Made by a program: the position numbers and the translations under genes
Shown here: positions 1 through 64,000 of the stretch, in pieces
Layout: each line of letters opens with the position of its first letter
Position numbering within the stretch: the stretch's first letter is position 1
The notes under the pieces: model-generated
Database searches by the model: none
What the model was told of the DNA's origin: nothing
Seen by the model: only the letters and a program-made list of their open reading frames with translations
Virus record (IMG/VR): IMGVR_UViG_3300045391_005020
From: a virus
Taxonomy: Duplodnaviria; Caudoviricetes
Direction: 5' to 3' (one strand)
Length of the DNA stretch: 64,000 bases

Positions 1-390
1 GTCGCCGACCTTGACGTCGCACGGGATGGCGCTGGTGCGCGGGAAGCCCGGCTTGTCGACCCAGTTGATCGCAGTGTTGCGGATATGGTTCAGCCCATCT
101 TCCAGATTCTGGGTGCCGCTGGTTTCGTCGTCGAGATACCGGAGAGCCGCGTCATCGAGACGAACGGTGGTGAACAGCTGATCCACGACTTCGCCAGCCT
201 GGCGACCAGGCCACGCGACGGTGAGATCTGCCCCGGCGTAAGCGCCCAGCAGGACCGCTTCCTTGCCATCTTCGTACTTACGGACGGCGTAGTCCGGCCC
301 GATCAAGAGGGCGCGGAGCTGGTTGACGGTAGCATCGGTAGCCAGCGTGAACTGCTGGTTAATCTCAAACTGCGGGACGACTTGAACCAT
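1..390 (-). CDS. Probable tail sheath protein, N-terminal part (runs off the window edge; not in ORF track)
   Basis: ATG at 390 opens MVQVVPQFEINQQFTLATDATVNQLRALLIGPDY..., with no stop to base 1. The N-terminus resembles contractile sheath starts (P-x-x-x-I-x-Q...LIG) and directly follows the neck genes. Confidence 0.55.
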   Translation of the reverse strand, partial: MVQVVPQFEINQQFTLATDATVNQLRALLIGPDYAVRKYEDGKEAVLLGAYAGADLTVAWPGRQAGEVVDQLFTTVRLDDAALRYLDDETSGTQNLEDGLNHIRNTAINWVDKPGFPRTSAIPCDVKVGD

Positions 391-406
391 TTGCGTTCTC
401 TCTGGC

Positions 407-1114
407 TTAGGTTATATCGATGTTAAGGCTCTTCAGGCGGGGTGCCAAGGGCTGTATTGTCCAGGCGTCTTCATAGGCGTAGGTTATATCGATGGGCACG
501 CCAATCCGGTTGCCTAGCCCGTCGAGCACCCCGAGTTCACCCATTCCGACGACCTGGAAGTCCATCAGGTAAGGCAGTCCGACCAGGGCCGGGCTCAGGA
601 ACGTGAGGGTGTGGAACACCTCGAGCGCGATGTTCTCGGCTTCGCCGTCGGTCTCGGCGATGCAAAAGACGCGATGGTTGCCACTTACGAAACGCACGTG
701 GTCGACCGCTCCGGTTTCACGGTTCGAGACGCCCATCCGATCACCCATCAACTTGCGCTGCGACTGCAAATCACCGCGTTTTATGATCAGGGCCGGCATC
801 TGACCGGCGTTCTTCGGATCGAACCGGGTATTTGGTGTGATCCGAATCTTCGACAGCGTCGCGTCCGATGACCACACGTATTGCTTGAGATCAGGATCCA
901 TGATCAGGGCCGGATTGGCGAAGTGATTCGCCAGCACGCGCATGATCAGGCCGGTGATCAGCAGCGGCGTCAGGCCGGAGCAGCAGAGCGGCTGCAGATC
1001 CTGTAGGTTGTGCATCTGTACAAACTCCGCGGTCGAGCCTTCGCCGGACGCGGTCGCGAAGTCGATCTGGTGGCCTTCGCCATCATTGTGCGGTTCGCAG
1101 GTTTCGTTGCTCAC
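407..1114 (-). CDS. Putative tail completion/terminator (neck) protein
   Basis: 235 aa; lies between neck genes and the putative sheath; ...PALIIKRG...HRVFCIAETDGEAENIA pattern is typical of tail-terminator folds. Confidence 0.5.
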   Translation of the reverse strand: MSNETCEPHNDGEGHQIDFATASGEGSTAEFVQMHNLQDLQPLCCSGLTPLLITGLIMRVLANHFANPALIMDPDLKQYVWSSDATLSKIRITPNTRFDPKNAGQMPALIIKRGDLQSQRKLMGDRMGVSNRETGAVDHVRFVSGNHRVFCIAETDGEAENIALEVFHTLTFLSPALVGLPYLMDFQVVGMGELGVLDGLGNRIGVPIDITYAYEDAWTIQPLAPRLKSLNIDIT

Positions 1115-1329
1115 GAGAATCTCAACGGCTTCGGAACAATAGAGTAGGTTTTAAGCGATTCGGTGCAGAGAGGTTGCGTCGAGACTGGTTCCCTACGCGG
1201 AGAGACCGGTGCCGGCGGGGTCGCTACGGCAGTGGTGACTGCGGCAGGCGCCGCCGGCGCCGGCGGGGTCATCGGTTCGACCGGCTTGGCGCCGTTCTTG
1301 GATTTCCGGAGCGTCGGCTTGCGGCTCAT
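1111..1329 (-). CDS. Small basic Pro-rich hypothetical protein
   Basis: 72 aa; 4-bp start/stop overlaps with both neighbours. Confidence 0.55.
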   Translation of the reverse strand: MSRKPTLRKSKNGAKPVEPMTPPAPAAPAAVTTAVATPPAPVSPRREPVSTQPLCTESLKTYSIVPKPLRFS

Positions 1330-2132
1330 GGGGTCGGAACCTGGTACACGATGCTCGACTGCGGCACCTCTTCGAGGTGCAGATTCAGGACCAGATCGAT
1401 GCCGCGGTGGCGCGCGATCGCGGTGATGTCATCGACGATGCGGTACCGCTTGTTCGAGCCCTTCTGGACCCACACGTCGTTGCCTTCCGGCGCCGGCCAG
1501 GCCAGGGCCCGGACGGTTTCCATGACGGCCGTGATGAGACCTTGCTCGTTCGTGAGGCGGCGCAGGCGCTGCGACGGATCCATCGTGACCGCGTACTCGA
1601 GGGCCGGGTAGTACCCGCCTTCGACACCGGTCCCGAAACAAGTCTCGCAGTGCGCGTTGGTGGTCATTCCGGTATTCGGATCGGTGCAGTCCGGACACGG
1701 GTCGCCCCACTGGCGGCGCTTGAGCAGCCAGCCGGCCGTTCCGGCGCGTTTCTTCTGCAGCATGGTTTCTTTCCGGATGATCTCACGGGCCAAGCGCCAG
1801 TCGTAGTGGGACCAGTCCATATAGGCCGAGACCGCCTGGGACTCGTACGAGACGCCGTTGCCGTCGACCAGGATGATCCGGTAGAAGGTTGATTGGTCGT
1901 GCTGGGCGAACACCGGATGGTTGTCGTACAGCCACGGCTGATCGACGGTCTGGCTGATGTTCTCCCAGGCAGTGTCGTTAACGGCGCGACCGCGCTGCAG
2001 CGTGAACTGGTACGGTCCGGGCTCGGCGAACGCTTCGTTCATGGCCCAGCTGACCAGGACGCGCTGCTGGGTGATGACGTTGAAGTGATTCTCCACCGAC
2101 AGTCGTTTGAAGGGGCGCGGCTTATCGGTCAC
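1326..2132 (-). CDS. Neck/head-closure protein with Zn-finger
   Basis: CPDC...CETCFGTGVEGGY motif seen in large-myovirus neck proteins; neck gene context. Confidence 0.6.
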   Translation of the reverse strand: MTDKPRPFKRLSVENHFNVITQQRVLVSWAMNEAFAEPGPYQFTLQRGRAVNDTAWENISQTVDQPWLYDNHPVFAQHDQSTFYRIILVDGNGVSYESQAVSAYMDWSHYDWRLAREIIRKETMLQKKRAGTAGWLLKRRQWGDPCPDCTDPNTGMTTNAHCETCFGTGVEGGYYPALEYAVTMDPSQRLRRLTNEQGLITAVMETVRALAWPAPEGNDVWVQKGSNKRYRIVDDITAIARHRGIDLVLNLHLEEVPQSSIVYQVPTP

Positions 2133-2133
2133 G

Positions 2134-3000
2134 TCAGAGTCCGATGCCCCAGGCTTTGTCGATGTTGATCTTGATCTTCTCAGCCAACATCCACTGACGG
2201 AATTCTTCCATCAAGGAATCGGAGATTGCCTGGTATTCCTGCGACTTGTTCTGGTCGTCGATCGTCATTCCGCCGGCGCTGTAGTTGAGCTGGTTGCGGC
2301 GATACGAATGCGCACGCATCCGGTACAGCTGCGCGATGGTGCCCTGGATCCAGCGGTACCGATACGGGAAGCTCTTGACGGTATGGCGTGCGACGGGCGG
2401 CGGAGTTTCGTTCCACAGATCAACGACCTGACGGATCGCGTGCATGATCTGTTCATCCGAGAATTCGACGCCATCGAGCAAGCTGACTTCCGTCGGGAGC
2501 AGATCGTCGAGGCCTAGTCTGACTTCAGCGATCGTGAGCGTGCCGGATCCACGCATCTCGCTGAACACCGTCGGTTCAAGCGCGAGGTAGCAGGGCCAGG
2601 TGTCGACCAGGTAGTCGGGGTTGGAGAAGCGGCCGACTTCGCATACGTACACGCCCGGGTGGCAGGTCATGTCGTTCGTAAGGATGAACTCGATCATCCC
2701 TTTGCATTCCGGTTTTGCGACTTCGAGGATCGTGCCCTCGACATCGAACAAAACCTTGCTGGACGAGAATGATTCCTTGGCGCGCAGCCGCACCTTTGCG
2801 GTGCCTTCACTCAGCTCGTGCTGGTAGTCGAACTTCGCGGTCGGGGCGTCTTCGTTGGTGGGCTCGGCCACGAGCGTGACGGCTTTGCCGTTCTCGTCAG
2901 TGAGCCGGAACACGATCTGTTTGCGACCGGTCGCGGGTAGACGGATGGTTTTCACCTGGGCCGCTTTGGATCCAGGCTTGAGTTCGACCGGATCAATCAT
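2134..3000 (-). CDS. Head-tail adaptor (neck) protein
   Basis: C-terminal EFSDEQIMHAIRQVVDLWNETPP...NQLNYSAGGMTIDD helical adaptor-like pattern; N-terminal beta-rich domain. Confidence 0.55.
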   Translation of the reverse strand: MIDPVELKPGSKAAQVKTIRLPATGRKQIVFRLTDENGKAVTLVAEPTNEDAPTAKFDYQHELSEGTAKVRLRAKESFSSSKVLFDVEGTILEVAKPECKGMIEFILTNDMTCHPGVYVCEVGRFSNPDYLVDTWPCYLALEPTVFSEMRGSGTLTIAEVRLGLDDLLPTEVSLLDGVEFSDEQIMHAIRQVVDLWNETPPPVARHTVKSFPYRYRWIQGTIAQLYRMRAHSYRRNQLNYSAGGMTIDDQNKSQEYQAISDSLMEEFRQWMLAEKIKINIDKAWGIGL

Positions 3001-3003
3001 GGG

Positions 3004-4023
3004 TTAGACCTGACGGACCGTGCGGTCGCCGAGGACGACTTGTTGATCGGTCGTGCGCATGATTCCCAGCGCGGTACCGATCCGCTGCGTGACCGCGTCT
3101 TGCCATTCGGCAGCCGCAACCTGCGCCCAGTCGGAGTGGCCCTGAGATGTGAAGCGCTTGGTGACTTTCATGCCAGACTTGATGGGACGCATGTCCTGGG
3201 CCAGGAACACGCCGGCCGGATTGTCGTTGGTCTGACCGAAGGTTCCGCCGAAGTCGACGACCGCGGGGCCGTAGCGTTCGACCAACTTCTGGTCGATGTG
3301 ATTGAGGTCGATTCCGATCGTGGCGTCGATGGCGCCGTTGATTGCTTCGAGTTCCTCGCGGACGACCGAGCTGAGCGGGTAGTTGTCGTTCGGGGTGCCG
3401 AGACGCGAACCGTTGGTGACCGGGTAGTCTGTGAACGCCACGATGTCGTAGCCGGCTGACTGCCAGTCGCCGATCGAGGGATTGTAGGTGAACGTGATGG
3501 TGTCGCCGTAGCTGAATCCGCCCGGGAAGGTGATGCGGAGCTGGCGCGGATCTTGGCCCAGTTCGACGGTGTCGAACGGCACCGAGAACCCGTTGGCCTT
3601 GACCGATAGCCCAGCTTCGAAGTCCGTCGAGGACAGCGGCATGCTGGTCACCAGGGTGATGACGTTCGGTTCGATGATCGAGAGCGCGCAAACCGCGGCC
3701 AACAGGGCGGCGTGCTGGGACTGGTTGGTTGCGCCCACGTCGGTGAACGACGGCGCGAGCTCGTCAGACAGATTCTCAATGTTCGAGACATCGTCGTCGT
3801 AGCTGACCAGAACAGTGTCTTCGTTTGAGATCACGCCAGCCATCTGGAACGTGATGGTGTCAGCCGCCGTCAGGTCAGCCGAGTTGGCGAACTTCTGGGC
3901 GCCGTTGACCTTGAACGTGAACCCTTCGCCGGGCCGGTTAGTCGAACTAGTGATCGCCTGGTCGTAAACGACGTCGATGGTCGTTTCCCGGGCGATGATG
4001 ATGCTGACGGAGGGGGTAGTCAT
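3004..4023 (-). CDS. Virion structural protein with two Ig/SwmB-like repeats
   Basis: Two related beta-rich units (FTFKVNG...VLVSY...SFTD...TNQS and LSVKANG...ITFTY...AFTD...TNGS). Confidence 0.45.
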   Translation of the reverse strand: MTTPSVSIIIARETTIDVVYDQAITSSTNRPGEGFTFKVNGAQKFANSADLTAADTITFQMAGVISNEDTVLVSYDDDVSNIENLSDELAPSFTDVGATNQSQHAALLAAVCALSIIEPNVITLVTSMPLSSTDFEAGLSVKANGFSVPFDTVELGQDPRQLRITFPGGFSYGDTITFTYNPSIGDWQSAGYDIVAFTDYPVTNGSRLGTPNDNYPLSSVVREELEAINGAIDATIGIDLNHIDQKLVERYGPAVVDFGGTFGQTNDNPAGVFLAQDMRPIKSGMKVTKRFTSQGHSDWAQVAAAEWQDAVTQRIGTALGIMRTTDQQVVLGDRTVRQV

Positions 4024-4029
4024 ACCGTA

Positions 4030-4057
4030 ACTTTAGATCCAGGCTGGACCCCAGCAA
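4030..4057 (-). promoter_or_regulatory. Sigma70-like promoter, probably leaderless
   Basis: TTGCTG-16-TAAAGT, followed 6 nt later by the ATG at 4023. Confidence 0.5.
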
Positions 4058-4065
4058 CTCGCTTA

Positions 4066-5064
4066 TTACAGATCGTCGTCAGAAGTGCTGTTTTTGTTAC
4101 GATTCAGCAGGTCTTTGAGGGGGTCGGGTTCGGTGGGTTCAATCTCGAGGGTTGGGTTGACCTTGAGGGGGTCCGGAGTGGCGCGATCGAGCGCCAGGAT
4201 CTCGTTCGAGAGCCTGAAGAGCATCAGGACCAGGACTTCGCGGATGCGCTCGACCTGCTGAACGTCAGTCAATTTGTCGGCCAGGCAGGCCTCGCGGCAC
4301 TGCTGGTAAAACTTGCCCAGCAGGTCATTGTTCCAGCGGTCCAGGAAGGTCTTCTGGGCCGCGGATGGGATCTTGGATTCCAGGAATTCGTCACGGATAT
4401 CCAGGAGGACGCGGTCGAGCGCCGCCTGGAGCCGTTCCCAAGCCAGCTGACCGGCCCCGAGGAACATCTGGGCCTCGCAGTTGCGCATGAAGCCGTACCA
4501 CTGCGAACAGTAGATCTCCATCATGGTCCGGAGCTCGCGGTTGCGCAGCTGTGGGATGTGGGTGTCGAGCAGCAGGACCATGTCGCGTGCATACGACATC
4601 GCCTCGGTGTTGTCCGAGCTGAAATGGAACCCGTAGCTGCGGGCCTTGCGGGATACGGTGCTCAAAACCTTGGCTGCGTACGGGATCGGGAGTCCCAACA
4701 TGACCAGGTTCTCGGTAATCGAGAGGATCTCGGTCGCGGCCAGAAGTCCGAGCGCGCCGGTGGTGCAGAACTGAGTGTCTGAGATGGTGTGTTCCGCAAC
4801 CGCGATGCCGCACACGAAGGCGGCATAAAGGAGCAGCTTACCGATCCCCTTGCGCATCCCTTCGCTCGATAAGGTGCGGGTCTTACGAGCCACCCAGACC
4901 CCGCAACCGAAGTCGAGGGCGAGCAGGATCCCGAGGCCCTGGAGAGCCAGCGCGTGTGGCATCAGGGCGGCGCAAATAACAGCGACCCCGAGTTTGTACC
5001 AGATCACCTGGCCAGCTTGGACCAGGAAGTCAGAAATTGCCGTTTTGATAAGCGCGAGATTCAT
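4066..5064 (-). CDS. Holin (Phage_holin_4_1/TcdE-like) with long C-terminal soluble extension
   Basis: Hydrophobic helices and LDFGCGV...LSSEGMRKGIGK...EILSITENLVMLGLPIP signature. Start set at ATG 5064. Confidence 0.7.
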   Translation of the reverse strand: MNLALIKTAISDFLVQAGQVIWYKLGVAVICAALMPHALALQGLGILLALDFGCGVWVARKTRTLSSEGMRKGIGKLLLYAAFVCGIAVAEHTISDTQFCTTGALGLLAATEILSITENLVMLGLPIPYAAKVLSTVSRKARSYGFHFSSDNTEAMSYARDMVLLLDTHIPQLRNRELRTMMEIYCSQWYGFMRNCEAQMFLGAGQLAWERLQAALDRVLLDIRDEFLESKIPSAAQKTFLDRWNNDLLGKFYQQCREACLADKLTDVQQVERIREVLVLMLFRLSNEILALDRATPDPLKVNPTLEIEPTEPDPLKDLLNRNKNSTSDDDL

Positions 5065-5149
5065 GGCCAACCACCCGTAGGCCACCCCGGCCCAGACCCC
5101 CAATTTATCAACTCGGGGTAATGGTTGGAAGTTCCAATGATATAAGAAC

Positions 5150-5632
5150 TTAGACTTTTACTGCGAGTTGCAGCAAGTCAAATAGCGCCCCTGGCGAAAT
5201 CCCGCCCGGGACTTGAGTTCGGAGCTTTTCGATGACCGGATCCCAATCACAGGGCACCGGGAGCTCGCGGCTGGCATCGACCAGCATGCGGGCCACCAGC
5301 TCGCTACAGATCAGCTGATGGCGCCCTGGTGGATGTCGGAACCGAAACCCAAAGGCCAAAATATCGCGCCAGTCATAGGCCGAACCAAGGTACAGCGACA
5401 GCCATCCGAAGAACCATTCATCCGTGATCCATGGGACCGGGAAGCAGAAGTCTGGCTGATCGACTCGATCGGCGCGCCAGGTGCAGGTCCCGTACTGCTG
5501 GTGTGCCTGCGCGACCATTGGAATTCCGTTCACCGTATGGTTGACCACGACGTGGCAGAAGGGCGATCCAGTCACGATGCTGACGATGCGTCCGATGATT
5601 CCGCGCGGACGATAGAACCCGAGCGTGATCAC
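5150..5632 (-). CDS. Permuted papain-like NlpC/P60 (YiiX/YebB-like) amidase
   Basis: His motif (SPFCHVV) precedes GSAYDW and Cys motif (LICSELVA). GTG start at 5632 overlaps the upstream TGA. Confidence 0.7.
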   Translation of the reverse strand: MITLGFYRPRGIIGRIVSIVTGSPFCHVVVNHTVNGIPMVAQAHQQYGTCTWRADRVDQPDFCFPVPWITDEWFFGWLSLYLGSAYDWRDILAFGFRFRHPPGRHQLICSELVARMLVDASRELPVPCDWDPVIEKLRTQVPGGISPGALFDLLQLAVKV

Positions 5633-6405
5633 GGCAACGTGGTGAGATTCGCCGCGGCCGAGTATGCGAAACAAGCTGCGTTGAGGGTGCACTTGCAGCG
5701 GACTTTGTAATCGTCGGATGCGGACAAGGTTGGGGTCTGATAGGACGTGCTGGTAGCGCCGTTGATATCGGACCAAGTCGTTCCTCCATCGGTCGACTTC
5801 TGCCACTGATGGGTGCGCGCCGGATGTCCGGCCGACACGATCGTGAACGTTGCAGTTTGGCCGGTGGCTTTGATCTGATCCGACGGTTGAGTGGTAAACC
5901 AGGGCGTGTTGACCAGCACCATGACTTCCGTGAACGTATAAGGCGCATCACCGACGACGCCGCTGTAGTCGAGCTCGACCGTGCCACCGGCCAAAATCGT
6001 CGGCTTGTAGACCATAAGGTAGAGACCCATCACGGCGTCGATCCAGGCGATCACCGCATCAATCGCATCTTTACCTGCCTGGTTGCTGGTGCTGTCGATG
6101 CTCCATTTGACGAAACGGAGCATCCCGCCGACGTCGTACCATTCCAAAACCGTGTCCCACGCAGCTTGCCATGCGTCGTGGACGAGGGTCAGGCGACGCT
6201 TCTGTTCGACTTCTTCGGCCTTCATCGCCGCGTATTCGGCTTGTTGGTCGGCCATCAAATCCTGAAACTCCGCCCACGTCACTGTGACCCAAGGAGCCGA
6301 GGGCTCAGGGTTAGCGTCCTGAATCGACTCGGCCACCCAAGTCTCCGGGAAGTCCTCCGGGTTTGGAGCATCAGCGTAGGTCAGATAGGAAACGTTCGTC
6401 GGCAT
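5629..6405 (-). CDS. Tail fibre assembly-like protein with C-terminal Ig-like domain
   Basis: C-terminal FTTQPSDQ...ATFT...HQWQKSTDGG.TWSDI.GATS.SY...YKVRC Ig signature; follows a fibre gene. Confidence 0.6.
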   Translation of the reverse strand: MPTNVSYLTYADAPNPEDFPETWVAESIQDANPEPSAPWVTVTWAEFQDLMADQQAEYAAMKAEEVEQKRRLTLVHDAWQAAWDTVLEWYDVGGMLRFVKWSIDSTSNQAGKDAIDAVIAWIDAVMGLYLMVYKPTILAGGTVELDYSGVVGDAPYTFTEVMVLVNTPWFTTQPSDQIKATGQTATFTIVSAGHPARTHQWQKSTDGGTTWSDINGATSTSYQTPTLSASDDYKVRCKCTLNAACFAYSAAANLTTLP

Positions 6406-6406
6406 A

Positions 6407-8614
6407 TCAGCTCGCAAAGTTCGCGATGTAGGAGTCGACCAGCAGACTGCGGTTCGCGTTTCCGGTCGCAGTCATGCGCGTGATCGAGAACATCGGCGCG
6501 AACTCGTTGCCGGCCGCGGTCGGCAGCGTGCCTGCCACGGTTCCGATCGAGGTTCCGTTCACGTAGAACGTGATGGTGTCATTCGCCGCGTTAGCACGCG
6601 CCTCGAGAACCTGCCATCCGGTCGCGACTGCAGTCGATGACGTCGTGGTGGTACGCGCGGCAGACGCTGCGCTCTTGAGACGCCAGTTCACCGATGACGA
6701 GTGTTCGTATTCGAAATAGAAACCGTTGTTCTGATCAGTTGTGCTGTTGGCGACGATCAAATCGCCGAACCCTATTCTGAGGCGGTACGGGTTCGTCGCG
6801 TCTGACAGCGCTTCGATATTGACGACCGCAATGAATCCAATGCTCCGGCCCATCAAGAACGGCAGCACGCCCTGGTACAAATTAAGCTGAGCGCGGTTGT
6901 TCACGTTTCCGCTATTCGCGGTCATGCGAGCGACGCCACGGTGAGCAGTGGTCTGAGCCGCCGAATCCCACGTGACCGAGCCGCCGCCGGTAGTAACGGT
7001 CCAGCCGAGGAGGCCGGTATTTGCGCCGGTCAACCAGTCATCGACGATGTGCGAAGTGTTGCTCGCCAGTGCAGTGACGAGACCTTTTGCGTTGGCAGTC
7101 ACCACCGCGTATGGGAATGTTCCTACATTCGAGTTGACGGTCGCGAGCGTGAGCACGGTCGATCCGTTCGGCGACGACGCGTCACCGCTGAATGCCGGCA
7201 TTTCTGCGGTCTTGAGCAGACTTCCTGCGGTAAGACCAGCGTAGCCGTTTGCGGCATCTTTTTCGGAACGGAACTGGACTACGGTAGGATCCGCGTTCAC
7301 CGCTGGATTTCCGGACACACCGTCACCGTCCGTTACCGTCGTGCCGGTTCCGGCCACGATGGAACGCTTTGTGAACGTGTCAGCCGCAGTCTCGACAACG
7401 AGACCGGCGGTGGAGTTGAGCCCCGCCAGTGCCGTCAGGGTAGCGTCGAGTGGCTGTTTGGTCGCCAATGCAGTCACGACCGCTGACTGGCTGGGAACGC
7501 GGGACGCGGAGTTCGCCGATAGTGTTCCATCGGTGTCGAGCGCAATTCCACCCTTAATGAGTTTTCCGGTAGTGCCGTCGAACTGGGCGAAGTGGCCGTC
7601 AGTCGCGGACGCCGGACCGATCACCGCGCCGTCGAGGTTCTTCTGAATGACGTTCCAATTCGCGCCGACACCGGCCTGCGTTCCCGAGGCCGTGCCGTCA
7701 GTCGTGCAGATCGCCATATCGCCGACTTCGACGTTTACGCCCGACGCTCCGCCGATCTTTCCGGCGACCGAGATGAGGTAGAACCAGCCGGCGTCAGCAG
7801 CCGGATAATTTGGGCTCGCCGAGCAGTCGATGACGCCCTTGTAGACAACCGCGTTGGCGGTCGCGATCAGTTGATCAGCGTAGGTCTTGATAGCCTTCTC
7901 GGACGGGATCGTCGCATCCGAATTGCCGGCGAGCGTTCCGTCGGTCGAGAACGTCAACTGGCCGAAGGTATCGGTGCCGGTCGAGTAGGGGATTTTGTTA
8001 GAGCCCGTCGCGAGGCCGGAGAGAGCTGCCAGCGTGGCGTCGTAGGCCTGAACGTCGGTTCCCGGAGTCAGGTTCAGGACAGCCCGTGCAACTGCCACAC
8101 TCGATGCGATGAAGAGGGCGTCGCCGACCGTCGTCGATCCTAGAGCCGCGCGCTGTGCAGCCTGAGTGGATGCGGCCAAGAATGTGCGCGCTACCGAGGT
8201 TAGATCAGTTGTCGAAAATGCGTCGCTGCCGGTGGCGTAGATCAACTTGTCGGCCGCGGTCGCAACAGCCGCGAGAGCCGTCAGAGTCGCGTCGAGCGGC
8301 TGTTTGCCAGCCAGGTCGGTGACCAGATTCGTGATATCTGATTCGGGGTGCGTGTGATTGAACGGCGCGTAGCGTGACCAGGTCGCGACGCCGGCCGCGA
8401 TGTTGGTCAATGTGTAGACGACGTGGTTGGTCGTCTCGAGCCAGTTGGTGCCAAGCGGATAGCTATTGTCCGAGCCAGTCGGGGCCGAAGCGCTCCGGAC
8501 ATGGACCTGCACCAAATTTCCGTCGCCATCAAGGGCCTCTTCGCCGGCCGTGATGACGCGGCTCTGGTCCTTGGTTTCATCATTGATGATCAGAGCTTTG
8601 TTGAGATCCGTCAT
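6407..8614 (-). CDS. Tail fibre protein with C-terminal lectin-like tip
   Basis: 735 aa, Ala/Thr/Gly-rich; [12 protein letters not shown] repeats, HTH.ESDITNL motif, C-terminal ITFYVNG beta-sandwich. Confidence 0.75.
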
Positions 8615-8615
8615 A

Positions 8616-9011
8616 TCACGTCTTCTTGTTGCGATCCACGTAGGTCATGGGTTCGCGCGGACGCGTCCGGACTGGTTCGTAGTTGAGGCGGGTCAGTAAT
8701 TTCTTGGCGTCGACCAGAACGTTCGCGACGTCGCCGCGCAGGTAGAGGAACGCCTGCTTGCGCCGCATCTCGAGCATGAAGTCCTCGAGGATCAGGAAGA
8801 GCTGTCCGAGCTGGTGCACGACCTCGTCGTTGGGTTTGATCTCGGGGCTCTGAATCACGACCAGGTTGTCCTGCTGGACGGCTTTCAGGCGCGCCTCGGC
8901 GTCGGTCAATTCAGCCATCGCTGCATCCCAGACGGTCTGGCCAACCTTCTTGCCATTCATGACTTGCTCTAAAACGAGCCTGATGTTGTCCACCGACACC
9001 TCACTGTACAA
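8616..9011 (-). CDS. Hypothetical helical protein
   Basis: 131-aa ORF in the co-oriented operon; start uncertain. Confidence 0.55.
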
Positions 9012-9059
9012 ATTACAGGTGGGCCCCTGTAATGCACCAAAACCGGCCCCGTGAGGCGC

Positions 9060-10016
9060 TTACTGGACCTGGAAGGTCAGGATCGAGTCGAACTGGGCTG
9101 GGTTCATGCCCGTGATGGACTTCACGTGGGTCCAGGTTTCGCCGTCGTTCGACCCCTCGATCTCGAGACCCGAGGTGCCAGGCCAATAGGGTCCGATCAC
9201 CAGTCGGATCGACCTGATCGTCTGGGCATGCTGGAGATCGCAGCTCCACCAGGCCTGGCTGTGATCGCGCAGCACGTTTGTGGACCAGTGGGTCCCGAGA
9301 TTGCCGTCGATCGCGTAGTGGGCCGGATTGTTTCCGCTGTTGTCCGAGTTGGTATCGGCGGTGACGCCGTACTCGGCCAGCGCGATGTTGTTCACGAACG
9401 GGTACTCGCACGCGAGTCCGATCTCGTGGTACGACCAGTTGCCCTTCTGCTTCGAGTTGCTGGTCAGACGCCAGTAACGGAAGCAGTAGAGCTGGTTGGG
9501 GCCGCGGCCACTCGGGACGCGAGCGACTGGCTCGTTCGACAACGTAGACTTTTTGGCCGACTTGCGCTCGGGAGCTTTCTGTTCCAGAGGCTTGTGCTTC
9601 TCCACCTTCGGCTTCTGCAATTTCTGCGGCTTCGGGGCTTCCGGCTTCGGCTTCTTGGGCTGCGAAACTTCCTGACCCAGGTTGAAGACCCGGCCCTTTC
9701 GGCCCGGCGTGACTTCCTGTTTCGGCAGTTTCGGCTCGGCCGGCTTTTCGACCTTCTTTACCGCGGGCTTCGCGACCGGCTTCATCACCGGTTTCGGCGG
9801 AAGTTTCGGAAGCGGTTTCGGGTTCGGGGACAGCTGCTTACCGCTTTGATCGAACACGCGACCACGGCGTCCGACGTGAACCTTGGGTTCAGTCGGTTTG
9901 GCTTCAGGAGCCTTTGGGGCGGGCGCTTTCGGTGTCGGAGCCTTAGGGGCTTCTGTCTTCTGGTTCGCCGGGAACACGCGCCCGCGGCGTCCAACGTGTG
10001 GATGCTTGTCCGTCAT
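9060..10016 (-). CDS. Lys/Pro-rich protein with C-terminal F5/8 type C (discoidin-like) domain
   Basis: AIDGNLGTHWST...WWSCDL...IRSIRL...IEGSNDGETWT discoidin pattern; N-terminal GR(R/K)GRVF x3. Confidence 0.65.
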   Translation of the reverse strand: MTDKHPHVGRRGRVFPANQKTEAPKAPTPKAPAPKAPEAKPTEPKVHVGRRGRVFDQSGKQLSPNPKPLPKLPPKPVMKPVAKPAVKKVEKPAEPKLPKQEVTPGRKGRVFNLGQEVSQPKKPKPEAPKPQKLQKPKVEKHKPLEQKAPERKSAKKSTLSNEPVARVPSGRGPNQLYCFRYWRLTSNSKQKGNWSYHEIGLACEYPFVNNIALAEYGVTADTNSDNSGNNPAHYAIDGNLGTHWSTNVLRDHSQAWWSCDLQHAQTIRSIRLVIGPYWPGTSGLEIEGSNDGETWTHVKSITGMNPAQFDSILTFQVQ

Positions 10017-10022
10017 GACTCG

Positions 10023-10508
10023 TTACGGCTCCGTCGGCCAGGTTGGGGTATAGGCGATGAGGGCAGCTTCGTCGGCGCAGGCATCGATCTCGGTGTCGGC
10101 GGTTTCGGGAAGATCGCGAAGCGCCTGCCGGAAGGCCGCGTAATCGTCCTTCTCTTGCTGGGTTCCTACGGCCTGCAGGCGCAGCCACTCTTTGTCGGAG
10201 GCATCGAGACGCTGGTCGCGTTGAGCGCGGACGTCAGCTTTCGCCTGTATCTTCGCAAGCGAGACATCGGTCGTGACGACATCATCGTCGAGACGCCAGC
10301 ACGACCGGAACCTGCGCGAAGTAGGGACGTCGTCTGCATCAACCTTCACGTAGTCGAGATCACCGAACTGCTCCGGCGCATCCTCTTGGAGCTTAGTTGC
10401 GATTCGATCGAGGTATTGATCCTCGGTCTCGCCCTCGATCATCTCCTCAAGTGGCGTGGTGACAGAGACAGTGCCGTCATCATTTTCCCAGACGATTACT
10501 TTGCTCAT
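10023..10508 (-). CDS. Tail fibre assembly chaperone
   Basis: VRAQRDQRLDASD...FRQALRDLP...WPTEP chaperone signature. Confidence 0.75.
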   Translation of the reverse strand: MSKVIVWENDDGTVSVTTPLEEMIEGETEDQYLDRIATKLQEDAPEQFGDLDYVKVDADDVPTSRRFRSCWRLDDDVVTTDVSLAKIQAKADVRAQRDQRLDASDKEWLRLQAVGTQQEKDDYAAFRQALRDLPETADTEIDACADEAALIAYTPTWPTEP

Positions 10509-10897
10509 TATTGGTCTCCGAAAACGACGACCGAGTTAAAGCCCATGTCGTCAAGGGAACCCGTATTGGAGACGGTGGCCTGAATACGGACAGCACTACC
10601 GCTGAAGGACTGAGAGGTAAACGAACGGTTAGCCGTCGATCCGCCCATAGCAACGGCGGCATAGGAGCTGCCGCTCATCGGTGTGGTAAAGTTAACCGTT
10701 GCGTCACCGACCCCATTATCCGTCATCGACGTCACATTGTAGCTGGCGGCGATCGTTATAGTGGACGAGTTAGAATAACGCACCCATGCCTTAGCGACGC
10801 CCGGATGATTACGAACGCGATTCGGATATACGGGACGCACCGATGCCGACTCCGCTTCCAACTCTGCTTGGGTAGCTTGCCCAGGTTTATAAGTCAT
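10508..10897 (-). CDS. Tail-fibre tip-like protein, paralog 2
   Basis: AKAWV...SYNVTS.TDNGVGD.TVNFTT.M...YA phage fibre-tip motif; 129 aa. Confidence 0.65.
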   Translation of the reverse strand: MTYKPGQATQAELEAESASVRPVYPNRVRNHPGVAKAWVRYSNSSTITIAASYNVTSMTDNGVGDATVNFTTPMSGSSYAAVAMGGSTANRSFTSQSFSGSAVRIQATVSNTGSLDDMGFNSVVVFGDQ

Positions 10898-11286
10898 TAT
10901 TGATCCCCAAAAACGACGACCGAATTGAAGCTCATATCGTCGGCTGCGCCCGAGGTAGATACGGTCGCCTGGACGCGAACGCTTCCTGTATTGAAAGCTG
11001 TAGACGTGAAAGAGCGGCCAGCACTTGCGCCGCCCATAGCAACAGCTGCATACGACGTGCTGCTCATTGCTGTCGTAAAGTTAACCGTTGCGTCACCAAC
11101 TCCGTTGTCGGTCACCGACGTGACGTTGTAACTGTTGGCAATCGTGAGAGTGGACGCGTTGGTGTAGCGCACCCATGCCTTCGCAACACCTGGGTGGTTG
11201 CGAAGGCGATTAGGCGGAACAGGCCGTACCGATGCCGATTCCGCCTCCATCTCTGCTTGGGAAGCCTGCCCAGGTCTGTACGTCAT
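10897..11286 (-). CDS. Tail-fibre tip-like protein, paralog 1
   Basis: Start reassigned to ATG 11286 (AAGGA upstream); 129 aa, about 78% identical to 10508-10897 by hand count. Confidence 0.65.
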   Translation of the reverse strand: MTYRPGQASQAEMEAESASVRPVPPNRLRNHPGVAKAWVRYTNASTLTIANSYNVTSVTDNGVGDATVNFTTAMSSTSYAAVAMGGASAGRSFTSTAFNTGSVRVQATVSTSGAADDMSFNSVVVFGDQ

Positions 11287-11296
11287 CTCATATTCC

Positions 11297-14200
11297 TTAG
11301 ATGATGTGCCAGTTGGTGCCGTCGCTTTGGACGGTGGTGGCGTCGTACTGATCGGTGATCGGAATCGACGACTGACCGTCAATGTTTCCGCTCGTCGCTG
11401 TAATGTTGAGCGTGTTGGCCGAGGCCGTCTTCTTAATCACGAACATGCGACCCGTATGACTCGACGCCGCCGGTAGCGTCGCGGTCAGGGTCGCTGAGGT
11501 GGTATCGAACAGGACCGTGTGGTCTGTTTCGATCAGCGAGTAGTTGCCCGACTTGGACGAGATCGCCTGAACCCAGCCGGTACCCTTGATGCTTCCGATA
11601 ACCTGGAGCAGGTTGACGGAGTCGTCGGTCGACGTTCCGAGCAGCAGTCTACCGCTGGTCGTAAACATCGCGCGATAGGTGTTGTTGGTCAGGAAGCCGA
11701 TGCCGGTGGTGGACTGGAGATGCAGTGCCGACCCGCCTGCGTTGGCCGTGTTGTTTCCGCCGTTGGTGAAGACAAAGCCCGCGTTCGAGGTGATATCGTT
11801 GCTGAGACGCAGCGCAGTCGTCGCGCTGCTTCCGGTGCTGGTGTTCTCGATCGTGAGAAGATTGAGACCGCCGTTGTTTGCTCCGGTACCAATCATGGCG
11901 CCGGTTACCGTCATCGTGGATGAGCCGTTATTCCATGTGAAGGCTGACGACGCCCCGAATGCACCGGAGTTGTTATACTGGATCTGGGTGTTCGATCCGG
12001 CTGGCGTCGAGCCCGATCCATTGGATGCTGCAGTGATGCGGCCCTTGGCATCGACCGTGATGTTTGCGCTGGTGAACGAACCGACGTTCGAGTTGACCGT
12101 CGCTAGCGTGGTGGCGACCGAGCCAGCCGACGTCGTGATATCGCCCGTGAGGGCCGGCATGCGCGCGGCCAACAAGGTGCCGGCATTGAGGTTGCCGGCG
12201 TCGCGATAGAACGAGCCGTTCTGTCCGCCCAGTAGTTCGACGTTCAGATTGCTGACCTGAGTCGTGCTAGCGATAACCAGCGGAGCCGTTCCGGTGCTGA
12301 CAGTGGAGGTGATCTGACCGCTCGAGCTGACCGCTCCCGCTGTCAGGGTTCCGCCGTTCAGGTTCAGCGGAGATGCGCCACCCGAGGCATAGAGACCAAG
12401 GTTGATCAGCGCTGTGCGGAGATCAGTCGTGTTGGTCGGCTGTACAACCGCGCTTGCGCCAAAGAAACCAAGCATTGCGGCGGTGCCGCTGGCTTCAGCA
12501 CGGATGCACTCGCGTGCGGCAGTGTCGTATGCGGAGAGAGTGAGCCGCGCTTTTCTGGTAGCGTCAGTAGCTGTTGCCCAAGACGACGAGATAAATGCCT
12601 GGTCTCGATCATTCGTCGTGTCTGACTTAGCGCGTAGCGAGATACCCGAGCCGAAACCAGTTGTCGGCGTTCCCGAGCTATTGTGTGCGGCGATGATTGT
12701 GTTGGTTGCCGTGTTGGTGGCCGAGTCGCTCACGGTAAGCGATGCCGCGGATGTCGATCCACTTCCCGTTATGGCGATAGATCCGCCCGAGGCCGACAAG
12801 GTTGTAGCATTAAGCGTTGTGAAGGTTGCAGCGCCCGGCGTTCCGCCGCCGATTGTTCCGGGAGACGCGAAGGTCGCGCCGCTGAGCGACGAGGCATTCA
12901 GATTCGCTACGTTGGTCGTGCTAGCGACGACGAAAGGTGCTGTACCGGTCGAGACCGTAGAAGTGATCTGGCCGGAAGCCGACAGCGTCGTGAACGTACC
13001 GGAGCCAGGGGTGCCGTTACCGATTGAACCCGGCGACGCAAAGGTCGCCCCGTTCAGCAAGTTTGCGTTCAGGTTCGCGACGACAGTGGTGCTCGCGACA
13101 GTCATCGGCGCGGTGCCGGTGGCCTGCGTCAGGTTAAGCGTCGTCATTCGGGATTCGCCGTTGACGATAAGGAATGTGGAGGCCACGTCTGTCGTGGTGT
13201 TGATCAACAGGTGGCCGCTGCTGTTCAGCGTCATCCGTTTCGTCGGCGACACACTACCAGCGCCGGCGTTCGTGTAGAATTCGACCTGACCAGGAACGGT
13301 CGTTGAGTTATTTATCGTGCCAGACGGACTCACGGCCAAGCGGATTTCACCAACCTGGACGTAGTTCAGGCCGTCAGCGGCCCAGCCGCTCAACCCAAGA
13401 ACGGGATCGCTGTTGTTAACAACAGTCGGAGCGCCAGTAAGGCCAGTCGAGCGATTCTTGAAGCACTGAATCTGTGCGAAGTTTTGATTCGCACCGTTCA
13501 CGATGTAGGAGGCCAGCGCCTGGGCCGAATTGGTGGCCACGTAGCCGTGTTGCGGAGTACCAATGATCGCCGTTAGCGCAGCGTTGAACGAAGCGCCCGT
13601 GCTGCCGCTGATGAACGGATCGACATTATTGATGCTGACACCGGTGATGGTGCCGCCCGTGATCGAGACGTTGTCGGAGGCCTGAGTCGAGATTGTCCCA
13701 AGACCAAGCGTCCCTCTCGCGACCGAATTCGACGTATCGTCGAGCAGGCTTCGGGCAAATGGTGTGCAGGTGATCTCTTCGATCACGCCCGCTCCGGCGC
13801 TCGAACGACCGAGTAATTTATCCGTCGCGCTAACGTCCTGAATCTTAGAGTACGTGACGGTGCTGTTCGCTAGCTTGGCACCGGTAATCCCGAGATCCTT
13901 GACGCGAAGGATGTTCGAGTTGATTTCGATCGTAGAGCCATCGACGTTGACCGAGAACTGATTACCAGTCAGGGTGAGACCCGACCCGGCCGTGTAGGTT
14001 CCGGCGCCGCTGAACTGCGTGAAGGTGATCGGGTCGGTACCGAGAACGCCGCCCGTATTGGATGTGCAGACCCAGCCAGTGTTGTCGTTGGTCGTACCTT
14101 GTTCGACGAACACGAAAGCGGCCGGAGCTTCAGGATACGTGTCCATATCGAGAGCACGGGTCCACGAACCCGACGCGACCACGTAGATGCCGTTGTTTTC

Positions 14201-15322
14201 CGTCAGGGTCTGGTTCTTGACCAGTACGCGGTTACCAACGATCAGCGAAACGCCGTCAACGGTCTGAGTTCCCGAGAGTGTGATGTTCGCGGTTGTAGCG
14301 GCCCTTACCGAATCCTTGGCGTCCAGGCCCTGCACCCTTGCATCGACGTACGCTTTGGTCGCGGCATCTTGCGGGCTGACCGGATCCAAGAGATTAGTCA
14401 GGAGCTGGCTGTTCCAGCTGACCGATGAAAGAGGCGCGGCCATCTGATCGAGACGGCTGAGACGGACCTGCGTATCGAAATCGCTAATCGTCGACGCGGG
14501 TTGCGCGTTGATGTGATTGGAGCGGTCGAGGTAGTAAGCGCCGTTGTGAAGCTGGAGAGTATCGGCGTCGTTTGTGCCGGTGTGGTTGGCTCGGTCGAGA
14601 TAATACGCACCGTCTTGGTTTTCGAGCAGCGAGGCGTTGCTCGCAGTTCCCGTAATTCCACCAGTCGCCGACAGCGTAGTGAAGTAGCCAGGTGCCGGAT
14701 TAGTGCTTCCGATATCAGGAGGGGACGCCAGTGCGTTTGCGAGGTCGTCAGCGACTATGAATCTGAAACCAGGCGCTGCATTGGCGCCGCTCACTGGTCC
14801 GGCGAACACGCGATTTGCACCGGTCGTTGACTGACCAGTACCGCCATTCGCAACGGCCAGCTGACCGGTGAGGGTCGAAACCGACTGAGTTCCAGTGTGA
14901 TTAGCGCGGCTCAAGTAGTAGGCGCCGTTCTGACCTTGCAGAAGAGCAGAGTCAGCAGCGTTGGTCGCGTTCGTGGCAGTATCGGCGTTACCGAACAGGT
15001 TTCCGGTCACATCGCCGGTCACGTCACCCGTAAGGTTGCCTGTCACGTCGCCAGTCAGATCGCCTGCGAACTCATCGGCGGCAGCCTGTCCTTGAACGTA
15101 TATACCGGCGGTGGTGATGGCCAGCCGCTCCATGCCCAAAACAACAAAGCCCATCTTCTCCGCACTGACGGTGCGGTCGAAGTAGTAGCCGATCCGGCCC
15201 GAATCCGTGTGGGCCGTGGTCGCGTAGTTGTTGTTGCTCAGCGGGGCGGCAACGGCGAGCGACGAGGCGCTGCCGAGGATACCGCTACGAATGCCGAGAC
15301 GAGCTAAGAGCGACTGTTCCAT
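11297..15322 (-). CDS. Long tail fibre / virion fibre protein
   Basis: 1341 aa, Thr/Ser/Gly-rich; GAYYL(D/S)R(A/S)NH x3, GQITSTVSTGTAP repeats, and a DAATKAYVD...SVRAATTANITLSG...RVLVKNQ module. Confidence 0.75.
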   Translation of the reverse strand: MEQSLLARLGIRSGILGSASSLAVAAPLSNNNYATTAHTDSGRIGYYFDRTVSAEKMGFVVLGMERLAITTAGIYVQGQAAADEFAGDLTGDVTGNLTGDVTGDVTGNLFGNADTATNATNAADSALLQGQNGAYYLSRANHTGTQSVSTLTGQLAVANGGTGQSTTGANRVFAGPVSGANAAPGFRFIVADDLANALASPPDIGSTNPAPGYFTTLSATGGITGTASNASLLENQDGAYYLDRANHTGTNDADTLQLHNGAYYLDRSNHINAQPASTISDFDTQVRLSRLDQMAAPLSSVSWNSQLLTNLLDPVSPQDAATKAYVDARVQGLDAKDSVRAATTANITLSGTQTVDGVSLIVGNRVLVKNQTLTENNGIYVVASGSWTRALDMDTYPEAPAAFVFVEQGTTNDNTGWVCTSNTGGVLGTDPITFTQFSGAGTYTAGSGLTLTGNQFSVNVDGSTIEINSNILRVKDLGITGAKLANSTVTYSKIQDVSATDKLLGRSSAGAGVIEEITCTPFARSLLDDTSNSVARGTLGLGTISTQASDNVSITGGTITGVSINNVDPFISGSTGASFNAALTAIIGTPQHGYVATNSAQALASYIVNGANQNFAQIQCFKNRSTGLTGAPTVVNNSDPVLGLSGWAADGLNYVQVGEIRLAVSPSGTINNSTTVPGQVEFYTNAGAGSVSPTKRMTLNSSGHLLINTTTDVASTFLIVNGESRMTTLNLTQATGTAPMTVASTTVVANLNANLLNGATFASPGSIGNGTPGSGTFTTLSASGQITSTVSTGTAPFVVASTTNVANLNASSLSGATFASPGTIGGGTPGAATFTTLNATTLSASGGSIAITGSGSTSAASLTVSDSATNTATNTIIAAHNSSGTPTTGFGSGISLRAKSDTTNDRDQAFISSSWATATDATRKARLTLSAYDTAARECIRAEASGTAAMLGFFGASAVVQPTNTTDLRTALINLGLYASGGASPLNLNGGTLTAGAVSSSGQITSTVSTGTAPLVIASTTQVSNLNVELLGGQNGSFYRDAGNLNAGTLLAARMPALTGDITTSAGSVATTLATVNSNVGSFTSANITVDAKGRITAASNGSGSTPAGSNTQIQYNNSGAFGASSAFTWNNGSSTMTVTGAMIGTGANNGGLNLLTIENTSTGSSATTALRLSNDITSNAGFVFTNGGNNTANAGGSALHLQSTTGIGFLTNNTYRAMFTTSGRLLLGTSTDDSVNLLQVIGSIKGTGWVQAISSKSGNYSLIETDHTVLFDTTSATLTATLPAASSHTGRMFVIKKTASANTLNITATSGNIDGQSSIPITDQYDATTVQSDGTNWHII

Positions 15323-15360
15323 TGTGGATCACCAATTCTGCCAATTACCAATTCGAAATC

Positions 15361-15765
15361 TTAGTCGAGACCTTCGGTCGTGTACTCGATCATCCAATCC
15401 AGCACGACCAGGAGCGTGTGCGGGATGTCCGCGTTCTTGTCGAGCTGCAGCCATTCTTCTTTGATGGCTCCGCACTCGACGTCATGTTTGACCTCGAGCA
15501 TCTTCTTGTACTCGATATTGAACTTCTCGATCGCCTCTTTGTCGTCCTGTTTCTTGTCGAGACCGCACTCCTTGAGCAGCGCTTCGCGTTGCTCATCCAG
15601 GAGCTGGACGACTTCGATCAGTTTCTTGAGACGCTTAGCGAACACGATCTTCGCTTTGGCGTCGAACTTGTAGAGGGCCTTGCCGTCTTTGTCGACGATG
15701 GACAGCCGCTTGATGGCGTCGGCCGACTCGATGGCCTCTTGGCCGGTGATGCTATACTTGGACAC
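15361..15765 (-). CDS. Hypothetical charged helical protein (possible fibre chaperone)
   Basis: 134 aa; GAAAGGA RBS-like sequence upstream; precedes the long fibre gene. Confidence 0.55.
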   Translation of the reverse strand: MSKYSITGQEAIESADAIKRLSIVDKDGKALYKFDAKAKIVFAKRLKKLIEVVQLLDEQREALLKECGLDKKQDDKEAIEKFNIEYKKMLEVKHDVECGAIKEEWLQLDKNADIPHTLLVVLDWMIEYTTEGLD

Positions 15766-15827
15766 TTGGGTTCCTTTCCCCGCAAGAGTTTTGAAATAAC
15801 CGCTGTTAGATTAGGTCAAAACTATTG

Positions 15828-16316
15828 TTACGCATCACTTGTATGGCGCCGGATGTGAGCGGCCCAGCCGCTCGAGCCGGCCGTGGCTCGAAGACGAAAC
15901 GCAGTGCCGGAGATATCCACATCCAGGGTTACATCGATGGTTCCGGCTGTCAGGACCACGTTGTTCTGGGTATGGAAAGCCGAGATGTTGTCGTGCACGG
16001 CCCGGATGGTCGTGCTGTACCGTTCATTGCCTTTTACCAGATTCACCGACCACTCGACGTCTCCGACCGCGGACTTCAGGACCGAGTCGAGAGTCTGGGC
16101 GCCTGGCGCCAGCGCGACCGAAGCGACCGTGCCGGCCTTGAGGCCGAGCTCCTGGAGTGCCGCCTCGACATCGGTTCCGACGAAGTAATCGCCGGTATCC
16201 GTGATCGAGCTGTTGGCCGCCGTGTTTGGCGGCAGCCAACCCGGATCGAGCTTGCCGAGACCATCGGCGATGGGGACGCGGTTTGCGCCTGGATTCGGGG
16301 TTGCATACGTGGTCAC
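15828..16316 (-). CDS. Virion structural protein (fibre-associated)
   Basis: DTGDYFVGTDVEAALQEL motif shared with 16631-18724. Confidence 0.55.
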   Translation of the reverse strand: MTTYATPNPGANRVPIADGLGKLDPGWLPPNTAANSSITDTGDYFVGTDVEAALQELGLKAGTVASVALAPGAQTLDSVLKSAVGDVEWSVNLVKGNERYSTTIRAVHDNISAFHTQNNVVLTAGTIDVTLDVDISGTAFRLRATAGSSGWAAHIRRHTSDA

Positions 16317-16549
16317 GGAAGCACCTGGATAGGAGTCGAGTCGGCGAGATTGAGGACCAGCGAATCGTCCGAGAGATCGCGCAGGTAATCAGTGGTGTCG
16401 TCGACACTGGTGAAATACCGCAAGATGAACGCCGGCGTCATTACCGGAATACCCGCGCGCACACGATTGATCGGCGATCTAGGCACCAGACGGATCTCGG
16501 GAATCGAGATCGTTCTTTTGCCGTTGGTGTCGCGAAACCGTCTACTCAT
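16313..16549 (-). CDS. Hypothetical protein
   Basis: 78 aa; GAGGA RBS; stop overlaps the next start. Confidence 0.55.
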   Translation of the reverse strand: MSRRFRDTNGKRTISIPEIRLVPRSPINRVRAGIPVMTPAFILRYFTSVDDTTDYLRDLSDDSLVLNLADSTPIQVLP

Positions 16550-16571
16550 GGGTCAAAGTCCTCTGCGGTAA

Positions 16572-16607
16572 CAAAAGAGGCCGAGTCCGCGTAGCGAACC
16601 CGGCCTC
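16572..16607 (-). terminator. Rho-independent terminator after 16631-18724
   Basis: Minus strand GAGGCCGGGTTCGC-TAC-GCGGACTCGGCCTC followed by TTTTGTT. Confidence 0.75.
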
Positions 16608-16630
16608 CTTCAGTCGGGCCTCAGAAGGGA

Positions 16631-18724
16631 TTAGCCCTGAGTACCGATTGCCACGAAGTTCGTGTTGATGTCCGTCGGAGTCAGCGACGCGCCGGTACCG
16701 GTCCACGTCGACAGAGCGATGTAGGCGGTGTGGCGATCCGTGCCCGACTTGGTCGGATTCTGGACGGTGTCGTCATTGTCGATCCAGATGTCGCCCTTGG
16801 TGACGACGTAGCCGTTTTCACCCAGGCCGCTCGACGTAGCGTCGGTCGACTTGAAGTGGATGCCGACCTGCTGGGTCTTCTCGGCCGGAACGATCTGGTT
16901 CGGTTCGCCGATGCGAACGAGCAGCTGGGTTGCGGTGATCGCAACGCCAACCGGGATGATCCAGTACCCGAGGGTCGTCGGGACCGTCGAGGTAATGTCG
17001 CCCGGGTTGGCCGGGTCGGCGTAGTACGCCGCGCCCGGAGTCAGGCCGGTGAAGCCGGGCAGGAGGCCCGAGAACACCACGCCATCGCCCTGGTCGATCG
17101 TATCTTCGTCGACGTAGTCATCGCCAGTCGCGAAGCCGATCGGTTCAGCCAGAGTGGACTGGCTGGCGTCGAGCAGCGAAACGTGGTTGGACGAAGCGCC
17201 GTAACCGACGAGGCGAGGGCCGTCCGAGGTCGCGTCGATCGCGCCTTCCGCAACCAGGGTCTTATCCAGGAGGCGGTTGGTGACGAAGTTCGAGACCGCA
17301 GCGTCCAGCTTGCCGATCGCGACAACGAGCGAGTCATTGTCGGCGACGTAGGTGTTGGACGAGTAGTCGCGCGTCGTCGAGTTGGTGCCGCCGATGGCAG
17401 CAGCCAATTCGGTAAGCGCAGCTTCGACCTGCGTGCCAGTGTAGTAGTTGCCAGCGTCGGCGATCAGGACTTCGGCAGCCGTGTGGCTGATGTCCAGAAC
17501 CTTGCTGTAGTGACCCGAGCTGGTGCCGTTACCGGTCAGGATGTAGATGCCGCGCTCGGCTTCGTTGCCGGTCGTGCCCTTGATGATGACGTACTCGCCG
17601 GCCGAGAAGGCAGTGATGCCGGCCTGAGTGATCGCGAGCGCGATGGTGTCGAAGTTGCGGACGCGGTTCTGGGCCTTGGTCCAGAGTTCCGCGAGAGCGG
17701 CTTCGACGTCGGTGGCGGTGAAGTTGCCAGCCGCGTCTTCGATCTTGATGCGCGACGCGCCGTTGCCGGTCGTGGTCAGGCCGAGGCTGTCAACCCGGAG
17801 GTTGACCGCTTCCTGCGTGGCCATGCCGGTCAGCATGCCGGTGAACGAAGGAACGTTCGTGACGACCTGTTCGTCAGAAATCGTGCCGACCGCGCCAGCT
17901 TCATCGCCGAAGAATTCGCTGTCAGTGACGCCGGCGAAGGCGGGGAGCTTCATGAAGTCCATCGACGCGAGCACGAAGCCCAGGTCGAGAGACTGCGACG
18001 GCATGTTGAAGGCCGTTTCGACGCCCGAGATGTAGCTATAGAAGCTGATCACGTACTCGGTCGTGTAGGTCAGACGGGCATAGACTTCGTTGTTCGAGCC
18101 ATCGGTAACGATGTCGCGCGAAGCCGCCTTGCGGACCGGGATCTGGTAACCGAACTCGGTCGTCAGGATGACGCCGTTGACAGTCGAAGTACCGGCGCCA
18201 GTGGCGTCGGTGAAGGAACCGTTGTCGAGCACGAGAGCAGCGATGGCGGAGTCCCACGCGTTCGAGCTAGTACCGGAAGCGGTGACGCCGCGCAGGCTGG
18301 TGTCGCCGCGCTTGTAGAACACCTGCTTGGTGCCGATTTCATCGAGAGCGGTTTCGACCGTCGAGCCGGCGTAGAAGCCGTTCGTGTCGAGGATGTTCAC
18401 TTCCGACGCCTTGTCGGTGCCGTCGAGAACCTTCGAGTAGTCCGAGGCGCTCGCGCCCTGGTTGGTGTTGACCTTCCAGACGCCCTTGTCGGCGTTCGGG
18501 AAGCCGGTCGACGCATTGTCGCCGCCGTTGATCATCACGAATTGGCCATTGTACAAATTGGCCGTGTCGGCGATCGCCGCTGCGAGGGTTGCGTAAGCGG
18601 CCAAGATACCGGCCGGGCTGCCGCGCAGCACGAAGGGGACGTTGTTGTTGTCGGTCAGGACATCGGACCCGTTCAGGGGGCCGTGCGTGTCGCCAAGGTC
18701 AACGAATACAGTGCGGTTAGTCAT
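16631..18724 (-). CDS. Head fibre/decoration-type structural protein
   Basis: 697 aa; three D-x7-8-VE(A/T)AL.E(L/I) repeats; C-terminal PIGFA...FTGLTPGAAYY capsid-fibre-like domain; own promoter and terminator. Confidence 0.55.
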   Translation of the reverse strand: MTNRTVFVDLGDTHGPLNGSDVLTDNNNVPFVLRGSPAGILAAYATLAAAIADTANLYNGQFVMINGGDNASTGFPNADKGVWKVNTNQGASASDYSKVLDGTDKASEVNILDTNGFYAGSTVETALDEIGTKQVFYKRGDTSLRGVTASGTSSNAWDSAIAALVLDNGSFTDATGAGTSTVNGVILTTEFGYQIPVRKAASRDIVTDGSNNEVYARLTYTTEYVISFYSYISGVETAFNMPSQSLDLGFVLASMDFMKLPAFAGVTDSEFFGDEAGAVGTISDEQVVTNVPSFTGMLTGMATQEAVNLRVDSLGLTTTGNGASRIKIEDAAGNFTATDVEAALAELWTKAQNRVRNFDTIALAITQAGITAFSAGEYVIIKGTTGNEAERGIYILTGNGTSSGHYSKVLDISHTAAEVLIADAGNYYTGTQVEAALTELAAAIGGTNSTTRDYSSNTYVADNDSLVVAIGKLDAAVSNFVTNRLLDKTLVAEGAIDATSDGPRLVGYGASSNHVSLLDASQSTLAEPIGFATGDDYVDEDTIDQGDGVVFSGLLPGFTGLTPGAAYYADPANPGDITSTVPTTLGYWIIPVGVAITATQLLVRIGEPNQIVPAEKTQQVGIHFKSTDATSSGLGENGYVVTKGDIWIDNDDTVQNPTKSGTDRHTAYIALSTWTGTGASLTPTDINTNFVAIGTQG

Positions 18725-18760
18725 GGAACAATACTCCGAATTTCAGCTGAGGAGATGTTA

Positions 18761-18805
18761 ATTATACCGATGCGGGCGCTGCCCTACAACCTCGGGTGCT
18801 CTAAG
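18761..18805 (-). promoter_or_regulatory. Sigma70-like promoter with upstream CTTAGAGCAC element
   Basis: CTTAGAGCAC-6-TTGTAG-17-TATAAT upstream of 18724. Confidence 0.65.
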
Positions 18806-18901
18806 ACCTTGGGACATTCCAGGTGGCTTAGAGCCAACTGCTGTACAAATTACGGGTCTCAGCCAGGACCAACAAGTCCTGTTGCTCTAAGGGGAAAGGT
18901 A

Positions 18902-19111
18902 TTAGAGCTTGGAAATGAAGCGCTCGACTTCCTTCTGCTGATCTTCAGACAGACGGGTCTTCATGGCTCCGTAGATGGCCTCGACAATGACCTTGTTCAT
19001 ATTCGCCTGACCGCCATTTTTCTTGGCGGCCTGGACGGCGGCTTCCTTGATGAGCCGATGCAGCGGCTCGGGGAATCGGGCATTGAAGGCTTTGCCGGTA
19101 CGCAGAGACAT
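18902..19111 (-). CDS. Arc-like ribbon-helix-helix DNA-binding protein
   Basis: KAFNARFPEPLHRLIKEAA...NMNKVIVEAI matches the Arc/RHH pattern (F.lR.P.eL...i...A....SmN..iv.ai). Confidence 0.7.
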   Translation of the reverse strand: MSLRTGKAFNARFPEPLHRLIKEAAVQAAKKNGGQANMNKVIVEAIYGAMKTRLSEDQQKEVERFISKL

Positions 19112-19113
19112 GG

Positions 19114-19716
19114 TTAGTTCTGCCTACCGATGGCGACCCAGTCGGCGGTCGTGTGGGTGATGGTGGTGGCCTTGCACACATAGACTGTGCAGGCGTTTGT
19201 GGTCGGATCAGTCCAGCGATCGCCCTTACGATACGTCAGCGGCAGGACGGTCGCGGCGTCGCCGTAGTAGTCCTTGATCTCGCGCTCGATCGAAACGACC
19301 GGCTTTTCCCACCGATCCTTGACCCAGCAGTACAGATCGTCTTCGTCGGTGTCGTAGAACCGCCAACCGGTGTCAGCGAGCGTCAGGGTGGCCCCGAACG
19401 CGATTCTGTCAGCGGTGGTGCCGTGGCGAGGCCACAGATCGCTGATGTGCTTGGCGATAATCGACAAGCCGATGAACGCGCCCTGCGGATGCGATTCCGC
19501 GGTGGTGCCATCGTACCCGCGGGTCACGCCCGTCAGGGTATTGCCGGTGATTCCGGTGTAGAGGACGACTTCGTTGGTGTACGGGTCTACGCCGCCCGCG
19601 ATCGAGGCCACGCCGGCGGACGGAAATTTGGACGCGTCCAGCAGCGCAATAGAAGTGTCGGTGTCGCTGATCGGCGCGGCGAGCACGCCATAGACGTTGT
19701 TCTTGACCGGTAACAC
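19114..19716 (-). CDS. Virion structural protein
   Basis: ISDTDTSI.LLDASKFPSAG...EVVLYTGITGNTLTGVTRGYDGTTAESH phage structural module. Confidence 0.6.
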   Translation of the reverse strand: MLPVKNNVYGVLAAPISDTDTSIALLDASKFPSAGVASIAGGVDPYTNEVVLYTGITGNTLTGVTRGYDGTTAESHPQGAFIGLSIIAKHISDLWPRHGTTADRIAFGATLTLADTGWRFYDTDEDDLYCWVKDRWEKPVVSIEREIKDYYGDAATVLPLTYRKGDRWTDPTTNACTVYVCKATTITHTTADWVAIGRQN

Positions 19717-19748
19717 GCTCGGTTACCTCGTGGCCAAATACCCTCTCG

Positions 19749-20060
19749 TCACAGCACGGCCCCCAGGAGCTTCCGGATCTTCGTGATCTCGTCGACGACC
19801 CCGCGCACCACGAGCTTCGCATAATCCTGTCCGCCCGAGTTGTGTGAGAAAACGACGACGAGTTGGGCGAATCCGGTTATTGGGGTGGTGATGTTCGAGA
19901 GCGGGAACTGATAGATGCCGGGGATCGCGGACTCAACCGCGACGTTGCTGGACAGGGCCAGGACCGTGTTGGTGTCCTGTCTGAGCACCTGGACCGTAAC
20001 GGAACCCGCCGCGGGAAGGACTGCTGCGGCGATCGGGTTTTCGTATTGGGCGTAGCGCAC
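19749..20060 (-). CDS. Hypothetical (probably structural) protein
   Basis: 103 aa, beta-rich; GTG start 6 nt after TAATAT. Confidence 0.55.
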   Translation of the reverse strand: MRYAQYENPIAAAVLPAAGSVTVQVLRQDTNTVLALSSNVAVESAIPGIYQFPLSNITTPITGFAQLVVVFSHNSGGQDYAKLVVRGVVDEITKIRKLLGAVL

Positions 20061-20066
20061 GCAAAG

Positions 20067-20102
20067 ATATTAGACCTTTGCTGCCAGGAAACAAATTTAT
20101 TG
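20067..20102 (-). promoter_or_regulatory. Leaderless promoter with CAA-N5-TTG box
   Basis: CAATAAAT-TTGTTT-16-TAATAT-6-GTG. Confidence 0.45.
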
Positions 20103-20117
20103 GTCCGATTCGGACGC

Positions 20118-20498
20118 TTAGTCCCACTCGATGCGGCGCGAGACCGCAGTGACCGTGTCGACCTGGACCGTGAATAGGTACCACAGGGTGGTCGTGACGT
20201 TCATGGTATCGGTGACGGTCAGCTCCACGCAGGCGTAGCGGCCGTTGTCGCCGGGCGGGTACAGATAGGCCCAGGAATTTCCGGTTCCGACGCCCGAGCC
20301 ATCGGCGCGTTCGAACCGCGACAGGAACTCGCTGTGGGTATTGGGCTTGGACTCGGGACCGAGCGAGCTTCGCAGCTCCCACGTGTACGACACGATCGGG
20401 GCCGTGCATAACTCCAGTATCGTGATCTGTTGGGTGCCGGTGAAGTTGTTGATGACGACCTGGAATGGCAGGCCGGCGAAGAGGGCCGAGCCAAACAT
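20118..20498 (-). CDS. PKD/Ig-like structural protein
   Basis: PIVSYTWE...YLYP...GRY...LTVTD PKD-like pattern. Confidence 0.5.
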   Translation of the reverse strand: MFGSALFAGLPFQVVINNFTGTQQITILELCTAPIVSYTWELRSSLGPESKPNTHSEFLSRFERADGSGVGTGNSWAYLYPPGDNGRYACVELTVTDTMNVTTTLWYLFTVQVDTVTAVSRRIEWD

Positions 20499-21238
20499 CA
20501 GACCGCCGTCCTGGTGACCGACTCGAGTTCTTCGTCCACATCCCAGGCGTAGTTCAGGATCAGCTGCTTGTTATCCGAGGCGCGCGTGATGGTCTTCTTC
20601 GACAGCAGGCCGGTCATGTTGCTCCACTCGTAAGCGATCGTGAAGAGCAGCACGACCTTGGCGGGCGTGTCGTAGTGACGCTTGTAATCAAGGTCGCCGG
20701 TGGTGCCGTTCCAGGTGTACTCGGTGTAGTAGTGCGGGTACTGGGACTTGAACTGCAGCTCCATCTCGAGCTCGGAGTTCAGCTCCTCGCTCTCGGGCGG
20801 CGGCTCTGGTGGCGAGTTGTCCGCCAGCTTGGTGTACTGGAGGTTGCCCTGCAGGATCGTGATCTCGCGCTGGGCGTTGAAGAGGCCCAGGATGCGATAC
20901 TGGAGCTCTTGCGGGTGCAGGGACGTGATGACATCGAAACCTGTGTGGTCGCCCGGGATGTGCCAGCCAATACGGCCCGACTGCGGTCGCTCGAGCGGCC
21001 AGTTGGTCACACCCGGCGTGAACGTGATCGAGACCAGCTGGGCGCCCTTCTTGTCGAAAATCGCGAGCCGCGGGTACGGCAGGTTGATCGGGAAGGTATT
21101 GTCGTCGAACGTGAGGATGAAGTTCAGGTCCAGGTTCTGGTCAGACGCCATCTCGACCGGATGTGCCGGGACCGGTACTCCATGCGAAAACGCACGGGCG
21201 ATCTCGACCGTCTGTTCGACCGTGATGAGCTCGGTCAT
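20498..21238 (-). CDS. Hypothetical virion protein
   Basis: 246 aa, downstream of the capsid gene; C-terminal YTEYTWN...YEWS...YAWD repeats. Confidence 0.55.
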   Translation of the reverse strand: MTELITVEQTVEIARAFSHGVPVPAHPVEMASDQNLDLNFILTFDDNTFPINLPYPRLAIFDKKGAQLVSITFTPGVTNWPLERPQSGRIGWHIPGDHTGFDVITSLHPQELQYRILGLFNAQREITILQGNLQYTKLADNSPPEPPPESEELNSELEMELQFKSQYPHYYTEYTWNGTTGDLDYKRHYDTPAKVVLLFTIAYEWSNMTGLLSKKTITRASDNKQLILNYAWDVDEELESVTRTAV

Positions 21239-21241
21239 GCG

Positions 21242-21391
21242 TTACCTACGCGGAGAGACGGGCTTCTTGTGGAGCCCACTAAGCTTCTTCAGTACCGCGT
21301 CGTCGGCCAGACTGGACTTGCTCTTGCGCTTGGCCGCGGCGGTTTTGACGTGAAGCAGAACGTACAGGGTAGCGAGCGCTGGGTATTCCAT
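21242..21391 (-). CDS. Small basic protein, 49 aa (not in ORF track)
   Basis: MEYPALATLYVLLHVKTAAAKRKSKSSLADDAVLKKLSGLHKKPVSPRR fills the gap, ends 4 nt before the next ATG, and carries a VKTA motif. Confidence 0.5.
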   Translation of the reverse strand: MEYPALATLYVLLHVKTAAAKRKSKSSLADDAVLKKLSGLHKKPVSPRR

Positions 21392-21420
21392 AGAGCCGTC
21401 CACAGATGAGATTACCAACA

Positions 21421-21450
21421 AGAAAGCCCGGGGAAATCCCCGGGCTTTCT
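21421..21450. terminator. Rho-independent terminator after the major capsid gene
   Basis: Perfect inverted repeat AGAAAGCCCGGGGA-AA-TCCCCGGGCTTTCT. Confidence 0.85.
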
Positions 21451-21473
21451 CTAGTGCAGTCCGTTACGGACTA

Positions 21474-22409
21474 TCAGCTCGTTGCGATGCGGACGCGGGC
21501 GACAGCGGCAGGGTTGCCGATCGTGGCGCCGCGCTCACAGTACGCGTAGAACTCCAGGTTGAACGCCTTCTTGTCGACGTACATCGTGGTGTCTTCGAGC
21601 ACGTAGCTCTTGCCGAGGAACTCGGGGCTGGCGAACAACCAGAACTCCGACTCACCGACCAGCTCGTGCTTGTTGGTGATGACCCAGTTGACGCCCAGCA
21701 GTTTCTTCTGCTGGAAGCCGTCGACGAACATCGACTCGCTGAGGTCGCCGCCGGCCGTGTCGCGGCCGAACTTGGCAACATCTTCGATCGTGATGTTGTT
21801 GCAGAGGATCGTGACCGCTTCGAGGTGCGCGAAGGTCCGCTTCAGGATCTTCTTCATCTCGAAGAGCGAGGAACGGGTGATGCCGTTCGCGTCGACGATC
21901 TTCTTGTTCTGGATGATGCCCGTCTCAGGGACGGTCGAGCCTTCGGAGCCGACGATGCTCTGGCACGCGGCCAGCATCTTGCGGTCGAACTCGAAATCCA
22001 TGTCGAGGATCGCGTTGTCCGAGATCACCTGGCGGATGTCCATTCCGTACGTGCGGAGTTCGGACATGTCCTTGGTGAATTTCGGGGTGACGATGCGATC
22101 GAAGTACACCGGGTAGCGGTCGCCGCGGAAGTAGTACTGGATCGGCTGCTGGCCGAGCGGGATCGTGATGGCGGCCGGCGAATTCGGTTCGCGTTCGACC
22201 AGCTTCACGTTCTTGTCGGTGTTGAGCTGCGGGGTGAGTTCGTCATCACCGATCTTCACCGCGGGCATGATCTTCTCGAAGAAGCTGCTTTCGCGGATGC
22301 GGATGCGGGTGAAATCCGTCACCATATCGGCGGCTTCTTTGATCTGCCCGGCTTCGAGCATACCATAAAAAGCGCGGTTTGACTGTTGTGCGCTGACTTT
22401 AGTGGTCAT
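21474..22409 (-). CDS. Major capsid protein (HK97-type fold)
   Basis: 311 aa; protease-scaffold-decoration-MCP-terminator synteny; IRESSFFEKIMP...DNAILDMDFEFDRKML...ERGATIGNP pattern; strongly biased codon use. Confidence 0.75.
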   Translation of the reverse strand: MTTKVSAQQSNRAFYGMLEAGQIKEAADMVTDFTRIRIRESSFFEKIMPAVKIGDDELTPQLNTDKNVKLVEREPNSPAAITIPLGQQPIQYYFRGDRYPVYFDRIVTPKFTKDMSELRTYGMDIRQVISDNAILDMDFEFDRKMLAACQSIVGSEGSTVPETGIIQNKKIVDANGITRSSLFEMKKILKRTFAHLEAVTILCNNITIEDVAKFGRDTAGGDLSESMFVDGFQQKKLLGVNWVITNKHELVGESEFWLFASPEFLGKSYVLEDTTMYVDKKAFNLEFYAYCERGATIGNPAAVARVRIATS

Positions 22410-22439
22410 GACTATCTGTTTCTTTTCTGGTATGTTGGT

Positions 22440-22982
22440 TTAGGCGACAGGAACCGTGGTGCCGGCGACGTATGCCGGGTAGAACGCCAAGGTCGCGTAG
22501 CCGTCGGGGCCAGTGTACTTGCCGCGCGGGCTGACGTAGCCGACGATGACGTCGGTTGCGCCGGCCAAGCAGAGCTTGCCGCGGTCCGCGTCGGCGGTCG
22601 CAGCGTTGCTGAGGCAGGTCAGAGGAGCATCCGGAACCAGGCCAGCGTCGTCGACGAACTCGGTCGAGCTCAGTTCGGCGGCGGCCTTCCAGCTGATGCA
22701 GCCGAAGCGCGGTTCGCCGGCGTACGGCATGCCGCGGTCGCGGGTCACATCAGGATAGTTGTTGAGGTCAGTACCGGACCACGCGTACAGCGGGGTGCGG
22801 CCGACGTCGAGACCTGGTTCGAGCTTGCCGCCCGAGGTGATCGACATCACGCGGCCGGCCACGGCTGCTGCGACGGCGAGGGGGTCGCTGTCCAGGATAC
22901 CAGTGTGGTCGACGATGGAGTTGCGGTCGCCCTTCAGCACTTCGAGCTTGTGGGCGCCCATTGAGGTTTGGATACCAGTCAT
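22440..22982 (-). CDS. Capsid decoration/cement protein
   Basis: 180 aa directly upstream of the MCP; ELSSTEF...GKL...VIVGYV pattern. Confidence 0.55.
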   Translation of the reverse strand: MTGIQTSMGAHKLEVLKGDRNSIVDHTGILDSDPLAVAAAVAGRVMSITSGGKLEPGLDVGRTPLYAWSGTDLNNYPDVTRDRGMPYAGEPRFGCISWKAAAELSSTEFVDDAGLVPDAPLTCLSNAATADADRGKLCLAGATDVIVGYVSPRGKYTGPDGYATLAFYPAYVAGTTVPVA

Positions 22983-23022
22983 TTGATGATTCCTACTTGG
23001 GACTTCTTTTTGGGGTTATGGA

Positions 23023-23466
23023 TTACCGGGCGCCAGGCAGACGATTCAGGGCGGAAACCGTGTGGCGATCCCACACGTCGTCTGCCGTCTCTGGTTTGGT
23101 CTCGTTGATCACAACGGTGCCGACCTTGGGGGCCGAATCGATGTAATCCGCGACTTTGGTGAGCGCGTCGAGAGCCTTCTCATGGCTCAGGACATTGGCC
23201 GCGAACTGGTCGCGACGCTCAGGGGAGGAGAGCAGGCCGCGATCGAACAGCTTGTCCGCGGCCGTCTTGGCCAGCGGGGCGATCTTGGCTGCCGCTTCTT
23301 GGGCTGCCTGATCGCGCTTCGAGCCGGCGTCTTTCGACGAGCTCAGCTCAGCTGCGAGCTTGGTGTTCTCTTCCGTTTTGGTTGTGAGGGCTGACTCGAG
23401 CTCGGCGATTTTGGTCGCCTGGGCTTCGATGGTGTCAGCAGCCTGCTTGATCAGTTTGGCGCTCAT
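23023..23466 (-). CDS. Coiled-coil scaffold-associated protein
   Basis: Helical; six K-x-A motifs; lies between scaffold and decoration genes. Confidence 0.55.
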   Translation of the reverse strand: MSAKLIKQAADTIEAQATKIAELESALTTKTEENTKLAAELSSSKDAGSKRDQAAQEAAAKIAPLAKTAADKLFDRGLLSSPERRDQFAANVLSHEKALDALTKVADYIDSAPKVGTVVINETKPETADDVWDRHTVSALNRLPGAR

Positions 23467-23474
23467 GGGGTCCC

Positions 23475-24986
23475 TTATTTCGCAGCCGCGGTTTCGAGTT
23501 CGGCGACCTTGCTCAGGATCTGCCGGCGGACTTCGATCCGCGCAGCCGCCATCTTGGCAGCGGCGGGGTCACTGTGGTGATGAGCCTTCTGGGCCATGAG
23601 GGCCTTGAGGTCATCCATGGTCAGGCCCATCTCGTGCAGGACTTGCTCGAGGGCCTGTTGCTCTTCCGGGCTCTTGGGGGCGAGAACCGACGAGTCGTTC
23701 GTCATGGCGTCAGCCGGGTGAGCGGCAGGGGCGTCATGCTTCGGAGCATCGTGCGCGGGAGCATCATGAGGGGGCAACGCTTCGGCTTTCTTCTCGCCCT
23801 TGTCGGCCGGAAGATCCTTCTTGGCGTTGTTGTCGACTTCAGCTTTGGTACCGACCGCTTCGCCTTCGGCAGGCTTCAGCTCGGCCTTCTGGACCTTCGG
23901 GGCTTCGATGCCGCCTTCAGCGTCTTTGGTACCGTCTTCGACGTTGTCGCCGATCATGCCTTCCGCGATCTTGACCGCGTAGGCGTAACCAGCATCGACC
24001 GCCTCCTTGTGGAGGGTGGCGATCTTTTGGAGATAGAGGGGATGCTCGGGGCCGATGTTGGCCGCGGCCATCTTGGCTTCGAGGCCTGGATCTTCGACCA
24101 TCTCGCCGCCGGCAGCAGCCGGATCAGCGGCAGGAGCCGGAGCGCCCATCGGGGCCGGGGCACCCATCGGAGCAGGAGCCGCGCCGCCAGCTGCAGCGGC
24201 CGGATCGCCGGCAGGAGCAGCAGCGCCGCCCGCGCCGTGCAGTTCCTGCATGGCCTGGGTCAGCTCTTGTTCGCTGATCGCGCCGCTCTGGACGGCTTCG
24301 AGCAGAATCTTTTCAGCATCTTCCTCGGAGAGAGCGCCGGATTGAATGGCCTGCATGAGGCCATCGGCCGACTGGTCGGCAACAGCGGGATCGGCCATTC
24401 CGGCCGCAACCTTGTTGGTCGCGCGGGCCTGCTTGACCAGGAATTTCTCCAGGCCGCTCAGCTCGCGGGTCTCTTCGGAAGCTTTCTTATTGAGGATCGC
24501 AGCCAGCTTGGCTTCCGCTTTCGCGGTGTCGGGCTTCGCCGGCTCTTCAGCTTTTTTTGCGGAGGCTTCCATTTCGGAAGCGACCTTGCGCAGTTCTTCG
24601 ACCAGGGCCGACGCGGTCTTCTTGTCGTCGCCCTTGATCCCGCCTTCGGGGCCGTTGGCGGCTTCGTGTTTCACTTCGAGCTCAGCGCCCTCGGTGCCCT
24701 TCTGGCCGTCAGTCGAAACCGCGGTCGCGCCGTCGGTCGACATTTCGAGCGAAGCGCCGGACGGGTTGGTCTTGGCGCCGCCGTCGACCATCGCCTTGGT
24801 GCCCTTCGCCGCTTCAGACTTGTTCGACGCCATCTGGGCGCCGGTCTCGACCGCTTTGGTACCATCTTCGGCGCCGTCGCCGGGAGAGGCGGTTTTGACC
24901 GCAGCTTCAGCGGTCTTCTTGTGATCATCGCCAACCTTGTTGATCAACGTGTTCAGGCGCTCGAGGATTTGCTTGCGGTGCGACAT
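23475..24986 (-). CDS. Prohead scaffolding/core protein
   Basis: Low-complexity Ala/Glu/Lys/Pro protein with many K-x-A motifs, directly after the protease. Start reassigned to ATG 24986 (AGGA upstream). Confidence 0.6.
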   Translation of the reverse strand: MSHRKQILERLNTLINKVGDDHKKTAEAAVKTASPGDGAEDGTKAVETGAQMASNKSEAAKGTKAMVDGGAKTNPSGASLEMSTDGATAVSTDGQKGTEGAELEVKHEAANGPEGGIKGDDKKTASALVEELRKVASEMEASAKKAEEPAKPDTAKAEAKLAAILNKKASEETRELSGLEKFLVKQARATNKVAAGMADPAVADQSADGLMQAIQSGALSEEDAEKILLEAVQSGAISEQELTQAMQELHGAGGAAAPAGDPAAAAGGAAPAPMGAPAPMGAPAPAADPAAAGGEMVEDPGLEAKMAAANIGPEHPLYLQKIATLHKEAVDAGYAYAVKIAEGMIGDNVEDGTKDAEGGIEAPKVQKAELKPAEGEAVGTKAEVDNNAKKDLPADKGEKKAEALPPHDAPAHDAPKHDAPAAHPADAMTNDSSVLAPKSPEEQQALEQVLHEMGLTMDDLKALMAQKAHHHSDPAAAKMAAARIEVRRQILSKVAELETAAAK

Positions 24987-25032
24987 TGGGGTGGGTTCCT
25001 GATGATCTGGTGTAAAAATTACAGGGGTCAGT

Positions 25033-26373
25033 TTAGACACGCAAGTCGTTACTTGCGGCAACAGCGGTTAGGACGGCTTCGTCCGCTCGGTTGCTTGGAT
25101 ATGCAGCGAAAGCCAGCTTGTAATGCAGATACAATCGCGAGAGCCCGAGATGCTCGGCGCGATCGATTGCGATCCCGGCCGACTTGACTGAATCGGCTGG
25201 TTTCATGATCGTGATGCGAACAATTCGAGCCCCGACCGGTTGCGCCTTCATCGACGCCTTCTCGTTCAGCTCGGACGCAGTATCTTCACCGAAGTCCAGA
25301 TTTGACACGTCGTTGTGTCCATCCAGTGAGGACATCTCGGGATCCTGTTCTTCCAGGAGTCCACTGAAGCCGCCCTGCACATCGGGTTCGCCGCACATGC
25401 AGGCCAACTTGGATTGGCCGACGATGATCTCGGTGAAATCCTGGAACGACAGCATGTGACCAGCGCGGTGAAGGGTGGTCAGCACCGCTTCAACTCCGTG
25501 CAAATCTGCTGCCTGCTTGATCTGTTTGACCGCGCGATCCGAAAGCTTCATCGGACCCGCGCCCGACACGGCCTTGCCGTGACCCGCGACGCGCTTCTCA
25601 ATTTCAGCCAACCGGACGAGGGTCGCCTTCTTGACCTGATCGTCGTCGAGCCCGTACGCCTCTGCCAATTCGTGGCCGCCAATCACGCCATTTTGTGACG
25701 CGACCTTGGCCAGCGCGTACCCGATCCTGTCGGCCGGCTTGTAGACCGTGCTGATGTCGAAGTACTTCGGGTTCGGATTCTGCATGTAGATCTGGCGACC
25801 GTCCGCCAGCACTTCACCCAGCTTGGTCTTGATGTGATCGCAGTGGTGGCGCGCGGTCGGGGCCTTATGGCCGCAATAGCTGCAAACGTCGTAGTCCTGC
25901 TTGGAACCCATCGAAACCGGAATGTCTTCACCCCGCGCGAACGCGTCGAGTTCTTCTGCGTACTTCGTGTTGTCGAGTGCGATCAGAAGTTCGATGCGGC
26001 GCATGTCCGGATTGTGGGCAGTCGCCAGCACTTCGCCGGTTTTCAGGATCGGCGAGTGGTTCTTGTGGTTCTTGAAAACGTGACCGTTTTCTTTGAATCC
26101 AGTATGGGCCGTGACATTGTCTTTTTCGCTGAAGCCGTCGCAGTTGCGGTTCGGGCCGTACGCTTCTTCGTCGCCGACCGCGAGCACGTGCAGAACCGAG
26201 TGGCCCTTCACGCCGCCTTCGTCGGCGATCTTCTGCAGAGTCTTGCTGAATAGTCCATCGGCCGCTCGCTTCTCGAGCCAGCCCGCGTCGACGCCGCGGC
26301 GATGCAGCGGAACCAACGCGACGTTAAGATCGTTGAAGTCGTACGAGTCGGTGAGGATCAGTTTGCGAATCAT
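25033..26373 (-). CDS. Prohead (capsid maturation) protease with Zn-finger insert
   Basis: PNRNCDGF...VFKNH...VSMGS...CSYCGH...CDHI...YFDISTVYKPAD motifs of assemblin/HK97-type phage proteases; synteny. Confidence 0.75.
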   Translation of the reverse strand: MIRKLILTDSYDFNDLNVALVPLHRRGVDAGWLEKRAADGLFSKTLQKIADEGGVKGHSVLHVLAVGDEEAYGPNRNCDGFSEKDNVTAHTGFKENGHVFKNHKNHSPILKTGEVLATAHNPDMRRIELLIALDNTKYAEELDAFARGEDIPVSMGSKQDYDVCSYCGHKAPTARHHCDHIKTKLGEVLADGRQIYMQNPNPKYFDISTVYKPADRIGYALAKVASQNGVIGGHELAEAYGLDDDQVKKATLVRLAEIEKRVAGHGKAVSGAGPMKLSDRAVKQIKQAADLHGVEAVLTTLHRAGHMLSFQDFTEIIVGQSKLACMCGEPDVQGGFSGLLEEQDPEMSSLDGHNDVSNLDFGEDTASELNEKASMKAQPVGARIVRITIMKPADSVKSAGIAIDRAEHLGLSRLYLHYKLAFAAYPSNRADEAVLTAVAASNDLRV

Positions 26374-27320
26374 GGGCGAGCGAGCTGTTCGGGCGGGAAG
26401 AATTTGTTGGCGGTGTACCCGAGCGCCGACCCGAGACCGAGCGATAGTCCCACACGGCCCTTGCTGGCAATCGGGTCGCGTGCAGCGCGAATGTCCGAGA
26501 AGCCCTTCTGGAGACGCGGGAGGGTTACATCAGAGCCGGTGCGCTTCTGCAGTTCTGCCTGAACTGCCGGGACGGTGTAGTCCCAGCCGCCGATGCGCTG
26601 CTTCGCGCCTGGGTTCTTGTTCGCCCAATCCAATGCCTTCAGCATCTGGTTGGTGTTCGGATTCTTGTAAGCCAGGTTCTTGGCCTGCGTGTACATCCGA
26701 TAGATAGCAGTCAGCGGGTCGAGACGCGCATTGCCGGTCATCGGATTTTCAGGCGTGCTGCCTGGCGCGTTGAGGTGATCCATGATCAACCTGCTGAGAT
26801 TCTCTTTACCACCGAGCGCGGTGTTGAGCTGACGGGCTGGCGCGACTGCAGGCGATTCGCCCGACGCCGGCGCGGTTGCGGTTGCGGCCTGCAGGGCGAC
26901 ATCATTCATGCCCTGCATGTTTCCGGTCATCTTCCGTGCCGAGTCGAAGAAATTCCGGACTAGCGGAAGTTTTGAAAGAAACGGAGCTGCGGTACCGGCG
27001 GAGAATCCGCCGAGACCAGCGAGATTTACCGGGCCATTTCTGGCCGCTTCGAGATTCGCTTCAGGAGTGCCCGGGGCCGGAGGCGGAGTAGTCTTGGGCA
27101 CGATGCCGGTAGCTTCCATCGCGGGACGCCAGTGCTTCCATCCGTAGTATCCGGCTGCACCAACGCCGCCCAGAATCCCGAGGGCCGCGAGCCACTTCTT
27201 CCAGTGCTCCTTCTTGGCCTGTTGGACTTCGGGATCGTTGTCGTTGTCGGTCGATTCGACGTCTTCGTCGAACATATCCGGCTGGATCACGTCTTCAGCG
27301 GCGAGCTTCTCGAAGGTCAC
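26370..27320 (-). CDS. Putative internal head/ejection protein with Gly-rich hydrophobic segments
   Basis: N-terminal FEKLAA; WLAALGILGGVGAAGYYGW; no Cys. Confidence 0.5.
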   Translation of the reverse strand: MTFEKLAAEDVIQPDMFDEDVESTDNDNDPEVQQAKKEHWKKWLAALGILGGVGAAGYYGWKHWRPAMEATGIVPKTTPPPAPGTPEANLEAARNGPVNLAGLGGFSAGTAAPFLSKLPLVRNFFDSARKMTGNMQGMNDVALQAATATAPASGESPAVAPARQLNTALGGKENLSRLIMDHLNAPGSTPENPMTGNARLDPLTAIYRMYTQAKNLAYKNPNTNQMLKALDWANKNPGAKQRIGGWDYTVPAVQAELQKRTGSDVTLPRLQKGFSDIRAARDPIASKGRVGLSLGLGSALGYTANKFFPPEQLARP

Positions 27321-27321
27321 G

Positions 27322-28779
27322 TTAGACGTCTTTCTTGCCGCGGGCGCGAGCCAGCGTGTCGAACGGGAGTGAACCTTCGGAGGCGAGCGACTGACGCATC
27401 AGGCTCGACAGCTCAGCGGTGCTGAGATTCGGGTTCACGCCTTTGACCTTGTTGTATGCGCTGACGACATCCTGGATCGGATGTTCACGGATGTACGGGT
27501 CGGCTAGCAGTTCCTCGATATTGCCGCGCGAGTCGGCGTTCGAGATCTGCTGACGAATGCTAACCGGCAGCGCGGTTTCCTCGGTGAGGGGTTCCGGTTT
27601 ATCCTTGCTCGGATCAGCGACCGAACCGGCGGCGCCGCCGTACAGATCGATCTGATCGTTCGGATCCATGCCGGCGCCAGTCATTTTGTCCGGCAGGTTC
27701 GCGATATCGCCCGACAGAGCCTTGACGCCTTCCGCGGCGCTGCCCAACCCGAGACCGATCGTGACGGCAGTCTTGAGATATTCGTCGGCGTTTTCGAGAC
27801 CGGCGCGCAGCAGGTCGCGCGCAGCCAGCTTCTCGCCCGCGATCAGGTACGCGGCTTCAACGCTGTGCATCGCGTCGACTAGTGACTGTTCGCGCGGCGA
27901 CACATCATTGAGGCCGGCGAGCTTCTCGCCCGAGGCGCGCTTGTGGCCCAGACGATCGAGGCTGCCCGCTTCGAACAGCATCGCGATCGTTTCGTCGCTG
28001 ACGCCCGAGAGGATCGCGAGCTTTTCGATCCGATCGAAACGCGGGGAGTCGGTGCGGCGGAATTCATCCGCGAGCTTGAAGAGGCCGTCGAGTGCAATGT
28101 CGTAGGCCTTGGTGTAGGCCAGCGACGCTTCGTCGGCCGCGTGCTTGATCGCGGTGAGCTGATGAAACGGATTGCCGGTCGTGCGGCCTTCGCCCGAAAT
28201 GTCGACTTTGACTTGGTGATGATCGCCCACCGTGACCGCAACCTTGGTGGTCTTGTGGGTCAGCGGATCCGGTCCGCCGAGCGCGTTCTGGAATGCGGCG
28301 GCGTGGTCTTCCTTGTTGCCGGCCAGGTACGAACCCTTGTCGTGATTGGATTCCAGAGCGGCCTTACGACGACGCTTCAGCTTCGGAGCGTTGGTGACCG
28401 GCATGTCGAGCGCGGCAGCCAGCTTGGGCTCCATCGCGTCGGTCTTCTCGTTCTTCTCGGCGTCCTTCTCGTCCTTCTTGGCCGCGGCGTCTGAGGCCGG
28501 GTCGGCGTCGTAGAGGCGCTGGTTCACCACTTCGGCGTTGGTGATCGGGAAGGCTTTGTCCTTCTCGTTGGCGTCCGAGTTGGCCAGCACCGAGAGGGTC
28601 TTGGAGTTGTTGATCGCGTGGCTGACCCGGAGGACTTCGTTCGAGGTCAGTTCGCCGTCGCGGGCGACTTTCAGGAGGGCGGCGTTGGGGTCGATCCCGA
28701 TATTCATCAGACCGATCGCCTGCTCGGCGCACTTGATCAGGTGCTGGTGCCGATCATCGGACATCAATTGGAGTGACAT
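27322..28779 (-). CDS. Putative internal head (core) protein
   Basis: 485 aa, helical, about 12 K-x-A motifs. Confidence 0.5.
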   Translation of the reverse strand: MSLQLMSDDRHQHLIKCAEQAIGLMNIGIDPNAALLKVARDGELTSNEVLRVSHAINNSKTLSVLANSDANEKDKAFPITNAEVVNQRLYDADPASDAAAKKDEKDAEKNEKTDAMEPKLAAALDMPVTNAPKLKRRRKAALESNHDKGSYLAGNKEDHAAAFQNALGGPDPLTHKTTKVAVTVGDHHQVKVDISGEGRTTGNPFHQLTAIKHAADEASLAYTKAYDIALDGLFKLADEFRRTDSPRFDRIEKLAILSGVSDETIAMLFEAGSLDRLGHKRASGEKLAGLNDVSPREQSLVDAMHSVEAAYLIAGEKLAARDLLRAGLENADEYLKTAVTIGLGLGSAAEGVKALSGDIANLPDKMTGAGMDPNDQIDLYGGAAGSVADPSKDKPEPLTEETALPVSIRQQISNADSRGNIEELLADPYIREHPIQDVVSAYNKVKGVNPNLSTAELSSLMRQSLASEGSLPFDTLARARGKKDV

Positions 28780-29584
28780 CTTTTACCTCTGGTGTAGCCA
28801 AGTAGTCCGCGGCCCGCGGTTCGATCGCAGGTAGTGTTAAATTACGTACATCGGTTGGGTCGGCAACTTTGAACGGAACGCTTCGGACGAATTCGGCCAG
28901 GACAGCCTGGCTGGATTCGTCGGCGCCGATGTTCTTGACGGTCTCTTTAATCTGGCGGTCAACGTCGATGAAGACCCGGAGGACCTCGATATCGACCTCT
29001 CCGCCATGGCCTGCCAGGCACATGGAGCTGATTAGGGACTGCTTCGCGACAATGTCCTTGATCCGCTCCGCCATCTTTTCCCGCAGAGCGGGATCCTGGT
29101 TGCCGGTGGCGTAAGCCTCGAAAATCTGGGGACCCGCCATCCAGGCCAGGCGATGGACCACGCCGGCCCTATCTCGCAGGTTCATAGGGCCGTACAGGCC
29201 GCCGTGGAATAGCTGGCCGACGATCCAGGCCGGAGCCTCAAGGCGGGGCCGGACGTCGAAAAAGAGATCGTGGTAGGCTTGGACGTCCGCCGGCGCGCAC
29301 GGCACCTTGGCGGCGAAATCCTCGTTCTTGGCGCCGGCGAGCAGCATGCCCTCAACGAACAACCGCTCTTCGAAGCGGTTCGGCTGGATGAATAGCTCGT
29401 AGGCTGCGGCCGTCGGGGTGTCGGGCCATGGTTCGCCGCGGTCGACCGCGCGCTTGAACCGGTAGGCGTCTACAGTGGCAGCGTCCGCGCCGCGGAGATG
29501 GTAAACCGCCTGGGAGTCAGTGTATTCAGCGACCTCGGACGCTTTGGCCCAACGCCAATCGAGACGGCCGGGGGCTAGGGACAC
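28754..29584 (-). CDS. Hypothetical protein with possible helix-turn-helix
   Basis: LLAGAKNEDFAAKVPCAPADVQAYHDLFFDV resembles an HTH. Confidence 0.5.
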   Translation of the reverse strand: MSLAPGRLDWRWAKASEVAEYTDSQAVYHLRGADAATVDAYRFKRAVDRGEPWPDTPTAAAYELFIQPNRFEERLFVEGMLLAGAKNEDFAAKVPCAPADVQAYHDLFFDVRPRLEAPAWIVGQLFHGGLYGPMNLRDRAGVVHRLAWMAGPQIFEAYATGNQDPALREKMAERIKDIVAKQSLISSMCLAGHGGEVDIEVLRVFIDVDRQIKETVKNIGADESSQAVLAEFVRSVPFKVADPTDVRNLTLPAIEPRAADYLATPEVKDVTPIDVR

Positions 29585-29587
29585 GGA

Positions 29588-29791
29588 TTACTTCGCGGGA
29601 GTCGCAGCCGCGCGTTCGGTTTCCTGAATTTTCAGGGCGTGCGCGTGGAACTGAGCGAACTGCTCTTCATTCAAGCCCATGTCCTGGGCGGCTTTGATGA
29701 AGCCCAGCTCGTAGGCGTCATTGCGCTCGCGAGCGTCCTGCTCGGCGATCTTGGTCAACGCTTCTTGGTGGGCCTGCTTGGTGAACGACAT
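29588..29791 (-). CDS. Small internal head protein
   Basis: 67 aa; GAGGA RBS; own promoter; KQA/KIA/KAA motifs. Confidence 0.6.
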   Translation of the reverse strand: MSFTKQAHQEALTKIAEQDARERNDAYELGFIKAAQDMGLNEEQFAQFHAHALKIQETERAAATPAK

Positions 29792-29835
29792 ACAGATATC
29801 CTCGAGGTGGAAGCCGTTAGCTACGTAGGACTTTC

Positions 29836-29872
29836 ACTTTAGGGTCCAGATTGACCCCCAGCAAGCCTATTG
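29836..29872 (-). promoter_or_regulatory. Sigma70-like promoter with CAATAGGCTTG box
   Basis: CAATAGGC-TTGCTG-17-TAAAGT; same hexamers as the 4030-4057 promoter. Confidence 0.55.
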
Positions 29873-29878
29873 TAACGA

Positions 29879-32044
29879 TCAGCCCTGCATGGTGGCGTTG
29901 AGGCCGAGTCCGTAGAACTCGGGGTCGCCGGCCAGTGAGCGCTTCTTCATGAACAACACGAGCTCACCCAGGGACTCGAACGAGGCCTTGAGGTCGTCGG
30001 TGAATTCAACCAGGTCTTCCTTGCCGTACCGTTCGGTGAACTCGTCGTAGTGCCAGTGCAGGAGGAACAGGAGGCGGCCCAGGCGGTCCATGCCCGAAAC
30101 GATCGTCGGGAGGAATCGCTCGACCATGTCGGTCGGGTTATGGGTCTTGATCAGCGAGCTCAGGACCGAGGCGTCGAACACTTCCTTCTGGCCGGTCTGA
30201 CTGGCGCGCTGGACGGCTTGGCTGGTCGACTCGGTGTCGGTGTCGCCGTCATCAGAGCCGCCGAACGGCGAGTGGTACTGGTAGAACGCGCGGTTGTCTT
30301 CGCTGGGCTCACGCTCGACCCCGTAGGACGGGAACTTGGTCGTGTGATGGTTCGACATCAACCCGCCCTCGGTCTCGTCGGTGACTTCCGGGAACGGCAG
30401 AAGATTGGCGGCGTACTTGACTCGGTACTCGGTCGGGGCGTCCGCTTCCTTGATCAGGATCTTGGCGTCGTGTGCGGACAAGCCGTGCCGGCGCATCAAG
30501 TAGCTGAGGGCACCGACTTTGGTATATGAGTCAGAACCGTCGAGGTCCTTAATCCCGATCTCGTCGTTCATCTTCCACACTTTGATCGGCGACGCGGTCT
30601 TCTCGAGCTCGGTCAGGATCGTGTTGTGGTCGCCGAAGTCGGAGTGGTGCAGCTGCGATTCCGAGATCGGAGTCTTGTACGAGTAATCTTTCTCAGTGAA
30701 CCGGTTCAGCACGATGGCGCGGAAGCGTCGCTCGTTGACGACCAACTTCTCGGCCAGGTACCGGATCTGACCAGAGCCAGCTTCGGTGACGACAATTTCG
30801 CGCACTCGTTGGTCCGGAGCGCCGTAACGCCACGGCGCCGGGCCATTCAGGACCGACCATGGATGATTGCGTCCGCACCAGTCGCGGGTGATGTAGTACG
30901 ATCCGCGGACCTTGAGGGTCTTGATCTCGTTCACGCCGTCGACCGAGCTGTCGATCTCGAATCCGAGCGTGGAATCGCCGGTCTGATTGCAGAACACCAC
31001 GCAGTCGCCCGGACGGACTTTATCGGGCGAAACCGATTCATCGTCCAGGAGCTTGCGGAAATCCGCGCCGTCGTGTTGGCGCAGCGTGTAGATATGGCGA
31101 GTCGAGACCATGCCGTGACGGCCGCTCGACGGCTCGTACACCAGCATCTGGTCAGCGTCTTCCGCTTTGGTGCCGCTGATGCGGAGAATCAGGCATTCCG
31201 CGATCGAACCGTCGGCCATCAGGACATCGTAGAGTCCGCCCTGGGTTGGGTTCTGGAGAACTTGCGGGACGGTCGTGCGGTACACGATCGACTTGTTCAT
31301 CTCGGGACGCTTATCGACGACGGCGGTTCCGCCCGTGATCAGCTCTTCCTTCTGGGCATCGGTCAAATCCTTCGCACCATCCTGAGCGACCGAGCTGATG
31401 ATCGTGATGTCGTCTTCCTTCTTCTCGGCCGTCTTGGTCGGCACGTAGAAATCGACCAGGTTGTAGAACTGTTCGACGTACGAGGCGAGCTTGGGAAATT
31501 TCTGCAGGTCGCCGATGAAGCCGCGCGCGACTTCGGGACCGAACGATGCGATCGCATCCGGGAGCGACGGCAGATCCGGCTCCATCGTCATGTCCTGCAT
31601 CGAGTGGATCGCTTCACCGCTCTTCTGGAGATTGAGTCCGCCCTGTCCGCCGCCCGGAGGCAGCTGGCGCAGCTTCGAATAGTTCGGCTGACGAACACCC
31701 CGTTCTTGCTTGGACTTGGTGTCGACTTCGCCGAGTTGATTCGGACGACGATTGATGATCTGGTTGACCCAGTCTTCGGTGAGCGGGACGAACAGGTCGG
31801 AGTCGACGCTGTACAGGGCATCGAGGCCCTTGATCTCGCCGTTCATGAAGAACACGGGAGCGTAGTGCCACCCGTCGCCGATCTCGAACCCGAAGATACC
31901 GACCGCTTTGGAACCGTCGTCGTTCGACTTCACCAGCTGGAAGCCGACCAGATAGTCCAGGAGTGCCGGCGACTTATCGCGCAGACGGGCATTGGCCAAG
32001 TCGCTAAAGGTTTGCTCGAGGGCTGTTTGGGCTGCTTCTGGCAT
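29879..32044 (-). CDS. Large putative internal head protein
   Basis: 721 aa; GGAG RBS; K-x-A motifs at apparent domain boundaries (TKTA, EKTA, VKYA). Confidence 0.55.
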   Translation of the reverse strand: MPEAAQTALEQTFSDLANARLRDKSPALLDYLVGFQLVKSNDDGSKAVGIFGFEIGDGWHYAPVFFMNGEIKGLDALYSVDSDLFVPLTEDWVNQIINRRPNQLGEVDTKSKQERGVRQPNYSKLRQLPPGGGQGGLNLQKSGEAIHSMQDMTMEPDLPSLPDAIASFGPEVARGFIGDLQKFPKLASYVEQFYNLVDFYVPTKTAEKKEDDITIISSVAQDGAKDLTDAQKEELITGGTAVVDKRPEMNKSIVYRTTVPQVLQNPTQGGLYDVLMADGSIAECLILRISGTKAEDADQMLVYEPSSGRHGMVSTRHIYTLRQHDGADFRKLLDDESVSPDKVRPGDCVVFCNQTGDSTLGFEIDSSVDGVNEIKTLKVRGSYYITRDWCGRNHPWSVLNGPAPWRYGAPDQRVREIVVTEAGSGQIRYLAEKLVVNERRFRAIVLNRFTEKDYSYKTPISESQLHHSDFGDHNTILTELEKTASPIKVWKMNDEIGIKDLDGSDSYTKVGALSYLMRRHGLSAHDAKILIKEADAPTEYRVKYAANLLPFPEVTDETEGGLMSNHHTTKFPSYGVEREPSEDNRAFYQYHSPFGGSDDGDTDTESTSQAVQRASQTGQKEVFDASVLSSLIKTHNPTDMVERFLPTIVSGMDRLGRLLFLLHWHYDEFTERYGKEDLVEFTDDLKASFESLGELVLFMKKRSLAGDPEFYGLGLNATMQG

Positions 32045-32111
32045 CGTGGCTCCGGACTGAGAGCCATCATTTTCTTACAGCAAAGCCAGATAAGCAAGCC
32101 CATTGGAGCGA

Positions 32112-34016
32112 TTAGGGCGTCCCGGGCGGCTTCTTTCCGTAGTGGCCGGTTTGAGCCAGGCTGTCGCCGAAGTTGACGCCGCGGGCCAGCGCCGGCACGA
32201 ACGAGGTGCTGTTGGGGTCGGATTCGGCGCCACGCGCGACCGACTTCTGGAACGCACTGGTGGTGTAGAAGCCGGCCAGCTGGGTCTGCCAATCCGGATC
32301 CTCGTGGACGCCCAGTAGGCCGCGCTGCATGTGCGGAGCAAACCCCGGTGCTTCCTCGTGGGTGTGGACGTCCTTGATTCCGTAGCGATGCAAGTGGTCC
32401 GCGATCTTGCGGGTCACGCGAGTCCCGACCGTGTAATGGAGCGCTGGCTCTTCCAGGTAGCGCCCGATGGCCTGCTTTGGTGGCGCCAACGTCGCAGTTG
32501 GGCGCGGCTTATACGCATGGGTGAGCTGGTTATGCGACACGACGTCGTCAACCACGTGGTCGCCGATTCCTTCGTGGTCGGTGACCTTCGCCCAATTCAT
32601 GAGTCCGGCCACGACTGCTTCCAGGTTGCGCCGGTGCGTCGAAATACCGGAGTTGTCCAAGGCCTCCTTGAGGAGGTTGGTGTAGACCCGGCGGGCCTCG
32701 CCGAGGCCGCGATGGTGCACGAGATCGATCGGGTGCGGGACGCCGTCCGTCAGGTCGTCGCCTTCGTCGACCGTGTCGCCCGGTTTGACCGTCGGGTTCA
32801 GGCCGTCGTGCACGTACAGCTTGTGGTCACCAAGCTCGATGTAGTGGCCGCCCTGCGGGGCCTTCTCGACCGACTTGATCTGACCGGCCTGCGGGGCCAG
32901 CGGGCCAGCTTCCGGGAATGACTCAGGAGCCTGAATGAGTCGGTTCAGGTATTCGAATCCGTTGCGGTTGATTTTCTCGGTACCGGTCACACCCGAGGTG
33001 TGCTTGGAATTGAGCATGCCCTGGCTGAGCTTCTCGCCGATCGACTGCGCCGCTGCGATCCCGATGTTGTCACCAATCTTGGAGAGGCCGAAGCGGTCGC
33101 GCCGACCGGCAGCGAAGCGGGAGATCCCGCCGTCCGGCGTCGATTCTGTCAGGGGCGAGTGGATCAGGATTTCGTCGACGCCTTTGCTGTCGAGGTCCTT
33201 GAGCATGTGTGAAGTGAGCGTCGTTCCGGCCGCGAGGACTTTGTCCGTGCCAGGAATCGTGATCGGCGCGGCCAAGACGGCGCCGGCGTTGTCACGGTCT
33301 TTCGGGTGCACCGGAAGCCCGACAGGAAGGCGAGTAGCGTCTGGAGCGTCCTTGGTGACGACGAGTCTGTGCGCCGCGTTGACGAGCTGCTTATTTAGAA
33401 ATCCCGCGTCGCCGACAGCGAACTTCGTGCCGATCATACCGCGACGCTGACCGTACAGACCCGCGAAATATTCGACCGGATCCAGGCCTTGCGCGTAACT
33501 ACGCCAAATCGGGACCGGGATGACTTTGCCGGTGTGGTCGCTGGTCAAGAGATCCGCGCCGCGTAGCGAGTTGTAGTCCGACTTCTTGCCGCGGGCTCCG
33601 CTGATGAGCTGCAAGTAGAATGGATTGTTTTCCTGCTTGGCCTCTTCGAACAACGCGTTCTGGAGATCCTGGCCGAGCGGCAGCAGGGTATTCACCACTG
33701 CGTCGTCTTTCTTGTCGGCCGGAATCCGATCGTCGTCGACGATCTGCTGAATCTTCTGCTTCGCCGCCGCGAGCAGCTTTTCCTTCGCGGGCGAAGTCCG
33801 GAGCGACTTCAGGTCCACCGATGTGCCTTCGTCCCACGCGCTCGAGCGCCCAATGTCGTTGAGCTTCTTCAGCACGTCCTTGTAGCGGTCCGGGTAGCGT
33901 TCTGCTACCTCGCGCATCAGCTCCTGCACACCCTTCGAATCAAGAACACGATCTTCGTTCCGGAGATCTTCCGGAAGCGCGTCGTTGAGCAGGAGTCGGC
34001 CAACGCTGGTATCCAT
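32112..34016 (-). CDS. rpoC: Phage RNA polymerase beta' subunit, C-terminal half (RpoC2-like)
   Basis: TSVGRLLLN, SGARG, bridge helix GLDPVEYFAGLYGQRRGMIGTKFAVGDAGFLNKQL, trigger loop GDNIGIAAAQSIGEKLSQGMLNSKH. Start reassigned to ATG 34016. Confidence 0.9.
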   Translation of the reverse strand: MDTSVGRLLLNDALPEDLRNEDRVLDSKGVQELMREVAERYPDRYKDVLKKLNDIGRSSAWDEGTSVDLKSLRTSPAKEKLLAAAKQKIQQIVDDDRIPADKKDDAVVNTLLPLGQDLQNALFEEAKQENNPFYLQLISGARGKKSDYNSLRGADLLTSDHTGKVIPVPIWRSYAQGLDPVEYFAGLYGQRRGMIGTKFAVGDAGFLNKQLVNAAHRLVVTKDAPDATRLPVGLPVHPKDRDNAGAVLAAPITIPGTDKVLAAGTTLTSHMLKDLDSKGVDEILIHSPLTESTPDGGISRFAAGRRDRFGLSKIGDNIGIAAAQSIGEKLSQGMLNSKHTSGVTGTEKINRNGFEYLNRLIQAPESFPEAGPLAPQAGQIKSVEKAPQGGHYIELGDHKLYVHDGLNPTVKPGDTVDEGDDLTDGVPHPIDLVHHRGLGEARRVYTNLLKEALDNSGISTHRRNLEAVVAGLMNWAKVTDHEGIGDHVVDDVVSHNQLTHAYKPRPTATLAPPKQAIGRYLEEPALHYTVGTRVTRKIADHLHRYGIKDVHTHEEAPGFAPHMQRGLLGVHEDPDWQTQLAGFYTTSAFQKSVARGAESDPNSTSFVPALARGVNFGDSLAQTGHYGKKPPGTP

Positions 34017-34024
34017 CGCGGCCC

Positions 34025-34234
34025 TTACTGTTTGTTGATGATCTGAACCTGCGCGGCCGTGATTCCGAGCTCGCGGCACTGTTGCGCGAAATCTGGCTGA
34101 GCGGCATCGCTCGCAACGATCATCCGTTCATGCTCGTACGCGAGCGCGGCCGGAGTTCCGGCCTCGGTATAGACCACGACTTGGCTGACCGGGATCGTGT
34201 ACGCCCGGCCGTCTTTCACGAACCGGATGAACAT
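34025..34234 (-). CDS. Small hypothetical protein between the RNAP genes
   Basis: 69 aa, tightly packed with both neighbours. Confidence 0.6.
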   Translation of the reverse strand: MFIRFVKDGRAYTIPVSQVVVYTEAGTPAALAYEHERMIVASDAAQPDFAQQCRELGITAAQVQIINKQ

Positions 34235-34864
34235 TTACTCGCCTTTGAGAATGCGATTCAGAACTTCGGCAGCGGCGCCGAGTTTCAGTGGACCGCCTTG
34301 CGCGATCGCTGACATGTCGCCGGGCTGGCCCGAGACGGGGCCGGGCATCGAGGCCGGATCAACCGGCGCAGCCGCGGCTGCGCCGCCAGCGCCTGCCGGC
34401 GGCTGGTTCTTCTTGTTCTTTCCGACAGCGGTGAGGGTGCGTTCCACGATATCCATCACGACGCGAGCTTGACCGTGGTTCACGGCGGCGTTCGGGTCGA
34501 TCGGAGCTTCCGGCTCCGGAGCCGGCTGAGCCGCCTGAGCGGCAGCAGTGGGATCGATCGGTGCACCAGTCGAGGGGTCGATCGGGGCGCCTGCGGCCGG
34601 ATCGCTCGGGGCACCGGCGGACGGATCGGCCGGAGCCGCAGCGGCTGCGGGATCCGCCGGAGCTGCGCCGGCAGCGGCCGGATCACCAGCGAGTTGAGCC
34701 ATCGCGTCCATCGGGGCACCGCCGGCAGCAGCCGGATCTGCCGGAGCCGAGGGAGCGCCAGCCTGAGCGGGGCCGCCAACCGGCATACCGTCCGGACCAG
34801 CTTGCTGCTGATCGGGTTGGGCGGGGATGAAGGCGCGCTTGAGGAGACGTTCGTTGAAGCTCAT
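34235..34864 (-). CDS. Pro/Ala-rich low-complexity internal protein
   Basis: N-terminal LLKRA; repeated (A/I)DPAAAG units also found in the scaffold. Confidence 0.55.
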   Translation of the reverse strand: MSFNERLLKRAFIPAQPDQQQAGPDGMPVGGPAQAGAPSAPADPAAAGGAPMDAMAQLAGDPAAAGAAPADPAAAAAPADPSAGAPSDPAAGAPIDPSTGAPIDPTAAAQAAQPAPEPEAPIDPNAAVNHGQARVVMDIVERTLTAVGKNKKNQPPAGAGGAAAAAPVDPASMPGPVSGQPGDMSAIAQGGPLKLGAAAEVLNRILKGE

Positions 34865-34872
34865 AACTCGTG

Positions 34873-34900
34873 ATCTTAGACCGTAACAATAGACCTACAA
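34873..34900 (-). promoter_or_regulatory. Sigma70-like promoter for 34864 and beta'-C
   Basis: TTGTAG-16-TAAGAT, with CTATTGTTAC half-box in the spacer. Confidence 0.45.
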
Positions 34901-34906
34901 GGTAGG

Positions 34907-37900
34907 TTACGGGTGTAAAATTTTGACTGGGTCGCGGACCGAGATCTCGCCGCGTTTGTAGGCCTTGAGGACATCTTCCTTGGTCGCGAACACCCTGGTC
35001 TGCCGGGCTTTGTCGGGCTGGCTAGCCAGGTACAGGCCGGCCAAGTATTCCTGGCTCGGCAACAGGTGGACGTCGAACGAGGCCGGGTGCAGCAAGTTCT
35101 TGGAGGGCAACAGCTTCTCTTTCGCCTCGTCGACGGCCTTGTCGGAAACCGGGAGGTGGACGTTGATGGCGTCGCCGTCGAAGTCGGCGTTCATGCCCTT
35201 CGTGACCGACTGCGAGATCGAGATGCTGGAGTCCTTATTGATCCGGGCGTGGCCGGCGACGTAGTTGAAACGGTGGAGCGACGGCGCGCGGTTGTAGATA
35301 ACCGGTCGGACCTTCATTTCGGCGTCCAGGTGGTGCTTCGCCGCGGGGGTGCGATCCCGAACGGCCTTCACGGCTTCGGCGGCCGGCGTGCCTTCACGAA
35401 CCAAGCGGCGGATCACGAACGGCCGGAACATCCGCCACGCCATATCTTCTGGGATCCCGACCTGGTCCATGTCGAGCTCGGGATCGATCGTGATGACCGA
35501 GCGACCAATGGTGTCGACCGAGTTACCCAGCACCTTGCGCTGGAACCGACTGTACTTGGGCGAATCCTTGACCCCGATCGCGAACCGGAGCATGCCGCGC
35601 ACGCCCTGTTCGGCCGTCTTGGGATTCACCGGATCCGTGAGGCCAGCGACCGCTTTGGCGGCGTTGTACATGGTCAGGTATTCGTCGCCGTTCTCGCCGA
35701 GTTCTTCACCGGCGCCCTGATAGTTCTTGGCTGACTCCATCAGGTCTTTGTAGAGGTAGTTGGCGTCGTGGATCATGTCGACCCCGCGGGCACGCATAAT
35801 CGGGCGATGCTTCGGAGGCAGGACCGCCATCTTGGAGATCATCAGGTCTTCCGGTTTTACCCCTTGGGTCTTGAGTCCCTGGAGGTACCCGAGACGCCGG
35901 ACCGCGTCATCGCGGTTTGACCGCGATGCAGTTCGGACCTGTTGCTTTGCGAGCTCGATCTCACGATCGACGTTGATGGTCTTGAGCGCGTCCTCGATCG
36001 CTTGCGGGCCCGACTTGCCATTGATCTGTTCTTTGCCAGCCAGGATCTGCTCGAACTTCTTGCCGGTGAGTCCGAGGATGCGCGTGATCGGCTCCTCAGC
36101 CATTGGGTTTGGGATCTTGGCTGGCAGCACGATCTTGCTGAAGCGTGTGCCTTCGGCGCCTCCGGTTTTTCCGAGATCGAACAGACCGCCTTCGACCGGC
36201 TTCATGGTGTTGAAGTCGAACGTGTCGGGCTTCGAGATCTCGTGTTGGGCCAGACGATCCACGTCGGCGTCGGTCATGAAGCCGAGCTGCTGACGACCGT
36301 CCGGCTTGTCCTTGATGTTGACGCCGGCCGAGCGGAGGAGATCGAGGAAGTGACCGTTGGCGAACGATTTACCCTGCTGGGCCGGTGTCTGACCTGTTTT
36401 GAGCTGGCGCCAGAAATCGTCGTTACGCTGACCGCGAACCAGTTTCGCATCCTTGAGGAACTCGGTGGCACCGGCGCTCAGAAGGGAGTGGATGTCGAGG
36501 AGCCCAATTCGCTTCGAACCGTCGGGGCCGCCGCGCGCCGGCGACTCGTCTGCCGAATAGCCGCCTGTGTCGCGTGCCGACATTTTCGACTCAGCAGTAT
36601 GGTGGAGCTTCAGGATGTACTGGTTGCCCGTGAAGACGTTCGGGATCCGGCGGCCGTTCCGCGGATCACGCAACGTTTCCGTCTCTTTGACGCCGTGTTT
36701 GTGGGCTTCATTCAGGGCGAAGTCCGCGAGCCCTTCGGGAGTCGAGAAGGACTTCAGGTTGTAGGGTTGTCCGCGCTTCTCGGCTATCTTGCCGAGCAAA
36801 GTGGTGACCAGGCTGGACGGATTAACGCGCGTGATAATACCAGTCGGGGCCATCAGGACGTCCATCGGGCGACCGTCCTCGTCGTGCGGCATCTGATCGT
36901 CCGGGATGATCTTCGAGACCACGCCCTTGTTACCGTACTGTCCGGAGAGCTTGGATCCGACCGACATTGGCTCGTACGATTTGACCGTGACCTTTACGCC
37001 TGAACGGGTACGGGCCACATCGGTCACCACGCCTGGCTGCGGGTGATCCCACACTTGGCTGATGTCCGTGTAGAGCGACTTCGGCCCGTTGGTGAGCGCG
37101 CCTTGTGCGCGGCCCTGACGTTTCCCGATCGCGACCATGACCGGATCGCCTGGATTTATAGTCTGACCGACTTGGACGGTGCCGCTTTCGTCGAGCTTGT
37201 CGTATTGAGCCTTCGAGAACCGATCGCCGTAGATCGCGCGGTAGTCGTTGGTCTTGGTCGAGTGGACTTCATCGCCGAGATCGAGCGAGTGCTTGTACTG
37301 ATGTTCGCTCGACAGCTTCTTCGCGGCCGATTCAGAGATAGCGACCGAGTCGTCGTAGGTCAGACCTTCGCCAGCCAGGTAAGCAACACGGAGATTTCGG
37401 CCAGGTGCCGCATGACCATTTCGATCAGTGAAGTTCGAGTGAGCCAGCAGCTGACCCGGCTGCACCACGTCGCCAGCCTGGACGACCGGTGTGTTGTGGA
37501 GCATGGTTTTGCGCGCGAGCGGGTAGTGGTTGTAGAGCTCATAATGCTTCTGCTGACCGCCCTCATGGAGGACGTCGATTCCATCCGGTGTCACCTTCAC
37601 GACGCGGCCCGGCGCTTCCGAGTGCACCGCGCCGGCGTGGCTGCCCATCTGCTGGTAGAACGATTTGCCTTCGTGGTCGAGCGGATGGACGAGCGGCGCC
37701 TCCGCATCTTTGAGAGGAAGCGCCTGAGTGGTCATACGCGCACCCATTAGGAGACGCTGTGATTTCACGCCTTCGAGGAGGGGGACCATGTTGGACGCGC
37801 GGCTAAACAGGTGGGTCGCATCCGGGAGTTCGTACTTCACCTTCGAGCGGTCGATGTACTGGATCTTGTGCCCGACCATCGCACGAACTTTGCGTTCGCC

Positions 37901-39313
37901 CTTTGCGAGCTCGCCCGGGAAAGCGATCGCGTGGTTCGCCATCTGGCGCGCCGACAGCGTCTCGAGTTTACCGGTCGCGGGATCGCGGAGCGTTGTGTAC
38001 AGCTGACCGTCTGAGCCCTTGAGGGCCGCGTCGGTAACGCGCATGTCGAGGCCGATGTTCGATGACTCCGGGGCGCGCACGCCATCGATGATGCCGAAGT
38101 AACTCGGCTGCACGCCTCGCGCGTCACGCGAGACAGATTGGGTGGAGCTGATTCCGCCCTCGCCCAGGCGCGTGATTGCCTGACGCTGATCGTAGGTCTC
38201 GAACGGGTTGATGTCTTCGACCGCCGAACTGAGTCCGGTGCGGTACAGTGCGTGTACATTCGGGGTCAGGATGCCGGAACGGAGCTTGTCGAGCTTGCCC
38301 GATTTCGCCGCACCCCAAAGGAGCTTGCGCATCTCGCCAGCCTGGTCGCGCTCGAGACGTTCACGGATCAGATCCTCGGCCGAGTGGACCGACTGGAACG
38401 CTTGCGAGTCGCGGTTGTCGCCCTCTTCCTGGTTGTTCGCGACGCGCAGAATTTTCTGCGTCGCCTTCGTGAGCGCGTCGAGTCCTGGGCGATCGTGCTG
38501 ACCGCCGAGCGTGAGCTCACTGACTTCCGGATCGATGCGGGCGCGGTCCAGAATGGTCTGCAGGGCTTTCGGGAGTTCGTGATCGGGAGCTTCGCGCTCA
38601 GCTTGGCGGCCGAGCTTCTGGACAACCTTGCGGAGATCCTGCTGATCGTGACCGCTGACTTCGCGCCAGTTCTGTTTGAACAGCTGTTCGCCCCAAGCCT
38701 GCTTGAGATCTTCGTCTTTGACCCCCAGCGCTTTCAGGAGTGGATACAGACGCGTCTTTGACTGTTCGACCTGGAGGTTGAACACACCAGTTTCGGGATC
38801 CAGGTTGACGCGGAATCCGCGACCAGTGCCGGGCTTCACGTTCACGTGCGCCTCGACGCCGCCATTCTGCTGACGCCGCACGTACACGCCCGGACGCAAC
38901 CGGGCCTGATTCCTGATCGAATAAGGAACACCGTTGTGAATGAAGAGACCGCGCGAGTTCAGGTGCGGCACGTGGGCCAGCACCGCGTTCTGTTCATCCA
39001 GGACCTGGTTGGTCTTGTTGTCGACGAGTCGGATCCGTCCCTTGATCGCGCGCTGGAGACGGCCGCCTTCCAGGAGAGCTTTCTTTTCGTCAGCACGAGT
39101 CGGATTGTAGTCGCCGTCGTAGTCGGCATTCACCAGTTCGATCCGGTGCGTGTCGTTCTGGATCGGAAAACGTGTTCGAACGCCCTCGAGGGCGTTGTCG
39201 TAGATGGCTTGGCGCTGGCCAGCGACGTCGTCAAAGCGACGAAGCGTGACGGGCTTAGGCGGCGTTACCGGCTTAGGCGCGGCGCCGGATAGGGCATCAA
39301 GAAAGTCGGCCAT
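34907..39313 (-). CDS. rpoB-rpoC: Phage RNA polymerase beta subunit fused to beta' N-terminal catalytic half
   Basis: Beta motifs: APESSNIGL, RLLMGARMTTQALPL, TYDDSVAISE, GSKLSGQYGNKGVVSKI, ILKLHH, GSKRIG, LLRSAGVNI. Then in frame, beta' motifs: GGLFD, VLPPKHRP, RFQRKVLGNSVDTIGRSVI, NRAPSLHR, NADFDGD (35171-35191). Confidence 0.95.
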   Translation of the reverse strand: MADFLDALSGAAPKPVTPPKPVTLRRFDDVAGQRQAIYDNALEGVRTRFPIQNDTHRIELVNADYDGDYNPTRADEKKALLEGGRLQRAIKGRIRLVDNKTNQVLDEQNAVLAHVPHLNSRGLFIHNGVPYSIRNQARLRPGVYVRRQQNGGVEAHVNVKPGTGRGFRVNLDPETGVFNLQVEQSKTRLYPLLKALGVKDEDLKQAWGEQLFKQNWREVSGHDQQDLRKVVQKLGRQAEREAPDHELPKALQTILDRARIDPEVSELTLGGQHDRPGLDALTKATQKILRVANNQEEGDNRDSQAFQSVHSAEDLIRERLERDQAGEMRKLLWGAAKSGKLDKLRSGILTPNVHALYRTGLSSAVEDINPFETYDQRQAITRLGEGGISSTQSVSRDARGVQPSYFGIIDGVRAPESSNIGLDMRVTDAALKGSDGQLYTTLRDPATGKLETLSARQMANHAIAFPGELAKGERKVRAMVGHKIQYIDRSKVKYELPDATHLFSRASNMVPLLEGVKSQRLLMGARMTTQALPLKDAEAPLVHPLDHEGKSFYQQMGSHAGAVHSEAPGRVVKVTPDGIDVLHEGGQQKHYELYNHYPLARKTMLHNTPVVQAGDVVQPGQLLAHSNFTDRNGHAAPGRNLRVAYLAGEGLTYDDSVAISESAAKKLSSEHQYKHSLDLGDEVHSTKTNDYRAIYGDRFSKAQYDKLDESGTVQVGQTINPGDPVMVAIGKRQGRAQGALTNGPKSLYTDISQVWDHPQPGVVTDVARTRSGVKVTVKSYEPMSVGSKLSGQYGNKGVVSKIIPDDQMPHDEDGRPMDVLMAPTGIITRVNPSSLVTTLLGKIAEKRGQPYNLKSFSTPEGLADFALNEAHKHGVKETETLRDPRNGRRIPNVFTGNQYILKLHHTAESKMSARDTGGYSADESPARGGPDGSKRIGLLDIHSLLSAGATEFLKDAKLVRGQRNDDFWRQLKTGQTPAQQGKSFANGHFLDLLRSAGVNIKDKPDGRQQLGFMTDADVDRLAQHEISKPDTFDFNTMKPVEGGLFDLGKTGGAEGTRFSKIVLPAKIPNPMAEEPITRILGLTGKKFEQILAGKEQINGKSGPQAIEDALKTINVDREIELAKQQVRTASRSNRDDAVRRLGYLQGLKTQGVKPEDLMISKMAVLPPKHRPIMRARGVDMIHDANYLYKDLMESAKNYQGAGEELGENGDEYLTMYNAAKAVAGLTDPVNPKTAEQGVRGMLRFAIGVKDSPKYSRFQRKVLGNSVDTIGRSVITIDPELDMDQVGIPEDMAWRMFRPFVIRRLVREGTPAAEAVKAVRDRTPAAKHHLDAEMKVRPVIYNRAPSLHRFNYVAGHARINKDSSISISQSVTKGMNADFDGDAINVHLPVSDKAVDEAKEKLLPSKNLLHPASFDVHLLPSQEYLAGLYLASQPDKARQTRVFATKEDVLKAYKRGEISVRDPVKILHP

Positions 39314-40202
39314 CGAGCCGAGCTTTCAGGTTCGCCCCCAGGGCGGCAGCTTTCGCGAGTGGCTGGGCCGCGGCGATGGGATCCGGTTCAGTCGGCTTTG
39401 GGGCGACCGGTTTGTCGACCACGATCGGTTCGAGTTCCGCATCGGCCGGTTGGACCGCGCGGTTGTTGTAGAACTTCTTGATCGCAGTGGCGGCCTGGCG
39501 GTATTTGTTAGCCTTGTCCGACTTCCGGTATGCACGAATCGCCATGATGGTGCCGAGTAGCGCGACCGGAATTCCGATCGGGGCAATCATGTTGGTGCCG
39601 GCTTCTAGCGCGCCCTTGGCGGCGTCGCCAACCGCATTCCGGAGACCCATGCCGGCGTTCGTGAGAGTACGGTTGATTGGACCCAGGATCGAATCTCCGA
39701 GTCCGGCGTTCTTCGCGAAGTAATGATCTTCAGCGGCCTTCATTTGCGCGTGGAGCGCGATGTCAGTCATGTCCGGCTTGTCGCTCAGGAGTTTCTGGAC
39801 GCGATTGCGCGCGTGATCCAAACGCTTCTTTGCCAGTTCGCGGCGCTGATTGTCGAAGTAGGCGTCGAGACCCTTCCAGCCCGCGTACGCGCCGCCAGCC
39901 AAGAGTCCGCCCGTCAGGATGTTGTCCATTAGACCCGTGATGGCAGCGGCCTTCACGTGTCGAACCTTTTGGCCCTGGGCTTCGAGCTGCGCAGCTTCCT
40001 CGGGCGAGAGTTCGACCGGCATCTTGACGCTCGGACGTTCGATCTTCGGGAGATCGACAGGCGGACGGTAGTCCTTGCCCTTCGCAAGCTCGATGAGGCG
40101 CTTGACCGCGCGGGTGCCGATTCCGGCCCCGACCCCCAACAGACCGGCGCCGAGGATGTCGCCTCGGTCCATGTTGAAAAAGTCTGCGGTCTTCTGGGTC
40201 AT
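39297..40202 (-). CDS. Putative internal/ejection protein with Gly-rich hydrophobic helices
   Basis: N-terminal QKTA; three Gly-rich hydrophobic segments separated by K-x-A; no Cys. Confidence 0.55.
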   Translation of the reverse strand: MTQKTADFFNMDRGDILGAGLLGVGAGIGTRAVKRLIELAKGKDYRPPVDLPKIERPSVKMPVELSPEEAAQLEAQGQKVRHVKAAAITGLMDNILTGGLLAGGAYAGWKGLDAYFDNQRRELAKKRLDHARNRVQKLLSDKPDMTDIALHAQMKAAEDHYFAKNAGLGDSILGPINRTLTNAGMGLRNAVGDAAKGALEAGTNMIAPIGIPVALLGTIMAIRAYRKSDKANKYRQAATAIKKFYNNRAVQPADAELEPIVVDKPVAPKPTEPDPIAAAQPLAKAAALGANLKARLDGRLS

Positions 40203-40519
40203 TGCTCTACTTTATAACTCTTGGTCGCCCATCGCAATAAAGTGACATAGCGGTTATTTTTGGAGTCCCAGTCCGGGCCGTTCTTCTCGCAGAACACCGC
40301 GGAGCCGTCGCAGATCTGCTGCCAAACCGCCTCGCATTCCTTCATCTGCTTCTCGTCCGAGAGGTCGAACAGGCGGTAGTGGGCCGTCCAGATCTCCTGC
40401 GGCTTCTTGCTCTTGGGATCGTTCGGGTGGATCAGCGGTATTTCGGGACCGTTGATCTCGACCAGCTTGGGAGCCTGGTACCGGACCGTTTCCATCTTGT
40501 CGGGAATCTTGACCTGCAT
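40199..40519 (-). CDS. Hypothetical protein
   Basis: 106 aa; stop overlaps the next ATG. Confidence 0.6.
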   Translation of the reverse strand: MQVKIPDKMETVRYQAPKLVEINGPEIPLIHPNDPKSKKPQEIWTAHYRLFDLSDEKQMKECEAVWQQICDGSAVFCEKNGPDWDSKNNRYVTLLRWATKSYKVEQ

Positions 40520-40545
40520 GTTGGAATTACCTGCGTGGAGAACGG

Positions 40546-41205
40546 TTAGGCTTTGAGACGACGCTTATCCAGGATCAATTTGAGAGCGCGGGCGCGGCGC
40601 TGGGATTCGAGGCGATCGCCGGCCTGTTCGAGCTCGCGCTGCTCGAGCAGCATGTTGGTCACATCTTGGTCAGTCTGGTCCATGCCAGCCATCTGGTTCG
40701 CCAGCACGCCGGTGTTGGTCGCCAGGGTGTTGCCGAGGCCGATGCCGGCGTTGATCGGGGCACCGATGACGTCGTGGAGGTTGGCGACCAGGGTCGCCTT
40801 TTTGGAGAACAGGCCCTTCTGGACCGCGCCCTTGGCGAAGCCGTACCGGAACGCGTCGCGACGCTCCTGCTCTGTGTTGTCGCTGCCAGACTTACGCATC
40901 TCGAGTACTCCCGTGTTCATCAAGGTTCCCAAGCCCATTCCGAGGTTCCGGAACGTGGACAGGGTGCCCTGACTCACACCAAACATTTTGCCCATCAGGG
41001 TGCCGACCCCATAGCCGATTCCGGCCCCGACCGCGCCTTTGACCACATCAGCGAGACCGATGGTGCGCTTGTCGGGTGTGTTCGCCTCGTTCTGGAGGGC
41101 GGACATCGCCTTCGCCTTCCCCCACAGACTGAGGGACGGGTCGGCCATGATGTCCTTCTCAGCTTTCTGGAGCGAGAAGCGCGCGACTGCGGAATCGATG
41201 CTCAT
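40546..41205 (-). CDS. Putative internal/ejection protein (glycine-zipper-like)
   Basis: GAVGAGIGYGVGTLMG; ERRDAFRYGFAKGA motif; no Cys. Confidence 0.55.
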   Translation of the reverse strand: MSIDSAVARFSLQKAEKDIMADPSLSLWGKAKAMSALQNEANTPDKRTIGLADVVKGAVGAGIGYGVGTLMGKMFGVSQGTLSTFRNLGMGLGTLMNTGVLEMRKSGSDNTEQERRDAFRYGFAKGAVQKGLFSKKATLVANLHDVIGAPINAGIGLGNTLATNTGVLANQMAGMDQTDQDVTNMLLEQRELEQAGDRLESQRRARALKLILDKRRLKA

Positions 41206-42116
41206 TGAAGTTTACTCTGCACCCAACCCCAGGCGGTATTGAGCGGATCAGTATAGCCATTGGTCGGCGCTGCGGCCGGAGCGGGCTGGGCCGCCGGGGC
41301 GGGCTGAGCTCCCGGCATCTGGATCCCGAAATGTCCGAGCACGGCCGCGGTTGGGTTCTCGTTGAACTTCTGGACCGCGGCGTCGCCGAATTGCTTCTTG
41401 AGGTCAACGAATCCGCTCGAGCCCACCATCTGGAGTCCCGAAAGGACTGGCGCCCATTTCTTGTCTTCCTCGGGTGACGTCTTTCCTGCGCTGTAACGAG
41501 GAAGGAACTCGGAAAATTCCGGGCTCTTGGCAGCGCTGATGAGCTCGTACGCCTGCTTGCCGCCAAACGCGGTGGCGAGCAACCCGACAATCTGGCCGAG
41601 CCGGTTTCCGGATAGCATGCCGATGATCCCGAGCGGAATCATCAGGAGCGACGGATTGCCCTTCAGCATGTCCATGAATCCGCCGGCACCCTGTTCCTTC
41701 ATGCGTTTCATCGCATCGTCGTGAACTTGCTCACCCTTCTTGCGGGCTTGCTGCTGGAGCCAGTTTTCCTGAGCCGGTTGTTCGGGCTTCGGGGCTTGTT
41801 CCGGTTTCGTGGTCAGATCCGGTTTCGGAGCTTCGCCGGTCGGAGCCGGAGCCGGGGGCTTCTGGGGAGCCGGAGCGGGGGCCGGCGCCGGTGCGGCTGT
41901 GTTCGGAGTTGCCGCCGCTGTGTTCGGAGTTGCCGCCGCTGTGTTCGGAGCTGGGGGCGGAGTGTTCGGAGTTGTTGCCTGCGGCTTGATCGGCTGGACG
42001 GTCACCGGCGACGGAGTCGTGGGCGCGGGTGGCGTCAGGATGGGGCCGTCCTTCGCAACCTTGGTCTGACCACGGGCGCGCTGGAGGGCTTCGATTGCGA
42101 GGTTACGGGTGGACAT
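41202..42116 (-). CDS. Putative internal/ejection protein, Pro-rich with hydrophobic hairpin
   Basis: TKVA after an N-terminal leader; LLMIPLGIIGMLSG...IVGLLATAFGG; no Cys. Confidence 0.55.
   Translation of the reverse strand: MSTRNLAIEALQRARGQTKVAKDGPILTPPAPTTPSPVTVQPIKPQATTPNTPPPAPNTAAATPNTAAATPNTAAPAPAPAPAPQKPPAPAPTGEAPKPDLTTKPEQAPKPEQPAQENWLQQQARKKGEQVHDDAMKRMKEQGAGGFMDMLKGNPSLLMIPLGIIGMLSGNRLGQIVGLLATAFGGKQAYELISAAKSPEFSEFLPRYSAGKTSPEEDKKWAPVLSGLQMVGSSGFVDLKKQFGDAAVQKFNENPTAAVLGHFGIQMPGAQPAPAAQPAPAAAPTNGYTDPLNTAWGWVQSKLQ
41896..41950. repeat. 21-bp coding tandem repeat (~2.6 copies; PNTAAAT)
   Basis: GCTGTGTTCGGAGTTGCCGCC repeated directly. Confidence 0.85.
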
Positions 42117-44418
42117 TCGGGGTGCCGATGGGCTGTACTGGTTTTACCGGTGCGGTGGCCGGATGACCAGCCTGAACGGGCGCCAGGGCCGGTTTGGGCG
42201 CTTGCGGCGCGACCGGAGTAGCCGGTTTCGCCGGCTTGTCGGGAGCCCAGGTGTAGTTGGGAACCCGTCCTGTGCGGTCATATTTGCCCCACAGGTAATC
42301 CTGAATTGGGCCGCCAGCTTTGGTCGCTTCTTCCTGGGTTGCAGGGTGGAACGATTCGTAGAGCTGCTTGCCGACCGCGCCTTCAGGGTCGCGAACCAAG
42401 TCAGTCCCAAAGTGTTGATCACGATAGTTCAGCGCCTGTTCGACGCTGTTGTCCCAGTCCTGCCTGGTGGCTTTCTGGACGTCGTACGTGGGAACCTTGG
42501 TTAGCCCTTCGACAGCCTTGTGAACTTGGTCGCCGTACACCGGTGAACCGCTTTCGATCCCGAGTTGGTCGAGCGTCTGACGCGCCGCAATTTCCGCGCG
42601 TTGCTTGGCGTACTCGGCCTTTCGGTCCTCGGGCAGGTAACGATAGACGGGGTGCTGTTCCAGCATCTTCATCATCTGCTGATAACCAGCTTCTTGGGCC
42701 TGATTGATCGCGATGGTTCGCATCGCGGCCCGGTATGCGTCGGCATTGTTCGAGCCTTCGTTCGCTGTGCCGTATCGTCCGAGCAACGCGCCTTGACCAG
42801 TTGCATCGCGGCGGCCCTGATCAGCACCTGTGACGGCCTTGGCAGATTCCGTTCCCACACCGAGGAACGGCGCGACGCCAGACCACAGCGTACGACCGAC
42901 TCCGGTCGGCTGGCCTTCGGTTTCGAGGACGCGGTTGTAGACGCGGCGCCACTGCTCGTCTCGCACCGGGTCGGTGCCGTTGATCGCCATGCTGCCCAGC
43001 TCGCCGAGCGATTGAGCACCGGAAGCGAGTGTACCGATAATGGCCGTGTTCCGGAGCGCGTTCACGGCCTTTCCTGCGCCAGTGACTGCGGGCGCGACCG
43101 GGCCGATCAATCTACCTGGTAGGGTACGTGAGATGTTCGCGTTGATCGGATTCGTTAAGCCGCTCCATGGTAGCTTGAGACTGTTGACGGTACCGCGGAG
43201 TCCGCGCTGCAGCAAATTGCCGGACGGAGAGAGGGATTCGGTCGTCATTCCGGTCGGAGAGAGCCGACGCAGGAATTCTCCCGTGCCCATAAATTGTCCG
43301 ACCATCGACGCCGAGTTGTTGGCGTCATTGAGCAAAGCGAGTTGTCGCTCCGGTTTGGAGAAGTCGTGATTCTTGAGTCCTTCCCAGGTATCGGCCGCCA
43401 GGGGCAACATGGTCGCAGCAGTCGTGCCCCAGGCGCCGAACCCTTTCGGATTCAAACGATATGGGATGCTCGACGCCACATTACTCGGAACCTGGGACAG
43501 GCTCAGGATCTCGCGGCGCGCAGTGTCGTTTCCGACTACGTTCTGCGGCTGCGTGGCATGGAAGGATTTCAGTTCTTGCCCAACGCTCTGAGCTTCGGGT
43601 GAGTCAGGGCCGTGCTCGGCAACCATCTTTTGATAATTCGCCTGCAGTTCTGCCAGACGTGAATTGCTCTGCAGGCTAGCTGCGTCTTCGGGTTGCAGCT
43701 CACTCGAGTTCCGGTTTGGCAGACGTGCAGCGACGATTGGAGTTACGTTAGATGCAGCGGCGTTGATGGCGCCGCGTGCTAGGCCAGCAAAACGTCCAAC
43801 CCCAGGAATCATGTTGGCAAGTCCGGCTCCGATCGCGGTTACTGGAGCGTCGGTCAGACGGCCGGCGATCGTAGCATTTTCGGCAGAGGGGCTGGATCCC
43901 TGAAGGTGCGCTTGATCGGCGGCGGGTTGGTAGCCGCTTCGACGCAGAACGTGTTCTTGGTTGATCTCGTTGCTGAGATCACGCGCACGCGTGTTCGCCA
44001 GACCGCCGTGACCCTCGGCGGCGCGCGTGTCGGACTCCATCCGGTTCTGCGCCCACGACTTCATGTTCGGATCCGACATGTAGAGCTTGGTCGATTTGAG
44101 AAGCTCGCCTTCGAGTTGCGCTGGATCCAAATCCGACCAGTCGCGATTATTCGCGAGGTAGCTGAGGGTCCACTGGGCCAATGGATCTTTGGTCTTCTGG
44201 AGTGCGGCCTGGAGGGCGGCCTCCATGGACGGGTCGATCGCAAGCTTCTCGAGCGCGTCGACGTACGAACGAGCCCAAGCGACTTTCTGTTTATCGAAGT
44301 CGATCTTGTTCTGCTTGTGCTCTTCGGTGCCCGCGAGATTGACGGTCGGGTAGTGATCCTTCTTGCCGCGCAAATGGAACGAGCGCGGCCGAGTGACCCG
44401 AATGGCCTTCTTGGCCAC
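42103..44418 (-). CDS. Large putative internal/ejection protein
   Basis: 771 aa, Gly/Ala-rich amphipathic; leader ends at DALEKLA; no Cys. Confidence 0.55.
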   Translation of the reverse strand: MAKKAIRVTRPRSFHLRGKKDHYPTVNLAGTEEHKQNKIDFDKQKVAWARSYVDALEKLAIDPSMEAALQAALQKTKDPLAQWTLSYLANNRDWSDLDPAQLEGELLKSTKLYMSDPNMKSWAQNRMESDTRAAEGHGGLANTRARDLSNEINQEHVLRRSGYQPAADQAHLQGSSPSAENATIAGRLTDAPVTAIGAGLANMIPGVGRFAGLARGAINAAASNVTPIVAARLPNRNSSELQPEDAASLQSNSRLAELQANYQKMVAEHGPDSPEAQSVGQELKSFHATQPQNVVGNDTARREILSLSQVPSNVASSIPYRLNPKGFGAWGTTAATMLPLAADTWEGLKNHDFSKPERQLALLNDANNSASMVGQFMGTGEFLRRLSPTGMTTESLSPSGNLLQRGLRGTVNSLKLPWSGLTNPINANISRTLPGRLIGPVAPAVTGAGKAVNALRNTAIIGTLASGAQSLGELGSMAINGTDPVRDEQWRRVYNRVLETEGQPTGVGRTLWSGVAPFLGVGTESAKAVTGADQGRRDATGQGALLGRYGTANEGSNNADAYRAAMRTIAINQAQEAGYQQMMKMLEQHPVYRYLPEDRKAEYAKQRAEIAARQTLDQLGIESGSPVYGDQVHKAVEGLTKVPTYDVQKATRQDWDNSVEQALNYRDQHFGTDLVRDPEGAVGKQLYESFHPATQEEATKAGGPIQDYLWGKYDRTGRVPNYTWAPDKPAKPATPVAPQAPKPALAPVQAGHPATAPVKPVQPIGTPNVHP

Positions 44419-44420
44419 GA

Positions 44421-44750
44421 TTACGCCAGACGCGGTTGCGGCTTCTGCTTCTTACGCAGCAGGTGGGAGAGAAGGAGACCGGCGCCAAGGCCGGCGGCGC
44501 CGATGCCCGCCATCTGGTGCGAGGTGTCCCACTTGCGCGGGTCAAGGCTGTTGAAGCCCTTCATGTAGTTGACGCCTTGATCGACGTACGGCTTGGCCGC
44601 GTCGAGGGCCTGATGCCCGAGGGCCAGGCCCTTGTCGGTCATGCTCGGCTCAACCGCCGGAGCCGGGGCAGGCGCTGCGGCCGGAACAGGAGCCGGGATT
44701 TCGGCATGCTTGGTCAGCAGAGTGGACAGGACTTTACGTGCATCGGCCAT
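44421..44750 (-). CDS. Small putative internal protein with C-terminal hydrophobic helix
   Basis: TKHA; MAGIGAAGLGAGLLLSHLLRKK. Confidence 0.55.
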   Translation of the reverse strand: MADARKVLSTLLTKHAEIPAPVPAAAPAPAPAVEPSMTDKGLALGHQALDAAKPYVDQGVNYMKGFNSLDPRKWDTSHQMAGIGAAGLGAGLLLSHLLRKKQKPQPRLA

Positions 44751-44775
44751 GACAGAACCTCGTGATCAGTCAATA

Positions 44776-46623
44776 CTATTGGGCAGGAGGCGCTCCGCCA
44801 GCTGGCGGCGACGCCAGCATTTGCTGCTGACCCTGTGAGGCGGCCTGACCCCGGAGTTTTTCCATTTTGGAGGTGACCAGGGCATGCAGGTCCGGGCTCG
44901 ACTCGCGGATCGCTTTAAGCTGCTGCTTGCGATCGTATTCGGGCATCGAGACCAACTGACCCGCGATCTGGTCAGCCTGCTCGGACATACCGCGCAGGGT
45001 CGCGTCGCCCTGTCCGCCACCTGAGCCTGGGAGTCCGCCCATTCCGCCAGCCATGCCGGCGGCCTGGCCTCCGGCAGCTCCACCACCCTGGGCCGCTTGG
45101 GCCATCTGGGACGGGGTTGGGGCGCCGGCGAGAGCGCTGACCGCGCCCATTTCCTGGTCCTTCTGCTGCTGCTCTTCGTGCTCGCGTTGGACCTTCTGGA
45201 CGTGGTCCTGGTGCTTGAAGACCTTCTCGACTTCCTTCTCGGCGTCGACGCCGAAGGGTTCGAGGGCCGTCTGGGGAGAAATCTGGTTGGCAGCCATGAG
45301 CTGAGCCAGGACCTGCTTGCGAGCTTCGTCGTACGCGATCGTGGTGCGCTGCATCACGACGTTGGTTTCTTCGAGCCCGAAGTTGCGGGCCGTGACCTTG
45401 ACGATCCAGGCCAGGATCTGGTTGTAGAGAGCCGGGATCGACTGCCACGCGATCTCGAAGAGCTGCAACGCCATCGGGGCGGCCTGGGTGGTCAGCGACA
45501 TCGAGTGGTACTCGAGCGGGATACCGCATTGGTTCAGGAACTCTTGCTGACGGAACTTCAGCTTGTCGGCCGGCAGTAGGTTCTCGCCTTCGCCGCCCGC
45601 GAACTGGTAGTTCAGCGGATACGGAACTGTATGGATCGTGGTCGGATCCGAGCGGTGCGTCTTGATGATCTCGTTGACGCGACCGACGAAATTCTCCATC
45701 GAGTGCGTGATCATCGGATCACCGCCGCCGGGCGTTTGGGCCGGCGACAACATGCGCATGCCCAGCGTGTAATCCATCGCGATCGCCTGATCGGCGCGGT
45801 TGATGATCTGGGACAACCATGCGGCGCGGAAATTCGCGATCGAACGCGGAATACCCCAACCGCGCGTCTCCATGCCGGAGATGACGGTTTCGTCGAGATG
45901 GAAGATGTGCTCTTCGTCGAATTTCAGATCACCGTTGAGCGCGACCGCTTCCAGAATCTTGAGTGGAGTATCTTCGATGAAGATCGGGGCTTTCGACAGG
46001 ATGTCGCGGCGATCCGTCTGCGGGATCTTCCAGTAGATGTCCTTGCGCTGGCTGAACGGGTTCATCGCCAGCTGGACACTGAACGGGCTGTAGCGTTTCA
46101 ACCGGACCTTCGAGATATCCGGATCCTTGCGGTCCTTACACAGGAACGGACGAGAGTCGCCGCAGTGCGGGCAGTTGCGCCGGCGCTTCCACGTAACGCC
46201 TATGGTGGCGTCAAAGTCGATATCGTAGGGGGCGCGATTGATCGGCTCTTCGAAGCCGCAACCGCGACACACCATGGTGCGCTTGAACGGCAGGTAGAGG
46301 CTGACGAACAGATTGCCGTAGCACAGAAAATCATCAGCGCAGGCCTTGAGCTCGCGCCGGTAGTTCAGGTGCTTGAGGAACAGATCCTCGTAAGCGTTCT
46401 CTTCGTCGGTGTCGAGATCCGGAAACTGGACCGTGGTGATGAAATGATCGGCAACGCGCTGGAAGGCAGCCTTGAAGTTACCGTCGCTGAGCCACAGGTA
46501 CTGGGCCCACCAGAGAATCAGTTCGTGGTTATCCGGGACCGCGGTCGAACCATAGTCGAGCCACGGGAGCTCGACTGGCTTGCTCCCGGGGGAACGGACC
46601 AGGGACGGCGCTAACGTCGACAT
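44776..46623 (-). CDS. Portal protein
   Basis: 615 aa; DDFLCYGNLFVS...HIFHL...RGWGIP portal motifs; low-complexity C-terminus; first gene of the head module. Confidence 0.7.
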   Translation of the reverse strand: MSTLAPSLVRSPGSKPVELPWLDYGSTAVPDNHELILWWAQYLWLSDGNFKAAFQRVADHFITTVQFPDLDTDEENAYEDLFLKHLNYRRELKACADDFLCYGNLFVSLYLPFKRTMVCRGCGFEEPINRAPYDIDFDATIGVTWKRRRNCPHCGDSRPFLCKDRKDPDISKVRLKRYSPFSVQLAMNPFSQRKDIYWKIPQTDRRDILSKAPIFIEDTPLKILEAVALNGDLKFDEEHIFHLDETVISGMETRGWGIPRSIANFRAAWLSQIINRADQAIAMDYTLGMRMLSPAQTPGGGDPMITHSMENFVGRVNEIIKTHRSDPTTIHTVPYPLNYQFAGGEGENLLPADKLKFRQQEFLNQCGIPLEYHSMSLTTQAAPMALQLFEIAWQSIPALYNQILAWIVKVTARNFGLEETNVVMQRTTIAYDEARKQVLAQLMAANQISPQTALEPFGVDAEKEVEKVFKHQDHVQKVQREHEEQQQKDQEMGAVSALAGAPTPSQMAQAAQGGGAAGGQAAGMAGGMGGLPGSGGGQGDATLRGMSEQADQIAGQLVSMPEYDRKQQLKAIRESSPDLHALVTSKMEKLRGQAASQGQQQMLASPPAGGAPPAQ

Positions 46624-46627
46624 ATCG

Positions 46628-46810
46628 TTATGGTACTGCTAAATCGTTGTGTTGGTAGCAATAGGGTTGACTACCCGTTAAAAACTGTCGTATTTCAGAG
46701 ACTGACCTGGTGTCACGCCCCGGGATGACCGCGAAGACGCGGCTTCCGATCCGGACCACCTGGGCTTTGGACCCAAGTTCCGGAGCTGGCTGGCATTTAC
46801 CTGATGTCAT
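46628..46810 (-). CDS. Possible small protein (60 aa)
   Basis: ATG overlaps the upstream TGA (ATGA); MTSGKCQPAPELGSKAQVVRIG... Confidence 0.35.
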   Translation of the reverse strand: MTSGKCQPAPELGSKAQVVRIGSRVFAVIPGRDTRSVSEIRQFLTGSQPYCYQHNDLAVP

Positions 46811-47550
46811 TCCAGATCCTGCTGACTGACTTTGACCAGCACGACCCACAGGATGCCGCGGCACTCGAAGGTCCACTCGCCTGAAAGGACCCGGTACTGA
46901 TTGACCTCATCGGTCTTGGGGTCGGTGATCTTGACGTAGAACTCGGCATCGATGTCGGCCTGGGGTGGCTCAACGATCGCCGAGGCGTTGTCGGTGCTGT
47001 ATCCGATCGCGATCACCGATTCGCTGACAACGACTTCCTGACAGTAGGCCGTGATCTTCCCGAACGTCTTGCCGACGAACTGGACCTTGGTCGGCTTCTG
47101 GGCCGATACGGGTTTCACGACCTCTGGTTCGACCACAGGCTTGAGGGCCTTGGCCTTCTTGGCGACTTTCTCGATCACGGTCTGAAGCGACTCTGGCTTT
47201 TCCTCGGGCTCCTGCGGGATCAGGGTCGAGCGCGGCGCTTGCATGGTGTCGTTCGAAGTGGGGCGCGGCGCGAAGTTGTCACCCGGCTGAATTTTGGCGC
47301 TGGAGTGGATCGACGACATGCCACTCAATCCGGTCTCCTCGAGAGGACCCGGCATGATTCCGGTATCGGTGACGTCGACGCGTTGCACCATAATCGGCGA
47401 ATTGCGTTCGACGATGTTTGCGCGGGTCTTCTGGGTTTGATCCTGGTCGTCGGCCCGTTTGGCGCGTGCTCGGTCGCTTAGGACCGGGCTGCGCAGGTTG
47501 GACATTCCAGCGTAATTTTCTGTTGAGGCCTTGGGGTTCTGCTCGGCCAT
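46807..47550 (-). CDS. Hypothetical protein (disordered N-terminus, beta-barrel-like C-terminus)
   Basis: 247 aa; GGAG RBS. Confidence 0.6.
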   Translation of the reverse strand: MAEQNPKASTENYAGMSNLRSPVLSDRARAKRADDQDQTQKTRANIVERNSPIMVQRVDVTDTGIMPGPLEETGLSGMSSIHSSAKIQPGDNFAPRPTSNDTMQAPRSTLIPQEPEEKPESLQTVIEKVAKKAKALKPVVEPEVVKPVSAQKPTKVQFVGKTFGKITAYCQEVVVSESVIAIGYSTDNASAIVEPPQADIDAEFYVKITDPKTDEVNQYRVLSGEWTFECRGILWVVLVKVSQQDLE

Positions 47551-47605
47551 GCCGACACTCCGGACCCCCAGAATGACAGATTATTACGCCGAGTCAAATC
47601 TATTG

Positions 47606-50359
47606 TCACGCACTCAATATGGCCGAAACCGGGGCTGGCGTCGGCGCATTTGCGGCCTGTGCAGCGGCCAGGGCTTTCAGGCGCTTGCGGTGCGCACGCA
47701 GGATCACGCGGGCGCGGGCGCGATCGAGATCGCGATAGGGGGCGTTCTGCTTGAGCCCCATCGATCCGTACATTTGTTTGAGGACCTGATCAGGATCCTG
47801 CCAGGACGCGCCCTCGGGGAGCGCCAGATCTGCCGGGGCTTCGGCGGTGTTGAAGCTGAGATTGTAACCGTGCGCGCCGGGTTCGGCGACGCCTTCGGGC
47901 GGAACGTATCGGAGTGATGGCTCGTATGGGGCAGCCGTACCGTTGATTCCCTGCAAGGTCGGGAACCGGAAGCGGCGGTCCTTATCGGGACCGACCAAGA
48001 CTTTGCCTTCCGCATTGAAGTAAAGGTTTTCGGGGCGATCCAGATACGAAAGCGCGTCAGCGGTCTTCTCAGTCGGCTTCTCGATTCGGAGCAGCTTGGT
48101 GACGTGTTGAACAGTATTGGCGGGATCGCGGAAGAATTCGTCGACGTGATGGAATGGAATTCCCGCTGCCTCGGCGGCCTTGCCGTCGTGGTCGTGGGAG
48201 TCTCCGACCATGATGGTGCGCTTCGGATCCAGCCCGAACCGCTTCATTGCGAAGTGGAGCATGGTGGGCGCTGGCTTCAGGACGGATTCGTGCGGCACCG
48301 GCGTGTAAACCACGTCGTCGATGTGCCCGTCCATGAGACCGAGCGTCTCATGCTGGAGTTGGTGAACCATGTCGGGCGTAAGGCCCTTATGTGCACTATC
48401 GGCGTGAGTACTGTGATTCGTCACGCCGATGATGCGCAGTCCTGCAGCCTTCAACGGCTGCAGGGTTTCCTTTCGGTTCGGTAAAATGAACTGACTACCG
48501 ATATTTCGGTAACGACCATCCTCACTCCAGTCTCGTACGGTTCCGTCGAGATCGATTAGCACTGCGGGATCACTGCCCTGCAGGTCTGGCTCGTCTTCAG
48601 CCATTATCGTGGTGCGCGGCCCAGCAGTGATCTGGGCTTTTTCGCCGCGTGCAGCTTCCTCGGCGGGCGAACCCGCTCCGGTCTGCGATGCGACCTTGGC
48701 CAACGACGCATGAACGAGACACAGGCTACGTAGCCTGACATTCTCGTTCACCGCGGCGAGCTTCACGGGTTCCGTGTTGCCCTCCTCGGCGTTCTTTTCC
48801 GCCGCAACGATGCACTCCAGGCGCCGCGCGTTGGCCTCGCGTGCCCAAGCTTGTGCATCATCGTCTATGAGGGATTCCAGGAACTTCTTCGCTTCCGCGA
48901 ATCCGATCCGTTTGAATCCCTCGTTGTCGTCGTGCGTGGTGCCGAGCTCTCCCCCGTCAAGGGCACGGAAGAAGTGTGTGCGCTCGCCATCATACCCGTC
49001 GACCAGCTCTTTGCCTTTCGGCCAAACTGCCTCGACCACGCCAGCTGAGGCGAGGTTGAGTAATTTCCTATCTGCTTCCTCAACGGCTTCCCGGTACACT
49101 GCGCCTTCCGGAGTTTCGCCGTCGTCAATTCCACCACCAGGCATCAAGAGATATCCGTCTTTCTTGATGCCCAAAATTCCCTTGTCGTCGTAGATCACGA
49201 CTTCGCTGCGCGTGCGCAGCTTCGCCGCTTTCGCGGCCTGCTTGGTATCCGGTTCGACGCCCCACTCTTTCATGAGTGCGAGTGCCTGATCTTCCGTTTC
49301 GGTCTTACGACGCGCCATGTTCTGCAGGCGCTGTGTGTAGTTCAGCGCTTTAGTCGTCGCGTTGCGGGCGAGTTCGTGCTTGGCGGCCGTGACGATTGTC
49401 TGTGCGTGTTCGACGGCTGATTTCACGATCCGTCCGAGGCTGTAGCGATCTGGCGCTCCGCCCATTCCGGTCATGAGTTTCCGGTTGGAAGCCTTTCGGG
49501 GGTTTCCACCGGTCTGGGTTTGATGCTCGGGAACGTTTGTGGTTGGCCATGGATCCTTGGGATCTTCGGGTTTGCGGTCGACCGGCATTGTCTTGCAACC
49601 AGCCAGCTTGCCGTGACCAGACATCAGGGACTCGATCAGTTTCTTTTTGCGCGAGCGCTTCCAGAGAACGCCGGCCAAGAGCCCAACGGCGCCTCCGGCC
49701 GCAATACCAGCCAAGCCCCAGCGGCCCGCGTTTACCATCTGGGCGCGGTCGACGTTGAAGCCGAGCGGCATCCGGACGTTCTCGCCGCTTGGCGGAACCG
49801 CGCGGATTCCAATCGCGGAACCGAGGATGCCACCGAGTGTGCCCGCGAACTCAGCACCCATCAGGGGAGCGTTGCGGACGATCCCGTAACGGCGGGCTGC
49901 GTCTTCAACATTCTGGTTCTTCAGGCGTTCACGTAGTTGTGGGTTCGCGTTCTTGAGCGTCTGGAGCGCCAGATTGCGGCGACGCTTCTCGGTCAGGATG
50001 TCGACGGCTTCGAGACCGCCCGCGATCGCGCCTCCCCCGAGTGCGCCCATACCGGCGCCCGAGATGACGGCTCCGAGTGGATCGCGCTGCCCGCCGAAGA
50101 TCAGCCCGAACTTGGACCCAACCCCGAGACCACCGAATCGCGCACCCGCAGCCGCGCTCCCAAGGATGCGACCGAGCCGCGAGTGCTGCTGCTCCTGCCG
50201 GATCTTCGCCAACGAGTCGCGAGCTTCGACGATGTCGGCCGCCTGCTCGGTCGTGGGCTCATCCACGAGCGCACGGTTCGGCAGCACATCCTGGACTTTC
50301 TCGAGGGTGTTGACGAGCGGCGTGACGCCGGTCACGAGTGGCGAAATGGCTTCAGCCAT
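47606..50359 (-). CDS. Multidomain protein: Gly-rich membrane region + Nudix hydrolase + HAD-IIIA phosphatase + degenerate Nudix-like domain
   Basis: Nudix box GGIDDGETPEGAVYREAVEEA; HAD motifs IDLDGT, GVTN, KPAP, VGDSHDHD. Confidence 0.8.
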   Translation of the reverse strand: MAEAISPLVTGVTPLVNTLEKVQDVLPNRALVDEPTTEQAADIVEARDSLAKIRQEQQHSRLGRILGSAAAGARFGGLGVGSKFGLIFGGQRDPLGAVISGAGMGALGGGAIAGGLEAVDILTEKRRRNLALQTLKNANPQLRERLKNQNVEDAARRYGIVRNAPLMGAEFAGTLGGILGSAIGIRAVPPSGENVRMPLGFNVDRAQMVNAGRWGLAGIAAGGAVGLLAGVLWKRSRKKKLIESLMSGHGKLAGCKTMPVDRKPEDPKDPWPTTNVPEHQTQTGGNPRKASNRKLMTGMGGAPDRYSLGRIVKSAVEHAQTIVTAAKHELARNATTKALNYTQRLQNMARRKTETEDQALALMKEWGVEPDTKQAAKAAKLRTRSEVVIYDDKGILGIKKDGYLLMPGGGIDDGETPEGAVYREAVEEADRKLLNLASAGVVEAVWPKGKELVDGYDGERTHFFRALDGGELGTTHDDNEGFKRIGFAEAKKFLESLIDDDAQAWAREANARRLECIVAAEKNAEEGNTEPVKLAAVNENVRLRSLCLVHASLAKVASQTGAGSPAEEAARGEKAQITAGPRTTIMAEDEPDLQGSDPAVLIDLDGTVRDWSEDGRYRNIGSQFILPNRKETLQPLKAAGLRIIGVTNHSTHADSAHKGLTPDMVHQLQHETLGLMDGHIDDVVYTPVPHESVLKPAPTMLHFAMKRFGLDPKRTIMVGDSHDHDGKAAEAAGIPFHHVDEFFRDPANTVQHVTKLLRIEKPTEKTADALSYLDRPENLYFNAEGKVLVGPDKDRRFRFPTLQGINGTAAPYEPSLRYVPPEGVAEPGAHGYNLSFNTAEAPADLALPEGASWQDPDQVLKQMYGSMGLKQNAPYRDLDRARARVILRAHRKRLKALAAAQAANAPTPAPVSAILSA

Positions 50360-50362
50360 GGC

Positions 50363-50872
50363 TTATTTGGACAACGAATTCTTGGCGAGCGTGGAGGCCA
50401 TCTTGGATAGGCGGTTGGCGATCACGGCTTCGCTGTTGGTGAGTGGGTTCTGGGGCGCACCTGGGCGCTGAAGCGGTCCATTCTTCAGGACGTCCTTGGC
50501 GGTCGGCAGCGTCGGGGTCGCGGCCTGTGGCTGCTGCGGGACGCCGTTGGCGGCCGGCACCGGCGCGGTCTGGGTCGGCGCCGCCGGCTGATTGGTCGGC
50601 CGGGTGGGGGCCTGTTGGGCCTGCGGCTGCTGTCCGGCCGGAACGATCTTCGGGACCGGCGGGGCGCCCGGAATGAGCTGCTGGGTCACTTGCTGGACGG
50701 CCTGCTTGTACAGCCTGGCCTTCACCCGATCGCCCATACGAGCGTCGGCCTTCTTCGATAACCGCTCTGGCAGCTTCTTGTTAGGAGTTTCCGACTCCCA
50801 CTCCTTGCAGTTCCAGTTCGGATCCTTGGCTGCGTAGCACGCACGGCGCTGGGCCTGTGACTTGAACGGCAT
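50363..50872 (-). CDS. MPFKS-motif phage protein with Pro/Gln-rich tail
   Basis: MPFKSQAQRR...WESETP..LPE N-terminus; KKA/KQA/KMA motifs. Confidence 0.6.
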   Translation of the reverse strand: MPFKSQAQRRACYAAKDPNWNCKEWESETPNKKLPERLSKKADARMGDRVKARLYKQAVQQVTQQLIPGAPPVPKIVPAGQQPQAQQAPTRPTNQPAAPTQTAPVPAANGVPQQPQAATPTLPTAKDVLKNGPLQRPGAPQNPLTNSEAVIANRLSKMASTLAKNSLSK

Positions 50873-50938
50873 GACGGAACTCCGCTCCTAGCCTAACACT
50901 AGGACAATAAATTTCCATTCCGGACGCCCGGTGAACAA

Positions 50939-52807
50939 TTACGCCGAGGCGCCGACGATGGTCGGGTCGATGTAACAGTAGGCGTTCAGGGTGTACTTGT
51001 TGAACCCGATTCGGCACTGGACGTTCTCGGCCCGGAGCAGATCGAACACGACTTCCATGCGGCGGACCGTCAGGCCCGTGTCGTTGTTCCAGGTGCTGGA
51101 ATCCGAGACGATGTTGCCGTTCGAACGCGCCGTAATGGTCTTGGTCGCGGTGCCCGAAGCGGCGGCCGGGATCTCGATCTCGAGGCAGAGCTCGTTCGGG
51201 TTGAACTCTCCGTAGATCTTGTACGCGAAGTACATGGTAACGCGCTTGCGGCCGGTTGATGCGAACACAACGGGGATGCCGTTGAACGGGCGCGGCGCGC
51301 AGTACAGGAACGGGCCCGTGGTGTTCGCGACCTTTCCTTCTGCCTTGATCGAGTATGTGACCGCGGAACCGGTCCGGTACGCAGTCGAGATAGACATCTT
51401 GTTCGACAGGTTCTCGGCTCGCCACTGACCCGAGACCCCATTTTCGTTTCGGGCGTAGTACGTCGCGTACTCAGTCGAGCCGACGAAACTCAAGGTCGGG
51501 ATGATGTTGCAGTTGTCGATGAAGAAGCGCGCGTTGTTCGAAAGATCGATCGTGGTTGGACCGCTGTAGGTTCCGGACCCGACGTAGACGATCCCGTTGG
51601 CCGAGACTTCCGCGATCTTCGTACCTTTCGTGAGTGCGTGGGTCGGGACATAGATCTGTTCGTCGAACGTCAAGGTTCCCGAGTTGATCGTGTTGTTGTC
51701 CCACATTTCCACGACGTCGTACGACGCCGCAGTAGTTAAGAGACCGTCCCACGTGATGGTGCAGTCCTTGACGATGAAGTTGACACCGGCGAACAGGACC
51801 GGAACGGTGGCTGACGTGCTGGTCGTCGACTGCGTGATTGTGCAGGATCTGAAGATCAACCTCGTCGTGGTATTGCCCGAGAATAAGTGACCGGTGCCAG
51901 TGGTACCTGATGCTGTCAGCGTGAACGAACAGTTGATGAACGTCGTCAGGGTAGACGTAAAGGTAAAGACCGTTACGTTGCTATTCACTGGCGAATCAAG
52001 GGTGAAGGTGCAGTTTCGCCAGGTCGTGTTGGTCAGGGTCGAACACGTGAACAGAGTCGTATAAGTAGTCAGGTTCGCGTATTTGATCTGAAACGTGCAG
52101 TTGTCGATCAACCAGTCCGTCGACGTGGTGCCGGGTCCCAAGATCGCGTTACTGGAATTGTCCCACACCCTGATATCGGTGTTAACAAGAGTGAAGTTGT
52201 CGGTCGACGCCGAGGTCAAGATCGCTGAGTTGCCCGGTGCATGGATGATGCAGTCAGCCACAGTCGGACTGTTGGTTCCCACCTGGAGTGGAACTCGGTT
52301 GAGGTTCGCCGGCAGAGCGTCCGTGTAATCCGTCGCCTTGATGCGCAGGAAACATTTGCGGATCGTGGGGCGCGTTCCGGTTGCCTGGATAGTTCCTGAC
52401 GTGTTGGCGCCAGCAGTTGTGGTTGTCCGGATCTCGGCGCGTTCCAGAATGAAATCAGTTCCGGTGAAGATTGCGCCGGTGGTGTTGCTCGACATCAAGA
52501 GTGTCGCGTAGTCGGCCGAATCAGCGCCCCACGCGGTCATGACTTCCGCCGGGACAACATCAGCCATCATGTCGACTGACTTTGGGCAGCCCATCACGAT
52601 CACGTAGTTGTTGGCGTTCGAACCTACGGTCCACGACAGTTCGGAAGTAGAGCGGCGTACGATGTACGCCGTGTTGGCCGCCATGGCTGCAACGGTCGGC
52701 ATAGTGGTACGGGCGTTCGTCGGAGTAGAGCCGTCGCCAGTGCCGGTCGCGGTCGGGTCGACGTAGACCGCCGTGTAGGTCTGAAACTGGTAGGTGAACG
52801 TAGTCAT
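50939..52807 (-). CDS. Right-handed beta-helix tail spike/adhesin
   Basis: VYVDP...GDGSTP.NA N-terminus and a repeated (I/F)xNCTF ladder typical of pectate-lyase-like folds. Confidence 0.7.
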   Translation of the reverse strand: MTTFTYQFQTYTAVYVDPTATGTGDGSTPTNARTTMPTVAAMAANTAYIVRRSTSELSWTVGSNANNYVIVMGCPKSVDMMADVVPAEVMTAWGADSADYATLLMSSNTTGAIFTGTDFILERAEIRTTTTAGANTSGTIQATGTRPTIRKCFLRIKATDYTDALPANLNRVPLQVGTNSPTVADCIIHAPGNSAILTSASTDNFTLVNTDIRVWDNSSNAILGPGTTSTDWLIDNCTFQIKYANLTTYTTLFTCSTLTNTTWRNCTFTLDSPVNSNVTVFTFTSTLTTFINCSFTLTASGTTGTGHLFSGNTTTRLIFRSCTITQSTTSTSATVPVLFAGVNFIVKDCTITWDGLLTTAASYDVVEMWDNNTINSGTLTFDEQIYVPTHALTKGTKIAEVSANGIVYVGSGTYSGPTTIDLSNNARFFIDNCNIIPTLSFVGSTEYATYYARNENGVSGQWRAENLSNKMSISTAYRTGSAVTYSIKAEGKVANTTGPFLYCAPRPFNGIPVVFASTGRKRVTMYFAYKIYGEFNPNELCLEIEIPAAASGTATKTITARSNGNIVSDSSTWNNDTGLTVRRMEVVFDLLRAENVQCRIGFNKYTLNAYCYIDPTIVGASA

Positions 52808-52810
52808 CGG

Positions 52811-53071
52811 TTAGGCTCCGGGATAGCGCGAGAGCGGTTGGGAATTGAAAGGGGTCGCAGTGGCGAGTCGGGAAACCGGAAGCGTCCCGATCGGGCCCAG
52901 CGGGGTGTCGAAGTTGCCGTACCCGAACCCGCCGCCTGGCGTCTGGCTGGGCGACGGTGCAATGGTCGGATAACCGATGATCTGGCTGTCTGGAAAGCTT
53001 GAGCCGCCACCAGTCGTTGTGGTGGTGGTGTTTCCGTTCAGTGGTCCGGTGACGCGACGATTACGAAGCAT
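52811..53071 (-). CDS. Small fibre-associated protein
   Basis: 86 aa, coupled to both neighbours. Confidence 0.5.
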   Translation of the reverse strand: MLRNRRVTGPLNGNTTTTTTGGGSSFPDSQIIGYPTIAPSPSQTPGGGFGYGNFDTPLGPIGTLPVSRLATATPFNSQPLSRYPGA

Positions 53072-53406
53072 TAGCCAAGCCTGTTCACGTGGCCGCCGAC
53101 GTTGACGCCCGAGCTGGACGCATACGCGGCAATGACGCGCGAGTTCGTGATGGTCTTGCCGCCAACCACCAGGTAGTCGCCGGACTTCGCTGGAAGAGAA
53201 ACCACGATGCGATCGCTGGCAGCGGTGCCGCCGAATTCGATCGTGAGATCGACCGCAACCACGTTGGGGTTACAGGCCCACAGCCAAATCTCTTCTTTGA
53301 GGGTCGCGTGCGCGGTATGGATCGCGTTACCAGGCGAGGTCGTGTTGGTGATGGCGATCTGGGCCCCATTGGCGCCGTTGGACAGAAATTCTCTCGTGAC
53401 TGCCAT
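53071..53406 (-). CDS. Small virion structural protein
   Basis: LSNGANG..I...T...IHTA...EEIWLWA.N...LTIEFGG...GHVNR beta-sandwich type often found after phage fibres. Confidence 0.6.
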   Translation of the reverse strand: MAVTREFLSNGANGAQIAITNTTSPGNAIHTAHATLKEEIWLWACNPNVVAVDLTIEFGGTAASDRIVVSLPAKSGDYLVVGGKTITNSRVIAAYASSSGVNVGGHVNRLG

Positions 53407-53415
53407 AGATACCCC

Positions 53416-55761
53416 TTATCCGCAAAACACTTGAATGGAGAGCAACAGCCCGAGGTCGGATCCGAGTTCGCTCGGGACGACGTCGACATCGACTTCGTTG
53501 TTGGCATTGTCGAGCGTCACCGTGACCTTGTTCGAACCCGCGTTGATATTGCGGAATTCCAGGTCGTAGACGTTCTTCTGCTTGAAGAGCCCGACTCCAC
53601 CCACGCCCACATTCGAAGCCGTGTTGGCTTCGCCGCCGGCTGCGCCTGGTGCAGTGGTCCAGGTACCATTGGCGTTCAGGAACTTGTTCGCCGCGGCGTC
53701 GCCCGCCGCTGGAGCCGGAACGTCGCCCTTAACGCCACCCGATCCAGAGTCGCCCACGAAGGTCGACAGATTTGCTTCCGCAACGTCGATATCGATCTCG
53801 TTGTTGCCGGAATCGTTCGTGACTGTGATCTTGCTCGATCCAGCGTTGATACCGCGGAACTCGAGGTTGACCCCGGTCTTCTGTTTGAAGACGCCTACGC
53901 CGGCGGTGTTGACGTTCGATGCGGTGTTGGTTTCGCCGGTATTCGTGTCGGCCTGCTGGTTCGCCGCGGTCGCAGGGTGGGTGTGCCCAACTGTCTGGAC
54001 CAACGTCACGACGACTCGATCGCTGACGAGAGACCAGGTTACGTTGTGGGAGTGAGCTGAAGTCGTCGAGCTGGCCTTCACGACCGGCGTGCCGCTGATG
54101 ACCGTCGCGGCTTCCGCTTCGGTCAGGGACACCGTGTGAGTGTGACCTGCGCCGCCATCGGAAAGGATCACGTACTGCCATTGGCTGACGAGACCCATGT
54201 TGGCTGGCACGACATCGATATCGATTTCGCTGTTGCCGGTGTCGTCCGTAACGGTGACTTTGGACGAGCCCGCGTTGATTTTCTTGAACTCGAGATTGAC
54301 GCCCGTCTTCTGCTTGAACGGACCGACTCCAGCCGTGCCGACGTTCGACGCGGTGTTGACTTCGCCACCACCTGGCGCCGACGAGAATGTCGGTGCCGCA
54401 CTAGCGCCACCGCTGGTCAGCACAGTTCCGGTTGCCCCGAGCGCGAGCTCCTGAACGTTGCCAGAACCGTCGCTGTAGAACAGCTTCCAGTTGTTGGCAG
54501 TCAGGCTCGTGATCGCTCCCGAGAAGGCCGCGGTCACGTTGATGCGATTGTTGAGCGAATCGTCCGTAACGGTGAAGCCGGTACCGAAGTTGATGATCGG
54601 GCGACGGCCGGTCAGAACGGCCGAGCTCAATACGTCGACACCGAGCCACGTGAGGGCCCGGTCAGCGGTCAGGTCGCCACCGCCCGACAGGTAGCCGCTG
54701 GTGCCGATGACACGCGTGTTCGGGACTGCGTTCGAGCCAGTGAGGTCAAGGGCACCCCAGACATTTCCGGTATTGGAAGCGTTGCGCTGCAGAACCTGGT
54801 AGGCCGAGGTCGCGCCAGAAATATCGTCGGGCGTCAGCGCGCGGTAGCTAACCGGCGTGCTTGCACTGGTACCACTGATCAGAGCGTAGCGGGCCGGCAG
54901 GCTGGCGCCGCTGGCTCCGGTGCCGCCGCGTGCGCGAGATAGCAATCCGGTCGTGATCTGGGTCGCATCAAGTTCGAGCTCGTCGTCGCCACCGGCTTCG
55001 TGGGTTTCGGCGTGTTCTGCCGGAGTAAAACCGGAAGGTGCGCCATCGATGTCGCTGAACGGAATCGTGGCCGAGAATGTCGGGGTACCCGACGCCCACT
55101 TCACGTATCCATCGGCCGTGGTGAGGTCCAGCCCGAAGCCGCCGCGCACTGGCGGGATCGTGCCAGTCTGGATGTCGGCCGCGTCGAGGGCGCGCCAGTC
55201 CGGAATGCCCGCCGCGTTCAGGGGAGCGGCCAGAACCATCTTGGCCGCTTGGCTGACGGTCAGCTTCTGGTGTTGGTCGTAGGTGAAGTGGTAGTGGTCG
55301 CCGATGTCGCCGCCCAGGAGGCCCAGCATGGTCTCGTGGTTCACGGCCGCAGACAGGTCCTGCCAGGATCCGCCCAGGTACAGTTGGAAGATCTGGGCAT
55401 CGAGGTTGTAGAGGACCCAGCCTTCGGACGGCGCCTGGGTTTCCCAAGCGGTACCGGACCACTGGTTGATCGAATCGTCGGTCGAGAGGATGTAGCGATC
55501 GCCGGTGCTCGGGCTGCCCGGTAGAGAGCCTACGATCGACAGAACGGCACCCTGCCAACCCATGTCGCCCGCATTCTTCCTGACCCACTCCCGCGTGGTC
55601 AGGTCGGCATCCGCGAGGGGCGCAACTCCTTGCTGGGGCTGGGTAAACGGAGTCGAGCCGTCGGTCCTGACGACCGAGAGCGGGAGAACCTGGGGATCGA
55701 GATCTTGGTTGCCGACCTGTTTGAGATCGGTTCCCTGGAAGGAGACTGGGCGTACCGGCAT
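53416..55761 (-). CDS. Tail fibre protein with DUF2793-like N-terminal module and three ~52-aa repeats
   Basis: PGSPSTGDRYIL...WSGTAW...PSEGW module; GE.NTASNV...FKQK..V.LEF..INAGS.K.TVT.D..N.E(I/V)D(I/V)DV x3. Confidence 0.7.
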   Translation of the reverse strand: MPVRPVSFQGTDLKQVGNQDLDPQVLPLSVVRTDGSTPFTQPQQGVAPLADADLTTREWVRKNAGDMGWQGAVLSIVGSLPGSPSTGDRYILSTDDSINQWSGTAWETQAPSEGWVLYNLDAQIFQLYLGGSWQDLSAAVNHETMLGLLGGDIGDHYHFTYDQHQKLTVSQAAKMVLAAPLNAAGIPDWRALDAADIQTGTIPPVRGGFGLDLTTADGYVKWASGTPTFSATIPFSDIDGAPSGFTPAEHAETHEAGGDDELELDATQITTGLLSRARGGTGASGASLPARYALISGTSASTPVSYRALTPDDISGATSAYQVLQRNASNTGNVWGALDLTGSNAVPNTRVIGTSGYLSGGGDLTADRALTWLGVDVLSSAVLTGRRPIINFGTGFTVTDDSLNNRINVTAAFSGAITSLTANNWKLFYSDGSGNVQELALGATGTVLTSGGASAAPTFSSAPGGGEVNTASNVGTAGVGPFKQKTGVNLEFKKINAGSSKVTVTDDTGNSEIDIDVVPANMGLVSQWQYVILSDGGAGHTHTVSLTEAEAATVISGTPVVKASSTTSAHSHNVTWSLVSDRVVVTLVQTVGHTHPATAANQQADTNTGETNTASNVNTAGVGVFKQKTGVNLEFRGINAGSSKITVTNDSGNNEIDIDVAEANLSTFVGDSGSGGVKGDVPAPAAGDAAANKFLNANGTWTTAPGAAGGEANTASNVGVGGVGLFKQKNVYDLEFRNINAGSNKVTVTLDNANNEVDVDVVPSELGSDLGLLLSIQVFCG

Positions 55762-55823
55762 ACGGAAAAATTACGCCGTAACAACCCGTTTGCCAGCGGA
55801 GTAAGAGCCGTTATGTCTTCAGG

Positions 55824-56219
55824 TTAGCCTTGCGGTGCGTCCGGGTAGGGGCCCATGTCGCCGTAGTCTGGACCGTCATCTTCCGGATCGAACTCGTCCT
55901 CGCGGTACTCGTCATCCTCGATGGTTTCGATCAGGTGACGGATCTGGATTAGACCCATGATCTCGCGGATCTCGCGATCCGGAATGCCCTTCTCGCGGGC
56001 ACCGTGGAGCAGCGCGTTGATCGTGTACGTGAGCGCGTACAGGCAGTCTGCTTCGTCACCGTGGTAGAACTTCCCGATCAGGCACTGGTCAGTTCCGGTG
56101 GTTTCATCCTGGCGGACGATCCCCATCGCGACCGCGATCTCACGCTTCATCAATTCGTCGATCAACTGGTCGGTGTGGACCATCGCCAAGTTGGGCGCAG
56201 GAGGGGGCGTAAGGTCCAC
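55824..56219 (-). CDS. Hypothetical acidic protein
   Basis: 131 aa, co-transcribed with the phosphoesterase. Confidence 0.55.
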   Translation of the reverse strand: MDLTPPPAPNLAMVHTDQLIDELMKREIAVAMGIVRQDETTGTDQCLIGKFYHGDEADCLYALTYTINALLHGAREKGIPDREIREIMGLIQIRHLIETIEDDEYREDEFDPEDDGPDYGDMGPYPDAPQG

Positions 56220-56221
56220 GG

Positions 56222-57472
56222 TTATTCCACGTACAGCTGGCCCGACATGGTCTTGCCGCGGACCGCATCGATCCAGAAGCAGGCCTGGCGGGGAGGTTCG
56301 TACGCGGCGCCGATGTTGAGCGCGAACGCGTTGTAGCCGATCAACGAGCCGTTCGAGATGAAGTTGCCGCCGTCGATCAGCTGGTGGAAGTGACCGAACA
56401 CGTCGAGCTCAGCCGGCTTCGCCGAACCGGAGTTCCAGTTCGCGATCTTCTTGCGGACTGGGATCGTGATTCCGCCAACACCCCCGCCGTACCCGATCGC
56501 GTCACCGTGATGGAAACGCACGCGATGGCCGAACAAGTCGACGTTGACGTGGTAGCCCTCGGCGATGTGCCAATCGAGACGCTTCTCGGATTTCCACTCC
56601 TTCTGCATCGTACGATACAGGAGGTATTCGAAGCTGTTGTCAGCTCCGGTGTGGATTCGCGACTTCGGGGTGGTGCGGCCGTGATTGCCGTAACTGCACG
56701 GCAAAATCAGCTTTTTCAGGTTTCCGTTCTTGAGAATGTATTCGATACCGGCGCCCAGCAGTTCCTGACCGAACAGGACTGCCTTGGACGGCGACATGTG
56801 ATTCGACTCCATCAACTCTTCGTGGATGTAGCCAGTAATGATGTCGCCCAGGATCGCCAACACCGCGGTGTCGCACTTCCCGACGTGCCGCCACGCGTCG
56901 AGCATGAACACGTAGCTTTGGAAGAACTTCTTGGCGCGGGCTTCCGCGATCTCGGGGTTGTACTCGTTCTCGTAGCCCGGAACTGACTCCGGTGTGACGT
57001 CTTCTTCGATGTGCCAGTCGGAGGCGACGCCGCAGAAGATACCCTGTCCGTCCGAGTCGTTGTAGGATGGGATCGAGAGGCGGCGCCGGGCACCCTGGCC
57101 TTCCTCGATGTCGAGCATGAGGTTCAGGCGATCCCTGAGTTCCTCGTTCTCCTTCTCGGACTCCTTGAGCTTGAGAGCCGCGTCCTTCTTCTCAGTTTCG
57201 ACGGCCCGCACTTTTCGGTCCGCGGCCAACAGTTCAGCCGGAGCGATTTCACGCTTTACGATCTGGACCTTGGTCTTCTTCGATTCGGCCTTCGCGCGGG
57301 CCTTGGTGGAGGACTTGCTCGGGGTCAGCCCATAGACGTTGATGGCGCGGTCGTGACGGTCTGCCAACGTACGACGCGGGATTCCAAGCTCCCGCGCAGC
57401 GAGCGTTACCGAACCAGTCTTTTCAACGTAATCGAGGGCTTCCTGGCAAATGGACTTGTCGTCTTTTGTCAT
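56222..57472 (-). CDS. Calcineurin-like metallophosphoesterase with N-terminal HTH and coiled coil
   Basis: SDWH, LGD, GNHG, HHGD, GHFH motifs; SVTLAARELGIPRRTL HTH. Confidence 0.8.
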   Translation of the reverse strand: MTKDDKSICQEALDYVEKTGSVTLAARELGIPRRTLADRHDRAINVYGLTPSKSSTKARAKAESKKTKVQIVKREIAPAELLAADRKVRAVETEKKDAALKLKESEKENEELRDRLNLMLDIEEGQGARRRLSIPSYNDSDGQGIFCGVASDWHIEEDVTPESVPGYENEYNPEIAEARAKKFFQSYVFMLDAWRHVGKCDTAVLAILGDIITGYIHEELMESNHMSPSKAVLFGQELLGAGIEYILKNGNLKKLILPCSYGNHGRTTPKSRIHTGADNSFEYLLYRTMQKEWKSEKRLDWHIAEGYHVNVDLFGHRVRFHHGDAIGYGGGVGGITIPVRKKIANWNSGSAKPAELDVFGHFHQLIDGGNFISNGSLIGYNAFALNIGAAYEPPRQACFWIDAVRGKTMSGQLYVE

Positions 57473-57484
57473 GCAGACAGGACT

Positions 57485-57524
57485 GTAACAAATCCATTGT
57501 TACGATCCAGTCAAATCTATTGTC
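57485..57524. promoter_or_regulatory. Tandem operator-like boxes in the divergent promoter region
   Basis: Palindrome GTAACAA-ATCCA-TTGTTAC, then AGTCAAATCTATTGTC (identical to 47592-47607). Confidence 0.6.
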
Positions 57525-57573
57525 TTGATTTAACCACGGGAAAACATACCCTCCCGGGATCAAACGGAGCACT

Positions 57574-58239
57574 ATGCAATACCCTATTATTGGCTGTCTC
57601 GGCCGCGCCAGGGCCGGGAAAGGCACCCTCGCGAGCATCATCACCGACTGGGCGCGTCAAAATGGCTGCCCCAGCCAAATCATCAGTTTCGCCGACCCCA
57701 TCAAGGATTTCCTGACCACCATGGTCGGCGACTCCAGGCCCTTCCGAGGGAACGACCAGGAACGCAATTCCCCGCTGACCGCTTTCCCCTGGCGCTCCTT
57801 TCAGGAGCCGATCTTGGCCGCCGCTCGTCGGATCGGGATCCCGGAAGAGGTCATCGAAAGCGGCGCTCCGACGGGCCGTCAGCTCATGCAGGTCTTCGGG
57901 ACCGACATCATGCGCAATCAGTTCTACGACCGGATCTGGATCCAGATCGCCGCCAACCGGGCCAAGCAATTTGCTGGTATCACCATCGTGGACGACGTCC
58001 GGTTTCCCAACGAGGCCTTACCGCCCAGCGCAGGCGGATTCTTTACCAACGTCTACAAGCTGACCCGGGCCTCGGTTCCCAAGCTCGACCACGCGTCCGA
58101 GACCGCAGTTGATCTGGTGCCAGCTGAGCACATCGCCCATACATTCGCGAACGACTACACGATCGCGCACATGGCCGAAGATGCTCAGACGCTGTTGAAT
58201 CGGACGTTCTATCCGATCTGCCAACGCGCGGCCGGCTGA
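57574..58239 (+). CDS. Deoxynucleoside monophosphate kinase
   Basis: P-loop GRARAGKGT, SFADPIK, RQLMQVFGTDIMR, DDVRFPNE, HASE (T4 gp1-like dNMP kinase motifs). Confidence 0.85.
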   Translation: MQYPIIGCLGRARAGKGTLASIITDWARQNGCPSQIISFADPIKDFLTTMVGDSRPFRGNDQERNSPLTAFPWRSFQEPILAAARRIGIPEEVIESGAPTGRQLMQVFGTDIMRNQFYDRIWIQIAANRAKQFAGITIVDDVRFPNEALPPSAGGFFTNVYKLTRASVPKLDHASETAVDLVPAEHIAHTFANDYTIAHMAEDAQTLLNRTFYPICQRAAG

Positions 58240-58256
58240 TCAGGTCCCTACGTAGG

Positions 58257-58300
58257 TAAAACAGAAGAGCCCGGGGAAATCCCCGGGCTCTTCTGTTTTA
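58257..58300. terminator. Bidirectional rho-independent terminator between convergent genes
   Basis: Perfect inverted repeat with 21-bp arms: TAAAACAGAAGAGCCCGGGGA-AA-TCCCCGGGCTCTTCTGTTTTA. Confidence 0.9.
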
Positions 58301-58552
58301 TTCGAGCGCTACCTGCCGGTATTTTCCGGCCTGAACCGTCGCAAGATCCACGGTAGCGATCCGTGCCTTGCCGTCGACGCTGCTTCGCATGCCAGTGCGC
58401 GCTGTGACGATTGGCGGCATAAGCGCCGCCCAGGGTACGCCATCAAACCAAAATTTCTCGGAGCGGCCGTCCTGGTTCGATACCTGGATGCCGCTAAACG
58501 GCACGCCGTCGAACCAGAATTTCTCACTGCCGTTGGGGTCTTGGTAGCTCAT
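58298..58552 (-). CDS. Small spike-associated protein (84 aa)
   Basis: ATG overlaps the upstream TGA; SEKFWFDGVP x2; C-terminal motif shared with 61262 and 63428. Confidence 0.6.
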   Translation of the reverse strand: MSYQDPNGSEKFWFDGVPFSGIQVSNQDGRSEKFWFDGVPWAALMPPIVTARTGMRSSVDGKARIATVDLATVQAGKYRQVALE

Positions 58553-60975
58553 CAGGGGCCCCAGTCGTCGACGTTGATCCATCCGGTGGTGCCGTCGCAG
58601 TCGACCATGAACTCGAGGACACCGTGATCAGTGACCGACGGCGATGTTCCCGTAAGGATCACGAAGGCACCGTTTGCCGCGTTCGTTGCGGTCGCCAGCA
58701 CCACATCTGAGTTGATCCCGAGCGCCGCATTGGCTTTCAGGATCAGACGCGGCTGGTTGCCGTTATACGCCGTACCGTCGCCCACAACGGACTTGCGGAC
58801 CTTGACCGAGACCGAGGCTGTACCGCCGCTCGAGACAGCCATCTGTTTAGCGCGGGGATACGCGTACTTGTTCGACGCATTATTCGGCGTCATCCGAGCA
58901 GACGGCGAGGCCGTCGCGAAGATTGAGGTATCGATCGTCATGGTGCCGTATTTCGACCATGACCGGTGGTTGTTCACCGTCGCATCGTGTTTCTGTGAGG
59001 TGATGGTCGATAGCGGAGACAGGAGAGCCTGACCGCTGATCTCCGTGGTCGAACTGAATCGGCAATTGCGGAACCTCGCGTCCACTACCGCGAGAGTGCC
59101 TGATCCGTCATCAGCTATTTGCAGGTCAGCCGTAGCGTGAGTCTGACTAACGCCCATGTTCACCATGTCGAATACGACGTTGACCAAGCAGCTGCGTGAA
59201 CGGATGCTGATGCCAACGGGCTGCAACACCGTTACGCCCGCATCAATGGCGATGTTTTTGAATGAGCAATTCGCCACGGTGGCGTTGGTAAAGGCGATAC
59301 CCGCTGTGCTGTTTCCGAACAGCGTAGCTCCGTTTATGGTGATATTGTGGAATTGCGCATTAGGCGCAGACCCGCTGCCATTGAACGCGATTTGACCACT
59401 CGATCCCCGCCATCCCGTGAAGTTCGTGATGGTGAAATTCGAGATACTGGGGGTGCTGCCGCCAGCCGGAACACCGAGCATGATGCCGCTAGCGCACGAG
59501 TGAGCTAGATTGTTATTGAAGGTAATGCTGGAGCCATCGGACATCGTGAAGTTATAGCCCGAACCGTTGCCGTCACAGATCGAACGATTACCCGTGATGA
59601 CGTGAGCAAAGACGCTGGTAACTTGCATGCAGTGATTGCGGGCCGCTGACACGATGTTGTTAGTGATCGTCGAAGCGAACGAAGTACTAGCCAGAATAGA
59701 ACCGTTGTGATTGGTTCCGCTCGCCTCACTCATGACAGCGCATCCGGTCACTGTCGAGAATTGAGCGACTTCATTGGTCATGTTGCCCGTCGAGTCGGTG
59801 TCGTGGAACACGCAACCGCTCATCGAGCTTCCGCTCAATCCGGACATCCCGCCGCAGAAGTAGAACTCGGTGTTGTTCAACGAATAGTTTCGGTTGTTCC
59901 CAATCGAAAACGCGATCGCAGCCGACGTACCGTGGATCTTCACATTACGCTGGAGATTGACGACCTCGCAACGTGTCGGCGCAGTTCCCGAGTGGGCGAA
60001 AGTAAGGCCCGCCGTGATCGTTGCCGTCGTGGTCGTCACGTCGGCAGATAAGACTTTCTTCTCGAAACTCGAACCCGTGCTTGGTGCTATGGCGATGGTA
60101 TCGCCACTCTTCCAGCCGGTCGGAACAGAATCGAGGGTAAGAGAAGTCGCACTGGACGCCGCATCAGCCGCCAGCGAGACGTAGAGAGTACGCGCCGCGC
60201 CGTAGGTCGTCAGTGTGCCGCTGCCGCCGTCAAAACCGAAGTCCTGCGACGAGGCATTAACGAACCACAGCTCTGCCGTTGAAGTTGATGGAATAGGATT
60301 GGCGAGGTTGCCCATGCGCAACTCACCGCCGTAGAAGCCGAAATTAGCGTTCGTCTTGAACAGGTACGCTGTCGATGCCGCAATGCCGTAATTAAGCAAT
60401 CCGCCATATCCAACCATACTGCGGCCCCATACCGTCGAGGCCGTGTTATCCATCGTAACCGTGAAACTGGTCAACGTATTCGTGTTGTCGAGTTCACCCA
60501 CCGTGAACAAGCTGTCGCCGGAAGCGGCGGTAGCTACATCTGAAGAGTTAAGACGAATCAGTTTGAAGAACTCACTGCCGCCGCTGGTGTGGAAGGTCGA
60601 GTTACCACTAGACGAAGCGCGTACGCGAATCGTCATCGTTGCAAGACCGGTCGAGGTGTACGGTGACGCCCACTTGAAGAAGATCAGCGAAGAGGCAATC
60701 GGCAACGAGGTCGCATTTACGGTAGTCGTAGCAACGACCGATGTGCCATTAAACAATTCAATGGTGATCGTGCCAGTCGTCGATGACTGACGAGCGACCA
60801 TAAGCACGCCGTCAGTGACCTTACCATTCGTGATCGTGAAAGCGGAGGACGATTGGTTGCTCGTCGTGATACTCGTCGAGGAGTTCAGATTCGTCTGCGC
60901 CCCGCCCGTGTCGGCCAAACGCCAACCATTCGTGTCGGTGAAATTAAAGTTTCCGGCTGAAATTAGATTGGCCAT
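58552..60975 (-). CDS. Beta-helix tail spike/adhesin (G8-like + parallel beta-helix)
   Basis: TGWKSGDTIAIA...EVVNLQRNVKIHG followed by Asn-rich beta-helix repeats. Confidence 0.65.
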   Translation of the reverse strand: MANLISAGNFNFTDTNGWRLADTGGAQTNLNSSTSITTSNQSSSAFTITNGKVTDGVLMVARQSSTTGTITIELFNGTSVVATTTVNATSLPIASSLIFFKWASPYTSTGLATMTIRVRASSSGNSTFHTSGGSEFFKLIRLNSSDVATAASGDSLFTVGELDNTNTLTSFTVTMDNTASTVWGRSMVGYGGLLNYGIAASTAYLFKTNANFGFYGGELRMGNLANPIPSTSTAELWFVNASSQDFGFDGGSGTLTTYGAARTLYVSLAADAASSATSLTLDSVPTGWKSGDTIAIAPSTGSSFEKKVLSADVTTTTATITAGLTFAHSGTAPTRCEVVNLQRNVKIHGTSAAIAFSIGNNRNYSLNNTEFYFCGGMSGLSGSSMSGCVFHDTDSTGNMTNEVAQFSTVTGCAVMSEASGTNHNGSILASTSFASTITNNIVSAARNHCMQVTSVFAHVITGNRSICDGNGSGYNFTMSDGSSITFNNNLAHSCASGIMLGVPAGGSTPSISNFTITNFTGWRGSSGQIAFNGSGSAPNAQFHNITINGATLFGNSTAGIAFTNATVANCSFKNIAIDAGVTVLQPVGISIRSRSCLVNVVFDMVNMGVSQTHATADLQIADDGSGTLAVVDARFRNCRFSSTTEISGQALLSPLSTITSQKHDATVNNHRSWSKYGTMTIDTSIFATASPSARMTPNNASNKYAYPRAKQMAVSSGGTASVSVKVRKSVVGDGTAYNGNQPRLILKANAALGINSDVVLATATNAANGAFVILTGTSPSVTDHGVLEFMVDCDGTTGWINVDDWGP

Positions 60976-60978
60976 TGG

Positions 60979-61182
60979 TTATTCCTCTTCCTCGGCCGGT
61001 GCGTCCAATTCCGCAGCTACCGCAGCAGCCACGTCGTCGAGAAAGGCCTGATCAACCGTGAACTTGTCGTACTCGAAATTGAACGAGCGCCGCTCGGTGC
61101 GGTCGCCGTCCGTCATGATGAGGTCGATGTCGAGCGAGTAGCCGAGATCCCGCTCATTCACCCATTCCGCATTCCAAGTCAT
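60979..61182 (-). CDS. Small acidic protein
   Basis: 67 aa, between a promoter and the spike gene. Confidence 0.55.
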   Translation of the reverse strand: MTWNAEWVNERDLGYSLDIDLIMTDGDRTERRSFNFEYDKFTVDQAFLDDVAAAVAAELDAPAEEEE

Positions 61183-61211
61183 TTGTCAGCCTACCAATAC
61201 AGTGAGCCACC

Positions 61212-61255
61212 ATTATAACAGACGGCTTATGGGAATGAAGAATCAGTGCTCTAAG
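61212..61255 (-). promoter_or_regulatory. Extended -10 promoter with upstream CTTAGAGCAC element
   Basis: CTTAGAGCAC-28-TATAAT, with TG at the extended -10 position. Confidence 0.6.
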
Positions 61256-61261
61256 GCCTGG

Positions 61262-63325
61262 TTAGAACTGGCTGAGTTCGATCGAAGTCTCGCCGTAGTG
61301 ACCCTGTTGGGACTTCCCGCGCTTATCGACGGAGACGCGCTTCTTGCCGTCCGTGCCGCGGTTACCCGAGCGAGCCGGGGGCGTGAACCCTCCCGAACGC
61401 GCTGCGAATACCACGTTGGTGTTGCCGTCACCGTCGATCCCATTCGGGGCGTAAAGGGTCTCGCCCGAAAAGACCATGTCGGTGATCGTGCCGGTGCCGA
61501 TGAAGTCAGCGAGTCCGCCAACCTCGATCACACCGTTCACCAGATCGCCGTTCGTGAAGCTGAAGTCACCGTCGACGGTCAGCTTGTTGCCGGACATGCC
61601 AGGTGGGAATGGCGACTCGTTATAGTTGTCAGTGAACGTGGCGTCGACCGCGGTGACGTTCCCCAAAACGTGAAGCTCGGGCACGTAGTCGAAGAACATG
61701 CCGCCGTCCGTAACCGAGAACGACGTGAATTTCGGAACGAAGTTAACCGAGGGCTCCATCCCGGTCGGGTAGGAGCTGAAACCGTTGAAGTAGATGAAGA
61801 CGTCACCGCTGGTTTCAATCGGGGGCCAAACCATGTCGGGATCGCCGCCCTGGACCTCAAAGTACGAGCCTTCGTCGCCGACCGCGGCGATCTTTGCTCC
61901 GGTCGTCCAGGTGATCGTACCCTCGCCGTCATACCCGCCGCTGAGGCGCATGCCGACATCCCGCTGACCGTTATTGTTGAACGTGACGGTCTTGTTACCC
62001 ATCGCGAGCGTGGAACGCGCATTGACCGTGATGTCCTCACCCGCAGTGGTGAGATTGTCTCCAAGGGTCGCGGTGACATCGAAGAAGTTCTGGCCGCCGA
62101 TCTGTAGCCCAGGAACAGCCACGCCGTTCGTGGTGATAGTGCAGTTTCTGTAGATTGCGATATTGACGAAATCCATCGTCATCCCAGCACCGAGCGTGAT
62201 ATCGCCGTACGTGATAGGGCCATTGTAGCTGTTGATATCGAGCAGTCCGGTGAAGCCGGTACACGTCAATGATTTGAACTCTGGTTGTGGGCCGGTCGTG
62301 AAGATCACATCGCCTGGCGCCGATCCGTTGATGACCGCGTGAGTGAGGGCCGTGGGGACGCCGTTAGTCCAGTTTCCGGCTGTGTTCCAGTCGGTATCGA
62401 TCGAGCCAGTCCAGGTGGTCGTTTGAGCCGTGAATACGACGTTGGTGTTTCCACCACCATTGGTGCAGCTGTCAGAAGCGTCGAGGGCAGCGCCGCTGAA
62501 GGTCGCGTACGTGATGGTCGAGTCCGATGCGAACGCCTTGCCTGTGACGTTGAACGTGAAGGCGAAGCCGGTGCCGTCCAGCGTGCAGTTATCGGCAAAG
62601 AAGTTGCCGCCGACCGCAACGGTGTAGTCGAACGTAGCCGTGACGCTGGTCACGTTCGTCAGAGTCATGTTGGCCGAGACGGAGGTGCCTGACCCATCGA
62701 ACAGGAGCGAGCCGCCAGTCTGGGTGTAGGACGAGCAGATAAGGTTTTGCACCGTGACCGCGACGGCGCCCGTGACTACGACAGGAGGCAGAGCGTCAGC
62801 CAAGATGTTCGCCGAGTCACCGGAGAAGATGAACTTACCGCCTTGAATCCAAGTCACCGGCGCTGAGGCCGTGGAGATGACGCTGCCTGATTTGAATGTG
62901 ATGGTGCGCTCATACGTGCTGACCGAAGCGCTGCCGTACGAGTAGAGCTGACACAGCTCCGAGTTATCCATGATCGTCAGGCTACCCGCGTCGATTGCGA
63001 CGTAGTTCAGGCCCGAGGTCAGGGGGACGGCTGGGATCCCGTCGGTAGTCAGGGTTCCGCTCGCATGGTAGGTGAGGGCGTCGATGTAAATGCTCGCGCC
63101 GGCGTCGAGCGTAACGTTGCCGTACGCGTGCAGGTCAGACGCGGTGAAACTCGCCGTGTAGCCAGTGAAGTCGAGTGACAGGAAGCTAGCGGCACCCGTC
63201 GCATCACAGCTCGGTGACGAACCGTTGAACACAGCATCGACCGTCGACGTCGGAACACCGTTGTCCCAGTTCCCGGCGGTGAACCAATTGTTATCGATAG
63301 CGCCAGTGAACGTGGTCGTAGTCAT
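61262..63325 (-). CDS. Acidic beta-solenoid adhesin-like virion protein with internal duplication
   Basis: Two units starting T(F/W)TG.ID..W.TAGNW.NGVPT, each ending G.GNTNVVF.A. Confidence 0.6.
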   Translation of the reverse strand: MTTTTFTGAIDNNWFTAGNWDNGVPTSTVDAVFNGSSPSCDATGAASFLSLDFTGYTASFTASDLHAYGNVTLDAGASIYIDALTYHASGTLTTDGIPAVPLTSGLNYVAIDAGSLTIMDNSELCQLYSYGSASVSTYERTITFKSGSVISTASAPVTWIQGGKFIFSGDSANILADALPPVVVTGAVAVTVQNLICSSYTQTGGSLLFDGSGTSVSANMTLTNVTSVTATFDYTVAVGGNFFADNCTLDGTGFAFTFNVTGKAFASDSTITYATFSGAALDASDSCTNGGGNTNVVFTAQTTTWTGSIDTDWNTAGNWTNGVPTALTHAVINGSAPGDVIFTTGPQPEFKSLTCTGFTGLLDINSYNGPITYGDITLGAGMTMDFVNIAIYRNCTITTNGVAVPGLQIGGQNFFDVTATLGDNLTTAGEDITVNARSTLAMGNKTVTFNNNGQRDVGMRLSGGYDGEGTITWTTGAKIAAVGDEGSYFEVQGGDPDMVWPPIETSGDVFIYFNGFSSYPTGMEPSVNFVPKFTSFSVTDGGMFFDYVPELHVLGNVTAVDATFTDNYNESPFPPGMSGNKLTVDGDFSFTNGDLVNGVIEVGGLADFIGTGTITDMVFSGETLYAPNGIDGDGNTNVVFAARSGGFTPPARSGNRGTDGKKRVSVDKRGKSQQGHYGETSIELSQF

Positions 63326-63360
63326 GATCTGGGTCCTTGCGGGAGGGAATGGGTCCCCTA

Positions 63361-63404
63361 ATCATAACAATAGGCTTGGAAAATGTAAGAATCAGTGATC
63401 TAAG
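63361..63404 (-). promoter_or_regulatory. Extended -10 promoter with CTTAGATCAC element and CAA-N5-TTG box
   Basis: CTTAGATCAC-28-TATGAT; related in sequence to 61212-61255. Confidence 0.55.
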
Positions 63405-63427
63405 GGACTATGCCCCCAGCCCTGCGA

Positions 63428-64000
63428 TTACTCGACCGCGCCTGAATCCCAGTGGCCCTGTGGAGAGGTCCGATAGTCCCCGAGCGAGGTACGCCGATGA
63501 CCGTCGCCGTCGTCTCGGTTCCTGGACCTGGCCGGAGGAACGAAGTCACCGAGCAAGACATTCTGGTTTCCGGCGCCAGTGCAGTTGTCGGACGCGTCTA
63601 GCTGGGTTCCGGCGGTGAAGTCGCAGTTGTTGATGGCCGCGTCGTGAGCTACCGCGGTTCCGGTTACGTCGAAGATGCCGCCGTCCAGATCGGTGTTGTC
63701 GGCAACGAAGTTGCCCCCGACCGTACAGGTGTTTCCCGACAGGGTGACCAAGGTGACATCGGTCCACGACAGATTCCCGACCGTGGTTAGGTCAGCGACG
63801 TAGAATTCGAGAGTGCCGCCCGTTTGGGTCCAGGAGTCACAGGTGAGATCGACGCCAGGAATCCAGACGTACGAGTCTCCGACCTCAATCGGCGGAAGCG
63901 CCGCAGTTGAGCTGACTGCCGCCAGGGCTAGGCCGTCGCCAAACACGAATTTGGCACCGGTCGTGTAGGTGAGGAGTCCGCCGTTTGCGATCGAGATACC
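63428..64000 (-). CDS. Paralog of 61262-63325, C-terminal part (5' end outside window)
   Basis: Frame open to 64000; LPPI...C.SWTQTGG...VGGNFVADN..LDG...LDASD.CT shared with 61262. Confidence 0.65.
   Translation of the reverse strand, partial: GISIANGGLLTYTTGAKFVFGDGLALAAVSSTAALPPIEVGDSYVWIPGVDLTCDSWTQTGGTLEFYVADLTTVGNLSWTDVTLVTLSGNTCTVGGNFVADNTDLDGGIFDVTGTAVAHDAAINNCDFTAGTQLDASDNCTGAGNQNVLLGDFVPPARSRNRDDGDGHRRTSLGDYRTSPQGHWDSGAVE

Follow-up and report, generated by a model that had tools for sequence, protein, structure and literature searches.

A phage multisubunit RNA polymerase encoded as a fused beta-beta′N chain and a separate beta′C chain within the head gene module

Polymerase genes at the locus

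The window analysed, a 64,000-nucleotide stretch of a tailed phage genome (IMG/VR record IMGVR_UViG_3300045391_005020), encodes an RNA polymerase on two chains, with two small conserved genes between them, in a head module that has the portal gene as its upstream edge and the major capsid protein (MCP) gene as its downstream edge:

21474-22409, minus strand: major capsid protein (blastp, Arash gp226 MCP, E 2e-27)
32112-34016, minus strand: beta′C chain, 634 aa from ATG (Rpb1_5, alignment)
34025-34234, minus strand: conserved 69-aa beta-rich protein (31-sequence alignment; AF2 model, pLDDT 88)
34235-34864, minus strand: conserved 209-aa protein, cysteine-free and Ala/Pro/Gly-rich
34907-39313, minus strand: fused beta-beta′N chain, 1468 aa (Pfam, PDB phmmer, alignment)
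35171-35191, minus strand: catalytic NADFDGD, residues 1375-1381 of the fused chain (alignment)
36299-36340, minus strand: fusion junction, with the beta C-terminal motif LLRSAGVNI at residues 992-1000
38153-38239, minus strand: counterpart of rifampicin-binding cluster I of beta (alignment with Salmonella RpoB)
44776-46623, minus strand: portal protein (tblastn, Arash gp204 portal, E 7e-55; also Vibrio phage D69)

The fused gene is a single stop-free frame in which a complete beta (residues ~1-1005) continues into a beta′ part (residues ~1006-1468) that corresponds approximately to E. coli beta′ 17-553 minus the zinc ribbon. Pfam places the beta domains Rpb2_3 and Rpb2_6 at residues 365-422 and 589-920 and, on the same chain, the beta′ N-half domains Rpb1_1 at 1125-1197 and Rpb1_2 extending to 1399. 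In phmmer searches of the PDB, residues 41-1030 align with residues 30-1086 of the 1104-residue cyanobacterial beta, and residues 1096-1465 with beta′ 451-829 of T. thermophilus and 174-549 of E. coli. An earlier note on this DNA had read the ORF as beta fused to the N-terminal part of beta′, with both double-psi barrels and the catalytic NADFDGD on one chain, and the domain order and alignments bear this out. As LLRSAGVNI ends at residue 1000 and leads into beta′ after only ~10 residues, with the first ~16 residues of beta′ missing, the junction lies at about position 36300, where the note had placed a short linker. One amendment is required. As the N-terminal zinc ribbon of beta′ is deleted, the fused chain, as judged by alignment, holds no complete beta′ N-half.

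The gap between the two polymerase genes is 890 nt. The beta′C chain starts with MDTSVGR, the counterpart of DTTVGR at about residue 571 of E. coli beta′, and contains the F-loop, bridge helix, a trigger loop without SI3, regions G/H and a clade-specific C-terminus. Both the Rpb1_5 match and the alignment agree with its previous description as a separate 634-aa gene that begins at TSVGR and holds the bridge helix and trigger loop, and profile searches with the two ORFs accordingly find beta and beta′N domains on one and beta′C domains on the other. Together the chains have 2102 residues, consistent with the ~2100 aa given for the enzyme before. Within the gap, the 209-aa protein is probably disordered, judging from its sequence, and its homologues (215-260 aa) are encoded 24-40 nt after the fused gene in most of 39 loci. 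The gene for the 69-aa protein directly precedes that for beta′C; its AF2 model is beta-rich, whereas omega is helical, and a fold search with this model gave no significant match to solved structures.

No substitution occurs in 33 homologues of 42-72% identity at the NADFDGD residues expected to bind the catalytic metal (D1377, D1379 and D1381) or at the beta lysines K788 and K796. These lysines correspond to K1065 and K1073 of E. coli, with the beta barrel sequence YGNKGVVSKI at residues 793-802, and equivalents of E. coli H1237 and R1106 are also present in the alignment. In beta′C, the bridge helix and F-loop are accompanied by a trigger loop that keeps the His residue and has L and N where E. 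coli has M932 and R933. All of the hallmarks of a two-barrel multisubunit RNA polymerase, namely NADFDGD, the two active-site lysines, and the bridge helix, F-loop and trigger loop, are thus encoded. In the counterpart of rifampicin cluster I, five residues differ from E. coli (Q513S, D516E, H526Q, R529A, S531T), and as these are established rpoB resistance positions, the polymerase is probably rifampicin-insensitive.

All eight canonical zinc-binding cysteines of beta′ (C70/72/85/88 and C814/888/895/898) are absent. The zinc-ribbon segment is deleted from the fused chain, a loss shared by most of the clade, and in this subclade all four cysteines are gone from the second zinc site, in beta′C. 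The 2102 residues of the two chains contain no cysteine at all. Among the IMG/VR loci, the same is true for 55 of 64 intein-free fused chains and 49 of 62 beta′C chains, and cysteine is also absent from 54 of 65 fused chains in a separate set of intein-free homologues.

Conservation of the layout and companion genes

A relative of the fused polymerase is encoded on 392 IMG/VR contigs, from which 80 loci were fetched. One stop-free frame crosses the junction in 80/80 of these loci, excluding a frameshift artefact, and an assembly artefact is excluded by the identical 1468-aa protein and the same gene order in an independent Logan assembly of SRR9009773. A stop codon follows the end of beta′N within 30 nt in 77 of the 80, and beta′C is encoded downstream on the same strand in 58 of the 66 loci with enough room. 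In none of these relatives are the two genes contiguous; 812 nt or more separate them, most often ~980 nt, and two conserved small genes intervene. The same order of Pfam domains occurs in >120 clusters at 90% identity, and at least 150 representatives at 50% identity have the layout (E < 1e-102), with nearly all matches located C-terminally in proteins of at least 1400 aa. Variants in which the gene is broken at residue 808 or 933 still retain the junction.

In a beta′N tree, the fused clade forms a monophyletic group (94/94) apart from two phages that have an undivided beta′, Rhizobium phage RHph_Y65 and Vibrio phage Va2, and from four bacteria drawn from two phyla, a thin bacterial sampling. 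The fused-polymerase phages are a distinct and very large lineage, and the suggestion that this is a distinct phage RNAP type is upheld by the constancy of the layout across the clade, this tree and the differences from the phiKZ/AR9 and mReC polymerases described below. Hundreds of related environmental phages share the layout with the cultured Salmonella phage Arash. To the extent that the open literature can be searched, the combination of fusion and split has not been described, but it is present, unremarked, in the GenBank isolates Arash and Vibrio phages D69, D148 and D181; in the Arash record (OQ632216), gp206 and gp216 bear the plain labels beta and beta′. As in the Arash-like clade, one ORF here runs from beta through the beta′ barrel and ends near E. 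coli beta′ residue 553.

The earlier note had recognised no alpha or sigma gene in the window. This holds for the window, in which there are no matches to sigma regions 2 or 4, but for sigma it does not hold genome-wide, as a search of the whole 148.6-kb contig revealed a gene elsewhere:

128367-129233 of the contig (G000:C1), ~12 kb outside the window: sigma-70-family gene (Sigma70_r3, r4)

Both matches exceed the cut-offs (43.7 bits for Sigma70_r3, 24.9 bits for r4). The sigma-like protein has 244 aa with sigma2, sigma3 and sigma4 domains, its AF2 model has a pLDDT of 87, and each of the best 50 Foldseek hits is a sigma factor that aligns over the full length. Homologues are Arash gp10 and a protein of D69. 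The gene is present in 3/3 genomes checked, and at least nine members of the family could be paired with fused-polymerase proteins by identical longest-contig sizes; a sigma-70-family gene thus co-occurs with the enzyme. As the classical docking sites for sigma are shortened in the polymerase, by ~7 residues for the flap tip and ~14 for the clamp-helix tip, this sigma may dock differently or may instead work with the host polymerase. No repeated promoter-like motif emerged from a crude k-mer search. The alpha profiles (PF01000, PF01193), positive in 14/14 control genomes, gave no match in the 148.6-kb contig (~74% complete), nor was a second polymerase set found in it; the complete Arash genome likewise has a single polymerase match.

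Virion association and proposed role

In the window, as in Arash and D69, the polymerase genes are located between those for the portal and the MCP, and in the window their neighbours encode homologues of gp218 and gp222, two structural proteins of Arash. In purified Arash virions, gp206, reported as one protein with 100% coverage, exceeds all other proteins in spectra, including the capsid protein, and gp216 and the sigma homologue gp10 were also detected (PMC10585845). The functional argument from Arash is an extrapolation from one related isolate at ~30% identity.

We consider it probable (~0.7) that the locus encodes a virion-carried, sigma-dependent, rifampicin-insensitive, alpha-free minimal bacterial-type polymerase of two chains. 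One polypeptide would contribute both double-psi beta-barrels, the clamp and the Mg-binding NADFDGD to the catalytic core, and the other the F-loop, bridge helix, trigger loop and jaw. As no alpha gene is detectable, the covalent beta-beta′ tether presumably stands in for the alpha-dimer assembly platform, and the phage-encoded sigma-70-family protein would provide promoter specificity. The homology to Arash virion proteins, the position of the genes between portal and capsid and the cofactor-free, cysteine-free make-up all suggest that the enzyme is packed in the capsid, ejected with the DNA and begins transcription independently of the host polymerase. With only one polymerase set found, the same enzyme presumably also serves for later transcription.

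Many phage sigma factors redirect the host polymerase, and the sigma-like protein could do so here, with the phage polymerase relying on some other specificity factor, such as either of the small conserved proteins whose genes lie between those of its two chains. The shortened clamp-helix and flap tips of the phage core, and the conservation of the 69-aa and probably disordered proteins, would fit this, but we regard it as unlikely given that sigma genes accompany the fused polymerases in all three genomes checked and in at least nine pairings, that the Arash virion holds sigma together with the polymerase (PMC10585845), and that phiKZ-type phages, whose specificity factor is not a sigma, encode none (PMC7598289). 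Somewhat less likely still is a non-virion polymerase produced only once infection is under way, to transcribe middle and late genes, with its detection in Arash particles resulting from carry-over. The Arash authors themselves caution that enzymes detected by mass spectrometry may be carry-over of abundant proteins, but gp206 spectra outnumber those of the capsid protein and both of its presumed partners were detected too (PMC10585845). The location of the genes within the portal-to-MCP module in three phages also argues against this, and the clade-wide loss of cysteines and zinc sites is hard to reconcile with a purely cytoplasmic enzyme.

It is also improbable that the fused product is only a precursor, cleaved by a prohead protease or in some other way, whether at the junction or at another site, to give a phiKZ-like enzyme of at least three pieces. 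Processing is common among the head-internal proteins of large phages, and natural variants split at residues ~808, 933 and 1101 indicate that other breaks are tolerated. Against this, the junction is nearly linker-free and is kept even in genes broken elsewhere, and Arash gp206 was reported as a single, completely covered protein (PMC10585845), an observation with which cleavage is still compatible. An artefactual fusion, or a decaying and catalytically dead relic, can be virtually dismissed; nothing was found in support of either, and the independent assembly, the uninterrupted frame in all 80 loci, the invariance of catalytic residues over 42-72% identity and the same layout in cultured phages all contradict them.

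More tentatively, at slightly worse than even odds, the enzyme might constitute a third architectural class of phage multisubunit RNAP, a self-sufficient holoenzyme of three proteins, beta-beta′N, beta′C and a sigma-70-type factor. Such a holoenzyme would do without an alpha platform, zinc and cysteine, as it would have to be stored in the capsid, pass unfolded through the tail and refold in the host; the 209-aa and 69-aa proteins could then be dedicated packaging, ejection or assembly partners. On this more tentative reading it would be the smallest natural sigma-dependent polymerase of the cellular type; the enzyme is widespread in the environment, and Arash is a cultured, tractable representative.

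Comparison with known RNA polymerases

Bacterial RNAP is the closest cellular relative, with E values down to 1e-62 for solved beta and 1e-47 for beta′ structures, and shares with the phage enzyme all catalytic elements and a sigma factor with domains 2, 3 and 4. In contrast to the bacterial core, the phage has no alpha that could be found in its contig, beta and beta′ are joined, beta′ is cut past the catalytic barrel, the zinc ribbon and second zinc site are lost, lineage-specific inserts (SI3) are absent, the chains are cysteine-free and residues of the rifampicin pocket are replaced. In Helicobacteraceae and Wolbachia, rpoB and rpoC are fused (Zakharova 1999; Lane & Darst 2010, cited in PMC7483510) and, as in the phage, the C-terminus of beta is joined to the N-terminus of beta′ in one polypeptide. 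The cellular enzymes have the whole beta′ fused and keep alpha, omega and the zinc sites, whereas the beta′ of the phage fusion is truncated, with the remainder separate.

In cyanobacteria and plastids, beta′ is also divided past the double-psi barrel, into the products of rpoC1 (gamma) and rpoC2 (beta′). Residues 1097-1460 of the fused chain align with cyanobacterial gamma 183-553, and residues 43-367 of beta′C (655-aa numbering) with rpoC2 product 6-349. The phage break, at about E. coli 554-571, precedes the cyanobacterial one by a few tens of residues, so the split is near, rather than identical to, the site with which it had been compared, and cyanobacterial gamma is not fused to beta.

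Polymerases of the phiKZ/AR9 type are also multisubunit without alpha, with beta′ split past the barrel and one set in the virion, but their beta is in 2-3 pieces and never fused to beta′, there are two paralogous sets, and gp68 or gp226 is used rather than sigma (PMC7824862, PMC7598289). Their divergence is also far greater, and the match of the related YerA41 to the beta part reaches only E 3e-25 and 24% identity. With its beta whole and fused, a single set found and a sigma encoded, the phage enzyme does not belong to this type. The mReC phages and those with a whole beta′, RHph_Y65 and Va2, resemble it in being environmental tailed phages with bacterial-like beta and beta′ that cellular profiles can recognise; RHph_Y65 and Va2 fall outside the fused clade. 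The mReC entries examined (Weinheimer & Aylward 2020, PMC7481178) have a separate beta of ~900-1560 aa and a whole beta′ of ~900-1390 aa, and were selected with both proteins at least 800 aa and NADxDGD in the beta′ hit. Such a rule would miss a 634-aa beta′C, and the phage enzyme is not of the mReC type, as its NADFDGD shares a chain with beta and its other chain has only 634 aa.

The records for Arash and the Vibrio phages do not remark on the fusion, the split or the loss of the zinc ribbon. As in the phage described here, Arash, D69, D148 and D181 have a fused chain (~1525 aa), a separate beta′C (~606 aa), a sigma homologue and an adjacent portal gene, with ~30% identity to this phage over 97% of the chain. 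They differ in that their second zinc site retains its four cysteines, all of which are missing in this phage, and the polymerase genes are separated by nine genes in Arash and by two small ORFs in D69.

Architecture of the two polymerase chains

Within the window, all genes relevant to the polymerase are on the minus strand, and two short ORFs separate the two polymerase genes:

34907-39313, minus strand: fused beta-beta'N gene (chain 1), a 1468-aa ORF
34235-34864, minus strand: gene for a 209-aa Ala/Pro/Gly-rich protein, between the chain 1 and chain 2 genes
34025-34234, minus strand: gene for a 69-aa protein, between the same two genes
32112-34079, minus strand: beta'C gene (chain 2), 655 aa if read from a GTG; gene callers start at the ATG at 34016, which gives 634 aa

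The earlier note had proposed that beta is fused to the N-terminal half of beta' in one ORF with the C-terminal half separate, and both this observation and its structural interpretation are correct. Pfam profiles place Rpb2_3 and Rpb2_6 (beta) followed by Rpb1_1 and Rpb1_2 (beta' N-half) on chain 1, and Rpb1_5 on the second protein, and alignments with solved structures agree. Chain 1 residues 41-1030 form one continuous alignment with residues 30-1086 of the 1104-residue cyanobacterial beta, and residues 1096-1465 correspond to T. thermophilus beta' 451-829, E. coli beta' 174-549 and cyanobacterial gamma 183-553. Chain 2 picks up beta' directly past the catalytic barrel and matches it as far as region H (Streptomyces beta' 643-1148, for example). 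The end of beta, LLRSAGVNI, is at residues 992-1000, and ~10 residues beyond it the chain resumes at a position equivalent to beta' residue ~17; independently of the clade alignment, HMMER matched chain 1 residues 1022-1047 to Taq beta' 22-47. Chain 1 ends at the equivalent of E. coli beta' ~553, and the 634-aa form of chain 2 opens at ~571 with MDTSVGR, corresponding to DTTVGR. For this residue mapping, the clade, namely the phages with the chain 1/chain 2 layout, was aligned with Salmonella RpoB and RpoC sourced from a bacterial contig misfiled among phages.

Chain 1 keeps NADFDGD and the equivalents of beta K1065, K1073, H1237 and R1106. Chain 2 holds the bridge helix and trigger loop, as first described, and retains the trigger-loop His, the F-loop and regions G and H. 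All three NADFDGD aspartates and both beta lysines are invariant in an alignment of 33 sequences with 42-72% identity. A NADYDGD sequence in the beta N-terminus (chain 1 residues 62-68; 39110-39130, minus strand) is a decoy that resembles the catalytic motif by chance and is not conserved among relatives. Several elements are changed. The trigger loop has L and N at the M932 and R933 equivalents, the SI3 insert is absent from chain 2 and, relative to Salmonella RpoB/RpoC, the clamp-helix and flap tips are shorter by 14 and 7 residues, respectively. Rif-pocket positions, mapped by alignment to Salmonella RpoB from the contaminant record, have the substitutions Q513S, D516E, H526Q, R529A and S531T. 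A PDB sequence search with chain 1 residues 280-480 alone returned no match at 1e-5.

Conservation of the fusion and of a four-gene cassette

An assembly artefact had been raised as an alternative explanation for the fusion. This is contradicted by an independent Logan assembly, in which chain 1 and the gene order are identical, and by the 80 IMG/VR loci fetched, all of which have a single stop-free frame from beta through beta'N, closed in 77 by a stop no more than 30 nt from where the alignment ends. Where the fused gene is secondarily broken, at residues ~808 or 933, the junction is intact. A beta'C gene is located downstream on the same strand in 58 of the 66 loci whose downstream sequence extends for 5.5 kb or more. 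The IMG/VR scan identified 392 contigs with a relative, and over 120 clusters at 90% identity in the protein collection share the domain order, many of them lengthened by inteins or homing endonucleases. At 50% identity, at least 150 representatives match chain 1 with E < 1e-102, the match nearly always falling at the C-terminus of a protein that has at least 1400 aa; the best 150 were clade members only and so provided no outgroup. The two-chain polymerase core is real, conserved and abundant.

The fused gene is also a hotspot for inteins and homing endonucleases (LAGLIDADG and intein-splicing domains), as exemplified by the homologues P0009, P0012, P0031, P0099, P0109 and P0110, among others, and by Vibrio phages D181 and D148. 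In some relatives, it carries additional GNAT acetyltransferase or 2H-phosphoesterase-type domains.

In relatives, the gap separating the polymerase genes never falls below 812 nt and most often measures ~980 nt; two genes fill it in the majority of the 39 loci examined. The first encodes 215-260 aa, an Ala/Pro/Gly-rich, mostly cysteine-free protein with conserved termini that is probably disordered, and the second 70-82 aa. The 69-aa protein was modelled with a pLDDT of 88 as five strands and a helix, and fold searches with it gave no significant match, returning only weak Sac7d-like and FHA-like rows (E >= 0.2, Z <= 2.5). The two polymerase genes and the two gap genes constitute a four-gene cassette conserved across the clade. 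The gap-gene products may act as additional subunits or as partners in packaging.

A 301-aa cysteine-free ORF (39297-40202, minus strand), for which there was no family match, overlaps the start of the fused gene by 17 nt, and this overlap suggests that the two could be translationally coupled. The same position is occupied by an ORF of 246-271 aa in the relative loci L010 and L011.

Head-module location, sigma factor and loss of cysteine

The polymerase genes are inside the head module, between the portal and the major capsid protein, and a sigma-70-family gene is located beyond the window:

44776-46623, minus strand: portal
29879-32044: homologue of Arash structural protein gp218
25033-26373: homologue of Arash structural protein gp222
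21474-22409, minus strand: major capsid protein
G000:C1 (the larger phage contig containing the window) 128367-129233, plus strand: sigma-70-family gene, ~11.7 kb beyond window position 1; called form 244 aa

A 917-aa NUDIX plus HAD-hydrolase protein is encoded just upstream of the portal region (47606-50359, minus strand), a position conserved in L010. PHROGs and Pfam searches of ten neighbouring proteins found nothing beyond this fusion, and an ESM Atlas search with a 721-aa neighbour gave no usable match. A crude 8-mer enrichment across 73 intergenic gaps, with gene calls that are greedy and noisy at 60% GC, revealed no promoter-like motif.

The IMG/VR contig containing the window is 148,649 bp and ~74% complete, and the protein collection also has a 214,858-bp version. 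The earlier note recognised neither an alpha nor a sigma gene. For alpha this holds throughout the ~74% complete 148.6-kb contig, in which a profile search found no alpha gene and no second polymerase set was found, but a sigma gene is present outside the window. Its neighbours are structural genes, its region 3 and region 4 scores exceed the Pfam cut-offs, and the best 50 Foldseek rows for its AF2 model (pLDDT 87) are all sigma factors aligned over the whole length. It is homologous to the virion-associated gp10 of Arash, with a counterpart in D69, and its family has 108 clusters, at least 9 of which co-occur with fused-polymerase proteins, based on longest contigs of identical size.

There are no cysteines in the 2102 residues of chains 1 and 2. 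Among intein-free fused chains, 55 of 64 from the IMG/VR loci, and 54 of 65 in a separate homologue set, are cysteine-free. The zinc-ribbon segment (E. coli beta' ~60-130) is cut down to ~22 residues in chain 1 and is absent from every clade member aligned, and chain 2 has other residues in place of all four cysteines at the second zinc site. Because beta'C cysteine counts are bimodal (0 in 49 of 62 and exactly four in 8 of 62; loci L019-L098, L001 and L002), and the cysteines in Arash and D69 beta'C are exactly the four ligands of this site, the second zinc site was lost within the clade. The contiguous gene block from 44418 down to 32112 (minus strand) is almost wholly cysteine-free, with none in chain 1, chain 2, the 209-aa protein or the ORFs of 771, 304, 219 and 301 aa; the sole interruptions are a 106-aa ORF (3 Cys) and the 69-aa ORF (1 Cys). 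The portal (8) and capsid protein (3) have ordinary cysteine contents. This block may mark a set of ejected internal proteins.

Cultured relatives and comparison with known polymerases

Cultured phages with this layout are Arash of Salmonella (gp206, 1525 aa; gp216, 606 aa) and the Vibrio phages D69, D148 and D181, at ~30% identity to the window polymerase. The Arash proteins were annotated merely as beta and beta', yet gp206 gave the most spectra of any protein in purified virions, in which gp216 and the sigma factor gp10 were also detected; the Arash authors noted carry-over as an alternative explanation (PMC10585845). From homology, gene context and composition, we infer that the polymerase would be virion-carried, sigma-dependent, alpha-independent and rifampicin-insensitive. 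As the host of Arash is a laboratory strain of Salmonella, these properties are directly testable. Such an enzyme would define a minimal bacterial-type transcription machine, without alpha or metal sites and still using sigma, and helps to ask what the alpha dimer, zinc ribbon and separate beta and beta' chains are truly needed for. If ejected with the DNA, it would explain how phages of 150-220 kb could do without host transcription, and would provide a natural example of a 160-kDa enzyme made for unfolding and refolding.

No published description of this layout was found in the open-access full-text literature: clade members have been sequenced, and even found in virions, with the architecture itself neither recognised nor characterised there. 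Work on moraphages has no bearing here, as they lack a polymerase. The clade is also not the published mReC lineage of phage polymerases, for which the supplementary rows covered list separate whole beta and whole beta', and the length filter of that survey would have passed over the clade (PMC7481178). Five records filed as phages (AFYI01000006.1, AGRM01000005.1, CAKLQH020000005.1, OR844998.1 and OR846602.1) contain bacterial rpoB-rpoC operons and are bacterial contigs or contamination; flanking ribosomal-protein genes are annotated in AFYI01000006.1 and CAKLQH020000005.1, and AGRM01000005.1 was judged from the match table alone. Misfiled records of this kind swell the 'phage' matches to polymerase queries.

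The proposal of a distinct phage lineage is consistent with an unrooted beta'N tree in which the fused clade, with Arash and D69 among its members, forms one group (94/94) apart from a thin sampling of four bacteria and from Rhizobium phage Y65 and Vibrio phage Va2, which have a whole beta' whereas that of the clade is split. The debate on the kinship of phage and cellular polymerases gains with it a large lineage that had gone unrecognised. Full beta-beta' fusions occur in Helicobacteraceae and Wolbachia (as cited in PMC7483510), and the cyanobacterial beta' split is slightly downstream of the phage split. The jumbo-phage phiKZ/AR9-type enzymes have a split beta, two sets and no sigma (PMC7824862, PMC7598289), whereas in the window phage beta is whole, one set was found and a sigma factor is present.

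Follow-up and report, generated by a model that had tools for sequence, protein, structure and literature searches.

A multisubunit phage RNA polymerase that has lost every cysteine and both beta' zinc sites, and its possible delivery from the virus particle

The DNA analyzed here, called the window, is a stretch of 64,000 nucleotides from the IMG/VR record IMGVR_UViG_3300045391_005020 (Duplodnaviria; Caudoviricetes), and all coordinates refer to it. Its minus strand encodes an RNA polymerase (RNAP) in two chains. The larger one (34907..39313, 1468 aa) is a fusion of beta with the N-terminal half of beta' (beta-beta'N) and matches the Pfam families Rpb2_6 (PF00562, E 1.7e-45), Rpb2_3 (PF04565, E 1e-4), Rpb1_1 and Rpb1_2. 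The smaller one, the C-terminal half of beta' (beta'C, 32112..34016, 634 aa), matches Rpb1_5 (E 6e-15). A GTG at 34079 was rejected as the start of beta'C, since the ATG at 34016 gives the 634 aa that are identical to database protein P0006. The catalytic, magnesium-binding motif NADFDGD is intact at 35171..35191 (minus strand; fusion residues 1375-1381), and the bridge-helix and trigger-loop segments of beta'C can be aligned with Salmonella beta'. The Pfam domains and the alignments to Salmonella beta and beta' identify the enzyme as a bacterial-type multisubunit RNAP with intact catalytic motifs. The same arrangement of a beta-beta'N fusion and a separate beta'C is found in gp206 and gp216 of Salmonella phage Arash and in the RNAP of Vibrio phages D69, D148 and D181; the split and fusion points are those of the Arash RNAP, and the chain break coincides in the alignment. 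The fusion is 31.7% identical to Arash gp206 with 97% of its length covered (30-32% over 97% for the Arash/D69 group), and beta'C matches its Arash counterpart at E 2e-39 (tblastn).

The two RNAP chains together contain no Cys in 2,102 aa, where 12-22 would be expected. At the Cys frequency of the phage proteome (0.95%) the expectation is 22 and the probability of finding none is ~3e-10; at that of the downstream late region (0.56%) it is 12, with P ~7e-6. TGY triplets occur 100 times in the other two frames of the RNAP genes and never in frame, and 418 RNAP codons are a single substitution away from Cys. Chance is excluded as the origin of the Cys-free state. The absence of Cys from both chains, remarked in an earlier note on this DNA, is thus stronger than first stated there, and the comparison with homologs that the note had proposed alongside the genome background gave counts near zero in these as well.

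Both beta' zinc sites are regarded as near-universal structural features of RNAP. Alignment to Salmonella beta' places the scar of the deleted N-terminal zinc-binding domain at 36131..36190 (minus strand), where GGLFDLGKTGGAEGTRFSKI spans the gap left by the missing segment with C70, C72, C85 and C88. At the former second site, the alignment shows Ala in place of the first ligand, E. coli C814 (VVTKDAPD, 33339..33362, minus strand), and Glu, Ser and Ala in place of C888, C895 and C898 (33105..33161, minus strand). In beta, the segment GIIDGV (38078..38095, minus strand; alignment to Salmonella beta) carries Asp at the position of E. coli C559. The earlier note had described the deletion of the N-terminal zinc domain, the substitution of the second site and the exchange of the Cys in the beta GRVCP motif for Asp, and all three are borne out by the alignments. 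The four-Cys N-terminal zinc domain of beta' has been described as common to all multisubunit RNAPs but the AR9 non-virion enzyme (PMC7618050). Its deletion is also seen in Arash, in D69 and in every fusion homolog, and it is ancestral to the whole Arash-type family rather than particular to this enzyme.

In the tree, the second zinc site is absent throughout one clade of 214 leaves (support 1.0), at the base of which it was apparently lost once. The four-Cys site is retained in Arash, D69 and several metagenomic lineages, and in the basal lineages, these two phages included, the four ligands are the only Cys of beta'C. The fusion homologs with 42-72% identity have 10 Cys in 111,934 aa, and 68 of the 76 in this intein-free set have none; in the 91 beta'C homologs that lack the second site, a single Cys occurs in 56,752 aa, and C-terminal extensions of beta'C in one subclade hold 16 in 44,158 aa. 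In the beta'C inteins with resolvable boundaries (~85; 98 insertions), Cys is always the first intein residue and Ser the first residue after the intein, so that the spliced proteins remain Cys-free. Comparison across hundreds of relatives shows that the Cys-free mature enzyme is kept by strong purifying selection, and the order visible in living lineages would be an early removal of non-ligand Cys and a later, single loss of the zinc ligands.

The RNAP genes are located among late and structural genes, in the same orientation as the structural genes, within a head-assembly module that comprises the portal, a Cys-free block with the RNAP, a gp218-like protein and the head protease; the genes described below are all on the minus strand. 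The portal homolog (44776..46623, 615 aa; tblastn E 5e-55 with Arash gp204 'portal protein' and E 1e-63 with D69) forms the upstream edge of the block and has 8 Cys. It is followed by four proteins that contain none: one of 109 aa with a Gly/Ala-rich hydrophobic tail and no PHROG or Pfam match (44421..44750), a low-complexity protein of 771 aa (42103..44418), one of 304 aa whose N-terminal half is rich in Pro and Ala and which also has a hydrophobic, glycine-zipper-like segment (41202..42116), and one of 219 aa with glycine-zipper-like segments (40546..41205). A 106-aa protein with 3 Cys (40199..40519) is an exception within the block. The next one, of 301 aa, is again Cys-free, with two hydrophobic Gly-rich segments (39297..40202), and the end of its gene overlaps the start of the RNAP fusion by 17 nt. 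The span 32112-39313 also holds two genes between beta-beta'N and beta'C, which encode a Cys-free, Pro/Ala-rich low-complexity protein of 209 aa (34235..34864) and, directly upstream of beta'C, a conserved protein of 69 aa with 1 Cys (34025..34234). Cys are avoided over most of the portal-to-beta'C block (4 in 4,211 aa), and this avoidance does not extend to portal, protease and terminase-type enzymes. The first gene past the block encodes a 721-aa homolog of Arash gp218 'structural protein' (29879..32044; tblastn) with 4 Cys, and the head maturation protease (25033..26373, 446 aa, 6 Cys; PHROG 18299, E 4e-10; D69 homolog, E 9e-38) places the RNAP inside the head module.

Related contigs were compared gene by gene. 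Nearly all portal-to-beta'C genes of L005, L007 and L008 encode proteins without Cys, the exceptions being proteins of 68-178 aa with 1-2 Cys, and the genes next downstream of the block have 4-12; orthologs of the gp218-like protein have 5-11. The positions orthologous to the 771-aa protein and the counterparts of the 304-aa protein are Cys-free in L005 and L008, and those of the 301-aa protein in L005, L006, L007 and L008. Counterparts of the 219-aa protein, whose orthology is by position only, have no Cys in L005 and L007 and 1 in L008 (178 aa). The position of the 209-aa gene is occupied by Cys-free proteins of 197-200 aa in L005 and L008 and by larger Cys-poor genes in L006 and L007. For the 106-aa protein the relatives have 105-119 aa and 1-2 Cys, and orthologs of the 69-aa protein (68-73 aa) are found in L005-L008. 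The Cys-free neighbours of the RNAP fall into no recognisable family in PHROG and Pfam searches, and a cargo role for them is therefore a guess; the 771-aa protein is a candidate packaged or ejection protein. Lys-x-Ala, a motif proposed as the head-protease signal of this phage, shows no enrichment in either the RNAP or the Cys-free block. Outside the block, the contig carries a sigma-like gene, a homolog of the Arash gp10 sigma, whose product also has no Cys.

The order portal, RNAP, gp218-like protein and protease is syntenic with Arash and D69. In this group too, the RNAP lies beside the portal, the N-terminal zinc domain is deleted and non-ligand Cys are almost wholly absent; unlike the enzyme described here, those of Arash and D69 retain the four-Cys second site. 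Moreover, one small gene separates portal and RNAP in Arash and D69 as against six here, and in Arash, unlike this phage, a helicase comes next after beta'C. Arash is a contractile-tailed phage whose RNAP, found at one genome location, ranks first in abundance among the proteins detected by mass spectrometry of particles, with 3,516 spectra for gp206 and 1,210 for gp216 (PMC10585845). Other abundant proteins of this particle have no Cys or hardly any as well (gp4, 0/1097 aa; helicase gp217, 0/472; sigma gp10, 0/234). Among the 116 'virion' proteins listed for the Arash preparation is ribonucleotide reductase (PMC10585845), and with so inclusive a list contamination is possible. Arash is the only experimentally studied relative; its RNAP is ~30% identical to the present enzyme and retains the second zinc site.

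Packaged RNAPs of other phages offer further comparisons. In the late ejection operon of Schitoviridae, which encodes N4 gp50 or DEV gp71 with the tunnel and pore partners gp72 and gp73, the host-delivered proteins, RNAP included, are Cys-suppressed; Cys make up 0.00075% of the virion RNAP against 0.865% of the proteome, for which periplasmic disulfide formation has been given as the rationale (PMC11445570). The N4-like enzyme differs in being a single-subunit, T7-like protein of ~3,400-3,500 aa from a short-tailed phage, without homology to the two-barrel beta/beta' type. With a beta/beta' fold here and neighbours that match no known family, only Cys suppression is shared, and the relation to the Schitoviridae operon is one of analogy, not membership. 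In the crAss-like Cellulophaga phage phi14:2, the adjacent giant virion proteins gp65, gp66 and gp67, an RNAP among them, are also strongly Cys-suppressed, with 4 Cys in 5,398 aa by our count, and the capsid, portal and terminase of this phage have 0.25-0.5%. Its RNAP is a highly divergent polymerase with two barrels in a single chain, missed by standard beta/beta' profiles (PMC7481178). The jumbo phages phiKZ (gp80, gp149, gp178 and gp180) and AR9 package a split bacterial-type beta/beta' enzyme, encoded by late genes, for early transcription (PMC7598289). In contrast to the present phage, phiKZ also encodes a non-virion RNAP set, splits its subunits differently and has no beta-beta'N fusion. 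Its virion RNAP is mildly Cys-depleted (0.61%, 16 in 2,614 aa, versus 1.16% in the non-virion enzyme), which indicates that ejection alone does not demand a Cys-free enzyme. The expectation of the earlier note that an ejected virion enzyme should be Cys-free does not hold for this case.

The most likely reason for the Cys-free, zinc-site-free state is, in our judgment, that the RNAP is packaged in the particle and delivered with the DNA, and we consider this probable rather than certain. The claim of the earlier note that the RNAP was selected for packaging gains from the head-module position, from the Arash proteomics and from the Cys-suppressed RNAPs of N4-like and crAss-like phages. Its zinc component fares less well: homologs that keep the second site were found in the same context, with a downstream gene order shared by Arash, D69 and L021, the three zinc-site keepers with readable neighbours. 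Since Arash, D69 and other lineages retain this site, its loss is not a packaging requirement. The RNAP would be a late product that is taken up into the head, probably along with its Cys-free neighbours and the sigma-like factor, and after entry with the DNA it would transcribe the early genes. Thiols and Cys-based zinc sites may have been removed because such cargo has to retain its activity through storage in an oxidising particle outside the cell; the RNAP may also cross the tail and the cell envelope unfolded, where disulfide-forming enzymes act. Unfolding, passage through the tail and refolding without zinc might be part of its route. All non-ligand Cys would have been purged first, a state that persists in Arash and D69, and the four zinc ligands too would then have been replaced in a single later lineage, to which this phage belongs. 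A bolder proposal, which we put forward tentatively and hold to be possible without being the likelier case, is that the portal-to-beta'C block and the sigma-like factor form a previously unrecognised delivery package, in which a zinc-independent, thiol-free RNAP holoenzyme and membrane-active helpers are threaded in with the DNA.

Packaging might also be real and the pressure come from storage alone. Thiol and zinc-thiolate oxidation during a long stay in an oxidising soil or groundwater particle would inactivate an enzyme needed immediately on entry, and unfolding or periplasmic transit would not be the cause. This account fits the same packaging evidence, the phage does come from soil and groundwater metagenomes, and the contractile-tailed Arash (PMC10585845) has likewise been purged of non-ligand Cys; sequence data do not separate it from transit. 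However, the major capsid candidate, portal and protease retain Cys in all relatives and the phiKZ virion RNAP tolerates its 16, and we regard storage alone as rather unlikely. We give still less credence to the idea that the RNAP of the clade without the second site is not a virion protein and lost Cys and zinc sites under conditions inside the cell, for example to resist host defences that attack thiols or chelate metals, or to function in an unusual redox setting. The inclusiveness of the Arash particle proteome and the uncharacterised state of the Cys-free neighbours leave room for it, but the gene lies in the head module, co-oriented with structural genes, and one RNAP set was detected on the ~200-kb soil/groundwater contig. 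Moreover, large, mostly unannotated proteins upstream of the portal have ordinary Cys (14 in 622 aa, 11 in 807 aa; 5 in 416 aa in one of the exonuclease family), which makes a general cytoplasmic pressure unlikely.

Neutral reductive evolution, in which zinc modules were lost as dispensable and drift, without selection against Cys, brought an already low Cys content down to zero, is strongly disfavoured and seems to us very improbable. The AR9 non-virion RNAP is likewise without the N-terminal zinc domain (PMC7618050), and a low Cys content is usual in the structural regions of phages (0.56% here). Drift would nevertheless have to account for a ~100-fold suppression kept over more than 200 lineages diverged to ~40% identity, in the face of the 418 mutational routes to Cys in each genome. 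It would also have to explain basal lineages that retain the four ligand Cys only, and avoidance that extends to the beta'C extensions and the neighbouring genes.

If the delivery-package reading is true, this RNAP would be the first of the multisubunit type to fold and function without structural zinc, and family-wide Cys suppression would be a genomic marker for ejected phage proteins, convergent in at least three unrelated RNAP types. Conserved Cys suppression is now seen in RNAP modules of the N4-like, crAss-like and beta/beta' types, with an independent origin in each. Annotation is missing for most genes of these ~200-kb phages, and such a signature could serve to pick out packaged or ejected proteins by sequence alone. 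The clade without both zinc sites or any thiol is large, diverse and evidently functional, and studies of folding and assembly gain from it a multisubunit RNAP that is naturally free of zinc and proof against oxidation. Arash, in which the second zinc site is kept, is directly comparable with the clade that lost it.

Neither of the two RNAP chains contains a single Cys in translation. They are encoded on the minus strand, which carries nearly all genes of the window; the window is taken, in reverse orientation, from a 148.6-kb IMG/VR viral contig with an estimated completeness of ~74%. The span discussed in the earlier note holds four genes, all on the minus strand: a fusion joining RNAP beta and the N-terminal beta' half (34907-39313, 1468 aa), a Pro/Ala-rich protein (34235-34864, 209 aa), a conserved 69-aa gene (34025-34234) and the C-terminal half of beta' (beta'C; 32112-34016, 634 aa from the ATG start, with an identical database protein). 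Alignment of the chains to Salmonella beta and beta' (E. coli numbering) revealed that the beta' segment carrying C70, C72, C85 and C88 is deleted, that the four ligands of the second zinc site are replaced (C814 by Ala, C888 by Glu, C895 by Ser and C898 by Ala) and that beta C559 is Asp; the NADFDGD motif, the bridge helix and the trigger loop are all retained. All statements of the earlier note about the sequence were correct.

The proteome rate of the phage (0.95% Cys) predicts 22 Cys in the RNAP (P(0) = 3e-10), and the Cys-poorer late-region rate (0.56%) predicts 12 (P(0) = 7e-6). TGY triplets do not occur in frame in the RNAP genes, versus 100 occurrences over the two other frames, and 418 of their codons lie one substitution away from Cys. 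A recoded genetic code was considered as a reason for this absence and was rejected, since TGY usage is normal in other genes of the contig. The beta'C family is very large, with 4,293 cluster representatives matching at E<=1e-3 and 990 at E<=1e-30. Among intein-free homologs, 85 of 86 beta'C proteins (49-100% identity) and 68 of 76 fusion proteins (42-72% identity; 10 Cys in 111,934 residues in total) have no Cys, and all intein-free beta'C members without the second zinc site together contain 1 Cys in 56,752 residues. Set against both the genome-wide background and the homologs, the Cys-free, zinc-site-free state is real, non-random and conserved across the family.

The order in which these residues disappeared can be read from a Salmonella-rooted tree of 226 beta'C sequences. 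Sequences without the second zinc site all fall in one clade (214 leaves, support 1.0), below which branch the Salmonella phage Arash, the Vibrio phage D69 and several metagenomic lineages. These basal lineages have exactly four Cys in total, all four of them ligands, and the N-terminal zinc domain is also absent in Arash and D69, which argues that the zinc ligands were lost last. Two intein-bearing proteins (P0211 and P0251) have four Cys in their aligned parts; their apparent lack of the site in the tree is an artefact of intein misalignment. The family apparently first lost the beta' N-terminal zinc domain and purged every non-ligand Cys, and one lineage, including the phage of the window, later replaced the last four Cys.

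Cys avoidance extends beyond the polymerase. A block of ten genes, which begins directly behind the portal homolog (44776-46623, 8 Cys) at its upstream edge and ends with beta'C, contains 4 Cys in 4,211 residues, where 24-44 would be expected; two short genes (106 and 69 aa) account for all four. Relatives with 50-66% identity and a G+C content of 49-62% keep the pattern, with a few small genes (68-178 aa) carrying 1-2 Cys each; Cys counts in these relatives are 4-11 for the first gene downstream of the block, a homolog of the Arash structural protein gp218, and 6-12 for the protease. One relative has an Endonuclease VII gene (L005:11975-12625, 8 Cys) between beta'C and the gp218-like gene, which is probably a mobile element. 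The Cys-free neighbours of the RNAP are of low complexity, with Pro/Ala-rich stretches and glycine-zipper-like hydrophobic segments; they matched no PHROG or Pfam family, and a protein-atlas look-up of the 771-aa protein among them returned only unnamed viral clusters with scores below the reliable level. The Lys-x-Ala head-protease motif, considered as a possible mark of protease substrates, is not enriched in the RNAP or the block.

Elsewhere on the contig, other large, mostly unannotated proteins have ordinary Cys contents (e.g. 14/622, 11/807 and 13/814). A sigma-like gene without Cys (G000:C1:128358-129233, on the whole contig) surfaced as a homolog of Arash gp10 in a protein search (E 8e-12) and through a weak, sub-threshold Sigma70_r4 match; Sigma70_r2 was not found on the contig. 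Four further late-region proteins of 316-763 aa also lack Cys (window 16631-18724 (-) and 26370-27320 (-); G000:C1:123554-125845 and 133638-135347), and the protein at the same position as the 316-aa one is Cys-free in 4/4 relatives examined. Adjoining the portal gene, a 917-aa protein with NUDIX and HAD-hydrolase domains (47606-50359 (-)) has 3 Cys; two further matches, one holin-like at the N-terminus and one to a portal family, are weak.

With the portal on one side and the head protease on the other, the RNAP has the orientation of the structural genes, and this order is common to Arash and D69. Such a position within the head genes favours packaging. Only a single RNAP set turned up on the contig, and in Arash, too, RNAP was found at just one place. 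Mass spectrometry of Arash particles placed the fusion protein gp206 at the top with 3,516 spectra, and beta'C (gp216) gave 1,210 (PMC10585845); this preparation was not clean, since it listed 116 proteins including ribonucleotide reductase (PMC10585845). Our counts for abundant Arash particle proteins gave 0 Cys in gp4 (1097 aa), in the helicase gp217 (472 aa) and in the sigma factor gp10 (234 aa), and 1 in gp218 (615 aa); the Arash terminase has 13 in 532 aa and the other Arash helicases have 5-9 each. The gp217 gene directly follows beta'C (L002:23091-24509) and its product accounts for 1,148 spectra from the particles, in which two other helicases are represented by only 2 unique peptides each. 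It is possible that gp217 is packaged together with the RNAP as its partner; the window yielded no homolog of it.

The earlier note regarded Cys loss as expected of an ejected virion enzyme, which holds for some systems only. In N4-like phages, the virion RNAP has 0.00075% Cys and its operon partners 0.0055% and none, versus 0.865% in the proteomes, and this suppression was attributed to transit through the disulfide-forming periplasm (PMC11445570). The crAss-like phage phi14:2 is likewise suppressed, with 4 Cys in the 5,398 residues of gp65-gp66-gp67 by our count; its capsid, portal and terminase have 0.25-0.5%. The phiKZ virion RNAP (gp80/149/178/180), however, the one packaged multisubunit polymerase that is well studied, retains 16 Cys in 2,614 residues (the phiKZ non-virion RNAP has 33 in 2,850), so that Cys loss in ejected RNAPs is a tendency rather than a strict rule. 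The packaged relative in Arash has kept a zinc site. For the absent N-terminal zinc domain, the sole precedent is the non-virion RNAP of AR9 (PMC7618050). We lean towards a late-made, virion-delivered polymerase that was selected to carry no oxidisable thiols and whose last zinc site was lost later, in a single event. Selection acting during storage in the particle and selection acting during transit would leave the same trace in the sequence.

Our literature search found no paper that mentions the absence of Cys and zinc sites in this RNAP family, and zinc, cysteine and virions go unmentioned in a paper on RNAP-encoding Caudovirales. No phage record matched the region in Megablast, and a search of the ~74%-complete contig for Pfam families of the sheath and baseplate was negative. 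A sequencing-run search located near-identical DNA in soil and groundwater metagenomes; the runs were DNA only, and no RNA dataset with matching sequence was listed.

Several relatives carry additions to the polymerase. In a subclade of ~40% identity (P0133-P0263), beta'C is extended at its C-terminus by 250-1,145 aa rich in Pro, Gln, Gly and Ala. These extensions are almost Cys-free (16 Cys in 44,158 residues) and have no BLAST match among the genes of the window's phage; by analogy with the terminal domains of the N4 virion RNAP, they might serve in packaging or ejection. Two fusion homologs, P0355 and P0362, have a precomputed SET-domain (PF00856) match inside the polymerase, and P0355 contains only 1 Cys in 1,976 aa. 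About a third of the family members (beta'C and fusion homologs, P0022-P0261 and P0266-P0381) harbour inteins with LAGLIDADG or Hint domains, two or three in some proteins. In beta'C, they occupy at least five insertion sites, several of them in the bridge-helix/trigger-loop region. With boundaries taken from BLAST segment ends, hmmalign having misplaced them, every boundary-resolved beta'C intein (~85 inteins, 98 insertions) starts with Cys and is directly followed by Ser, so that spliced beta'C stays thiol-free. In one relative of ~40% identity (L020:1774-8264), beta and the N-terminal half of beta' are separate genes with a 102-aa gene between them; beta ends in an intein N-fragment starting CFVGD, and the beta' half opens with an intein C-fragment whose last residues, VVVSN, precede a Ser. 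This looks like a natural split intein, whose trans-splicing would restore the fusion at residue ~933 of the window protein.
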